Below, in pieces: positions 1 through 64,000 of a DNA stretch of 64,000 bases; the first letter of the stretch is position 1, and every line of letters begins with the position of its first letter. This stretch comes from Phoronis australis (Eukaryota; Animalia; Phoronida): the NCBI GenBank assembly GCA_002633005.1, contig NMRA01000522.1, positions 8,897-72,896 on the forward strand, read 5' to 3'. Position numbers and translations under genes: made by a program. The notes beneath the pieces were generated by a model. The model was given only the letters and a program-made list of their open reading frames with translations. It made no database searches and was not told the DNA's origin.

Positions 1-3000
1 AGCTTTTAAATGTTAGGTTGTTTTATTATAAAAAAACTCTTAAAAGATTCCACCTAGTTAAGCCAAATGTAACAAACAATTTTCAATCATAGCTAGCCCA
101 AATGTTTATTAGTTCAACAGGAAATTCAGGGAGACCATTTTATTCATATATACAGCTGGACTTGTCGCAATGCCGTTCGCGGGGGAGGCGTGCAACTGAC
201 ATGGCTCATGCCTGACTCAGCTGACAAGTCTTACACCACCAGTCTTACAACTTTTCATTGGGTAAGGAGGTATACATACAATACGTTTGTTGATACTAAT
301 GACAATTTATATACTTAAGAGTTCGATTATTTAAGCTTTGAAACGCACAGTTTTATATTTTAGCGAATTCTTTTTAATGTGTATGTTATGACATATGACT
401 TCCGTGTGTAACATGGAGTTGTATATAGCCTTTCTAAATTAGAATTTTTAAGCTGAGTGTCTTCTGGTCTTGATGTTTGGGCTGATTACTCTTAATCTTG
501 CAGCCAGGGTTCATTACCCCTAGTCACCAATAAAGTTTTGTGTAACAAAATTGCATTCAAGAAAATGAATGTGAAATAGCCTACTTTGAATATTAGCTTG
601 GCCAAATAATCGTGGAGAGTGGCAAAAGCATCGAAAATTCATAAATGTAGAGACCCGAATAAGCTTCGTATAGACTGGAAACGAGTCGGAAATAAATAAT
701 ATGTTGACTAAATTGTCTCCATAGTCGTGGTGTTCGTTACTTATAACTCCATGTGTGTACATATGCATGTTTCATTTGATTTTATTTGCTATATTTTGAG
801 ATGAGTGTCAGAATAAAATATTGATTAAGTAATTTGTAAGAATAGATACATTTTAAGTTGCCCAAAATTTGTGCTCACTTTTAAGTCATGGGGTCAAACT
901 TGTTGACATGTACTTTAACGTCAAAATCTATTTTTAGATGGTGTTTACAACTTTGGGTTCTGGGTTCAAAGCACTCTAGAGATTCTAGAAATTTCTGAGA
1001 ATAAATCGTAACAGCCAATGATATGATTAGATAAGATGATGTGGTTTTTATTAGCCAATCACTAAATAAGTACAATATAATAATCTGGGCTACAATCAAG
1101 AAGATATTCAGATGCGCTATAGTAGTTGAAGCATAAAGACTTGCTACAAGGCGCGCATTTCATTCAGTTACTGAAACGTATCGAAATTGTACGACAGAAC
1201 CTTCTCGTGGAAGATTCTAGAGAGGATCTTGGCAAGGGCAAGGGTTAACGAACAGGAAGTTAACTAAGAGCTTGTCACTTGTATCGTGGGTAGTAAGATA
1301 CATGTACTGCCTGAAGTTTTGCATCACCAGAGACTATGAGCAGCAAGAAAAATCGTGGGTAGAAGAAACTGCCTGCAAGTGTTGCGTCACCAGAGACTGA
1401 CCAGCAAGTGCACTGTCATAATACAGTGTGTGTAGTTCGAAGATTCACCAACAGGACAGTCATCCAACAAGTGGATAGCAGATAAGACATTATTTGATTA
1501 TTTTGATTGATTGATTCAAGTAATCTTCAAAGAGGGCGTTACTCTTCTTTGTAGTTGATTACATAATTAACAACAGGTTTCACATTTAGTGTAATCATAT
1601 AATAAATTATATACTGGATTTAATCATTCTCTCTCCGTCNNNNNNNNNNNNNNNNNNNNNNNNNNNNNNNNNNNNNNNNNNNNNNNNNNNNNNNNNNNNN
1701 NNNNNNNNNNNNNNNNNNNNNNNNNNNNNNNNNNNNNNNNNNNNNNNNNNNNNNNNNNNNNNNNNNNNNNNNNNNNNNNNNNNNNNNNNAGCTGAGTCAG
1801 CGACCAACCCATCCGGTGCATCCACACATGTTTTGATGATCTCTGTAGTAAACAAGATTGCGTAATGGTCATTCACAGAAACATTGCCTAAAGACAGCTG
1901 ACCATTACCATATATGGCAAACACAACAGAGTAGTTCAGATGATTGTTGTGAAAGTTTTTAGAGTTGCTTCCTGTTATTTTCCTGTAGAATATTGAATCA
2001 TAAAGTTTGGTGCATGCAACCCACATATTTGTGACTTGTACATAAATCCGTTCACTTGTCTAATAAAGACAGTCCTCATCTTGCTACTGCCAGTTGCTTT
2101 ACTAGTGTAATTGAGTGTTCCACACTTAGTTACTGAATACAACCATCTCACTGACAGACCGAGACTGTCCACAACACAACGCTGCTACTAAGTCGAGTTA
2201 TTCTCCACTATTTTACTACAACTTCTGATTCTCAATCAACAAAATGACCTGACTTAACAAGCAAGTCTGTAAACTCGAGTACACCCGATTGTTAGACACA
2301 TCCTGATAAGTATGTTTATATCATTTGATCACTTAGTTAACTATCAACTTTATAGCAACAATGTCATAGTTGAATCTCTTTATACTGAAATACCTGTGAG
2401 GATAGATGTCCATGGCTACCATAAGAGGGTTTTCAGATTTTTCACACTCGCAGTCTTACAAATACTATATGGTGTCCCGGCCAGTGCTGGCCTGGTCTGT
2501 CTTCATTGGTTGTCCTCGGAGGTAGCACCTCTCAGCCCTCAGTACAGTTTACCGTCTTGTTCTAAAAACTTGTTTTTTGTATGGAGAATATGCGAGGCTC
2601 GCAATAAAGGCTGCTTCATTCACTTTATCATAAGGGCAATATACATGCCAACTGGTGAAAATGCAGGAGTTTTAGACTTGTGAGGTTGTGGGTTTTATTT
2701 TCTGTTTTAAGTAGAAAAAAGTTGTTTTTTTTTCAACAAACAAACAAAATCTCAAAGGTACAAGTTTGATAAATTAGATATCTTTGCAGTGAATTTTCTG
2801 GGAGTGTCTCCGTCCGCAGTCACCATCTGGTTATATTCTTCTCTTAAGATGGAATTAGACGGCATAAAAACCAAATGAAGAAGCTATCAAGAGCTTTTAT
2901 AAAACTGCAATTCACCAGATGTTAATTCTGATGCGTGTCACCTGGTGACTAACCAGGAGGACTAGTGTCTGAAAATTAATACATTATTGCATGAAAATGA

Positions 3001-3539
3001 TGGAAATTATGTTGTTGTACAAGCACCTTCTACAGCTCCCCCTTTTGTTTGATACAGCTAGTGTGATATGGATGTACATGTGATGCAGTTACAACAAATA
3101 TGATCATCAAATGTTGAATACAACCAGTTGCCAAAGAAGGTACATCCTCCAAAATGATATTTGACTATAGCATGCAGCTAAACAATTAAGATACCCACCC
3201 TTTTGCATGAATCAGTAAAATGGATCTTTTTGTAGAATGTCACGCTTCTATAAAAACACAATTACCAGTTTGGTGTTAAAAAATTGCCTTTCAGACGGGA
3301 TACATGATAAGAAAAGATATGGGGTTAAAGATTTAGTTTTGAAAAAAGCATCATATAAGAAATACACAATTTGACAGGTAACAAACTCGTATCACAATTG
3401 AGATGATGCATTTCGCTAGATTGAGATCGTGTTTTGTGTAGGTTTTTTGAAATAAATGTAGTTGATATCAATGTAGACAAATTATCTCCTTTTCAGAAAA
3501 TTCAACTTTGCTGCCTTAACCATGAATTAAGTCACATAT

Positions 3540-3965
3540 AATGTCTACACTTGTGTTCATCTCTATTCTCATGTTCAGCATAATGTTTACACTTGTGTTC
3601 ATGCCTTTTCTCATGTTCAGTATGATGTCTACACCTGTGTTCATGTCTATTCGCATGTTTAGTATGATGTCTACACTTGTTTTCATGTCTATTCTCATGT
3701 TTAGTATAATGTCTACACTTGTGTTCATGACTATTTTCATGTTCAGCATAATATCTACACTTGCGTTCATGTCTATTCTCATGTTTAGTATGATGTCTAC
3801 ACTTGTGTTCATGTTTATCTCATGTTTAGTATGATGTCTACACTGTGTTTATGTCTATTCTCATGTTTAGTATAATGTCTACACCTGTGTTCATGTCCAT
3901 TCTAATGTTTAATATGATGTCTACACTTGTGTTCATGTCTATTCATATGTTAAGTATGATGTCAT
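3540..3965. repeat. 42-bp minisatellite, ~10 copies
   Basis: Unit ~TGATGTCTACACTTGTGTTCATGTCTATTCTCATGTTTAGTA; causes the 14-aa periodic ORFs. Confidence 0.92.
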
Positions 3966-4117
3966 TATGAAATGGGATGTTGAACAGTATTATTTTAAAT
4001 GGTCATTAACACACATTCCATCACAAAAGCAACTTTTGATTTTGACCATTTACCTTTATGAGATTGGTTTCAAAATTTCCCTTAGTAAAAGTGCTTTAAA
4101 AGAACAGAAAGTTCATT

Positions 4118-4520
4118 GTTGGTTGAGACACAGCTCTACAAGTTGGTTGAGACAAGGCTCTATAGGTTGGTTGAGACAAGGCTCTTCAAGGTGGTTGAGA
4201 CAAGGCTCTACAAGTTGTGTTGAGACAAGGCTCTACAAGTTGTGTTGAGACAAGGCTCTGCAAGTTGTGTTGAGACAAGGCTCTGCAAGTTGTGTTGAGA
4301 CAAGGCTCTGCAAGTTGTGTTGAGACAAGGCTCTACAAGTAGGTTGAGACAAGGCTCTACAAGTTGGTTGAGAAAAGGCTCTACAAGTTGTTGTGTTGAG
4401 ACAAGGCTCTGCAAGTTGTGTTGAGACAAGGCTCTGCAAGTTGTGTTGAGACAAGGTTCTACAAGTTGTGTTGAGACAAGGCTCTACAATTTGGTTGAGA
4501 CAAGGCTCTACAAGTTGGTT
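4118..4520. repeat. 24-25-bp minisatellite, ~16 copies
   Basis: Unit G(T)GTTGAGACAAGGCTCTACAAGTT. Confidence 0.92.
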
Positions 4521-4663
4521 GCTTATGAGAAGTTAGTTTATACCTGAACATGATCTCAAAAAAACACAGAAACATGTTGAGACCAGTTTTATAGTGATAA
4601 ATTGTCTTAATCAAAAGTGTGCTTCTTGGATGGAATGTGGGTTTCTAGGTACTTTAAAGCTGT

Positions 4664-7282
4664 TAGTCAAGTTTGTTGTGTATTTTTTGGGGAAAGTGGA
4701 AACTATACATTTTTGGAAACCTCATGGAATGACAAATCAGAAAATAATTGATTCCGTTAGTTTGGCGGCCATCTTGGTGGCCATCTTGGATTTTCAAAAA
4801 AGGCGCCGGTAAAATGGATTTTGCCCAATATCTCTGCTTTTGGGTCACTTAGAATGTTGGTTTTTATGGCTACACCTGCATTTCTCTGGTCAAGGAATTG
4901 GAAATTTTAATTTTATTGGCTGCCGTCTTGGATTTTTAAAAATGGCACCCGTAAAATACATTTTCCTCTGTATCTTTGCTCTTGGGTCACTTTGAATGTT
5001 AGTTTTTTAAAACTGACTGCACCCACATTTTTGTGGTCAAGAAATCTGAAAATGCAACTTATTAATCATAATCAAAACCTCATTTATTAGCAGCCTCATT
5101 TTCTAAATACATTCTTCATGTAATCCGACACATGATCACTATCTTACTTTCTTGTATATTTTGTTTGGAGCTTGTTTCCTTCAAGACACTTAAACTAAAC
5201 AATTACCTAAACAAATTATTACGTTTGAAGAACACGGGAATATGTTTTTTGTAGTGTCAATAGTCTTTCAAAACTTTGAAATCAGTCTATAGATCATTAC
5301 TATAGCCATCACCAGGAATCACATCATCATCACCATTCTGACATTCTGCACTAGACTGACATCGATCTGCGTAAGATAGGTCCTGTGATCGGCAAGAGCA
5401 TCTTTGGGAAGAGGAATTGTTTTTGCACTGGCATCAAACCATCTCAATGATAGCCTCTGGCGCCGGAAGCTCCTCAGTTGTGAGGGTTTCAGCTGGTGAT
5501 CTTTGTCCTTGTAAATTCATTCTGCAATGGGTCAAGGAACTCCTGTCAAGCAATGACCGCCTGGCCCCTCACTCTGGCTTGAATAAATACCCTCAGCACA
5601 TGCTGTTTCAAAGCACCAGTGGTTGGTAGACGTTTGTCGCTGTCAGTTATATGTTTACAAAAGAGGTACCATCTCAGCTCTGGGATGCTATTTGTGTCTA
5701 TACCCTGTGGTGAGTATGCACATGTAAAAGGGGCTAATGTGAGAAGAGGTTCGCCTGTTACTTCATAAGCAGTACAAAAAGTCTGCTGTGCATTGATATC
5801 ATCGGTGTTTGCTTTCAAAATATATATTCAACCTACGGAATAGACCAGTGTTGTCTATCCATGTAAAAGCATGGAAAGCAGGAAGAGCCTTTGCCCGGAC
5901 CCCACCTAATACTGTTCGCATTGGTTTTACGTGAAGTGATGCCAGAACTGCATGATGTACAGTGTATGGGCAATATATCTGCTTTTTCGTGGTCGTTTTC
6001 TTCTATGCGTAGATCACGTCGGTTGCTCTTTGTGCATCCTGAAGCTGAAGTAATGGCTATCTTGGCAGAGTCTATATTATATTCAAGTGTCTTTGTAGAC
6101 AGATATTTAGTAAGTTGAGCCTTTTTTGGTCATGGGAGAGCTAGGAAACGGCTCATTGGGATGTTTCCGTACGTAAGTCTCATCTCTTATCTGGTACTGT
6201 ACTTGACCCTTTCTCTGCCTCCTTTTTCTCTTGTGGCTTGTTTCAAAGAGTTGTCTTTGTGGGTGTCAAAAACCAGAATGATATTGTCATAATCTCTAGT
6301 TAAGAAAATCACTTCCATACTATTCACAAGTGCAGTTCTGTGGCTTGGGTGAACACACTCGTTGGATGTTGTTTACATGTTCTCTGAAACTAAAACCTCT
6401 CTGTTCTAAGACGCCTGCTTCGGAAAGTTTCTGCAAACAGTGGATTCTATTTGATTTGTCTGTGCATCACAGCACTGCCCCACTGGCAGCCAAGATTGCT
6501 CCTGGTATTAGGGTGAATTCATGGTGGCTGATAGCAGGTTTCTGGTCGATTTGCCCAGCAGGCTCCAACTCCTGTTGTTCTCGTCATTGATCCTCAGCCT
6601 GGTTACTAACAAACTTATCTTCCATCCGACTGTCAAAGGCAAACTGCATTTCCATTGAGTAGAGGAGAACTGGATTCCAAAGTGAACAGTGGAAATAATA
6701 TTGAAATCTTTAAAAGATATGTTTCAAATGTCTTTTCAAAAAGATATAGATATTCCTTGTAAATAAAGGTTATTATGCGTTTCTGTGATTCCTTTAAATA
6801 TTCTGGGGGTTCGTAGCTGCTATTAAAATCATTTAGATTATATGTATCATTTTAGAAATAGTGTTTTTCAATTCCTTACCCCACAATATATGGGTGCAGC
6901 CATTAAAACTAACATTCTAAGTGACCCATGAGCAGAGATACTGAGAAAAAATGTATTTTACGGGCTCCATTTTTGAAATTTCAAGATGGCTGTCAAGATG
7001 GCCGCCAGTAAAATTAAAATTTCCAAGTCATTGACCTCAGAACTGCAGGTGTAGCCATAAAAACTAACATTCTCAGTGACCCAATGGCGAATACATTGGG
7101 CAAAATCTATTTTACCATTGCCATTTTTTAAAATCCAAGATGGCCACCGAGATGGCCACAGAAAAAATGGAATCAGTTATTTTCTGATTTGTCATTCCAT
7201 GAGGTTTCCAAAAATGTATAGTTTCCACTTTCCCACAAAAATTCCAACGAATGTCAAGATTTGCACATATTGAACCTGACTA
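4664..7282 (-). mobile_element. Decayed AcademX-like DNA transposon (XPG/PIN-like nuclease plus C-terminal Cys cluster)
   Basis: ~400-bp imperfect TIRs (4664-~5050 / ~6870-7282), TAG...CTA termini, tgt/tat flanks; disrupted minus-strand coding remnants ALPAFHAFT-x-x-DNTG, LPTTGALKQHVLRVFIQA, CQCK...RCSCR. Confidence 0.75.
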
Positions 7283-8756
7283 TATAGCAAAAAAATGCAG
7301 AATCAACATTTTTAAATTAGCAATATGCTGTTTGAAATCAAAGGTGTTATTCAAATACTTTAAGAATTAGTAAATGATGTAAAACTGACTGCTTTGTACC
7401 ATTCTGGTGAACACTTACTGACTTTGAATATTTCTGTCTCTGCCAGTTGACAATAGATGGCATCATTCATTTCCAAGTAGTTTCAGATCAAAAGAACTGG
7501 AAAAAAATTATTTGTCGACAGAGTTTAAGTCTTAAACTTTCATCTATGTATTAAATACATTATTCTTCCCCCAAGTTGTATTTTTGTGTGAGAAATTTAC
7601 AAATAGTGTGTACTCTTTCGCTTGTCTGTCTTTAAACTAGTATTAAAGGTATTCTAGTATTAATGATGATTCTATCAAAAATTAAATTTAGCAGCCATTA
7701 TTTCCACCAAGAGATGTTTTTATTTTAATCCATCAAAGGCTATTTGTTACCATTTCAGGCATTTAGCATAATTAATTTTCATGAATTTCTCACAAGTAGG
7801 GAGTTTCTTTTCACTGCCACCATGTGGCGTGACTGCAGAAAGCCTAGGACATAGACTACAGTTGAACGGAAGAAAATTGAAAATTAGTTTGAGCTTTTTG
7901 CTATAAATGTTAAAGCCTACAGTAAATCTGGCCTACAATCATCAAAACAAGGAAATTTATATAATGGAGATCTTTAAATGGGTTGACTGTAAATTTTGAA
8001 GTTTTAATTGTAAGTTGCTTTTTGAAAAAAATGCTGACAGTGGTCCTCTTTCTATCCCTGCAAATTTTGTGAGTTATTTCTTATGCAAAATATTGAAATT
8101 TAGAGGTTTTAGATAAAAAGATTGTATTTTCTGTTTCTGTAGCAAGTTGTGAAGAACGATGTAGAGGTGTATCTTTTGTATAAGTCAAAACTGTTTTTAT
8201 GTCAGTGAAATACTTTCACCTTCACAGTAATTTACTATCTGCATAGCGAGAGTTGAGGTCTCACTCAATACATTTGCCATGGTGTCTTACTGTCTGTGAA
8301 TAATAATGAGCTATAGACTTGGATGATAATCTGGTGCATAATGTTATAACAACACCAATCAATACTGATGGAATCGGCACATTCCAGTGTTCTACATTCA
8401 GCTTGTAATGTATGAAGATTGTGAACGACTGGGTTTTGCTATAGGAATCTTTGGCCTGGCTTTTTTCTATTCTAGTATCTCTTATTATCACTGATAATGT
8501 AGTTAGTGTGATGGTTGGTAGCTATTTATGATGTCTATGGTCACACACCATCACAGCTGAATACAAGCTGCAGCTACTGTGGGTTATTCTGTGATTGTTC
8601 TGCATAAATTATGATGCTGTGGGTGGAGGATCTTGTCTGATGGTTGCTGATCTCACAAACTTTTTGGACTGATTCCACTGGTTTGAGATGTACCTCTGGA
8701 TTTTGGTAACTGGAGTTGGTTTATGAGTTGCTTATTAAACTGCATTGGATGAAGTC

Positions 8757-8889
8757 ATGGCCGAGGAAACCATATATTTATGTAATTTCCGTGTCTCTGT
8801 TGATGGTGAATGGCTGTGCTTGCGCGAGTTGGCTGATATGCACATTGAAGTCCCTGCTATGGCTATTACGTCACCCATGTCTGAAGATG
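8757..8889 (+). CDS. RUFY: RUFY coding exon 1 ([28 protein letters not shown]...SED)
   Basis: ATG at 8757 with upstream in-frame TAA at 8736; donor G|GTAAGT, phase 1; motif resembles the recalled vertebrate RUFY3 N-terminus ([22 protein letters not shown]). Confidence 0.9.
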
Positions 8890-11800
8890 GTAAGTTAAAT
8901 GTCATGTGGATGACACTTGATGTCAAAATATGAAGAAATGTGGCACATGGGTGACACTTGGCACCAAGTGTTAATGGCAGTTTCCTTGTTGAAGGTCACA
9001 GATCTTTCAATCTATAAAAAATGAAAACAACAGTGGTGGTCTGAACAAGTTGTGAATATGTCAACTGCTTCAAATATTTAACTGTGGTGACACTTTTCAG
9101 TTGTGATATTTTTACTTGGCGGAAATCTTCGAATTCCGACAAGTATGTTGCTCTGTCGTCAAGTTTTTTGTTTTTTTTGTTCGCACTCTACAGGTCGCAA
9201 TTTTCGTCCGATTCTCGCGAAATTTGCACACGACGTGTAGATCTTTTGTGTTTTTTTTTGTTCGCACTCTACAGGTCGCAATTTTCGTCCGATTCTCACG
9301 AAATTTGCACACGACGTGTAGATCGGAAAGTCCTGGAAGCGTATAGTTTTTGGTCATGATCGGATTCAAAATGGCGGGCGTGGCGGCCATTTTGTTTCCG
9401 ATTTCACATTCAAATGCACATAGAGGCCGCATTTTTTGATGTACAGAGCTGAAACTTGGTACGAATATTATAGAACATGTGCTACAAGTGTGCCAAAAAA
9501 CGTTAACTTCCAGTTAAAGATGGCGGAAATATTGACAATGGCGCATGCGCACCTCAATATCTGGCCAAAAACGTTTTCTCCTGTAGAGGGCGCATTGGCG
9601 AACTTATCACTTTCAAACTGGTCACGTGTTTGTTGCTATTGATTAGCTTTTATAAAATTTTGTTTAACCGGAAGTCACTTTAAAGATGGCGGCTCTGGCG
9701 CACTTTCACCCATTTTCAATCGTTCTGCTGTCGCATTTTTAACGGTAAGAGTAAATGACATGAATTTTTGCATGTGGATTCCTTGAAGTATTTTCTTTCA
9801 AAAGTTTTGCGTCAACGTTTTTCTCAGACTTACCGTTTTCGAGTTATTTGACTCTGAATTTCAAAAAAAACGCAAAATTTCAATTTTTTTGAAAAATTTA
9901 TGGAATGTTGCAAAACTATCAATTTAGATAGAGTTTTGGACGGGCTTTCAGAAGATGTTTTCCATTTTTCGCTACAATGTCTACTTTTTGAATTATTCGA
10001 GATTTTCTTATAGCGCTGCTCCTTTGTTGACAGCTCTTGCTGCACTGATGTTGGTCTAGCTTCTGTTGAACAAGACCATGAAGACATTGCTCATAGAGGC
10101 CGCATTTTTCGACGTGCAGGGCTGAACATTGGTACGATTATTATAGCACACAAGCACTACAACTGCACCATAAATCTTTAATTTCCGGTCAAAGATGGCG
10201 GAAATATCGACAAGGGCGCATGCGCACCTCAATAACTGGCCGAAAACGTTTTCTCCTGTAGAGGGCGCATCGGTGAACCAATCATTTTCAAACTGGTCAC
10301 GTGTTTGTTGCATTCAATCAGCTTTTACAAAATTTCAAACCAGAAGTCATTTTCAAGATAGCGGCTCAGGCGCATTTTCAACCGTTTTTAATGGTTCTAC
10401 GGTCGCATCTTTAACGGGAAGAGCAAATGACGTGAATTTTTGCATGTGGATTCCTTGAAGTATGCTCTTTCAAAAATTCTGCGATAACGTTTTTCTCATT
10501 TTCTCAGACTTACCGTTTTCGAGTTATTTGACTTTGAATTTCAAAAAAAAACCGCCAAATTTCAATTTTTTTGAAAAAATTATGGAATGTTGCAAAACTA
10601 TTGATTTAGATAGAGTTTGGAACGCGCTTTCAGAAGATGTTTTCCATTTTTTGCTAGGACTTCTACTTTTTGAATTATTTGAGATTTTCTGATAGCGCTG
10701 TTCTTTTGTTGAGCGTTCTCACTGCATTGATGTTGGTTTAGTTTATTTGAACAAGACTGTAGCTTATTTCTTACTAATTCATGACATCTAAGTTCGTCAT
10801 GTTAATGTTATGATGTTGTTCATCATTGTCACCTTCATCATCGCAATCATCATCGTCGTTAATTTTGCCTATTGTCGCTCAAGACTGTAGGTAGCACTGA
10901 ACAGTCAAGTCACGGCCACGGAGCATTTTCTAGTCCCTAGAATTTATGTTGAGGGCGTGTTTCAGGTTTGGCGGGTGGTTTGAGGAAATTGTTGACAACA
11001 ATTGCCAGGAAACTTATTTACTTGTGTTTTTGAATGAGAAAAGCTGAGTTTTACCTACTTTTGATGCAAACTGGTGGCTGTCATTTGCTATCAGCCCCTG
11101 TCGTCTGCTGTCCGAGAACCCGGGTGCGATTTCAGGTGGCTGTCAGACAGATCAAATTTGCCAAAAAAAGTAGCTGGTAAGAGGCTTACTAAGACCACAT
11201 AGTTAGAATCTAGTGAGGACGAGCATTCTGAATCTGTAGTCAGACTAGTCAGACTTTTTCTAGCACTTGCAGTGAAGTGGTTATTTCGGGGGGAAAATTG
11301 TCAAATTTGACGTTTTTTGTAAATAGTTTTGTGTGCCGGGATTTTCGTGCCATGTATATTAACCAATGTGCAGTTCGATAGAGTTTTAACTGGCTTTCAT
11401 AAGATATTTTTCATTTTTCGCAAGGACGTCTTAACTTTTCGACTTATTCGAGATTTTCTAATAACGCTGTGCCTTTGTTGACCGATTTGCTGCACAGTGG
11501 TGGGTTTACTGAACAAGACAGTAGCCTATTTCTTACTGATTTCTGACATCTTCGCTAGTCATATGAATGTTATCGTGTTGCTCATAATCCCCACTATCAT
11601 CATCACAATCATCGTCGTCATCATCTCCATCGTCGTCTTTTCGGTTAACTTTGCCAAGTGTCGCTCCTCGGAGCACTCTCGTTGTGCTGTCAGAGGCTCC
11701 TGAAGATTGGCTGCATATCTAGGCAATGTAAACATTTGGGAAAACACTGATAAGTGAAGTCACATTTTACCTACAGCAACGCGGCAGACACACTATGTCC

Positions 11801-14800
11801 CCCCATTTGCCAATGGTCAACTTGGCTCAGTGATTGTGCGTCACTTTTTTCTCGCGAATCAGTGTGCTTGAATAAGAACATTTTGGATAAATATGCGTGA
11901 TGTAGGGATTAAACGTTATTGAATTATTACCACAATGAGATTAGAGATGCACTCTGCCGATCGAGAGTGTGCGTAAGAATGTATTTCGACTAATACACTA
12001 TCGAAGTGCTACTGTAAATCACTTTCAGCTGTCTTTTTGTTAGCAGCATGCCATGAATAATACGCTTACACGAAAGTCGCGCATTTCTAAAGATATGCGT
12101 GACTTTTCATGACTCGTCGTTCGGAACGGCTTTTACCGGGATCAAAGAGAGCGCGGTGCCAGTCGGATTCAGCTGCGATGACTGTATTGTCCGGTGCGAG
12201 CAAGACCCAATTAAAAGTAATTACCCGACCATAAACTGTATGTAAACACCTCTGCCTGTACATACTGGCAAATTTTCAAAATGCATTAACCAACAGTTTT
12301 CGTTAAAAACAAATACCACAGCTGTATTCAGATGGAAAAAAACAACCAAGGTCGGTTTTCGATTTTTAAAAATCGATGAACTATTAAGCTAAAAACTACA
12401 AACATTGGTTACGATTGAAGATAAATGACTGTGCGTATTCATATACTTGGTGATTTACAAACGCTGATCAGAGTTAATAATATCACATTAACAGCACACA
12501 GTGAGTAAATTAGATGTCAATAATTTTTAAAACATCGCTTTTGGCCCAGTGCATGCCGAACTACTTTACTCCAGTAGTAGTACACTAACCGGGAAACTGC
12601 TATTCGCGAAAATGCGCCAATTTCGATAGTTAAAGCTTGTACCGTAATCGTTCGGGTTAACGCCCTGGGCGGTTAAATTGACGAATCCAAAAATTCGGGG
12701 CAGGGCGGTTAACTGAGCAGTGGGCGGTTAAATCGAAAATCCACCTAAAGTAGGGGATGGGCGGTTAACCGAACATGGGCGCTTATTACGACAGACAACC
12801 GCCCTGGGCGGTTAATCTTACCTGGCGATCTAAATCCTGACACAACAATCATACTCGGAACGCGTAGCCCTTTTCAAAGAGCTTTATCGTCACGTCGCCA
12901 AATGACTATGAAAGCGTCATAACAGCGGATGATCCCAACAAAGGTTCTCTTGCCCTCAGATTAGTCATTCACTATTAAATTTACAAAATTGCTGAGTAAT
13001 AGCCCCGTGCCGTCCTGCGGTGCGCAGACGACCAGTAACCACGCAGCCTCCACTAGAATTAAAACTGTTTCAAGATGTGACCCTGCTTAAGTGCGCGCGT
13101 CCAAGCTTCACGTGTTGCAGAGGTCAGACATCAAATTTATGGTTACAGTCTCGTACTATATGTAGCTGTCAAGTTCTGAGTCAGAGAGCAGTTTTAAAAT
13201 TGGTTGTAATAAAAGTTTGAAAAACTTAATTCTGCTGTTTTTTGTGTTTGGGATGTTATAGTCGACACTCCGTGACTCAATGACATTTTCAGCGTATGGT
13301 TCTGCGGCTAGCTGTCTTATCTCGACATCCCGGCATTGCTCTCTTGCCGTTGCGCCAAACATGCTATGCAAAGAAGTAAAACAAGGATCGGGGGTGGTCG
13401 AGCCAGTCGTCGATCAAGAATAAAATTTCAAGCAACTGCATAAATATNNNNNNNNNNNNNNNNNNNNNNNNNNNNNNNNNNNNNNNNNNNNNNNNNNNNN
13501 NNNNNNNNNNNNNNNNNNNNNNNNNNNNNNNNNNNNNNNNNNNNNNNNNNNNNNNNNNNNNNNNNNNNNNNNNNNNNNNNNNNNNNNNNNNNNNNNNNNN
13601 NNNNNNNNNGCAAAACCATTGTCACATTTCTCTGGCCTGATTTTTTCGAATATATGTTTTATCTAGTGCACTGCAGACGGAAACTCAGCGCGGCAGACAA
13701 AGTCGCTGAAAGCGGAGGTTTTGACGCCGGCGGCGTTCTTAAACTTTGCAAACAAGGGAAGAAAATAAAGTGACAAAAAGGTTCAAGTATTATATTTTGA
13801 AGTGAGTTCATGACCCAAAACAATAACTCGTTACCTGTATTGTAATTCAGATTGCTAAACCACTGTCTCGGAGTCCCAGCGTCGTTGCACTCATTGTGAT
13901 CATCGATCTTTTTCTAAAAGTCGGGGAATCGCGCGTTTCCTTAGCACTATGCGCTAAATCTTCATTCTTTAAAAGTCGGGGATGGGCGCTTAACCGAGAG
14001 GTGGGCGCTTAACTGGAAATCTTCAAAATTCGCAAGGGGGCGCTTAACCGAGCAGTGGGTGGTTAAATCGAAAATCCACTTAAAGTCGGGGATGGGCGGT
14101 TAACTGAGCATGGGTGTTAACCCGAACGATTACGGTAGTTGTAATGGAACACCTGTGAAGACAACTTAAGATGGCTAGCTTTGTAGTCAACGAGAGAGAG
14201 TGTAAGCGGTGGATGAGGTTGGTCGGTGGGCAAGAGCTGTGATTTCATTTTTTATGACTGAGGAAAAGGTAGAATAGTTATGTAGTTACTGCAACCACAA
14301 TTGTCCAAAGGTTCCAAATCTTTAGTTTGGCTATTACCATATTTGCACATTTGTATGTACTTTATGTTTTGAGTTCTAATAAAGATTGAACTTGAACTAA
14401 TGGCATGTGGAGTTTTGTTTGCTGTAACATGTTTGGTGTAGCTGTAATTTGGAAAATTCAGGGATTGGTTCACAATTAACTGACTTCTAAGTTGCTTTGA
14501 TGCTTCGTTTAAACACAAAATAAAAAGGTAGCAACCCTAACCGGTAAGAAAAAAGCAAGTATACAGGAGAATTAAAATAAAGTAATGTAAACAGGTGTGA
14601 AACATATTTAAAACCAACGTTCCTTTGAGAAGTGGCCCTTTGTCAAGATCAACGCAAATTAACTTTTTAGTCTTTTTGTAATATTTAAAATGTACCAAGT
14701 TAAAACTGCTCTCCATATTGCAGGCTTTAACTCTGTGCAAATGCCAGAGAAAACAATTTGGGTGTAATAAGGACCACCATTGTTAAGAAAGTAGTGCTAG

Positions 14801-17800
14801 CTATTACCTTTCCACCTCATTAGCTCAGATCTACATCAATACAAAGGGTGTGTTGAATAAATAAAAGTTGTCTGGGGATTAGGGAATCAGGAGCATTGAC
14901 CAGTGTAAGGGAGAAATTCTCCAAATGAACTTATGAGGCAGCAGGAAATTGTGCTAAATTTTTCATGTATGAACTTGTGATGCAGCAGGAAATTGTGCTA
15001 AATTTTTCATGTAGTTTGGAAATTTGATAATTATGCTTGAGTCACAGTTCATTAATGACTATAAAGCAGTCTAAGTATTTCAACATTATTTACCTCAAAA
15101 TGGTATCACTGCATGAGTATTCAATTACTAATAGTGGTTAAAGTAATAATTTTAAAAAAGTGGTCTGAATATCTAGTTTAATTAATTAGTCAGTTGTTGC
15201 TCCATACTAATTGCTTTTAGTTGATTGCTTGGTGGATGTTTTACTTTATCAAGAGTCGCCTTCAAATTACCCTCAACTTTCCTCTCCCTCAGTACCAACA
15301 ATGTTGTATAGTGGGTGAGGTATTGTCATCAAATGGTTAACCATTTTTATATACTGGGTATGTGCTGTCAGTCATCCCCGATTGTCTGGTTGTTACTGGG
15401 CAGAATTCGACGTACGTTCATGAAATCATGCACAGATGTTCCTTTCATGGATGGGACAGCATGAGCCAACTTTCGGACGGATTCAACTACCGGTGTGTCC
15501 CATAGTGGCAATTATAGTTTTTTACGCTTACCTCTATCTTCAAAGGGCCTCAACATATTTTCATAAAATTTGGCATATAGGCATCTATTAGTGAGGTGAC
15601 GCTATCCTCCCGACTGAGGTGACACTATCCTCCCGACTGAGGTGACGCTATCCTCCCGTTTTCGGATGGATTCGACGTAGTTTGCCCCACCTAGTGGCTA
15701 TTTTTGCTGTTTTTGATTCTGTTTTTTGGCATGCACCCCTCTATCAACCAAACCGCTCTAAGAATGATTGTGAAAATTGGCATGTATGTTCTTACTATGA
15801 AGAGGACGGCTGAAGATTGTTTTCCAACGATTTCGACTACTATGGCACCTCCTAGTGGCAGTTTTGTTTTTTTACGCCCATGACTATCTCTCAAACTGTT
15901 GGCAGGATCTTTACTAAATTTTGCAAGTGTGTTTATATGATATTGACAATGTATGACGGCGACTTTCGGACGGATCTGGCAACCGGTGTGTCCCTTAGTG
16001 GCAATTTTAGTTTTTTACGTTTTCCTCTGTATCTTCAAAGGTCCTCAACGTATTTTCATAAAATTTGGCATATAGGCATCTGTTAGTGAGATGATGCTTT
16101 ATCCCATACGCATTGAATTAGTCGAGTGCAATACGGTTTGATCATCCAACCTTCCGAAAATAGTTTATAGTAATACAATTGCAGCAGTGTAAATAACACT
16201 CAACATGCAATCAGGTCCCAACCGTAATATCTAAAACAGGACTGTTAATTGCCGTATTCGCGCCCATAAGCGTCCCCCACGCGTTTTCAGACTTTGCTAA
16301 AATAAGCACTCAGTACATGCGAAAAATGCCTTACCTACAGCTCTAAACTTCTACAGTAACGTCTTCAATTTATCAATTAGATCCTACAGTCCTGAAAAAA
16401 TCATTGTGCGCGGAATTCGTAGACCACGAGCCTCGCTGCTGCTATGTCAGTATTTAGCCGTGACTATACACTTCAAACTTCCGCCGTGCCGCTTCAAAAA
16501 GAACGCAAGTTTTGCTGATCTTGCAAAGGATGTGTCCTATTATGGTCTCGCCTTTCAGAACAGATGCAGCATACTTGTCAAAGGGCTTGTGTTGTGTCTT
16601 TCCGTACAGGAATGCAAATCTCTTTGTACACGTGAAAACCACGAATTGAAGACTAATAAAAACGTGACGTTTGTTGGGTTAAAAGCATGTGGCTGCATTC
16701 AAGAATCTGTCATTGAAGATTAGTCTTCGGGAATTATCTATTCATGAAACAGGTTGCATAGCATTGGCAAGAAATAGATACTGGCACTTACCGTATTCGC
16801 CTCAATAACAGCCCAGGGCGCTTAGAAAAGTTCGGTTCAGGGGGGGTGCTTATTATAACCCAAGGCTGTTGAAACCCGGTCTCCGAAACTGGTGAAATCG
16901 GAAGCTAAGATTCATCAAATTTACGCTCTGTGACGTATATGTAATTTATGAAAGACTTTCAACAAAACTGTGGTGCATTGCTATCAACATTTGCTGCTAA
17001 ATTACGATCATTTTACAGAAAATTGTGCTGAAATCCCAGGGCGAAAACTCGCCGACTGACTGCCTTGAAATCGCCGTCTTCGATATGGCGATTTCAATGC
17101 TTGAATAAAAATGGTTTCGACTCAAGCAAATTACCTGAAATCCTCATTAAGTTTTATAAGTAGCGTCTCTAAGATTTTTTAAGTTCCCTTGGAGTCTGGA
17201 TTAACGGCANNNNNNNNNNNNNNNAGTTTAAGTACAAATCTGTGCAGCATCGTGCCATCTACATGTATGATCGGCAACACGGCGAGAAAAATGTCTGGAC
17301 GAACAAACATGTTGTTGTCACGTGATGTTTGTTTTGAAGTTCGTCTGCGAATAAGCGAGCGCGTGCGTGTCACCAGAGTTCATTTGCCAAAGCAGAGACC
17401 GTCTTTTGGCCAGAGGCACGCAATCTAACTAGCTAGATGTGTCTAAAGAAATTTTCACAGGCAGTAGGCCTAAACCAGAGCATGTTTCATTCAGCACTTG
17501 CCGGTCTCGTGCTAAAAACTTTCGACATTTGTCTCGGTAAGGCCCATATTAGTCGCCGTGTAGCTGGATGCGTACGTAACTATCTGACAGTTATTTTTCG
17601 GTGTAAGGGTGTGTAAGCATTCACTGTCAGTGGTCATTTTATCGGATATTTGGCTTATAAACACCAATTATGGTTAATCAAACAATTCATGTGCTTTTAA
17701 CACTGGCCAAGATTTTTATTAGTCTTCGATTCGCGGTTTTCACGTGTAGGTCTACAAAGAAATTTGGATTCCTGTTGAAAGCTGGATTAATATCAACAAA

Positions 17801-20800
17801 GCAATCTCGTAGACAAGTACAATACTTCTGTTCTGAAAAGTCAGACCGTTGGTCCTCGCAATATCAGCAGATCTTTTGTGTTCGTTTTGAGGCATGGCGG
17901 AAGTATGAAGTGTATAGTCACGGCTAAATACAGACATAGTGGCGAGGCTCGTGCTCTACAAATTCCGCGCACAATGATTTTTTCAGGATATTATTGATAA
18001 ATTGAAGACGTTACTGTAGAATTTTAGGACTGTAGGTAAGGCATTTTTCGCACGTACACGTTCATGGACTGGGCGCTTATTTTAGCAAACTCTGAAAACG
18101 CTTGGGGGGTGCTTATAGGGGCATGGGCGGTTATTATGGTGAATACGGTAAAGCCAGAGAAATGTGACTGTTGTCTTGCCAACACTCCTAATTCGCTTAA
18201 GTGGGAAGCTCTTGGATTTTGAAGAATTTACCTTAACTTTGTGAATATTGTTTCCACCTACCTTTTTAGCCCTCCAGAGTAATTTTGTTTCTTCATTGGC
18301 TAGTTTCAGCTGGAACAAAATACTTCTCATTCGACGTAGGCTGACTAAAAATTGGCAGTAGTGTGGGAAGGGATGAACCCCTCGGGCCTAGGGAACATCA
18401 AGCCGCAAATGATCAGAACTGAGACTTCATGTTGCAGTTTTGGGGAACGTTGCAATCCAAGTGGAGCGCTGCATAGTCACTGGTCATCTGCGCTCTACAG
18501 GTACAGCTCTAACAAGACTGCAGGACGGCACGGGCTATTATACTCAGCAGTTTTGTAAATTTAACCGAAATGATTAATCTGAGGGCAACAGAACTTTGTT
18601 GGGATCATCCGCTGTTATCACATTTTTACTGTCATTTGGCGACGTGGCGATTATAAAGCTCTGAAAAGTGCTACGCGTTCCAGCTGCATGTAGGGCCTGT
18701 GATCATGAGGTAAGATTAACCGCCCACCCCGGTTGTCTGTGGTACTAAGCGCCCATGTTCGGTTAACCGCCCACCCGTGATTTCCTGAAATTTGACGTTT
18801 AAGCGCCCATGTCTGTACAACTGCCCACCCGCGATTTTTTGGATTCGCCAATTTAACCGCCCAGGGCGTTAACCCGAACGTTTACGGCACTATTACTGCT
18901 CCCTTTAGTGGGAATATTTAAGGTAATCATGATCCCTTGTATTTGCAATGCACACATCAGGTGCATGACAACACTCTGCTGTCCTCTTTTTAAAGCTACT
19001 GATAAAGCGCCATCTTTGAACACCATGATGTTGGTTTTTGATTCTTGTTATGGTTCTTAAATATTGCAAGTTAGCATAACTGCTCAAGATTCATGCTTCA
19101 TTACCAGCTTAGTTTCAAGGTCACCAGTTGGGCTTAACCTATTATTAGCATTATGTGAGATAAGGTAGCAGCAGAATTAGTGTTGCCTCTTGCACTAAGA
19201 TTCACTGAACCAGACAGTAGTACACAGAATTTAGATTTGGCGTGATGAATGTTGTCTCTTATTTAGAATTTGGTGACAAGATTGAAACAACTTAATAGAA
19301 TTCAAGTGGTGTAGTGTCCACATACATGCCATTTCCATGGCAACTTTTCTATAGTAGTTATATTTTTTGCTTAAGACCATTGTCTGTTACCATCTGTCTT
19401 AGGTCATGATGAACTCAGTGTTATGAAAGTCAGTTTGAATTAGCTATAGTTCTCAGACAGAAGTATTGATTTTTTCAGAATGACCTTGACCCAATACAGC
19501 GCAAAACACCTTTCTTTGATCTTCGATATGTTTTGCATTGAATATTTAAGAGTTGATGGCCTTGTGATATTAATAACTTAAAACAAAGAGCTTTAATCAA
19601 GTAAATTGATGTATTTGTCAAATATTTAATGTAGAAAACCGTGTCAATAGATAGGATCATATCTGAGAGCTGGTGTTGAGTATGTAATGAGTATATCCTG
19701 TGGACCAGCAAGATAATATACTGGTGTTAGTGCAGGAACTTATAGTTAAGCTGCTATGAACTCAGGCTTTGAAGCTTTGGTGTCTGAACCAAAGCTTCAG
19801 TCAATGGGAACACTTAACTTCAGTCTTGAATCGAGTTGACTCCGGAGTAAATACTAGGTAGATTTAACTGTAAACAACTTGCTATAATGGGAACACATTA
19901 CTTCGATGCCATCGTAGTTTTCGGCAGGGGTCACTGCTTGCATTTGCCAATAGCGAGCTGTGACTACATGGTTAATATTTGTTTATTATTTTTTATAATA
20001 TGTATTACTTTGTCAGTATAAGCATTCTGTTTCAATTTATCCATGCCTTTGCTGGATACTTTGCATTAAAAAATCTGAGTGTATATGGTGCAAATCGAGT
20101 TTTCGCCATACCGCCTTCGTTTGGATCTGGTGAATTGGCCTATTCGAAAGTCAATTTTTTAATGTTATCCTCTAGTATATCGCTGTCATTCCAAGGTAGC
20201 AACCGATGGCTGCCTTGTGAAGTTGACGTTTTCGTTTCCATTTGGAGAGAAGGATTGTGGTGCTTTCCATCCATGTTTGATAAGGACAAAAACACCAAAG
20301 CATGTGACCGAAGGTCATATTAGCACCTCCTTGCAATGACTTCGGTGAACTAGTTTCTGACTAACTCCGAAGTTGATGGGAACACTGACGCTTAACTTCA
20401 CAGTTACCCACACTTAACATCGAAGCTTTGATAGTAACGAAGTTAACTATATGGGAAAGGCCCTTGCCAGCAATATCGGTCATTGACCATCACAAAATTG
20501 TTCTCAGTTCGTTCCTTAGTTAAATTAGCTAGGATTTTTGCTCTTGGGAAGAATTGAGAGTTGATATATTGAGACAAGGATCCACCAGTTAATGTGTCAC
20601 GGTGGTTCATTACCTGTACTGAGTATTCTTGCTAGTAATAATGAACTTCTTTGTAAGCCCACAATGCACTTCTCGTCTGAGTAAGGAACAAGTTGAGACC
20701 AGATTTGTAGTCATTGGTAAGAGGTCAAAATATCTCCAATTAAACATGACTTAAAGTTCAGTATTAAAGTACTTCTTTTGTTACTTACTTTCACATATTA

Positions 20801-23800
20801 TCTTTTTGTGTTTGCAAATTATGTTTTTCCAACTGTTCAATGTCCACTTATAACTGTCCAAAGCTCATCAAAAAGATCATTAAATTTTGAATTCTCTGTA
20901 CTTGAAACTATAGTCTTGGCAGTTAACAGCAACTAGCCCGTGGCAGGAAGTCAAGATAAGATTATGTAATACCTTATTGACAAGTCTCTACATTTAGCCG
21001 AATATCAGCAAAACTATAGAATTCAACTCAGCAAAACTATTTATTTCATGAAAGCAGAAATATATTCGTAGAATTTAATTGTTGACCTATTACCAATCTG
21101 CCATTAATGAAGTCACATGACCATGCTTTTTGGTAAAATTTAGAAAAAGAATGTTACATTCATAGCAAAACAACAGGATATAATGTAAAATCTGGAAAAC
21201 GCTGTTTCACTTTTTATGCGCCCACATATTTATATGTGGACGCATTATGCCGTCATCTCTGTCCGTCCGTCCGTCCGTCCGTCCGTCCGGCGTCCGGCGT
21301 CCACTGCTCTATCTCCAAAACCCTTTGACATACGTTCATGAAATTTGACACATATGTTCCATTCATGAATGGGACGGCATGTGCGAACTTTCGGACGGAT
21401 CCGACTACCGGTGTGCCCCCTAGTGGCAATTTTAGTTTTTTACGCTTACCTTTGTATCTTCAAAAGTCCTGAACGGATTTTCATGAAATTTGGTATGTAG
21501 GCACCTAATAGTGAGATGACGCTATCCTGCCGTTTTCGGATGGATTCGACATAGTTTGCGCCACCTAGTGGCCATTTTTACTGTTTTCGAGTCTGTTTTT
21601 GTGCTTCCACCCCTCTATCAACCAAACCGCTCAAAGGATGATTGTGAAAATTGGCATGTATGTGCTTACTATGTAGAGGACGGTTGNCAACTCAGCAAAA
21701 CTATTTATTTCATGAAAGCAGAAATATATTCGTAGAATTTAATTGTTGACCTATTACCAATCTGCCATTAATGAAGTCACATGACCATGCTTTTTGGTAA
21801 AATTTAGAAAAAGAATGTTACATTCATAGCAAAATAACAGGATATAATGTAAAATCTGGAAAACGCTGTTTCACTTTTTTAAATTATCGTTTCGTTTTAT
21901 GAAAGTTAAAAGTTTTTTTACAAAAATAAAATCAGTCCTGTTTTTGATAGTCCCACACGCAAAAGTGGGATATTTTAAAAACAATTCCTGCATTTCAGAG
22001 ATCACTGTGTAAAGCATTATGTCTGAAAGTTTCATATGAATCCGTCCAGCCACTTCTGTGGTATGATGTTCTAATTTTGACCAACATTTTTCTGGGGTCC
22101 TACTTTGCCTTAACAGCAACACACAAATTTAGCGTGAAATGTCATGCTGAATTTTTGTCGTAAATACATACTGTCATACAGCTAGAAGGTTTATATAGAT
22201 GCTCATCATGGATACTAACACGAGAAGCTCTACAACATTAAATCAGATATATCTCTTGTATCGAGGACACTGTAATGTTTCAAGCTGTTCTTTCTATTTA
22301 CAGGGCGAGACCCTATCACAATTGAAAGAGCCAACCTTCTCAATGTTTGCAAACTGGTCATTAAAGAGTTGATTGATTCGTCTCTGTCCCAAGGACGGAT
22401 GTTGGATGATGACTTTGTACCTCTACAGCAGTTCTTTGTGGTGTTAGAACATGTGTTCAGACATGGGCTAAGACGTAAGTGGGTGTGGCATTGACTTGGA
22501 CTTAGGTTGAGGTACAAGTAGATATGACTGTGATTTGGATTTGGGTTGAGGCACAAATGGGTGTGGTTTGATTTGGGCATGTGTTGAAGCGCGAGTGTGT
22601 CTTTGAGTTGAGACATAGGTATCTGTTACTGACTTGGACTTGCGTTGAGACATCAGTGGGTGTGGCTTTGATTTGGACATGTTTATATGTGGTGGTTGTG
22701 ACAACGCAGTATTTGACCACGCTGTGGCTCGTTTCACTTTCCTGCTGGTCATCAGAGGAGCATGAATATGGCGCAAGCTTGTAGAAGAAACTCGCGTGTT
22801 GGTAGACATGACACACTGGCACTGGGTACGTCTGTACGTCACACTCATGTCCATGGAGTTAAGAAATTTTCAATTAAAGTTGCTTTTCTTCTATTTTATC
22901 GGTTTTGGGATATTGAATTCACGGTTGTGATTTGCAATGCTATAAAGGACGGTTTAATGATGCTGACAATGTAGTCACTTGTCAAAGTTAAGTAAATGGT
23001 AGTTTTAAGCTTTGTGTTTTGACACGATGCAAAAGCTAAGTAGGTGCGACTTTCACTTTAGACAGTTGTGGTCCCATAAATGGGTAAGGCAGTGAGATTA
23101 AAGATAGGTTGACACTTACATGAGCAGGTTATGAGATTATGGTACTAGTCGGGCTTACCACCCATGGTGCTTAAATTGGACAACTCAAGAATGAGAGGGA
23201 AGGGATTTAGGCCGAACATGGGTGCTTAAAGTTCAAATTTTATAATCGTTGGGCAACTGGTCGTGTTAGCGAAGTCTGGGTTTTTGAAAATAAAATTTTG
23301 TAATTTTTGTAATGGGTGGTAAGCCAAGCATGGTTGTTAACATGACAAGTACTGTAATAGGAACTAAATTGTGAGTGTGGCATTGTGTTTAGTCATTGGC
23401 AAAAAGTAAGTCAGTGGGCCTCTGCGTTCAGTCATGGGGTAAAACATAAGTGACTATTGTTTTATGTTTAGACATGGGTTAACATATAATAAGACATAAG
23501 TGGCTATTGTTTTACCGTACTCGTCCGGGTCACTGCCCAGGGCGCTTAAACTGGAAAAATGGGGTATGGGTGGTATGCCGAGCATGGGCGGTTAAAATCT
23601 AAATTTTGGAAAAGTTGGGAGTGGGTGCTTACTGCACAGAGGACTGATTTCACTCTCATGGAGCTACACTGACGTCAGACTTCAAGCGTGTCAGTTAAAA
23701 TATAGGTCGGCGGATTGAAGTAACGGACCTCAACGGCCTGAAGTGAAATAGCGCGCACGATACAGTGGCATCATCTTCCCGAGCATGATTGGGTTTTTAC

Positions 23801-26800
23801 CTACCTCAGTCGCTGTATGGTATTCCTACAGATAGGCGTGCGTTCAGTGGGGTAAGTCTCTTGGGAGTAAAGCAAAATCACGCAAGGCTCCACTAGTTCG
23901 CCATGTATTGCTAAGGGAAGCAGGTGATTTTGTAAAGATTTGCTCCCAGCTAGATACTTTGGCAACCAAGCATGTGCTAATGATTGAAAGGTCTTTCTTT
24001 TTAATACTTTGAACCTAATTTGAACAATGTTACATTTTACATACATTGTATATTTCTTTCTGTGTTGAACAGCCAACACCAACCTCTCAGAGTTTGTTCA
24101 AAGCATGTGCTCAACAATGGATGATACTACTATTAGGCAATAGGGGTGGTCTGTCGGCTGCGCAAATAATGAAGGAAAAACACATCATGTAAAAAGTCAT
24201 CAGGCAAATAAAGAGTTCAAAAAACTAGTTTTTGACCACATGGATGCAGACAGAATGTTTGACTTACGCTTAATGACAAGTTGATTTCTTGTGCTGTTGC
24301 TTTTGGTTGGGTGCTTCCATTTTAGTGTCAGGACCGAGTCATTAAAACATGTCTTTAACTAAGAAATTCCTGTCCAGTACCGCTTTGTTGGTTCTTCCAT
24401 GGCAATGAAATATTTTCGACAAGTACTGTCAGTGATCAGTACAAGCTGACACGAGTTCTGCGTGTGAGCCAAAGGAAACAGTTGTGTCTACCTCAGTAAA
24501 GAGCATGAGAATATGGGTATTTTAGCGTCATAGTAAGGCAAGATCTCGGTCCCGCTAAAACTGGTTGATTGTCATTGAAAGGTAAGCGAGTTGCACATGT
24601 TTTGGAATCTTATTTTTTGCGATGAATGTTCACAAAAACAGAGACATTTTTAAGGAGGTCTCGATTATGAAAAATTGGGGGTGAGCGGTAAGCTGAGCAT
24701 GGGCGCTTAAAAATGAAAAATTGAAAATTTTGGGGGTGGGCGGTTAGCCAAGCATGGGCAGTAACCCAGACGAGTGCGGTATATTTAGTCATAGGTCAAC
24801 ATATAACACCAGTGGCTATTGTTTTATGTTTAGACATGAGTTAACATATAATAAGTGGGTGTGGCTTGGATCCTTTGTTTTGATGTTGGGCGTGTCTTCA
24901 CTGAAATCATGGATTTGGGTTGAAAGGAAGATGACATCTGCAAACTTTGATTAGTATTTTAAAACATATATGTTGTTGGTGGCTCGTGCCATTTTTGATC
25001 AGTTCACAAGTGACTTTCAAATATCTATCTTTGCCAAACTAAAACAAGGCTTGACATAACGACCTGAAATTTGGAAATTCAAGTTCAGATTTTGGCCTAC
25101 TCGCATACGTCGCACATGTGCAACTTTAGTATTCCAACTCCTGTGAGCCAAGTCACATCAACCAAAAACACTAGGGTTTTTTAGTCAAATGGGAAAATAC
25201 AAGTGTCGCAACAGGGAAAATTGCCCCAACAATATTTTTGGTTGTCAAGGTTGTGCAACCTGGAATCTTTGTGCAAGCTGGATTTTGAAATTGCGATCTG
25301 AGATTTTGGCCAGTTCGCGAACGACATCCTGGTAATTGGGGGCCCATGACCATATCTTTCATTGAAATTTAGCAATAAAATGAAAAGCAAGCTGACAGCA
25401 AAGCAATCGTATTAGTGTTGCGACCAAATTTCATTTGATATAAAAGTTCAAGAATGCTGTTGCAGTTTTCAAAGATATCATTATGCGCCCACATTTTGGA
25501 CTGATCCGTCTACCTGAGTGTGCCCCCTAGTGGCAATTTTATTTTTTTTACGTTTACCTTTGTATCTTTAAAAGTCCTTTACGGAATATTCATGAAATTT
25601 AATATGTAGGCACCTATTAGTGAGATGATGCTATCCACCCGTTTTCGGATGGATTCAACGTAGTTTGCGCCACCCAGTGGCCATTTTTACTGTTTTCGAG
25701 TCTGTATTTTTGCGTCCACCGCTCTATCGACCAAACCGCTCAAATGATGATTGTGAAAATTGGCATGTATGTGCTTACTATAAAGAGGACAGCTGGCAAT
25801 GATTTTCAGGCGATTTGGACTACTGTGGCGCCTCCTAGTGGCAGTTTTGTTTTTTTGCGCCTTTGGCTGTATCTCCTAAACCGTTCACAGGATCTTTACG
25901 AAATTTAATAAGTGTATTTATATGATGTTAACAACAGACGATGACGACTTTTGGACGGATCCGCCTACCAGTGTGCCCCCTAGTGGCAATTTTATTTTTT
26001 ACGTTTACCTCTGTATCTTCACAAGTCCTTAACGGATTTTCATGAAATTTGGTATGTAGGCACCTATTAGTGCGATGACGCTATCCTCCCGTTTTCGGAT
26101 GGATTCGACTTAGTTTGTGACACCCAGTGGCCATTTTTACTGTTTTTGAGTCTGTTTTTTGGCGTCCACCCCTCTATCAACCAAACCGCTCTAAGTACGA
26201 TTGTGAAAATTGGCATGTATGTTCTTACTATGAAGAGGACGGTTGACGCTGAATTTCCCATGACTTTGATTACTGTGGCGCCTCCTAGTGGCAGTTTTTT
26301 TTTTGCGCCCATGGCTGTATCTCCCAAACCGTTTGCAGGATCTTTACTAAATTTAGCAAGTGTATTTATGTGATGTTGACAACGGACGATGATGACTTTA
26401 GGATGATTCTGACTACCGGTATGCCTCTAGTGGCAATTTTAGTATTTTACATTGACCTCTGTATTTTCATAGGTCTTCAGGTGTATACTTTGTGTTACTT
26501 CGTGACTATGAAGGAAAAGTTCCAAGTAGAAATTTGTTTCTGGCATTCTAATGCTGTGCTAATCTCGTATGTTGGTAAATTTGTTTTTAATTCTATGTTT
26601 CTGTGGTGCTTTAAGCAACTGGTGTATAGGATGTGCTTGTATTATGAAGATCACTCACATTTTGCCCCTAGCCTATTGAGGAGACAATGACCATGCCTTT
26701 CCATTTTGCAAAGTACAATATACTACATATATGCCCTCTACTGGCCACTTTATGGTACCAATAAACAACCCTAGAAAGATACCGTATACGGTGCAGTTGT

Positions 26801-29800
26801 GGGCGCATTTCAACGCTCTGCGTTGCTCTTGTTTTGTTTTTGTCGTATACAATTTGTAATTTTTTCATAAAAGTCATAAAAGTTCTATTTTTGATAGCAT
26901 CTCATGCTGAAGTGGAACATCTTGAAAACAATTTTTAACTGTGTTTTGGAGAATAGAGCATAAACTATATTATCTGAAAGATTCATATGAATCTTTCAGA
27001 TAATATGGTTTAGGTCATTTCAGAAATATGGTGTTCTGAAGTTTGTCACAATTGATCATTTTTCTAGGGTCCTACATAACTTTAAACTTCTGAATTGTTG
27101 TTGTTTGCTTGCTTTGTCACTGAATCGTCTACTATAGATTTTGTGTTTGTTCTCAAATTCTTTGTTATTAAAGGTGCTATAATCCTATGCCGATTTTGGT
27201 CATTTACTGTTATGAAATTAGAAATGGTTTTTGGGCTTGTGGAGAACCAGAAGCTTGTTGTTGAATAAGGCCATGCTTGGCGCATAAAGTGACCTGTTGG
27301 GTGACACCAACTTGTTGAGAATGGTCTCGAGCAATAATGAATTATCAATTCTTACCAAATCCATAAATCCAAGTAATGAATGATTTGAGATTAATTTTTA
27401 GCGGTAAGTGTTTTAAAATCAAAAGTTAATTTTTGGCAAGAGGCAGCTTCACTGTAACTCTTCAAAGTGGAGCTCATGCAGTCTGCATTATTGTTGTTTT
27501 TCAGCCAAGAAAGGTCTGTTTGGAGATAAGAAAGACTTCTGGTGTATTTTGGAGCATATCCAGAACTTTATACCCGATGCTGTTGATATTACAACCAGTG
27601 TAAAGGATATGCCAAATGCCAAGTAAGACAGGAGCCACTGTAGCCTCCTCAAGCTTTGCTTGAATGAACATGTTTTAATTTGAAATAATTGGACTTTTTA
27701 CTGAAATGCAGGGAAATACTGAATAATTTAGTCATTTTTGTGTGAACTAGCTGTTCTTGTATAATCATAATACTTAGTCATCTATAACTTCACTCATCTG
27801 AAACTATAATCATAATACGACCAATTAAACTCTTATCAGCTGGATGTTCCATGAAATGACTGTTGTAACTCATATCATGTTTTCTATTCACTGAAAGTTT
27901 TTGTTTTTACATCTGCTTATGGGTAATATCTTCAAAGCTTTGAAAGTAAGTGAGTCTGAATTTTGCAAAACCTGAGTTGTTGTCTGATAACAAGCCGGTC
28001 ATCTTCCAATCCTCCTTGAAACTTGTCTGTCTTGCATCCAAAGTTCTAGTGGTTGAACAATGCTGGTGTTGGTGTCATGTCAACAGCATTGTTCATCCAT
28101 TGTATTTATAACATAGGATAGCACTATGCATTTGTTGTTAAGGAGCCTAAAATTTTCACGAAATTGTTGTGAATGTTGCATGAACAAACTGTATTCTTGT
28201 ACCTTCAGGACTTTACTTGGTCGTTCGCGGGCCTGGCTTAGACTGGCCTTGATGCAGAAGAAACTGGCCGACTATTTCAAGGTGTTGCTGGACAACAAAG
28301 ATGAACTCATTTGGTACTGTCATTAATGACTTATCTTGAGCAATTGTGCCTGGCTATCATTATTCAGGCAAAGGCATTGGTCCGTAATTATGTACTGGAA
28401 AATATACAGTCTTGGGTAGTTGTACTCTAGTCCATAAAGCACTGATTGCCAAGAGTGCAATTTAGTTCAAGCTTGAAATGGAACTTTAACAAGGGGGACA
28501 ACAATTCAGTCAAATGATATGTTCTGTTGGTATTAGGTAGATAATAATTAAATTCACATGCAGTGCAGTGTGGTTGTGTGGAGGGGTGGTCTCCCTCATG
28601 TCTGTATACCACCAGACGCAGGTCTCCCTCATGTCTGTATACCACCAGACGCAGGTCTCCCTCATGTCTGTATACCACCAGACGCAGGTCTCCCTCATGT
28701 CTGTATACCACCAGACGCAGGTCTCCCTCATGTCTGTATACCACCAGACGCGTCTTCTCACTCTCAGTTTGACCTCTGGCTAGTCCTTACTAAATGCAAT
28801 GTTTTACTCATTCACTGTTTTGTATTTTACAGTACACGCCAAAAATAATGACATAAAGTGACTCTTAAGTCCCATCTTGCTGATTAAGTTTAAGCAGAAT
28901 TCCCCACCAAAGGAGCTGAAATGATGTCTGGTCAATAACTATCATTATACCACAATATCAGCTTGGAATGGCCAATACAACCATGTAATAACCCATTTAG
29001 TTATCTCACTAGTGAGATAACATTTTGGCGGGAATCGAGGCCGGTTTCGATCCCGGTCCGCATGAGTTTGGAGTCGTCGACTTTACCACTCAGTGGCTGA
29101 AGTCATCGAACGTGAAAATAGAATACTTAAATGAGCACCCGCTACAATCGCATGTTCAACAAAGGGCATTGTACCGACATTTCTACGCATAATTTCCATA
29201 AAAGCGATATTTAAATTCAGTGAAATTTATCTCTCAATTTCTCTCACCTGTAAATCAACAATCTTCAATTTGAATGAGGGTATCGTGTCGTCGGGATCCT
29301 TTGATTTGAGCATTATACTCAGTTACCAGTGGTAACCAACTTTAGCTGACAATAATTTCTCTGTCGAAGCTTAGCTTGATAAAATGTGTTGCAAGCTATA
29401 ATAATTGCTAAACTGATAGATCACCTTTCTTTCCATTTTGTTTAAATTTTCAATTGGTTTTGAGTAAAAGCATTATTTGACAAAAATAGCTCGGCTTTTG
29501 TAAAAGGTCACGACCTCTGACCCCAGGCCTCTGACAGAAAGTAGTTACAAAGCCGAGGCAATTCGAAAAAATGTAGATCGATTCATTGCAATGTTTCTCG
29601 TTCAGTATGTGGTATAAATAGATTATTACATGTTCTCAGTCATTATCCCCATTATCTAGAGCCCGAGTAAATTTTGGAGAATTATCGCCCGAGGGGCGTC
29701 ACTATATTGATGAGGAAACAGACATTTTGTGGAGTATTTTGGTGTACATTGTTAGTGGATGTTACAAATTGATGTTGCTGTGCAATGTCAACTTTTTGAG

Positions 29801-32800
29801 TGTTTGTACAATTAGTATTTATTGCACTTTCAGTGAATTTTATGAGCCCGGGTCTATCATGCTTGAGGAGGAAGGAACAATTATTGGTGGACTTCTAGTG
29901 GGACTCAATGTCATTGACTGTAACATATGTATCAAGGAAGCTGATGACTTGGATGAACCTGTAAGTTGCACCTTACTTGACTATTAACACATTTTAGTGA
30001 CAGATAGTAGGATATGCTTCAAGAAAGTCCTCTCGACATTTTGTTAAAAATTTTGCTGATTTTTGAAGAGGATATAATTCAACAGCCTTTTGAAAACAAG
30101 ATGTCGTGTTTAGTGTCGGACGCTGCTGTCTGGTTTCAGTTCTTCATAAATAGAATGCAGTTAATTATGGCCGCACATCACCTTTACTTCTGTCTTGATG
30201 GCTCATGGATTATTAAGAAAGGTGTGAATTGGGTCCAAGTTGCTAAACTGTGAATGTAATACATAGGGTTTGGGTTCGTCAGTATTTGTTGGCTGTAACT
30301 TGCGTGGCTGGTTGAAGTCTGCTGACTTCAGTGGTTACTAACAATGTTAAGGTTATGTAATACCATATGGACAAGTGTGTACATTTAGCCAAATATATAC
30401 AAAACCATGCTAGAATTTAATTTGGAAAAAGTATAATATTTTTTGAAAATCGAAATTCTATAAAATTGATTTTTGACCTTATACCAATCTGCCACTAATT
30501 AAGTCATGTGACCTTGCTTTTTAGAAAAATTTAGCCAAAAAGAAAAGTGCATAGCAAAACGACAGGATCGATAATATGACAAAAGTTTACATGATATTTT
30601 TGTTCAAGGCAAAATCTAAAAACGCTTACAGTTTTCTAAATTATTGTTTTGCTTTTGTTTCATTCAACTTTTGAATTTCTTTTCATAAAATCCACAGAAG
30701 TCTTGTTTTTGTAGCCCCTCATGCAATCATGGAACATTTTAAAAACAATGCCAACTTTGTTTTGGAGAACTCTGATTAAAGCATAGTACGAGGAAGTTTC
30801 ACGTGAAATCAATCGGCCATTTTTGAGGTATGATGTTGCAAACTTGGCCAAAATTGGACATTTTTGAGGTATGATGTTGCAAACTTGGCCAAAATTGGAC
30901 ATTTTTGAGGTATGGTGTTGCAAACTTGGCCAAAATTGGACATTTTTCTAGGATCCCACATAGACTTAATGGTACCTGTTTTTGTTTCTTGTGTAAAACT
31001 GTCCATTTAAAGTTCAGCATTGAAAAGTTGCTAATCCTTTTACAGATTGGTGTTATAGATTTTAGTCTTTATCTGAAAAACAATCAAGACCAGCCTGATG
31101 AGGACGAAAGGACAAAGTGAGTAACGTCATACAAGGTTTTACTGTTGATATATTTCTTTTCATGAATACTGTTTTTGATTATTTGTAGTTTCATTATTAT
31201 CTGCATTTCCCTTTTTTACCATTTTTAATTTTGAAAGTTAAAGCAACATTATATTTTGTATTTGATCGTTCCATAGTCCTGAAATGCTGTGACTTGCTTT
31301 TCAGTCCTGAAGGTGACGCCAAAATGGCAGCCATATTGGATCAGAAAAACTACTTAGAAGAACTTAACAGGCATTTGAAGTAAGTATGCTTTGCAAGGTA
31401 TCTTGTTTTGTTGTTTGTCTGAACTTCCTTAAATTATTATTCATTTTCTTTGACTTGTGTGTCAGTTGTGGGACTTTAAGGGTCTTATTATTTACGTAGT
31501 TCACAAATGAAATGGATGAAGCATATTTCTTATTCTGCACTTTTGAATCTTAATTTGAGGAGGAACTCTAAATCAGATTTACACCAATTTGTTAGTAGTG
31601 TTTCTGATAATTGTTGTACGTTCAGTTGAAAATGTTACAAATGGCTGCATGCTGCCATAAGATTATGCTTCATTGCTATCCATCAAATATTTCCAGTGCG
31701 ACTGTAACTAACTTGCAACAGAAACTAGAAACAACAAATGCCAACAATACTCTCCTTAAGGAGGACCTGGCCATAACTAAGAACCAGCTGTTAGCCTTGC
31801 AGACAGAGAATGCAACACTTAAACAGGAGAATGAGCTGACCGTGATGGACCATCAGAAGAAATTGGATGTAAGACACATTTTTCTCGTTAATTTGGAAAA
31901 TTCAAGAGCTATGTGTATTTCCCTTTTCCAACAGTTTTAAAATCTTGAGACATGTACAGTAGATCCCAAAGTGGATGATGAACTCTGGGGGTTCCATTTA
32001 AGGCCATTTGGTGATTTCAGTTACTGTTTCACCAATGTACTAAACACCTATATAGTGATATCTCTTCTGCTCAGTTTGTGACTACTGACACCCTCTGTTG
32101 GTGTTATTGCATCATTTATCTCTGTCATTCAGTCGGCTAAACATGGCAGCCCACGTAATAGTCCGCGAAGAAGTCCTCGTCGTACAACAGTTAAGGTATA
32201 CCTGATGTTGTTACCAGGCATGCAATTAATGTGCACGTGTATGTATTAGTTGTCTTATGTATATCTCTTTTGTGTGTGTGTTATGATCAACATCCTTTCC
32301 TATGAGTGACAGAGTCCCACTTATGTTAATATTAGTACGCGTAGTTTGTGTTATATGCAATTTGTAATATTGTTAAATATTTTTAGTTTTAAACTATTTT
32401 CAATTTAACTGAGCAGCTTTATTGCCAAAGATTGTAATTGTTTGAACACTTTAAATTATACTAAATATCAACCCATGAAACCATGCACAGTATATGGTGT
32501 AGACCAGAGAAATGTCCCATGGCAGAATGGCTGTATTCGTGACTTTTTTCTAAATCATTATACAGTATTTGCCGTAATAACCGCTTATGCCCCTATAAGC
32601 GCCCCCACGCGTTTTCAGACTTTGCTAAAATAAGCGCCCAGTCCATCTACATGTATGTTCGGAAAATGCCTTACCTACAGTCCTAAAATTCTACAGTAAC
32701 GTCTTCAATTTATCAATAATATCCGACAGTCCTGAAAAAAATCACTGTGCGCAGAATTTGTAGACCACGAGCCTCGCCGCTATGTCGGTATTTAGCCGTG

Positions 32801-35800
32801 ACTATATACTTCAAACTTCCGCCATGCCTCAAAACGAACACAAAAGTTCTGTTGATATTGCGAGGACCAACGGTCTGGCCTTTCAGAACAGAAGTAGTGT
32901 ACTTGTTTACGAGATTGCTTTGTTGATATTTCCCGCTTTCAACAGGAATCCAAATTTCTTTGTAGGCCTACATGTAAAATCGCGAATCGAAGGCTAATAA
33001 AAAGCTTGAGTGGCCAGTGTTAAAAGCACGTGGCCAGGAAGCGCGCGCTACATATATGAACCTGTCATCAAAGACATTAATTGGGAACTATCCATTCATG
33101 AAACGGGTAGCATAGCATCGGCAAGAAATGAATATTGCCAATAATTTCAGACAGTTTCTGATACTATAAAAAATGTTTGCGTTATTTTTAAGATGAATTG
33201 TTTGATTAACCATAATTGGTGTTTTTAAGCCAAATATCCGATAAATTGACCACTGACATTGAATGCTTACACACCCTTACACCGAAAAATAATAGTCAGA
33301 TAGTCACGTACGCCGCATCCAACCACATGGCAACTAAGATGGCCTTACCAAGACAAATGTCAAACGTTTTTAGTGACATGAGACCGGCAAGTGCTGAATG
33401 AAACATGCTCTGGTTTAGGCCTACCGCTTGTGCAAATTTCTTTAGATACAATGCACATCTAGCTCGTTAGATTGCGTGGCTGTGGCCAAAAGACGGTATC
33501 TGCTCTGGCAAATGAACTCTGGTGACACGCACGCACTCGCTTCATTTTACTCACAAACGCAGACAACTTCAAAACAAACGTATCATGACAACAACATGTG
33601 TGTTCGTCCAGACATTTTTCTCATGTTGCTTATCATACATGTAGATGGCACAATGTAATAGCACAGATTTGTACTTAAACCTGCCGTGATCCATACTCCA
33701 CGGGAACTTAAAAATATTAGGGACGCTACTTGGAAAACTTAAGGAGAATTTCAGGTAATTTGCTTGAGTTGAAACTGTATTTTTATTCAAGCATTCAAGT
33801 CACCATATCGACGATTGCGAGGCAGGCAGTCGGCGAGTTTTCACCCTGGGATTTCAGCACAGATTTCTGTAAAATGATTGTATTTTAGCAGCAAAGTTTG
33901 ATAGCAATGCACCATGGTTTTGTAGAAAGTCTTTTCGTAGATTACAGATACGTCACAGAACGTAAATATCATGAATTCCGATTTCACCCGTTTCGGAGAC
34001 GGGGTTTCAACGGCCTTGGGTTATAATAAGCGCCCCCCCCCCTGAAACGAACTTTTCTAAGCGCCCTGGGCGGTTATTACGACAAATACGGTAGTAGTTT
34101 ACGGCAAATGAGATTGCTTAACTTCAGATGTTTGATAATTCCTGTTTCTGTATTCTTATACTTTCAAAAAGTTGCCAAAAACTTTTCACTGAATGTTGAA
34201 CTCTTTATTTTGAGCATCCTGTTCTATGGGTAAAAAGCTTAGATAATTGTCTTGTAGCAAAAAGAACAGAAATAATAGAAAATATTTTGCATCTGAACAA
34301 ACAAAAGACAATGTTTGGAATGACCTTCTGATATTGAAAAACTATGATGGAGGTTATTATTCTTCCATTGAGGTTCTTAATGCAAATAAGGTACTGTTTC
34401 CTGAGTTACAGTTACTACTTCCTAAAATCCCACCCCGTAACCCTTGGTAACAAAATCCAGCTGCTGTTTCCTTAATTTTAAAGACAAATTTTTCTTCTCC
34501 TTTTGAACCTACTAAAAACTAACTGAAATCAAAGAATGCTTTTCAAAAATTATTTTGTGACATCTGAATATTTAATAGAATGTCGAGTAATCTTAATGTC
34601 TTGACCTCTTTATGTTCTTCTTAATTTACTCCTTAAGATTTTAGTGTTAGTACAACAACTGTACTGTATAACACCATGTTGTATTACTTTCTTTAGTTGT
34701 TGCATGCTCTTTTGTTCATAGTCGGCTAAACAAGATATCGATGTGGAGCGCGAAGTGTATCAGACGTCCCGTGCAGGCCTCGATTCGTTGTATTCTGATA
34801 CCAAAAAACAACTTGATGAGGAAACTCAACTGAGACTAGTGAGTGTGATGATAGTTTGACCAAAGGTCACACTTTGTGCATATTGGGTTATTATGGGATC
34901 TTACCTTTAACTTATGTGTGACGCATATCTAACGTATTTATGATCACATTGGGTTATTATGGGATCTTACCTTTAACTTATGTGTGACGCATATCTAACG
35001 TATTTATGATCACATTGGGTTATTATGGGATCTTACCTTTAACTTATGTGTGACGCATATCTAACGTATTTGTGATCACTTTGGAGCATTCAATATGTAT
35101 GAGGTGCATATGATTTGCCTATGCAGTGTGCAACACTATTTCTTCTTACTATATATGCAGTGCATATAGTCAGTGTATTCAAAACACAGCCAAATTATGC
35201 TGACCACAAACCTGATACCATGGCATTTGCTGTCAGTTAGCTCAGTGTATTTACACTGTAAGTACGCTAGTTATACGTCCATTACATGTGGCTCATAGCT
35301 CGTGGGAGAGATCAACCTTTTACCACGTATGAGTCACTGATTCCTCTCAAACATATGAAGTGTTCTTAACATGCTTGATTGATGCACGACCAATCCACTG
35401 CATATTTATAACTGTGGGCTGCGTAACGCCATATGCAGTGTAGTTTTGTGCACGCCCATACCTGTCAAACGTACTGGGCCATACCGTATGCATGCTGGCA
35501 GACATAAAATTGACACAAACAATCGAGATGCATATCAGGTACATATTGTGTGTCTGACTGATGCTTATGGATGTACAAAATATGAGGAATAAGGATTTGC
35601 ACAAGTGTGACAAGGCCTTAATAAGTAATGTATACTGTATCATAAATGCTTTTATTGCATCCGCACATATCTGTGTCTGTCTGTCTGTGTGTCTGTCTGT
35701 CTGTGTGTCTGTGTGCGTGCGGGCGTGCGTGTGTGTGTGTTCTCAGTGACACGAAGGTGTCAGTAGAATGCTGCATGCCACTTTTGAATCTGCCCCGCCT

Positions 35801-38800
35801 CCAGGACCAGAGGCGATGGGAGTTTTCAGTGTTTTTAGGGATCATATCTAGAGAACCAATGGAAAGAATTCAATGAAACTTGGTACACACAGAGGTATGT
35901 GACAACAATGCACAGGCTCCAGTTGATTTTTTTGAGCAGATTGATCACTACAGCTCCTCATACTGGTCATTTTGTTCTCAACAAGGGACTTTTTTATCAG
36001 TAGTTTTGGGGAGATGAGTGTTTCCTGAAGATTTCTTACTAGAGAACTAATTGTTAGATTTTAATCAATCGTGACACAGAGACACGTTATTACAATTCAC
36101 CGGGAACCAGGTGATTTGAGACAGATTCAACCTTTATAGAATCCTCTTGTGGCCATTTTGGTCTTGACAAGATGTTTTTCACTCTTTTAGGAAAGTGGGC
36201 CAGGGTTGGGGCATTTTAGTATTTCTTTAGATGAGCTGTTCGGGGTGATATCTAGAGATCTGATTGGCGAATTTCAGTGAAACAGTGACATGCAATTATG
36301 ATGTTCCATCACAAGTCAATTGTGGGATGAGTTGGACCTCTTTAGTACCACACAGTGGCTTTTTTGGTCTTGACATTGGGCTTTTTTGGTCTTGACATTG
36401 GGCTTTTTTGGTCTTGACATTGGGCTTTTTAGTATTGTTGGGAAGACGAGTGTTTCTGGTGATATCTTGAAAAGGGATTGACGGATTTCACTGGAGCTAG
36501 TTGATTTTCAGGAGGATTTGACTACTGCAGCACCCCCTGGTGGCAGTTCTATTTTGCATGTGATGGCATCTATCAGTTTTGAACATATTCCAGTCATTGC
36601 TCTGCCTATTTTCTGTCTATCTTTGTGTCTGCCAGTAACCTCATGATTGTTCATTATGAAGTATACTAGACCTGATTTTTGGATACCCAGTGTCCCTTTG
36701 TGGCATGTTTTATTTCTATGTTGCAAATGCCATCAACTGTTTATTTATATTTTGATTTTATGTTAGTTTTAAATGGTTATGCACCAACACTTTTTTCAAT
36801 TTTGACTTGCAGCTCACCCTTGTGTTCAAATTGTCTCCTTTTACATTTCATGAACCTGATAAGCACCCCTAGAAACATACCGTTAGTGGTACACTGTGGG
36901 CGCATATCAATGCTTCAACTCTTTTGATTTTAAAAAAACTACCCAATGCAAAATGTAAGATGAATTGTTTACAAAATCAGGATAAACTCTTCCCAGTGTA
37001 TTGTAGTTTTTCATGATTATGACAATTTTCTACTAATTCAGGCAAAGGTTAACTCAAAAATTTATGTGTGTTCCAAAAGTACATTGCTTGGTGATATTTT
37101 TTGTCGAATGTGGTCTTGAGTTTTCCACAATCTCCAAATGTCAATCAAGAGTAATCGATGAAGCTCTAATGTCTTGCAAATTGGGATTCTATTTGACCAC
37201 AGGATGTTGAAAAGGAGCTACAGCTACAGATAAGTATGAAGGCTGAGATTGAGATGGCCATGAGACTACTTGAGAAAGATATCCATGAGAAGCAAGACTC
37301 TATTGTCTCACTACGTAAGCAGCTGGACGATGTAAAGAAGATCAATATTGAAATGTACCAGAAGTTACAGGTATACTGTGAGAGTTTGTTAGTAGATTAT
37401 AGCTAGAGGTGTAACTAATACACCTTTTGGCTGGAGCAACAGTCTGTTATTGTACTGCCTAAGGGGTTCTTACATGGTTAGCACATGTGTACCATTCTGC
37501 TCTGTTGGCTCTTCTTTTTTCACAGCCAGGTTGCCTACAAAACTTCAGCTGCTATTGAATTTCCTATGAAAGGGTTTATTTTATTGGTTGGAAGGTTCAT
37601 ATTTGCTATTTAACACCACAGAAACATTTCAGGTCTATAGTCCAATTGCTCTATTGTTATTTCAATTATTAAAAACATATTGTAGGATTTAAAACCCCTA
37701 CAAAAAATTATGTTATGAGAAAATCTACAAGGGGTGACATTTTCATAGGAGCTCCCAATAAATGTGTCCGTTTGAGGTGTGCTCTTTAAAAGCATGTGGT
37801 TTACCTTATTGACTCCTTAAAATATAGATACACTAATTCCCCAGTTGCATTATCCTGTTCAAAATATAGTGGGGTACCCTCAAGATTACCAGTTGTGAGA
37901 CAGTTGTGCATTTTAACTTTGTTCCATGTGGTAATTTTGAAATTTATTCTTCCATGTTTGCACAAAGATATTTCTGCTTCTGTATGATCAGTGCAGACAA
38001 ACAAGCTGAAGCCAATCTGGTAAGAGTACTACTACAACTTCAACTGATATTATATCACACTATATTAAACAATATGCCAAAACCTCTAATTTCAATTTTG
38101 TTTGTGATTGAAACACTGGAGAAACCTACAAATATACTTAATGTTATGCTTCATAGTAAAATATCCCGTTTTTTTCATGAATTGTAAAAATATTCTTCAT
38201 TCTCCATTAAACTCATTTAAAGTAGCCTACATACTGTCATGAATTATTGTGGCATTCCTGGATATTGTCATTAAAAAATCACCAAAACTTATTCTCACCT
38301 GCTTATTAGCATATGTACCTTAAATTTGCTTTGTTATCTAAACAGCCTACCTAATTCATCTTCAATTCATGTGTCGTATGTGAACTGGACATCTGGGTGA
38401 AAATGGGTCGTTTCCTGTTTAGTTGTCTAACACTTCTCTCCACTTAGCATGGTCAGCTTATAAGGGTAGTTATGGTCATCACCAAGTGGGAATCCATTTA
38501 AAGGAATATCATCTGTATTACTGTAAACTCGTGTGTCGATGACCATGCCCATGTAATTGTCCATCCCCGACTTTTGGTCAATTTTCGGTTTTAAGCACCC
38601 ACTGCTTGAGTAATCACCCATCCCCTACTTTGTGCAAATTTCCCCTAAGCATCCACTGCTTGAGTATTCTCCCGTCCCCTACTTTGTTCACATTTCCCCT
38701 AAACGCCCACCTTTCAGGTAATCCCCCATCCCCTACTTTGTTCACATTTCCCCTAAGCGCCCACCTCTCAGGTAATCGCCCATCCCCTACTTCGTTCACA

Positions 38801-41800
38801 TTTCCCCTAAGCGCCCACCTCTCAGGTAATCACTCATCCCCAACTTACTGCTTACAGAACTTGAGCTTGAACTCAGTGGCTTTGTTCACAGCTTCGCCTC
38901 AGACTCACACTTCCGTGTTTGCAGAAACACGGCGTGCTTATACCTGCGTACAATTGTTTCGAAAAGTGCGTTTTCAGCCAGAATTTGTTTAATAACTCAA
39001 GCGCTGCAAATACCTTTTTTTACACTAATCAACTTATCGTTTGTTAAATTAATATAGGCCTACTCCGTAGATTTTTATAGAAGTGGCGCTAGTCTACTAC
39101 GAGATTAGTCATTGTTCAGAGATTAAATGTGGACGCCCCCTTGTGATGAAATGGCATATTTTTTGCGACAAGCTCATAAATTGATATTCATAGCCTACCA
39201 GAATGTGCTCCCATTCGTGGAACCACAACAGTCTTGGGTCACGTGTTCCAAACACTCACCCCAGGAGATTTCTTTTAAAACGTACTGATTAAGTTAACGA
39301 TTTGTCACCCTGATTTTGGAAAAAAGACAATTCCCACTTACAGCTTTCTATTACCGCCCCGGTATTTTGGTTGTTTGGTGAAAGAAAAAACATGTTAAAA
39401 ATCCTTACAAGCAAAAACCCACTGGAGCATTCAGGAATGTCTTTTTAACAAACTAACTTGATGGCGACCGCGGAGCTGGTATTTCGCTTTTTTCTCTGCC
39501 CTCATCCTTGCATTGCGTCGGTAAACCCACGGTGAGAAATAATAATCTGGATCAGACTGTGAAGTTATTCGCACGTTGAAGTTGAAGGAAAACTTACATT
39601 TGAGGCCACAGGTAGGAAGGGACTGCGTGTGGATCTGCCACCTAGAGGAAGGCAAACCTTAAGATGCAAACGGTGTCAAAGTCCGTAATTGTGGCGGATG
39701 GGGGGGGACTGTTGGACACGTTCCGAGAGGACTGTGCAAATTATTTCATTCACGTAGTATGACAGAAACTCGTGCTGTGTTCTTGGGCAACACGGCGCCG
39801 CAAGACATGGGCGGGGTGGAACCATTAGCTAGACGCAGCTAACTTTATGAAGTTTCGTGTTCAAAGGGATTTTGTTCAAATTTCACACAACATCAAATAA
39901 TATGTTGACATTGACATGATATACATGTGGTTCTTTAGAGTTAGATCTTTATTTCTACACTGTTTGAAACTTGAAAGTTGATGCAAATTGTTTTATGTAA
40001 AACTGCATTCATGTTCGGATATTGTGCCCTGTGAATAGATGTTGAACAGTGTTACTGGTATTTGTATTTATGTAACGCGTCTTTCCTTTTTAGTGTACTT
40101 AATTGCCATAACAGTACATGGTGGTATTACGAACCTTAGGTCTAACAACCATGAGAAAACAGTGTTTAATGTAGGTATCCTTATTATGAAATAGAAATCA
40201 AAACAGTTACGCTCTATGTTATGGCATACGGGACTATGCAGTCATTGGAATTTTTACAGTGGGGCTTCGGAAAGCACCTGATAGAAGCCTACTTACGACG
40301 TCCTGTTCGTCACCAAGGTAGGATTGTCTAGGTGACAAATTTTCAAATTACCTCATCTGAATTTATTTTTTGTATCAGGCACCATTTTCAATGCTTATTC
40401 GAGTTCAGTAGACCAACAAGTTTTTAGTGTTTGGCGAGAACAGGAGAAAAACTTCAAGACATCGCCATGTATTTTCAGACGATGCACGTGATTTTGCTAG
40501 TTTTCTCCTGAGTTGACCGAGATTTGAATTGAACCCCCTCTTGTTGTAGTTGCTTTTGTAGAGCACGTGAGATTTATCTCGTGGGTCAACCCAGATTTAA
40601 ATTGAGCAATTATTCACACAACCCTCTCGTCGTATAATTGCAAACGGTTTGTGTCAGCCGGGAACGAATTGTTTGTGTTTTTAATCCAGTGCCAGATAAA
40701 CTAATCAGTGAATGGAAAGTTTATCGGGTTTAATACACAGGTGACATTAACAACGAGGAGACGGGAGTGTAAGAGTTCTAACCAAATACAGTCGTACGAA
40801 CAACACTAACAATACAATGGCGCAGGTAATGAAATATAGTCCCGTTCACTGATTTGAAATAGTACTTACTGATACGGTAAGTGGACAGTCATTCAAGCTT
40901 CATAAAGCTACTTGGTATGACATTTTGCAACGTCTTAATATTTTTGAAAACATCTGAGTTTTTAACAAAGTTCTCTTGAAACCATCCTTTCAAAGTGAAA
41001 ATCCTATTTCTGTTTGAGCCGTGAGAAACTTTGTGGTTGTCGGGCTCCGCTGATAAACTGAACTCAGGAGCTCCGTGCTCGAATGAAAGCCGAAAGCCCC
41101 GCGTGCTTGCCCAGTTCGGTTGAAACTTGGACGTAAGCGCCCACCTCTTGGGTAATCGCCCACTCCCCTGCCAAAAGTTTTCCCCAATTTAAGCGCCCAG
41201 GGCGTTAACCCACAAGTTTACGGTTTGTATCATAATTTGCATCAACACCAAGAGTATGATATTAAGCCTAGTATACTTATAAGAGTGGTTATGGTCATGG
41301 CCTAGTGGGAACCCACTTGAAGGATTATCACGTTTAGTGTCATAATTTGCATCAACACCAAGAGAATGATATTAAGCCTAGTATACTTATAAGAGTGGTT
41401 ATGGTCATGGCCTGGTGGGAACCCACTTGAAGGATTATCATGTTTAGTGTCATAATTTACATCAACACCAAGAGTATGATATTATAAGAGTGGTTATGGT
41501 CATGGCCTGGTGGGAACCCACTTGAAGGATTATCACGTTTAGTGTCATAATTTGCATCACACCAAGAGAATGATATTAAGCCTAGTATACTTATAAGAGT
41601 GGTTATGCCCATGGCCTGGTGGGAACCCACTTGAAGGATTATCACGTTTAGTGTCATAGTTTACATCAACACCAAGAGTACACTTCAGTGTACTGATTTT
41701 CAGGCGTTAATTTTCTTTAAGTTGAGCACTAGATCTAAAGATCTAACTTGAAAATGTGTTTGCTGTAAACCCCAGGCCTGTAACTGCACCAGGGTTGTTC

Positions 41801-44800
41801 AGAGCATGATTCCTATGGAGATAAAAATAAGTGGAAACTTACTAAGCATTGTACAGGGCTACTGACTAAGCATTGTACAGGGCTACTGACTAAGCATTGT
41901 ACAGGGCTACTGACTAAGCATTGTACAGGGCTACTGACTAAGCATTGTACAGGGCTACTGACTAAGCATTGTACAGGGCTACTGACTAAGCATTGTACAG
42001 AGCTACTGACTAAGCATTGTACAGGGCTACTGACTAAGCATTGTACAGGGCTTAACTGCCTGTAACCATAGGAGAGTGTAATCAAAAGTTGACTATTCAG
42101 TATTTCTTGTATGCAGCCAAGTGAGAAGGTGGAAAGCATGCCTTGTTTTCTGACAGATAATTAAAAAATACCATGTCACAGCACACTCAGTTCTCAGAAA
42201 TCCAAGCCTGTCTCAAAATCTTGTTCAGTCTAGGGACAGGTTTAAAAGGTCAACTTGGCAAAAACTATTTTATTTGTATAAATATTTGGTGCCTTCCAAA
42301 CATAAAATTTATAACGTTTTTCCCAAATACAATACCTTTGGTTCATTTGTTATATTTATTTTGTGGAATTGGTACGTCTACCACCCTCACTACTCATCTG
42401 ACTGTGCTTTATTTACAATATGATGTAAACAGACTCGAGTCAGAATTGTTTGGCAAAAATCAGCAGAACAAATGCACAAACATTTTTTTGTTTATTTTCT
42501 CCTTAGGTAAGAGCTGATTGGGAAAGTTGTCATAATGCCCACAATTTATCCCCATTTTCACGTTCAATTACAGAAACAAAAAAATTTGAAAATAGATGTG
42601 GTAGACTGTGGCCCTTCAAGCCCTTTCGCAGTTCCAGCTGACCCACTTTTTCATTTTCATATGACAACCAAGTTTTAATCAAACCCGTCCCTGGGGTTTG
42701 TGGAGGCCAGGTCGCACTTCCACAAGTTGTTGCTAAGCTAAGCGTTGGGCCCTACAGTACCAAACATGTTTGCAGGTGTTCTGGCAATATATCTATGAAT
42801 TTTACACTGTAATTCAGATATTTTTATGACTTTTTATTGTTGATCCACTAAAAGTAATCAAGCGTAATCAGGTAAACATCGGAACCAACGTTTGAAAATT
42901 ACTTTCTTAAAATAGACGCCTTTGGTGTATGAACCTCATTTGCTTTTTTGCCGTGGCAACCATTAGATTACAAAAACAAGAAATTGAGCAGTTCGTAGTG
43001 TGATGTTTCTACGTTTCCTTGAGTCGTCAAGCTACGTGAGAGGTTACATCCAGTGATTGCCTTGGTTGTGGCACTCAGTCGACTTGGTTTATGGTGTTGA
43101 TCATTGCATGCGAATATGAACAGCGTTGACGTTTGTATTCAGTAGAAATGGTTTGCTCTAAGGCTTATGGAAAATCCAGGCATGCGTTGGCAATAACGGA
43201 CCTGCAACTGCCTTAGTTGGGACATTTATAAAACTGATGCCTGGCTCTGCCCCTGTTAATACTGTTGTGTAGTTGTGAAGTATTCAAATTCACGATAACA
43301 TGCCAGTGCCTCTCTATGAGTTTTGCTGTAACTTTATTGCAATAGAAAAGTATTCTCGAACAACATCAATCAGTTTATTCGAATCTAATCATAATTAAAA
43401 ATTAGCAGCCACTAATCAAGCATTGCCTTGCACCTAATTCCTTTTAGAAGTAATTAATAAGTTGTTAGTGTAAATTAGAAAAGAAATCATTAGACAATCA
43501 TTAAAATCCGATTCAGGCTAATAACTAGTCATTTACTCTTTGAGAGTATAATGCTGAAATTGTTGAGACTTGCAATAAATACACCACCTGTTCAATTAGC
43601 TCCATTTGTACATTAGACATCAAAAGTTAAGTTCCATTTGCTGTGGACGTAACATGACTTGCCTTTTACCACAAAGAATTTAAAGGAGGAAATGTTGTAA
43701 TTGGTGCAGTAACTTTGTCATTTAATAGCTTTTTCTTTGCTTAACTTTCTGAAACAATCTGGAGATGATTGACAAAGTAAACAGTTCAACAATTAGAGTA
43801 ATTGTTTATGCAACCTTTCGTTTGCATTGTATTAAAAGTGAAAAGTTTTAACAAGCTCTCTGGTGGTCACGTAACATTCATAAATGCATACATGATGTGT
43901 CATCTTAATTTTCTAACTTCGCAGAAACAGATTCCTCTGAGCACATTGCCACATGAACTACATGTGATTTGCAGATTACTACATAAACTACATGTAATCT
44001 GCAGATTGCCACATAAACTATATGTGATTTGTAGATTACTACATAAACTACATGTAATCTGTAGATTGCCACATAAACTACATGTGATCTGCAGATTACT
44101 ACATAAACTACATGTAATCTGCAGATTGCCACATAAACTACATGTAATCTGCAGATTGCCACATAAACTACATGTAATCTGTAGATTGCCACATAAACTA
44201 CATGTAATCTGTAGATTGCCACATAAACTTTATGTGATCTGCAGATTACTACATAAACTACATGTGATCTGCAGATTACTACATAAACTACATGTAATCT
44301 GTAGATTGCCACATAAACTATATGTGATCTGCAGATTACTACATAAACTACATGTAATCTGTAGATTGCCACATAAACTATATGTGATCTGCAGATTACT
44401 ACATAAACTACATGTAATCTGTAGATTGCCACATAAACTACATGTGATCTGCGAAGACTCTCACGTCATTTCCAACCAATGCACACCAACTCCTGCCTTT
44501 ATTTTTTATCTTTGATGGTATCCCTTGATCAATTTTCCTGGGCGAAGTCACTCGACAACTTGGAAGCCATCTCCTGAGAACAATTAATGAACATAGCTCA
44601 ATTATTTTGTCATTTTAGTTTTGTGAGTATGTACTTTGTTTTGTTGCCAACCATATTTATGGATATTTGCTGATTTTTGTGGTTGCAACCCAATATGAAA
44701 TTACATTTTGTGACCATGAACAATGTGGTAGATATCACAAACCAAAAATCAGATGTTTATATAAAAATTTGATATTTCACACCTGCTATATACCTGCTTT

Positions 44801-47800
44801 TTGTCAGTAACACTAGGTGGAGGTACTACTTGATACACGGAGTATATGGCTTTTGACATATGTGATGGGGAGCCACATCAACACTTCTCATTGAGCTTGG
44901 TCTTAGTCAGTAAAGAATGGTCAATTCTTCTCAAGCTGAGAAATTGCGTATAATATAAGAAGGGAACAAGTTGAGACTAAGTTTATAATTATACAGAAAA
45001 CTTTCCAACAAAAAGTTGTTTACCGGTACCTGTATAAAGTAGGTGCGAAGCAGTTTTACACGGTGACAGTTGTCATGGAGCAGCTGATTGCGCGTGTGTG
45101 TAAACACTTCTCATACAGAGCAAGTTGACACCGCTGCGACCATTTTGACACCAATTTCAGAGGTAGAGCGAGTTGCACTCGATCAGTTAGAGTTTCAACT
45201 ACACGACTGTCTAAACACAATTGGGGCAGGGTGGAAGGGGATCATCTTTCAATGCATTTGTGCAATTGCGTATATATGGGTGATTTACTGACAATCCACA
45301 TGGTTTGGACGTTTGCTAATTGTTAATGCGAGCATGTGCAGACAGTCTTCGTGTAAACGACTCATGCTGATCCAGTTTGCCATCTAATGTCCTGTAAATC
45401 CTACTTAAGTGGAATAACTCACATTGCGACAACTGTTCCCATTGTAAAAACAACTTTACAAACAATTACTTGATTGTCTGGTCTTGGTCAATTAAATAGA
45501 AGTACACTTACAAAATATGAGGTGTCAGTTTGGCCTTGGTGATTTAAATGAAAACACACTTACAAACAATGACTTGTCTGTTTGCTCTTGGTTATTTGAA
45601 AACCTGTCTTGGCCTCTTCTGGCACATCCTGAAATTTCCAGCCTTTGTAATTGAAACTGAAACAAACAAAGTGAGTAGTTTGTTGAACAGATAGCATTTT
45701 GTTTTTCTATGTTGTTATAAAGTTGCATTCAATGCACTTTCGCTATAATTATTTACGAACTTGGTGTCATTTTTAGTAAAGGTTTTGCTATTTCTGCCAA
45801 AAGATCTATGGATAGCTCTTTCATTGCAGTGATATATGTGGCATGGTGGCAATACAGTGAGAGAGCACATGAAAACACTACAAACTAAACTTCTAGTTAC
45901 GATATTTATATTTCCTTTTTCTTCGGAACACCTTTTCCTACCATGAGAAGAGGGTCAAAGCTTATGGAAGAACACATAAAATGACATAATAGGAACCACA
46001 AGCATTGAAGTGCACAGTTGTGACCACAAGTGAATTGCCTTTACTAACTTATAAAAACATTTCACTGTTATTTTTGGTAGATTTTTTTAATTTGAAAAAC
46101 GTTAATTTCACTCCAGGTTTTTGCTACGTTTGTTGGATTATAGTGCTACATCAAATTTTACAATGATGTCATACACAGACTTGTTGATAACGTCCTAAAT
46201 AACATTTAAGCCGTTAAAACATAAAACTGACATTGTGTAAATAAATGAAATTACTTAATGCTTGGCAAATGTGGTGGATGTTGTTTGCAAGTTTACAGCA
46301 GCTGAGCAGATTGTCTACAGTTTACAGCAGCTCAGCAGATTGTCTACGCTGCATTTTTGGTTATTTCAAATAACAAAACAAGCTTTGTTCACATATGTGT
46401 GAGGAGTGACAAGTTATTTCATAGCACATATGCTGTTTGGGGAAAAACTTCCACATGATTTCACATTGTTTGAAAGATTTCATAGCGTCTACCGGATTGG
46501 TGGTCCGGTGTTAAGAATTTGAAAGTGTTTTGGGTTTGCCACGAGGCCATGTTTAATTCGTCAAGTCACATTTGCTGTCATCCACATATGTTCCACTTGT
46601 TTGTATGTTAATTTACGTTGGAGTGTAGCAAAGAAACTTAATATTTGTGAATTGTTGTGTAAGTGTATGTTTTCTCTTTATTTTGTTTGTTCAAAATCAT
46701 CTCAAGCTCATTGTGTAGTTGGCTACATACTTTTACCCACTAGGGGTCAGTTTTCATTGTTCCTTCTCCTTATATCCTCGTGTATCGCTAGTGTCCCAAG
46801 GACTTTTTAAAACCATCTTTCATGCTGAAACCATGCTTGGCTGTATTATCTTGATCAACATGTTGGAAATATCAAAAATTGATTTGTAAAATTATGTGTA
46901 TTGGAGAATCCAAAAGTGATGTAGCTTGAGAACAATTCAATGCATCATTGATAACCTGGGTTTGTAGCTTCAAATTGATGTTTAACATGTTAAAACAATG
47001 TATTGTGGCTACACTTAGAGAATATTGAGAAAATCTGTGGGCAAAAATGAGGATGTCCAAAGCATTTGGAAAAATTTTTGAAGAGCAATTCTGAGAATAA
47101 TTTTTGTTTGAAATTGATGAAATTTTAAAGTTATCAGTTAAGAACATAATATCACCTGCACAAAATTAATAAGCAGTCTCCTCATGGATGTCCTCATCAC
47201 TCTACATTGTTGTTGTGCCTGAGTTCGTTTGCCTGGGGGATGCCACCCTTTGCTGAACTGCACCTGTTGAGCCTCAGTGACCAGGAGGATGACCAGCAAA
47301 GTGGCTAAGATCTTGATGGTGTCTGGGTACTGCATTTGTACAGAGGCCTAGGAAGAGTTTATAGGGAATAGTGTAGAAATTGATCAACTCGCTGTTTTGT
47401 ACGAGACAAAATGGTTTCAGTGATATCCTATTATTTTTCAAACAGTAGTAGAAGTAGTATGGTAAATGTTCTCCAGTTTGGAAAGTCTTGGCACACTGAA
47501 ATTCTAGCTAAAATTGAGTTTTCGTGATTCTGAAGATTGGAATGTGAACGATTTGGCATTCATCATATATTACAAATATTGGACAATGTCTTTTGGGTGA
47601 ACAGAGTCTGTTAATGTACTTTATTTTTGGCTGCTTTTAAAGCCATTGAAAATAGCCGCTTTGAATTTGAGAAGCCCAACATTGCCATTCTAAAATTCGG
47701 TATAAGTTCCGACCTCGAGCAAAATAATTTTTTAACAATCCCAAACTGGATGATTTCTGCCATAATAATGTTGGTAATAACGTTAGCAAGAGAATTTTTT

Positions 47801-50800
47801 TTCTTAAAAACCATAAAAGTTCAATCTTTTCATGAAAAAGCAGAAATTTTGAAAACACTTCCTCATAGTGTTTTGGAAAAGAATACAAGCATGTGTGAGA
47901 TATGATATTCTGAAGTTACTAAGTTTGAACATTTTTCTGGGGTCCAACGTAATCTCTAAGACCAAAAGTTTTGTGAAACAGCCCTGTAGTTACTTCCTCT
48001 AAGGTTCTGAACATCTTTAGAAAGTTCGTATAATTAGTTCAAAGAACCTCTGCTGAGTGCTCACATATTGACAAAGTGTCACATATCTTACACAACCTGG
48101 GTGATAGATACTAATTAGACAGATAATATGGCCATTCTTAGTCTCATTAGTACCAGATTCTCTGTATGGACTTCTGCAGATGTTGGTGTTGGCGTACTTT
48201 TACGTTTTAATTGAAAAACATTGTAACCATCTCTGTCAATAGTGGCGAATCATTTATTATTTTTAACGATAAATTCTATGAAATGAAAAGTTGAATCACT
48301 GGAATATATTGTCTGAGGAAGAAGTTTTAACCATGTGGTTTTATCTCCAATTTGTAGTGCTATCTCAGGAAGTTTTAATTATCTGGTATTATCTCGGTTA
48401 CCCATTTTCTTGGTTGCCCAGACATAGTGTTTATCCGGTTTTTCTATGTGCAGCAGCACCACATACCCATGGTAAAGACCCCCTTCAGGTTGAACCTTAT
48501 AGTTTTAACTAGAACTTCCTGTTCTCTGCTTCAAAATGACATTGAATATGCTTTAGTGAGAGTTTATTGCTTTTACCTCCAAACAAACAAAGCTATTGTG
48601 AAGTTTTTAACTTAAAAACAACCAATTATTTGGTTGTTTGTTGTTCAATCCGCACTTTCTTACTTGATTTAGGCTTTGATTAATTAAAAGGAGCCATCTG
48701 TTTGTGCTGGGATAGCTCATGTATGGGAAATCCCTGCTGAAGAGGCCTGAGGGTTCTACACTATTTTTGTCAAAGGAGGGCAGATGAGAAATTAGGATAC
48801 TCAACTTCTTAAGGATTTGACATTATAAAAGGTACCTTCTTAGAGGAAACTTCTGTGTCAAAAGCAAAGTGCTTGTTTGTCAGTACCCCCAAGCACTTTC
48901 TCCGGGCATTGTAAAATTTTTGCAATTATGATAGATTATAGTGTAAAGTATGAAAAACGTGATATAGTAGGCAAAACTCATCAATTATGAATTTTTGGAT
49001 AAAGTAAAATGATGTGAAAAGTGTGTGCTCCTTAAATGATAACTTAATGATGACTACTGAGAGGTGACTGCTTGCTCATCGGATTACTTGCTTCCATTCA
49101 AGTCTATTCTAACTGCATCACAACTCTTCCTCTTCCACTAACTCTTCTTTGACAGTGACACCATATTGTGTGATTGGTTTCTTGTCACAACCGTTAGAGC
49201 TTGCCTATCTGAGTGAAGTTATTGTTTCTCATTGTTAAGGAGTTGCTCAACTCAGAAAATGGTTCATTGTTATGGTAACTTTAGCGCGAAATTTCAAATT
49301 AGTTTGTCATGAAATAGACTTGGTCATTTTCAAACCTACAGGTTTAAAGCACATAGCTGATATAAATCTTGGGGAAAGTCTTGCTGGTTATGGAGTGATC
49401 TGAACCGTTCCATTGAATATGAAGTAACTGTAGATACTTAAGTGTGACAAAGTTTAGTTTACAGTTAATACCGTCATTCTAAAGTCAATGCTTTGTATTT
49501 GGTTCTTGGTTGATAGTACTTTTAAAACAACACTGGGTGACTTTTCATACGATATTGCAAAAGGCTTTAGTTTTAACTGTACTGCGGTATCTCCAGCATT
49601 TTTGTAATATCCCAGTTCCTTCATTTTCACCTGCTGCCAATCTTTTTTAATTAGTCTTCATGTTTCCAGAACCCCTCTCACCTGTTGTGACAATATCATA
49701 TAGTATTCTGATGAAGTTACTTCAGTTTGGAACGCAATAGAGTGGACCAGTGAAATTGTATTTTGTAGCATATTTTCAACAAAAATAAGCATTTATAAAA
49801 CTTAAACTTATGAAAGACCCTAGAAAAATGTTCAAATTTGGCTAAATTTGGAACATCATATTTCAGAAATGGGAGCTCAGATTCATATGAAACCTGCAGA
49901 TATACTTCATGCTCAGTTCTCCAAAACGCATCAAGGGCTATGAAGAACGGGACTTTTATGATTTTCATGAAAAGTCGATTAGGTTGCTTAAAACGAAAAC
50001 GGAAGGATATTTTAGAATACTGTATCAACGTTTTTGTTATCTTGAACATACATACGAAATAAAATTTGATCATGTTATTTATTCTGTTCTTTTGCTATCA
50101 ATGTGCCTTTCTTTTTTGCTAAAATTTATTTATAAGACATGATCACGTGACCAATTACTGGCGGGATGGTAAAAAGTAAAAAATCAAATTGTACAGGCTT
50201 TCTACATTAAGAAAATATGTGCCGAGTTAAAATCTCTGGTTATTTGCCTAAATACACAGACTTTTTACTTATGCCTTGCATAACTTTAACTTGCGCAGTT
50301 TACATTCTACAGTTAGCAACTAAAGTAGGATGGAATGCTGTGCATTTTCAACAATGGAATGAGCTTTGAAAAGTGAAAAATAGCACTGTTGGCCATTATT
50401 TTTATTCAATTAAATCAGTTTTTGGCCACAATAATATCAAAAACCGGACGATCGCCGCACAAATAAAAAAGTTCATGTTCAATTCAACGTTTCGTCTTTT
50501 CATTAGACATCATCAGGATCATATTTAAATTTGAAGACACTTCACCATATACGTAAAAATCAACTCACCTTCTTGCTTCTTAGTAATACCTGTACAAGTG
50601 AAAAATTCAGTCAAAACTGTTTGATGTGTTATGTGTACCACCTTTTATTAGGAGACTAGCCAATCACAAGCGTTGTCGTTGTGTGTTGGCGGATACAACT
50701 CTGCTTATACATTTCTCGTAGTCTGTAATTACCCTAATGTGGACCTAGTAATAATTGCCCTGATTTCAGGTGTATTTTTGTCTATTTAAAATTGGGGTGA

Positions 50801-53800
50801 CACCATCAAAGGGTGTGATGACTGTGCTCCTTAGAAGTAAATAACACCCGCTGTCACATCCGTTAATTAGCAAAAATTATAGCATAGAATTTGGTTTTGA
50901 TTTAAGTTAGATTAGTTGACTTTTGTACGTCAAAGCATTAGCGTTGTATGAATTAATTAATGTGTTATACTTTATACTCGTTTTTACTATTTTTGATCAT
51001 TTGCATAAAATATTTCACAGATTTCTTTTTTCCTGAAAACAGAGCTTCAGGACAACCATGTATTATTGATATGTTTGACGTCAAATTATTAAATGCATTT
51101 AGCATATTGCACTTAACTTAATTAGTATGATAACTGTATATATTATCGGTAGTTGTGACAAGTTGACTTAAAACAAAGAAATACTGATGCAACAGTGCAG
51201 TACCTCTCATTAAATGTTCAAATATCACATCTCAGAAATGGCTAATTTGATTCATGCGAAACTTTCAAATACTCCGCTATGTGCGCTGTTCTCAAAATGT
51301 TTTTAGGAATTGTTAAAATCTGACTTTTATGATTTTTAAACTCAGAAGTTGCATAAAAGGAAAATAACAGTTTAGCGTTTTTTCAATTCAGATCTTTGGA
51401 CAAATATGACTGCCATGGCAACCCTGAAGGCTGTTTTAGTTTCCGACGAGACATTACTTGTGCATCACTTTTTTGGCAATTTTTATGAAACGTAGTACAG
51501 AGGAACACAGTGGGAATGCACCAGCACCAGCACCAGCACCAGCACCAGTTGATTTTCAAACAAATTTGGTTGCGGTGGCACCCCTGTTGGTCCTCTTAGT
51601 TTTTGATAAGAAATTGTGGTTTTATTTTTGGAAAGAAATCTGGACGAAGTTTGCCAACTTGATGTAGAGGTATGTGGCAAGAATATGCCATCGCCAGTCA
51701 ATTTTCAGGGTGATCTGACTTCCTGGTACCTCCTGTTGGCTGTTTTACTTTTTGATGACAAATTCATTTTCTACTTCATTTTTATATTCTTTTAGTTACA
51801 TATTGTTTTAATGATTTGATAGATTTCGTTGAGTCTTGACACAATGGTTTATGGCTAGGATGCACTAACACCTGATTTTTGGACAATTTTACAATTGTAT
51901 CACTGGTTGGCGGATTTGTTTTTGATGACAACATATTGCTTGTTGGTCAAGTACCGTCAAAAGAACTGAACAAATTTATGGAAAAATTGAACATCTGAGC
52001 CCTTGGGCGCTAGCTGCAAAATTATACGTCTACGAATGGGACTTACATGATTCTAACCTGATAGAGTTTGTTATAATGTGTGGCTGTTGGATTTACACTA
52101 TGACCTCATAGATACTCATAGTCTATGATGGCCTATGGTGCTAGTTTGGTTTCAACTAGAGTGTTGTAATAAAGTGTCTTTGATACTGAGTTTCCTCAGG
52201 TCTTATATTTGTGTCTCATTTCAGACGTGTGAAAGCTCACTAAAGCATAAAACAGAACTGGTTACCAAACTAGAGCAGAAGACTGTAGAAATGGCTTCCA
52301 TGTTGAAAAATGTGGAAGAAAAGTAAGTTTTTCCTTTCAACTTTCTATGTTTTTGTTTTCTTAAAAAGGGTTTGTTTCATTGAACCTGCTTATTGAGGTT
52401 CACACTACATTTGGATGTTTTATAACCTCTGTAAGCCTTCGAGTTAGTCTATTTAAATTGGTTTACTCTAAAACTTTGAGTGTGCTGTTAACGAGATATG
52501 GGTGCTTAAGTGTGAAATGTAAGAAACTAGTATAGAATGTTAATACTTGCATAGGCACTTGTCCTGGCATGGTGATGTAAATTGGAATTACACAGGGCCA
52601 AAGTTAAAAGAATAGGAGACTTTTCAAATTGGCGCTCTCTAGACTAATGAGAGCACAGATGTGATTTCGGATTGATCCTGATTGATTTGGTGGATAGAAA
52701 TTCAATTACTACATACTCAGTGGTTCATTAATTTAAAAACAGATGAATAAATTCCACTGTCAGTCCCTCCCATTGGTTGATTAGTTTAAGTTCAGTAATT
52801 TAATGTTGCTTTTTGACATTGGCTGTGATGAAATTCTAGCATTTTATCAGCCGCAACCACTGACTTTGTCGTACGTGGATACGTCTTTGCAGTGGGAAAT
52901 AGATGGAACGTGATGTCCTTGTTCATCCGGTGACATTTCAAAAGATTATTCATAAGACATTTAGTAAATCCCTCTTCACAGCAATGGAAAACATTATAAT
53001 GGCAGGAAAGATGTGAAAATGCTTATTATACCAGTAGGTTGAAATCTCCTGTCGGCATTACATTGGATTTGTAGGTTGTACTGAACACTTGTTCACCAAA
53101 GACCTGATGTTAACTGGCGAGTTAGTGAATTTCAATATGACACGGTTATTTCAAAAGTCAGCTATTAGTTACAACTTATTTATCATGGCATGTTGCCAAC
53201 ACGCAAGTGTTCGCTAACCAACATGTGTGTAAGTCACTAAGTGACTGGAGAAAATTGAAAAAATACCTATCAAAATTCTAGGACTGACCTGCCAAATAAA
53301 TATCAAAGTCGTTGAAGATGCAAATCATTGAATTCTAAGCCTAAACCTCCTTTGTTCACAGTTTGCAAGGAATTAAAACATCTTATTACCATGTGTTACA
53401 AGGCAGTAGCTGTCATATTGATGTACTGTGATGGTGCAATGTATGTCACAAGTAAACACATTGATTTCATGAAACTTCATATTCAGTAATCAGCTGTGCA
53501 TGAAACAAAAGTCTCCAAATACATTAAATTTGTGTTGATTTCCACTAGAGGGCGTATCCTATCATTCTTTGTACGTGTACTTGTCATATGTGGATTGGGT
53601 CGTCCCAAATAGGTCATCTAGAAACATGGCAGCCACAAAAACATCATGTGACCTCTCCATGCTTGCTTGCTACTTAATTCTGAACATGTCACTACCTAGG
53701 CTGGGGCTTGGCTACTGAAACTGTAAGAAAAGGTAGATTCTTCATAAAATTAAATTTATTGCAGCACATAATGTTAGACCATGGCTGACAATGGTCTTGG

Positions 53801-56800
53801 TAAGTGCAAGCTAAACAACGCGACTACTTTTAAATAAATGTATTTCAGAAACTGCTAATAAGATGTTTCTGGATTCGTCTGTCCGACTAAGAATTGATCC
53901 AGTTTGCATTTAGAAAGCAGACTTTTACCAGTTTGCAATAATTGGTGAAAAACACTGCCGAGCTTAAATCAAACATTTTCAAAAGTAGGGAATGGGTACA
54001 TGCATTAGGCACTATATCCCATTGCCCAACTATGAATGCTTCTTAACAGTTGAAATTACAATAGCCACGACACACAATGCCTAGACTTTTATGTATAATA
54101 GCCACAGGAGTAATGGATTTTGAGAACCAGTTTAGAGTACTTAAAACTACCATTTATTTTGTTTTGACAAGTGACAACATTGTCAGCATCAGTGCTCTGT
54201 TATAGCACTGTACATCACGAATGTGAATACAAATATCCCAAAAAATGGAAATTGAAGAAAAGTGACTGAAAGTTTTTTATCTCCCCAGACATGAGTATGG
54301 CGTATGAACGTGCCCAGTGCCAGAGTGTCATGTCCACCAACACAAGAGTTTCTTGTACGAAGTTTTGCCTTATCAATGCTTCTCTGGTGTCTCACAGGAA
54401 TGTGATAAAAAACACTGCATAGTCAAATAATTACCATGTTGTCACAACCACGGTCCATCACAAGTGTAATGCCTTGCCGCTTCTTATTATACCAACAATA
54501 ACTTACGACTTTTCACACTAAACACAATGGAGGATGACTAGAACTGTGATTGGTTGTCCCGATTTTACGTAGTATGTTTTGACCAATAAATGCTCTTACC
54601 TCAAGATCAGCTAATTATCATGTCTTCAGATAGTGTGTGTGGGTGTTCTTATTTGACAGCTGATCGACTGGTGGAGATGTTTTTTGTGTTTTGACATGAA
54701 ATTGGCGATTCCAAATACTTTGATTAATTCACATTCAATTGATAAAACAGTTTGTCAACATGCAGGACTCTTGTAAGTGACTATTATCTGTTATAACTGG
54801 CTTCTTTTGTTTGATGTGTTAAATGAGATAGCCATCAGTGATAACTGCAGCCTATTGAGGACAAATTCAGGCCGTCAAGTTTTCTATTTTTTTGAGGGAC
54901 TCATACCTGACATTTAGTTCATTGGGCTTAAAACGATTGATGCTGCTGGGTTAGGTGAACTTTTTCTTTGAGCTTCAAACATGTTACAACTGGGGGCATC
55001 TAGTTGTGTTTTTACACTCTTGAAAATCGAAGGTACAAAGAGCAATTACCTATACGACTAAACCCCCCACCTCTCATGCACATTGCTATACATGTGCAGA
55101 CAGCACTTCATGGTGGTGAAACTACTTGGAATAATTGGAAGTATTTTAATAACAATAAAACTTAAGTTAATTAAAGTGATAAATGGATAAGGAACTGGTC
55201 ATCAGTGAGAGTACATGAAGAGAGCTGGAGAAAGTGATAAATGGATGAGGAACTTGTCATTGGTGAGAGTACGTGAAGAGAGCTGGAGAAACTATTGAAG
55301 CGTAAGCCTGAGATGAAGAAATCGTCCTATATCGCGCTCTTTCTTCATTGTTTCCGTACAGTGTTAGGTTGAACAAAGCAAAATGCAAATTTCATCAGAA
55401 ACACTTGAAAACAGTCTTAAGTGGTAGCTTTAGACATGCCATTTAAACAACTTTTTGAATTTTTGAAATCAGTTGGACGGTTCTCAAGTTAAAAATTTAG
55501 AGCCTCAATAATGGCCTTTTTTCATCAAACAACTCTGTCCCAGAAATTCAAGTCACAGAAAGTGGCAAGTTTAGACAACTATATTTGGAAATCCATAGCT
55601 TACTGTGTTCCTAAAACGAAATGGGAGCCCTTTACAGGTAGGTTAACATGGCATCGACTTCAAACCACAAACTATATTTTGTATAAACAAGAACAAAAGC
55701 AATTGAAAAATTCACCATCGACTTGTGACAGGACATTTTTACCTGAAGCTAAGCTGAACCAGGGATGTTTTGAAAAAAGAGCAACTTATTGCTTTGAAAA
55801 GGCAGAACACTTCAAGAATTACTGTGGTTTAGTAAAAATATTTCTTTTGTTCCAAAAGATTTTAAAATAATTCTTAAAAAATGAAATTTGCATAAAAATG
55901 AATTCAGGAAGAGCAAAAACAAGAAATCTAGTCTTTCTGTCTGAGTATTTTGTCATTTATTTGAAAACCTGTGAGGTTATGTGAATTAGTCTTTTTCCCC
56001 AAGTTAAAAGATCAAATGAATGTTTTTACAATCTTAAGTTGCATACCATGTGATGAAAAATAATTTTAGTTGAACAAAATTAAATTGAACCCTAAAATAG
56101 AATTTGAAAAATATTCTGTACTATCTTAATGAAAATATTTCACCAATCTGGGCCATGTTTTGTAACTTAGAGAAGTTTTGACTGGTTCTGTTTAATACAT
56201 TTGATCAATAAGGTTTGAGTTCAATTTGAACCCTGGAAAGGTCAACATGGTTCTTGAAAAATGACTGAGTTTACCTTTTTAGAAGTGTTCCTAAATCGAA
56301 ATGGTGAGATAAAGTGAAAAAAATGATGAGGAATGGATAAGGACATGATTGGTGATTACAACGTTGAGTGTACGCTTTCAGAATTTTTCCAGGTGAGAAA
56401 GTGACAATGCAGTAAATTAATAATAAAAAGCAAAATTTTTTAGTAAACAGTTTGGTATAAATATCATTAAAATCAGTTCTGTAACGGCCATTTAGCAGCT
56501 GAAAGTTTGACCCCTACTGAAAGTCACAAGAATTTACCGGTGAGTGAAAAGTGCGTGAAGTGCTCGCATTACTTCAAAATATTTGTTAATGCCCCCATTT
56601 GTTGCAATGGATATCAATAGAAAGAAGAAAGTTCAGATATTTCACTGGCATACTTTTCATTTTCCACCACTTAGTATGCTAACAGACATGAGCTTGTGAA
56701 AGTTATAAAAAATGGCAAAATTTTGGTCTTGCTGAATTTTGGCCATATTGGTTTGCTCACCCTAACTGTAGCTGCAGAGTGGCTTGCCACTTCACTGCCG

Positions 56801-59663
56801 AGTCCTCTGAGACAGGAAAGCAAGAGCTATGTGGTAGTTATCCAAGGAGTGGCGAGGAAGGTGCAACCAACTGCCGACATGTCATGGGTGGTTGATGAAT
56901 GGAAAATGTATCAGTGTGATGGAGATGTGCCACCGTTTGTTTCCTGTGCTGAAGTTGAAGATTTCTGGAACGGTGTTTTTTCACCGAGTGGTGTCGACGG
57001 AAGAGTTAGATATGAAATACTCCTATCAATAGTGAAAGCTGGACTCGTCCTTGCATTAACTGATGCTGAGTCGGAAAGAAGTATGTCCATTTAATTTAAT
57101 TCTTACATATTAGTTACTTTCTAAAGGTCGGTATGGTCGAAGCAACCATGGTAGGTCTCCGCTCTGTGAAGGAAGCTGTTTGATTTTGTGTTCCTGTGGA
57201 TGGCAAGCCTGAGAGAATTCCATTGACTAAGGAACTCAGATTGGCTTTCAAATGTGCACATGCAAATTATCTGGCATGACTAGAAGAATAGAGACAAGAA
57301 CGGGCAATTATGGCAAGAAGCACAAGCCAGGCCGGAAAAGTTGAACTGGGGATGACACAGAAAAACAGCAGGAAAAGTTGAACTAAGCGAAAAAACACTT
57401 TTTGAGTCAGAAAACGATCTCGCTAAAGAAGAAGACAATATCTTGGGAGAGTTGAAGGTTGTGATGAGCTCATGTCAGATGCTAAATGTGAAATTCTGAG
57501 AAGCATTGTCTGCTTCATCAGCTATATCCAACCAGTCATTGATAAGCATTGTCTGCTTCATCAGCTATCTCCAACCAGTCAGTGAGAAGCATTGTCTGCT
57601 TCATCAGCTATATCCAACCAGTCAGTGATAAGCATTGTCTGCTTCATCAGCNGTGGATTCTCGATTTAACCGCCCACTGCTCAGTTAACCGCCCTCCCCC
57701 GATTTTTTGGATTCGCCAATTTAACCGCCCAGGGCGTTAACCCGAACGATTACGGTACACTCAGAGTTGATGTGCGGGATGCCCTCTGCTAAGTCTGATT
57801 GGATTTCTGTGTTTCACCGGTGGTCTCAATGACTCGGTGGCTAGAACGTCTGCACAGTAAACAGAAGATCCTGGGTTGGAGTCCCGGTCGAGGGCAAAAA
57901 TCTTTATGCTCATTAAGCCACATGATGTCACCTACAGGTGGCGAGCAGACCAGACTTGGAATGTTTGTGATCTTCATTAAAGTTGGCAGAGTTGTTACCA
58001 TGGTGCTGACACAGATGTTGACAACGTCCAGATGGTTGTGACTAATATTGCTCCTCTTCTAGTGGAAATTTTAGTATTTCAGTGTTTTTTTATTTTTTTG
58101 CAAATATGTTCTATTACAAAAACTCACAAAAATCTTTAGGTGGTCACTTTTTGTGGATTGAGTTCTGGTAGATTCGGGGCAGCTACAAAACATGTAGTCA
58201 TGTAAGCCTGTATTTTGCTGTTTTCTTTCAGGTCAGAAAATTCAAAATAATATATGTTTAAACACCATAGATTCATTGAGTCGCTGTGACATTTCTTGTG
58301 CTAAAATTACTACCTTTGACTACACACTTGACTTGATTGTACAATAGATGACTTGTGTGTTAGTTAACGTAATCATTTGAAAGGTGATTATGCCAGTATG
58401 TTCTGTAACATGCTTAAGCGTTTTTCCAGCTTTTTCTTTGTTCAACAGTTATGACTTAGTTGTACACCATTGTCTGTTAAGTTTTCTTTTTGATTAGAAT
58501 CTCCTGCAGACTTGTTTAATTGATAAATTACTTGTATGTTCAGAAAAAACACTTGTTCATTTGTCAAATCAATTGTTTATTGTCACTGATGTCTATTTTG
58601 AACCTTCTTGCTGCCTACACATTTTATTTAGAATAAAGAATGAAGAACATGCCACCCATCTCAATGTCTCCAGTTTTGTTAGCTGAGTATCAGAATATGG
58701 CTAAACATAAAGTAATAAATCTAACATTTCAGATAAACATCTTATCAATGTCCATTTCAGGTTGAAACATTGTTCATCTGACAAGTCAGCAGCGGAAGAA
58801 ACAGCAAGAAGCATAGGTCAACAACTAGTGGACAGAGATTCAAAAAGGTAAGGAATTGGTCAAGAATTGATGCATTTGTACCTTAAAGTGGAAAGCAGAA
58901 GTTTTTGATGTTACTTTCACGGAAATTGTAGATCTCTGACTATCTTGAAGAGATGTTTTTCATCGTTAATTTTTGTTCCTCTGGCCCTCGGGAACTATAT
59001 CCATGTAGCATTTAGTAAAGTGAGGTAAAAGCCCCACATATTTTTTCTGTGTTCACCTCCAAAACTCGGTGGTAGACTCTTAAGACAGTTTATGGCAGTC
59101 ATTGTTATTGTAATATTCCCAGGATCCTGTCTCACTTGAGGGTAAAGGTGACTGCCTTCTGAGAGAAGAATTTTTGGTTTGGTTGAGGGTAAGATCCCTC
59201 TCCCTCACCCTGGTTACCATCAATTCCATCCTCTGTCAGCACCCCTCATTGGCAATGCCTCATGTAGCGAAAACTTGGCACAGATTTGACTCTAATCTCG
59301 AGGGGAATTTTTTTGTGATTGGAGTGGAATATTTTGACGTAATGATGATAATTTTGTGTGATTTTCAAAAGATTTTTCTGCCGTGGGAGTTTTTGGTCTT
59401 TGAAAAATGCCACCTGGTGCTCCCTGATGACAGCTTTGTTTCAAGATGAGTCATGCGCTGACTAGAACCCACTATGCTATTTTTGCCTAACTGACCTCTG
59501 ACCTCTGTTTGAATGTTCGGTGGATGATTCTAGATCAGCTCTAGAGACAGACCTCAAGATAGAGCGTGAATGGAGGTCGACGTTGCAACGCAGTCTTGAA
59601 GCTGAGAAGGAAAAGTGTGCTGGTCTGCTGACTGACCTTTCAAAAATGAAGAAACTTCAAGAG
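8757..59663 (+). CDS. RUFY: RUN and FYVE domain-containing protein (RUFY family), 13 coding exons in window, 3'-incomplete
   Basis: GT-AG exons 8757-8889, 22304-22474, 27505-27622, 28209-28313, 29834-29960, 31046-31116, 31305-31379, 31697-31868, 34722-34838, 37203-37370, 52225-52322, 58761-58847, 59534-59663 join in one open frame (1572 nt). Translation has RUFY RUN motifs ([75 protein letters not shown]) and coiled-coil motifs ([37 protein letters not shown]). Confidence 0.95.
9110..10934 (+). mobile_element. Non-autonomous Helentron-associated (HINE/DINE-like) element with two ~660-bp core repeats
   Basis: Starts in a T-run at TACTTG...CAAGTA; internal duplications (9170-9242 / 9250-9322 and ~9420-10090 / ~10095-10760); ends CAAGTCACGGCCACGGAGCATTTTCTAGT. 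A related decayed piece lies at ~11330-11680. Confidence 0.55.
12642..14135. mobile_element. TA-flanked non-autonomous Tc1/mariner-pogo-type element (family A), contains an assembly gap
   Basis: TA|CCGTAATCGTTCGGGTTAAC...GTTAACCCGAACGATTACGG|TA; subterminal GGGCGGTTAA repeats. Fragments also at ~18540-18887 and 57652-57755. Confidence 0.85.
15345..16098 (+). mobile_element. HINE/pearl-like element fragment (CCTAGTGGC core family)
   Basis: Shares core repeat with 21211-21686, 25480-26832 and 60597-63292; includes a 23-bp triplication at 15592-15658. Confidence 0.7.
16252..16790. mobile_element. Partial family-B MITE abutting or interrupted by an inverted full copy
   Basis: Matches the 32563 end of family B (GCGTTTTCAGACTTTGCTAAAATAAGC...). 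Confidence 0.7.
16791..18148. mobile_element. TA-flanked MITE family B
   Basis: TA|CCGTATTCGCC...GGTGAATACGG|TA; inverted homolog of 32563-34091 and same orientation as 60882-62254. Confidence 0.85.
19735..20463. mobile_element. Degenerate PIF/Harbinger-like MITE
   Basis: Inverted ends TATAGTTAA.../...GTTAACTATATGGGAAAGGCCC and repeated ATGGGAACAC motifs. Confidence 0.4.
20960..22109. mobile_element. Kolobok-like TTAA MITE with inserted HINE and a duplicated segment across a single-N gap
   Basis: Ends resemble 30351-30965 (G-A/G-TTATGTAATACC... / ...GGGGTCCTACTTTGCC|TTAA). Confidence 0.6.
21211..21686 (+). mobile_element. HINE/pearl-like element 5' part
   Basis: TTTTTATGCGCCCAC...GTGGACGCAT inverted motif, (GTCC)n microsatellite, then core repeat; truncated at N 21687. 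Confidence 0.8.
22304..22474 (+). CDS. RUFY: RUFY exon 2 (start of RUN domain)
   Basis: tttacag|GGCGAGAC...CTAAGAC|gtaagt; [56 protein letters not shown]. Confidence 0.95.
22690..23010. repeat. Dispersed repeat with an inverted copy at ~54135-54455
   Basis: Shared GACATGACAC-A/T-CTGGCACTGGG-T/C-ACGT block in opposite orientations. Confidence 0.7.
23515..24779. mobile_element. TA-flanked MITE (family C)
   Basis: TA|CCGTACTCGTCCGGGT...ACCCAGACGAGTGCGG|TA; subterminal repeats similar to family A. Confidence 0.85.
25480..26832 (+). mobile_element. HINE/pearl-like element with ~2.5 tandem core repeats
   Basis: 5' TTATGCGCCCAC; 3' GTGGGCGCAT then CAACGC-TCT-GCGTTG hairpin and T-run. Confidence 0.8.
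27505..27622 (+). CDS. RUFY: RUFY exon 3
   Basis: ttttcag|CCAAG...GCCAA|gtaaga; [38 protein letters not shown]. Confidence 0.93.
28209..28313 (+). CDS. RUFY: RUFY exon 4
   Basis: cttcag|GACT...ATTTG|gtactg; [34 protein letters not shown]. Confidence 0.93.
28588..28752. repeat. 33-bp minisatellite, ~5 near-perfect copies
   Basis: GGTCTCCCTCATGTCTGTATACCACCAGACGCA. Confidence 0.95.
29834..29960 (+). CDS. RUFY: RUFY exon 5 (end of RUN domain)
   Basis: tttcag|TGAATTT...GAACCT|gtaagt; [42 protein letters not shown]. Confidence 0.95.
30351..30965. mobile_element. Kolobok-like MITE flanked by TTAA, with internal 41-bp x3 repeat (30818-30945)
   Basis: TTAA|GGTTATGTA...CACATAGAC|TTAA; related copies at 49806-50285 (inverted), ~26840-27081 and 20960-22109. 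Confidence 0.65.
31046..31116 (+). CDS. RUFY: RUFY exon 6
   Basis: tttacag|ATTGGT...ACAAA|gtgagt; [23 protein letters not shown]. Confidence 0.92.
31305..31379 (+). CDS. RUFY: RUFY exon 7
   Basis: ttttcag|TCCTGAAG...TTGAA|gtaagt; [24 protein letters not shown]. Confidence 0.93.
31697..31868 (+). CDS. RUFY: RUFY exon 8 (coiled coil)
   Basis: ttccag|TGCGACT...TTGGAT|gtaaga; [38 protein letters not shown]...KKLD. Confidence 0.92.
32133..32195 (+). CDS. RUFY: Candidate RUFY cassette exon 8b ([21 protein letters not shown])
   Basis: cattcag|TCGGCTAAACAT...GTTAAG|gtatac; 63 nt, phase 0-0, no stop; first 11 nt identical to exon 9; donor hexamer GTATAC is the same as that of exon 10. Confidence 0.6.
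32563..34091. mobile_element. TA-flanked MITE family B, full length
   Basis: TA|CAGTATTTGCCGTAATAACCGC...GCGGTTATTACGACAAATACGG|TA. Confidence 0.88.
34722..34838 (+). CDS. RUFY: RUFY exon 9
   Basis: ttcatag|TCGGCT...AGACTA|gtgagt; [39 protein letters not shown]. Confidence 0.93.
34883..35078. repeat. 66-bp tandem repeat x3
   Basis: TTGGGTTATTATGGGATCTTACCTTTAAC...GATCACA repeated nearly perfectly. Confidence 0.92.
35650..36925 (+). mobile_element. Old, diverged HINE-like element
   Basis: (GTCT)n/(GT)n microsatellite near the 5' end, decayed cores, GTGGGCGCAT near the 3' end; 22-bp x3 repeat at 36356-36430. Confidence 0.55.
37203..37370 (+). CDS. RUFY: RUFY exon 10
   Basis: ccacag|GATGTT...TTACAG|gtatac; [56 protein letters not shown]. 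Confidence 0.95.
38521..41223. mobile_element. ~2.7-kb CTGTA/TACGG-terminated non-autonomous DNA element inserted in a satellite array
   Basis: TA|CTGTAAACTCGTG...CACAAGTTTACGG; 54-bp subterminal repeats at ~38590-38845; right end matches family A/C (AAGCGCCCAGGGCGTTAACCC). Confidence 0.7.
41224..41680. repeat. ~110-bp tandem repeat, ~4 copies, plus a diverged part-copy at ~38455-38520
   Basis: CATAATTTGCATCAACACCAAGAG...GGGAACCCACTTGAAGGATTATCACGTTTAGTGT. Confidence 0.9.
41840..42052. repeat. 24-bp minisatellite, ~9 copies
   Basis: ACTAAGCATTGTACAGGGCTACTG. Confidence 0.95.
43947..44452. repeat. 30-bp minisatellite, ~17 copies
   Basis: CACATAAACTACATGTAATCTGCAGATTGC variants; source of the spurious 237-aa and 175-aa ORFs. 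Confidence 0.95.
44529..44573 (-). CDS. Neuropeptide precursor candidate last coding exon ([14 protein letters not shown])
   Basis: Minus: ttgttctcag|GAGATG...AATTGA; AATAAA at 44503-44498 on the minus strand just downstream. Confidence 0.6.
   Translation of the reverse strand, partial: EMASKLSSDFAQEN
44529..47335 (-). CDS. GnRH/corazonin-superfamily neuropeptide precursor, nested antisense in RUFY intron 10 (coding exons 47335-47156, 45656-45564, 44573-44529)
   Basis: Spliced product [60 protein letters not shown]|[31 protein letters not shown]|[14 protein letters not shown]: hydrophobic signal peptide, Gln-initial peptide with FSxGW, GKR amidation/cleavage site, two-Cys associated peptide; GT-AG phase-0 introns. 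Confidence 0.88.
45564..45656 (-). CDS. Neuropeptide precursor second coding exon ([11 protein letters not shown]...KSLF)
   Basis: Minus: tttgtttgtttcag|TTTCAATTA...TTGTTT|gtaagt; 93 nt, in frame; supplies the second Cys. Confidence 0.8.
47156..47347 (-). CDS. Neuropeptide precursor exon with signal peptide and mature peptide (CDS 47335-47156; mature peptide 47269-47234)
   Basis: Minus strand: ctcttcctag|GCCTCTGTACAAATG...GTGCAG|gtgata; acceptor 12 nt upstream of the ATG implies an upstream non-coding exon. Confidence 0.92.
49806..50285. mobile_element. Kolobok-like TTAA MITE, inverted relative to 30351-30965
   Basis: TTAA|ACTTATGAAAGACCCTAGAAAAATG...TTGCATAACT|TTAA. Confidence 0.6.
50569..50665 (-). 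promoter_or_regulatory. Candidate promoter and non-coding first exon of the neuropeptide gene
   Basis: Minus-strand donor AAG|GTGAGT at 50569/50568; TATA-like TAATAAAAG at ~50650-50642; CCAAT at ~50660-50664. Confidence 0.35.
52225..52322 (+). CDS. RUFY: RUFY exon 11
   Basis: tttcag|ACGTGT...GAAAA|gtaagt; [32 protein letters not shown]. Confidence 0.92.
56780..57500 (+). pseudogene. hAT-like transposase C-terminal remnant
   Basis: DEWKMYQ...EDFWNGVF...[27 protein letters not shown] resembles the hAT dimerization region (W...Y-x-x-L...SERxFS); stops and frameshifts follow. Confidence 0.6.
57500..57650. repeat. 43-bp tandem repeat, ~3.5 copies, ending at a single-N gap
   Basis: AAGCATTGTCTGCTTCATCAGCTATATCCAACCAGTCAGTGAT. 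Confidence 0.9.
57820..57950 (+). mobile_element. tRNA-derived SINE-like head
   Basis: A-box-like TGACTCGGTGG and B-box-like GGGTTGGAGTCCC at tRNA spacing; degenerate, not a functional tRNA. Confidence 0.55.
58761..58847 (+). CDS. RUFY: RUFY exon 12
   Basis: tttcag|GTTGAAA...AAAAG|gtaagg; [28 protein letters not shown], phase 2-2. Confidence 0.85.
59534..59663 (+). CDS. RUFY: RUFY exon 13
   Basis: ttctag|ATCAGCT...CAAGAG|gtacct; [43 protein letters not shown]. Confidence 0.92.
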
Positions 59664-60596
59664 GTACCTATATTTTTTGTTTGATTTCTGGGATTTATAG
59701 GCTGTGGGGACATCTAGTGTGGTCTCCTCAGCTTGTGTTGCTCTGCAAAGCTGTAAATATCTGTTACAGCTTAGTTGAAAACGTTAACTGTTACATAATT
59801 CATTGACTGTGTGTGAAGAACTTTTCAACATTATGTATCCGACTGTTAAATAAACTTGTTTTGTGATTACCTGCATCTGTATCTTCCACGTCTAGTGTGG
59901 GATTGTCATGAAATTTGAGGAATGTGTTTCTGTTTTTGGAGAAGGTTCAACAAAGATTATTTAGATTGATTTGAATATCACTAGTTCAGTGAAGAATTGC
60001 TGTGATATTGAACACATAAGTGATATTGAACATATTGAACACATACGTGATGTTGAACACATACGTGATATTGATCACATACGTTTCTAGTGAGGAGAGC
60101 ATGACTGGCAGTGATTTTCAGACAAATCCAAACACTGTTAAGTCTCTTTACACCCTTCCTCCTGTACACATTCCCCCCTCCGTACCTCCATCCATCCCTC
60201 AATCTCTCTGGAAATCTTGAGTAATTACGTTTTCCATGTAGCTTTCAAGAAGGCAAGACCACCAATAATTCTTTTAAATTTCATTCTCTTTTATCACACC
60301 AAACACTTCCACAGCAAGTGAGGACTTGAATAAAGTTTGGTGGTTGCCTTTTCTGGAGTATTATTCGAGTAAGCAGTTTGGAATAAAAATCTCTGAGTAA
60401 GTGGAAGGTCTGAGTTAAGTTTGGTGCTCACATCCTTGGTACTGATCAATTACACACAATATAACTGTGTCATTGTGTCTCATACTGCATATATGGTGAT
60501 TGATATTTGCCAGTTAGCTAGTACAGGTATAGGTGTTCACTTTGGTGGTTCTACCAGTAGACAGTGTGAATACTGCCTGACAGGTTTTTTATTATT

Positions 60597-63292
60597 TTTT
60601 TATTATGTGCCCACATATCTTTATTGTCGTCGTCTCTGTTGAGGCGTCCGCAGCTGTGTCTCCTAAACACCTATGAAGCTGACTATGGGTGATGACGAAT
60701 TTCAGACTTAGGCCACTACAGGTGTGCCCCCTAGTGGCAATTTTATTAAATTTGGCAGTTAGGCATTTATTAGTAAGATGACACTATCCTCCCATTTTCT
60801 GATAAATTTGAGGTATTTTGCTCCACCTAGTGGCCATTTTTACAGTTTTCGAGTCTTTATTAAATTTAGCAAATGTATTTACCGTATTCGCCCTAAGAAG
60901 TGCCCAGGGCGTTTCGAAAGATTCGCTTCAGGAAGGGGGGGCTTACTATAGCCCAAAGTGGTTGAAACCTGGTCTCCAAAACAGTTGAAATCGTATAAAG
61001 CTAGATTTCATCAAATTTACGCTCTGTGACGCATTTGTAACCTATGACAGAGTTTCTACAAAATTGCAGTGCATTGCTATCAAACTTTGTTGTTAAATTA
61101 CGAGCATTTTTCAGAAAATCCTAGTGCAAAAACTAGCCGACTGATGCGTAGCTGCCTTGCGATCGCCGATAGGTCAACTTGAATTCTTGAGTAAAAATAT
61201 AGTTTCGACTCAGCAAATTACCTGAAGTCCTTAAGTTTTCGAAATAGCGTCCCTAACATTTTTAAGTTCCTGTGGAGTCGGGAATAACTGCCATATTAAG
61301 TCCAAATCTGCGCTAGATCATACTCCGCAACACAAGAAAAATCTCTAGACGAATACTCATGTTGTTGTCACATGAAGTTTGTTTTGAAGTTTGTATGCGT
61401 GTGTGAGTGAGCGAGCGTGTGCATGTCATCAGAGCTCATTTGCCAGAGTAAACACGTTGTAGCGATCTAGGTGTGCATTGTCACTAAGGAAACTGACACA
61501 AACAGTAAAGCAGAAAGTGTTTTATATAGCACTTGTTGATCTCATCTTCTAAAAAACGTTCGAGAATTGAGGGGTGTAAGAGTGCAGAAGTGGGTCATTT
61601 TGACTTTAAGAACAACAATTACAATTAATTCAATAATTCCTCCTAAAAATAACGCAAACGTTCCTTACAGTATTAGAAACTTTCGGAAATAAGTGCCGGT
61701 ATTTATTTCTTGCCGACGCTATGCTACCCGTTTCATGAATAGATATTTCCCGAAAACGAATCTTCGATGACAGGTACTTGTATGTAGCACGCGCTTCCTG
61801 GCCATTTGCTTTTAACAAAGGTCACGTTTTTATTAGTCTTTGATTTGCGGTTTTCACGTATACAAAGAAATTTGGATTCCTGTTGTGGGAGAAGATCTAT
61901 ACGGGAAAGATACAATACAATCCCGTTGACAAGTATGCTGCGTCTGTTCTGATAGGCCAGACCATAATAGGACACATCCTTTGCAAGATCAGCAAAACTT
62001 TTGCGTTCTATTTGAAATTTGAAGTGTATAGTCATGGCTAAATACCGACATAGCGGCGAGGCTCGTGGTCTACAAATTTCACGCACAATGATTTTTTCAG
62101 GACCGTCGGATTTTATTGATATATTGAAGATGTTACTGTAGAATTTTAGAACTGTAGGTAAGGCATTTTTCGCTTGTACACTGCGTTCATGGACTGGGTG
62201 CTTATTTTGGCAAAGTCTGGAAATGCTTGGGGGCTTTTATAGGGGCATATGTGGTATTTGAAGTTGACAACTGACGGCTACGACTTTCAGACTGATCGGA
62301 CTGCTGGTGTTCCCCCTAGTGGCAATTTTATTTTTTATGTTCACCTCTTTATCTTCAAAGGTCTTCAATTGATTTCCATAAAATTTGGCAGTTAGGCATC
62401 TAATAGTGAGGTGACGTTATCCATTCATTTTTGGATTGATTCAAGGTATTTTGTGCCACCTAGTGGCCATTTCTATTGTTTTTGAGTCTGTTTTTTGGCC
62501 TCTGTCCCCTCTGTTATCCAAACCACTCTAAGGATGATTATGGAAATTGTCACGTATGTTCCTACTGTGCAGAGGATGATTTTCTGACGAACTCGACTAC
62601 TGTGGCGCCTCCTAGTGTCAGTTTTCTTTTACTGGCTGTTTCTCTCAAACTCTCTGCAGGATCTTTATTAAATTGAGCAAATGTATTTATATGAAGTTCA
62701 CAGCGGACAACAATGACTTTCAGATGAATCCGACAAATGCTGTGCCCCCTGTTGGCAATTTAAGTTTTCCGTTTTCCTTTTGTCTCTAATTCAAGCTCCT
62801 TGAACGGATTTTTATGAAATTTTGATAAATAGCTTTCTATTGAAACAATGGCATGTTCCTGTTTTCGGATGGATTTGACGTATTTTGTGCCATCTAGTGG
62901 TAATTTTTACTGTTTTGTAGTCTCTTTTTTGCGCCTGCCCCTCTATCAACCAAATGACTCTAAGTATGATTGTGAAAATTCGCAGATATACTCTTACTAT
63001 GAAGAGGACGGTTGACGATGATTTTCCGACAACTTCAAGTATTGTGGTGCATCCTAGTGGCAATTTCATTTTTTTCCGTTTCTTCTTTTTTTCTTAAGTT
63101 TCTTGACAGATTTTCATGATATTTGGTAAAAAGCTTTCTATTAAAGAAGCGACGAGAGGTACCGGTTTTAGGATAGATTTGACTTATTTTGCTCCACCTA
63201 GTGGCCATTTCTGTGATACAAATAATCACCCCTAGAAGCACACTGTTTGTGGTGCCTTCGTGGGTGCATTACAACGCTCTGCATTGGTCTTT
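60597..63292 (+). mobile_element. HINE/pearl-like element interrupted by a family-B MITE
   Basis: 5' TTATGTGCCCAC, CCTAGTGGC cores, 3' GTGGGTGCATTACAACGCTCTGCATTGG and T-run. Confidence 0.78.
60882..62254. mobile_element. TA-flanked MITE family B nested in HINE
   Basis: TA|CCGTATTCGCC...GGCATATGTGG|TA; removing it rejoins AAATGTATTTA-TTTGAAGTT, matching the uninterrupted core at ~62679 (AAATGTATTTATATGAAGTT). Confidence 0.82.
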
Positions 63293-63814
63293 TTTGAATA
63301 CCTAAGACCTGTCTTTGAAGGAAGGGAATGTTGGACAAAACATGTCAATTTTAATTGAATTGGTTACTTATGGTTTGACCAATAACGGGTTTGTGAAGTT
63401 TTCATCTGCTTTGTGGGATGTCTGTGGCAAATGGTAATTACGTTCCATAACAGGTGAAGTTTTGTTTGTGGTTTATTGATTACGTTTTGTAACATCAGTC
63501 ACCATGCTGTCATTTGAGACCACAGTCGGGCTGTGCTATAATGTTAATCTGTGGACCAGTGTGCAGGTGTATTATATACAGCAAACAGCTTTCAACAACA
63601 CTCAGTTTTGCCGTCTTGATTATGTGACAGTTTCGATTGAAAAAATAGTGCAAGTGTCTGATGCATGTTGCATTAGACGTGTGCAGGCCGCTCAGCTTGG
63701 ACCATTTCACCAAACACCTGAAACCATTTTTAGTGAGAATTACACAAAACACATATAGACAAATACACTCAAATTAAGACCAAGTTGAGGAACTAAAGAC
63801 TTGACTCCAGGGAC

Positions 63815-63882
63815 TGGCAGTGGGCTCCTCTGGGATTTGAATCTATGACCTTGTGAGCAAGAAGCAGATACTCAACCAACTA
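63815..63882 (-). mobile_element. Degenerate tRNA-like SINE head fragment
   Basis: Minus: AGTTGGTTGAGTATCTGCTTC...AGATTCAAATCCC (A- and B-box-like), cut by a CAGGGCTCG-starting repeat that runs off the window. Confidence 0.35.
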
Positions 63883-64000
63883 CAGGGCTCGACGTTATTA
63901 AAATCGCCAGGTCGCATTTTGCGACCTAGCCAAAATCCCAGGTCGCATTTTCAAAATCCAGCTCGCATTCGTAAATGCCAGGTCACAAAATTTTCCCGCC

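Follow-up and report, generated by a model that had tools for sequence, protein, structure and literature searches.

A corazonin-type precursor gene opposite RUFY in intron 10 of Phoronis australis

The RUFY locus and the gene nested in it

We analysed a 64,000-nt stretch of Phoronis australis DNA (the window), which carries RUFY on the plus strand and, within RUFY intron 10, a four-exon gene on the minus strand. The intron number counts from the RUFY ATG exon at 8757, and the FYVE exons of RUFY were not found within the 64,000-nt window. The features are:

8757..59663, plus strand: RUFY (RUN and FYVE domain) host gene, for which tblastn placed 13 coding exons
37371..52224, plus strand: RUFY intron 10, the host intron; 14,854 nt, GT..AG, phase 0
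50643..50664, minus strand: putative core promoter, from sequence motifs; ATTGG (reversed CCAAT-box) at 50664 and TATA-like TAATAAAA at 50650-50643
50569..50606, minus strand: exon 1, non-coding; 5′ limit approximate, no upstream ATG, donor GTGAGT
47156..47347, minus strand: exon 2; 12 nt of 5′ UTR, ATG at 47335, residues 1-60, with the predicted signal peptide, the peptide, G-K-R and the first part of the associated peptide
47270..47335, minus strand: predicted signal peptide, residues 1-22, ending T-E-A; from hydropathy and the (-3,-1) rule
47234..47269, minus strand: predicted mature 12-residue corazonin-type peptide (pGlu, amide), residues 23-34
47225..47233, minus strand: Gly35 (amide donor) and Lys36-Arg37 (convertase site), kept in 3/3 Phoronis entries
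45564..45656, minus strand: exon 3; residues 61-91, including Cys71
44460..44573, minus strand: exon 4; residues 92-105, stop at 44531-44529, 3′ UTR at least to 44460

The coding segments, 47335-47156 (180 nt), 45656-45564 (93 nt) and 44573-44529 (45 nt), make up 105 codons and a stop, and both coding introns are GT..AG and in phase 0. A preliminary description of this DNA, made from the letters, had proposed three such coding exons and a precursor of about 105 residues, and all of its coding coordinates were confirmed. The span that it gave, 2.8 kb (44529..47347), was too short; the gene extends over more than 6 kb because of a fourth, non-coding 5′ exon at about 50606-50569.

Transcription and splicing

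RNA data came from three raw-read runs of a single study (X1, X2 and X3; about 18-19% of each was read) and a 470-nt contig (X4). Junction 47156/45656 is crossed by 8, 29 and 37 reads in X1, X2 and X3, respectively, and junction 45564/44573 by 10, 24 and 28; contig X4 contains both. The splicing that the preliminary description had put forward for checking by RNA-seq is, indeed, seen in all three runs and in the contig. The joint of exons 1 and 2 (47347/50569) is present in 6, 13 and 21 reads, with 37-39 letters on the exon 1 side; loose read ends at exon 1 match exon 2, and none continue further upstream. Read 5′ ends lie about 40 nt downstream of the motifs at 50643..50664, which, from their sequence, may form the promoter. 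At the other end of the gene, 7, 12 and 14 reads (X1, X2 and X3) cross the limit of the mapped stretch, 44460-52400, with no depth at its right end, and contig X4 extends 41 letters past 44460, with no pile-up of read ends listed. The AATAAA reported downstream of the gene is present, at 44503, but is only a candidate poly(A) signal, as reads and contig continue past 44460. Other candidates for the poly(A) site lie at 43726, 43379 and 43338, past a 30-nt tandem repeat.

First mates map to the plus strand over the nested exons (for example, depth 12.2/28/38.3 versus 0/0.02/1.33) and, opposite to this, to the minus strand over RUFY exon 11, in agreement with the proposed antisense transcription relative to RUFY. 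The three samples that express the nested gene express RUFY too. RUFY intron 10 is removed whole, since the loose ends before 52222 (10, 13 and 6 reads, and contig X4) correspond to the end of exon 10, and no nested exon overlaps any RUFY exon. With the host exons mapped, and with intron splicing and strand seen in reads, the nesting inside RUFY intron 10 stands as described. Nothing tested here gave any sign that the nested gene regulates RUFY.

The reads also revealed a G>A difference at 45598 in exon 3 that changes Ser80 to Leu, the residue of the published entry discussed below; the Leu allele accounts for 8/8, 28/29 and 20/38 reads in X1, X2 and X3 and is present in contig X4. The reading of an allele at 47202 as the loss of a cysteine was rejected; the change is R45T.

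A catalogued corazonin-type precursor

The nested gene has the features of a GnRH/corazonin superfamily precursor: an expressed, spliced mRNA with an open frame, one copy of the peptide immediately following a signal peptide predicted by hydropathy and rule, an N-terminal Gln (residue 23) and a C-terminal G-K-R (residues 35-37). A signal peptidase cut is expected to follow small residues at -3 and -1. The predicted signal peptide has a hydrophobic core at residues 9-17 (Kyte-Doolittle 3.28, 9-residue window) and T-E-A at residues 20-22 before Gln23, consistent with the 22-residue hydrophobic signal proposed earlier, and the two-cysteine associated peptide placed after G-K-R has its cysteines at residues 44 and 71. 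A pattern for the peptide plus G-K/R-R, written post hoc, occurs once in the window and in none of 150 third-order Markov simulations. Within the window we found no second paralog; there are six FSxxW-type motifs, only one of them with G-K/R.

Compared by eye, the 105-residue precursor is identical at 104 of 105 residues to the entry 'CRZ_Phoronida_Phoronis_australis' in supplement file 1 of Thiel et al. (PMC8557429), with the same peptide, cleavage site and splice product; residue 80 is Ser in the window and Leu in the entry. Peptide and precursor are, therefore, already known, having been catalogued since 2021 as P. australis corazonin (PMC8557429). The suggestion that this may be a new variant or paralog falls, the more so as P. 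ijimai has the same 12-mer (PMC8557429), and the caveat that an identical catalogued peptide would remove only the novelty applies: the novelty is lost because the same precursor is already listed for this species. The published entry is a transcriptome protein, whereas the genomic gene model comes from the present analysis, which adds the four exons, the start region, the host intron, the read support and the predicted mass (computed [M+H]+ of the 12-mer, 1420.71, against 1292.65 for an 11-mer starting one residue later). A search for FSKGW in article main texts gave no phoronid match; the phoronid entries stand in the supplement of PMC8557429.

The other two Phoronis entries listed there show what is conserved. 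In P. ijimai both the 12-mer and G-K-R are identical, and P. psammophila differs at 2 of 12 peptide positions; both keep the two cysteines, while their signal and associated peptides have diverged from those of P. australis. By eye, A|QQVQ (the bar marking the predicted cut), G-K-R and the cysteines are conserved in all three entries (PMC8557429), as are Val3 and the Pro-Pro end, and T-E-A or T-Q-A stands before the first Gln in each. The residues once thought unusual have precedents: Lys7 of FSKGW is also found in the Lingula entry (PMC8557429) and in centipede corazonin, Gln4 of the QVQ segment in the centipede peptide as well (PMC5592718, Table 4), and Val3 with the Pro-Pro-amide end throughout the Phoronis entries.

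Published precursors were compared by eye. The phoronid peptide is in the corazonin register, with F5-S6, W9 and P11, against the entries of PMC8557429 and PMC5592718, and conforms by eye to the protostome corazonin definition of 11-12 residues with F/Y5-S6 and W9. The octopus alignment proposed earlier holds, at 7 of 12 identities (PMC5592718, Tables 1 and 4; by eye), and centipede corazonin shares 7 of 11 (PMC5592718, Table 4). The peptide register thus favours the corazonin type over the GnRH/AKH type, and the superfamily architecture first proposed is corroborated by exon structure, strand and protein and by the Phoronis corazonin entries listed. The extended C-terminus of spiralian GnRH type 2, as in Platynereis GnRH2, is absent; P. 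australis sequences include a separate GnRH-2-like precursor, a different entry with an unrelated peptide, as well as two corazonin-type and four GnRH/AKH-type receptors. General searches were less specific: the top ESM Atlas matches were GnRH (0.93), then corazonin (0.90) and AKH (0.89) clusters, and a protein search with the exon-2 frame gave no candidate among proteins of 37-121 residues. The two phmmer matches among 1.84 billion representatives were repetitive, unrelated proteins and were rejected; for a 60-residue query that evolves fast, word-based and phmmer searches have little power.

The gene could, alternatively, be a 'missing' phoronid GnRH type 1/AKH-like paralog misfiled as corazonin, whose signal peptide is cut one residue later to leave an 11-mer acting on GnRH/AKH-type receptors. 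As far as the account of Thiel et al. goes, no GnRH type 1 was found in phoronids (PMC8557429). Of the six AKH hallmarks of Li et al. 2016, the 11-mer shows four (pQ1, an aliphatic residue 2, FS at 4-5 and W8). In this register, which starts at the second Gln, it agrees with Nasonia ACP at 8 of 10 positions; ACP signalling is reported as confined to arthropods. With two exons scanned singly, the best Pfam match, and the only one to the GnRH, corazonin and AKH profiles, is a sub-threshold one to AKH (E 0.025, 15.5 bits, cut-off 22.9) starting at residue 24, with no corazonin match. Downstream of the peptide, residue 60 is followed by a phase-0 intron, which separates Cys44 from Cys71 and is of a kind described as common to AKH and corazonin genes; its position cannot tell the two apart. 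However, FS at 4-5 and W8 are absent in the 12-mer and appear only with cleavage after Gln23, which would place Glu at -3 and Gln at -1, contrary to the small-residue rule and to the T-E-A or T-Q-A of the Phoronis entries. At 11 or 12 residues, with a W-H-P-P end, the peptide also departs from true AKHs (8-10 residues, ending W-amide, WG-amide or WGX-amide; hallmarks i and vi of Li et al. 2016). Moreover, the associated peptide begins like that of brachiopod corazonins, with R/Q-V after the first Cys as in three listed entries, and a single corazonin precursor, this one, is listed for P. australis. We consider a misfiled AKH-like gene unlikely.

Nesting on the opposite strand might suggest that the transcript is chiefly an antisense RNA modulating RUFY transcription or splicing, with the peptide incidental. 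This is highly improbable, given that peptide and cleavage site are kept across the three listed Phoronis species while the rest drifts, that the nested exons overlap no RUFY exon, that the samples expressing both genes show normal splicing of intron 10, and that all 34 other enclosing loci have a short homologous intron with nothing in it (below). A chance motif or assembly artefact is scarcely credible: large protein collections gave no true relative, by searches weak for such a query, but it is refuted by three junctions that are spliced in four runs, by the strand specificity of the reads and by the published orthologous series.

Exon structure, splicing, strand, nesting and the match to the published precursor having been demonstrated, it is very probable that the gene opposite RUFY encodes the catalogued corazonin-type precursor, whose predicted product is a secreted pGlu, amidated 12-mer that likely acts on a corazonin-type receptor. 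A promoter of its own near 50650 would drive the gene. Signal peptidase would cut after Ala22, and Gln23 would cyclise to pGlu; a prohormone convertase would cut after Lys36-Arg37, a carboxypeptidase would then trim the product, and Gly35 would give rise, through the amidating enzyme, to the amide on Pro34. The associated peptide, residues 38-105, would be released, probably with Cys44 and Cys71 bridged. The 12-mer would signal via one of the P. australis corazonin-type GPCRs and, by analogy with Platynereis CRZ1, would probably link feeding state to growth and maturation. In Platynereis, the type of receptor cannot always be told from the sequence of the ligand. The mass spectrometry of Thiel et al. 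covered Lineus only, whose orthologue was detected as a pGlu, amidated 12-mer (PMC8557429); the literature searched contained no mass spectrum or receptor assay for a phoronid peptide.

Nested position and comparison with known systems

We found no report of RUFY-corazonin nesting in the literature searched, and only the nested position of the P. australis gene may be unreported. RUFY exon 10 was present in 67 metagenome loci, of which 34 span the whole homologous intron, 4 are intronless and 29 end before exon 11. The enclosed introns measure 137-2209 nt, and none of the 34, a sample biased to short introns, has a hydrophobic stretch plus a W..G-K/R motif (the window, as control, was positive). 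Weak matches in 2 of the 29 truncated loci were unrelated, and a search of the prokaryotic genome collection for further nested loci returned nothing. In Lingula, the RUFY (XP_013394068) and corazonin (XP_013384764) records are about 9,300 accession numbers apart; a second RUFY record is numbered later and is non-comparable. Accession numbers, examined as a proxy for nesting, yielded no informative neighbours in other species.

We lean, by a little, towards the corazonin gene having lain antisense in RUFY intron 10 since the phoronid-annelid common ancestor and having moved out in several lineages. If true, the nested pair, unreported as such, would be of roughly Cambrian age, and corazonin versus GnRH orthology could be tested by position in lophotrochozoans, a group in which reliance on the peptide sequence has caused names to change repeatedly. 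Nesting shared by descent with annelids would provide a microsynteny marker able to tell corazonin precursors from GnRH/AKH ones with no need for a receptor assay, and would guide annotators to a gene easily overlooked in a host intron.

Opposite-strand genes nested in introns are frequent in animals, and the present one resembles others in being small, in lying wholly within a single large intron of its host and in giving rise to a spliced transcript of its own. The precursor is built as in the lophotrochozoan corazonins once called 'GnRH' (octopus, oyster, Aplysia, Platynereis CRZ1/GnRHL1, Lingula XP_013384764.1 and Lineus), with a signal peptide, an 11-14-residue pGlu peptide with F/Y5-S6 and W9, G-K-R and an associated peptide; the brachiopod and nemertean entries listed also carry two cysteines. 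In contrast to the other lophotrochozoan corazonins listed, the phoronid peptide has Val3-Gln4 in place of an aromatic-His pair and a Pro-Pro-amide end, and the P. australis gene has two coding introns.

Structure and transcription of the nested gene

The small minus-strand gene at this locus is real, its family assignment is correct and its peptide is already known. Joined, its three coding exons translate into a 105-residue protein.

Coding exons of the nested gene
47335-47156, minus strand: coding exon with start ATG at 47335, phase 0, GT..AG
45656-45564, minus strand: coding exon, phase 0, GT..AG
44573-44529, minus strand: last coding exon, phase 0, GT..AG

A strong hydrophobic stretch occupies residues 9-17, T-E-A finishes at residue 22, residues 23-34 form the predicted mature 12-mer, followed by G-K-R, and Cys residues lie at 44 and 71. 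The coordinates and frame of the preliminary description, a three-exon, phase-0 precursor of ~105 amino acids with two Cys, were reproduced. The peptide plus G-K/R-R pattern occurred once in the window versus 0 times in 150 Markov-simulated windows, and a looser peptide pattern 70 times over 150 such windows, a rough control because the pattern was composed once the motif was already known.

Four RNA data sets labelled as the same species were used: three raw runs from one study (X1, X2 and X3, each sampled to about 18-19%) and a contig set from another (X4). Reads spanned both predicted junctions, 47156/45656 (8, 29 and 37 reads) and 45564/44573 (10, 24 and 28 reads), in all three raw runs. 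Those across 47347/50569 (6, 13 and 21) reveal an additional first exon, non-coding and about 38 nt long, which the preliminary model, correct in its coding exons, had overlooked. Two motifs lie upstream of this exon.

Putative promoter motifs
50650: TATA-like TAATAAAA
50664: ATTGG

First mates were on the plus strand over the nested exons and on the minus strand over RUFY exon 11, a difference indicating that the two transcripts run in opposite directions. The downstream AATAAA is present at 44503, but transcripts extend past 44460, leaving the motif only a candidate poly(A) signal. Starting 77 nt past the stop codon is a 30-nt tandem array of 17 copies (43941-44452), which the 3′ UTR seems to enter; more AATAAA/ATTAAA motifs lie past the array at 43726, 43379 and 43338. 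The alleles T12I, T38S, R45T and S80L, seen among the four samples, are sited in the signal and associated peptides, and none of the alleles listed falls in the 12-mer or G-K-R. Dispersed repeats in the first intron (49760-50530) attract many divergent reads on both strands, and a strand-switch joint within them (50478/50527) suggests an inverted-repeat (MITE-like) element.

The RUFY host gene and nesting in other animals

A plus-strand exon at 22304 matches RUFY proteins of brachiopods, molluscs, annelids and nemerteans (identity up to 88%), and tblastn with ten RUFY proteins as queries placed 13 exons between 8757 and about 59663, with a gap from 37370 to 52225. Exon-11 reads whose loose 5′ ends equal the end of exon 10 (10, 13 and 6 reads, plus contig X4) indicate that intron 10 is excised whole, so that the small gene is genuinely nested.

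Host intron
37371-52224, plus strand: RUFY intron 10, 14,854 nt, excised in RNA reads

The exon map, these reads and the opposite mate strands together bear out the antisense nesting proposed earlier. The RUFY ATG exon (8757-8894, plus strand) fits one N-terminus class, as in the Tubulanus protein; the alternative start of other RUFY isoforms was not found in the window, and since isoforms start differently, the intron number is isoform-dependent. A 139-residue open frame in intron 11 (56675-57094, plus strand) resembles a transposase fragment by eye, and two open frames that resemble each other but are oppositely oriented (16301-16723, plus; 61733-62236, minus) are probably copies of one dispersed repeat; all three lacked a Pfam match.

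Our search of open-access main texts turned up no account of corazonin or GnRH genes paired with RUFY. RUFY exon 10 was located in 67 metagenome loci of animal origin, and in 34 of these the homologous intron is complete, always short (137-2209 nt). The survey is biased because short contigs enclose only short introns; 29 loci stop short of exon 11, taxa are only roughly assigned and many loci repeat an animal already represented. None of the 34 introns contains a precursor-like motif, whereas the window, used as positive control, does. In one locus (L014), exon 10 is identical to a Paralvinella (annelid) protein and the intron is 296 nt. The intron position is kept in all 34, arthropod-like loci included. 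The survey went against universal nesting. Lingula accession numbers, a proxy blurred by a second RUFY record with a non-comparable number, did not suggest RUFY-corazonin adjacency. We lean slightly towards nesting shared by ancestry and later lost in some animals. The value of the locus lies in the gene model and this lead on conserved nesting, the peptide itself being already catalogued.

Identity and type of the peptide

In Thiel et al. 2021 (PMC8557429), the supplement files under Corazonin a Phoronis australis entry that the window precursor equals, by eye, at 104 of 105 residues. The sole mismatch is Leu80 in the published entry, an allele carried by 8/8, 28/29 and 20/38 reads and by X4. 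This agreement points to P. australis as the source of the window. The P. ijimai entry there has an identical 12-mer, and that of P. psammophila differs at two positions. The new variant or paralog considered possible in the preliminary description is thus this catalogued precursor, which removes the peptide's novelty on that description's own terms.

Sequence comparison makes the peptide very probably of corazonin type. F5-S6, W9 and P11 are in register with lophotrochozoan corazonins, and the 12-mer shares 7/12 identities with the octopus peptide and 7/11 with centipede corazonin (PMC5592718). Directly after the first Cys comes R-V, compared with R/Q-V in three brachiopod corazonin entries, and P. 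australis has a separate GnRH-2-like precursor and two corazonin-type receptor sequences (PMC8557429). All of these favour corazonin.

Read from its second Gln, the peptide would be of GnRH-1/AKH type, which we consider improbable. That reading requires the signal peptidase to cut behind a Gln, which places Glu at -3, an arrangement disfavoured by the small-residue rule. Even so, it shows 4/6 AKH hallmarks (PMC5024129) and equals Nasonia ACP at 8/10 positions; the only Pfam match of the precursor was AKH, below threshold, and PMC8557429 lists no GnRH type 1 for phoronids. Ligand sequence is also an imperfect guide to receptor type: in Platynereis, a peptide that its sequence places with GnRH/AKH acted solely on the corazonin receptor (PMC6969523). 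Intron data fail to tell the two types apart in protostomes (PMC5024129, PMC10321317). In Tubulanus, the second corazonin isoform departs from the first between its two Cys in a manner resembling intron retention (PMC8557429 supplement), at about the site of the phase-0 intron after residue 60, hinting that this intron may be conserved in nemerteans.

Proposed processing and role

Transcription, splicing, strand and nesting were observed; processing would follow the standard secretory pathway. The signal peptide would be removed after Ala22, pGlu formed at the peptide N-terminus, and the precursor cut by a convertase at K36-R37, then trimmed and amidated, releasing the 12-mer and an associated peptide in which Cys44 and Cys71 are probably bridged. 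A cystine bridge is described for the oyster AKH precursor (PMC5024129). The Lineus orthologue was seen as a pGlu, amidated 12-mer; the mass spectrometry of that study took in no phoronid (PMC8557429). Knockout of Platynereis CRZ1 delayed maturation and reduced growth (PMC6969523), and by analogy the phoronid corazonin-type peptide would likely tie feeding state to growth and maturation.
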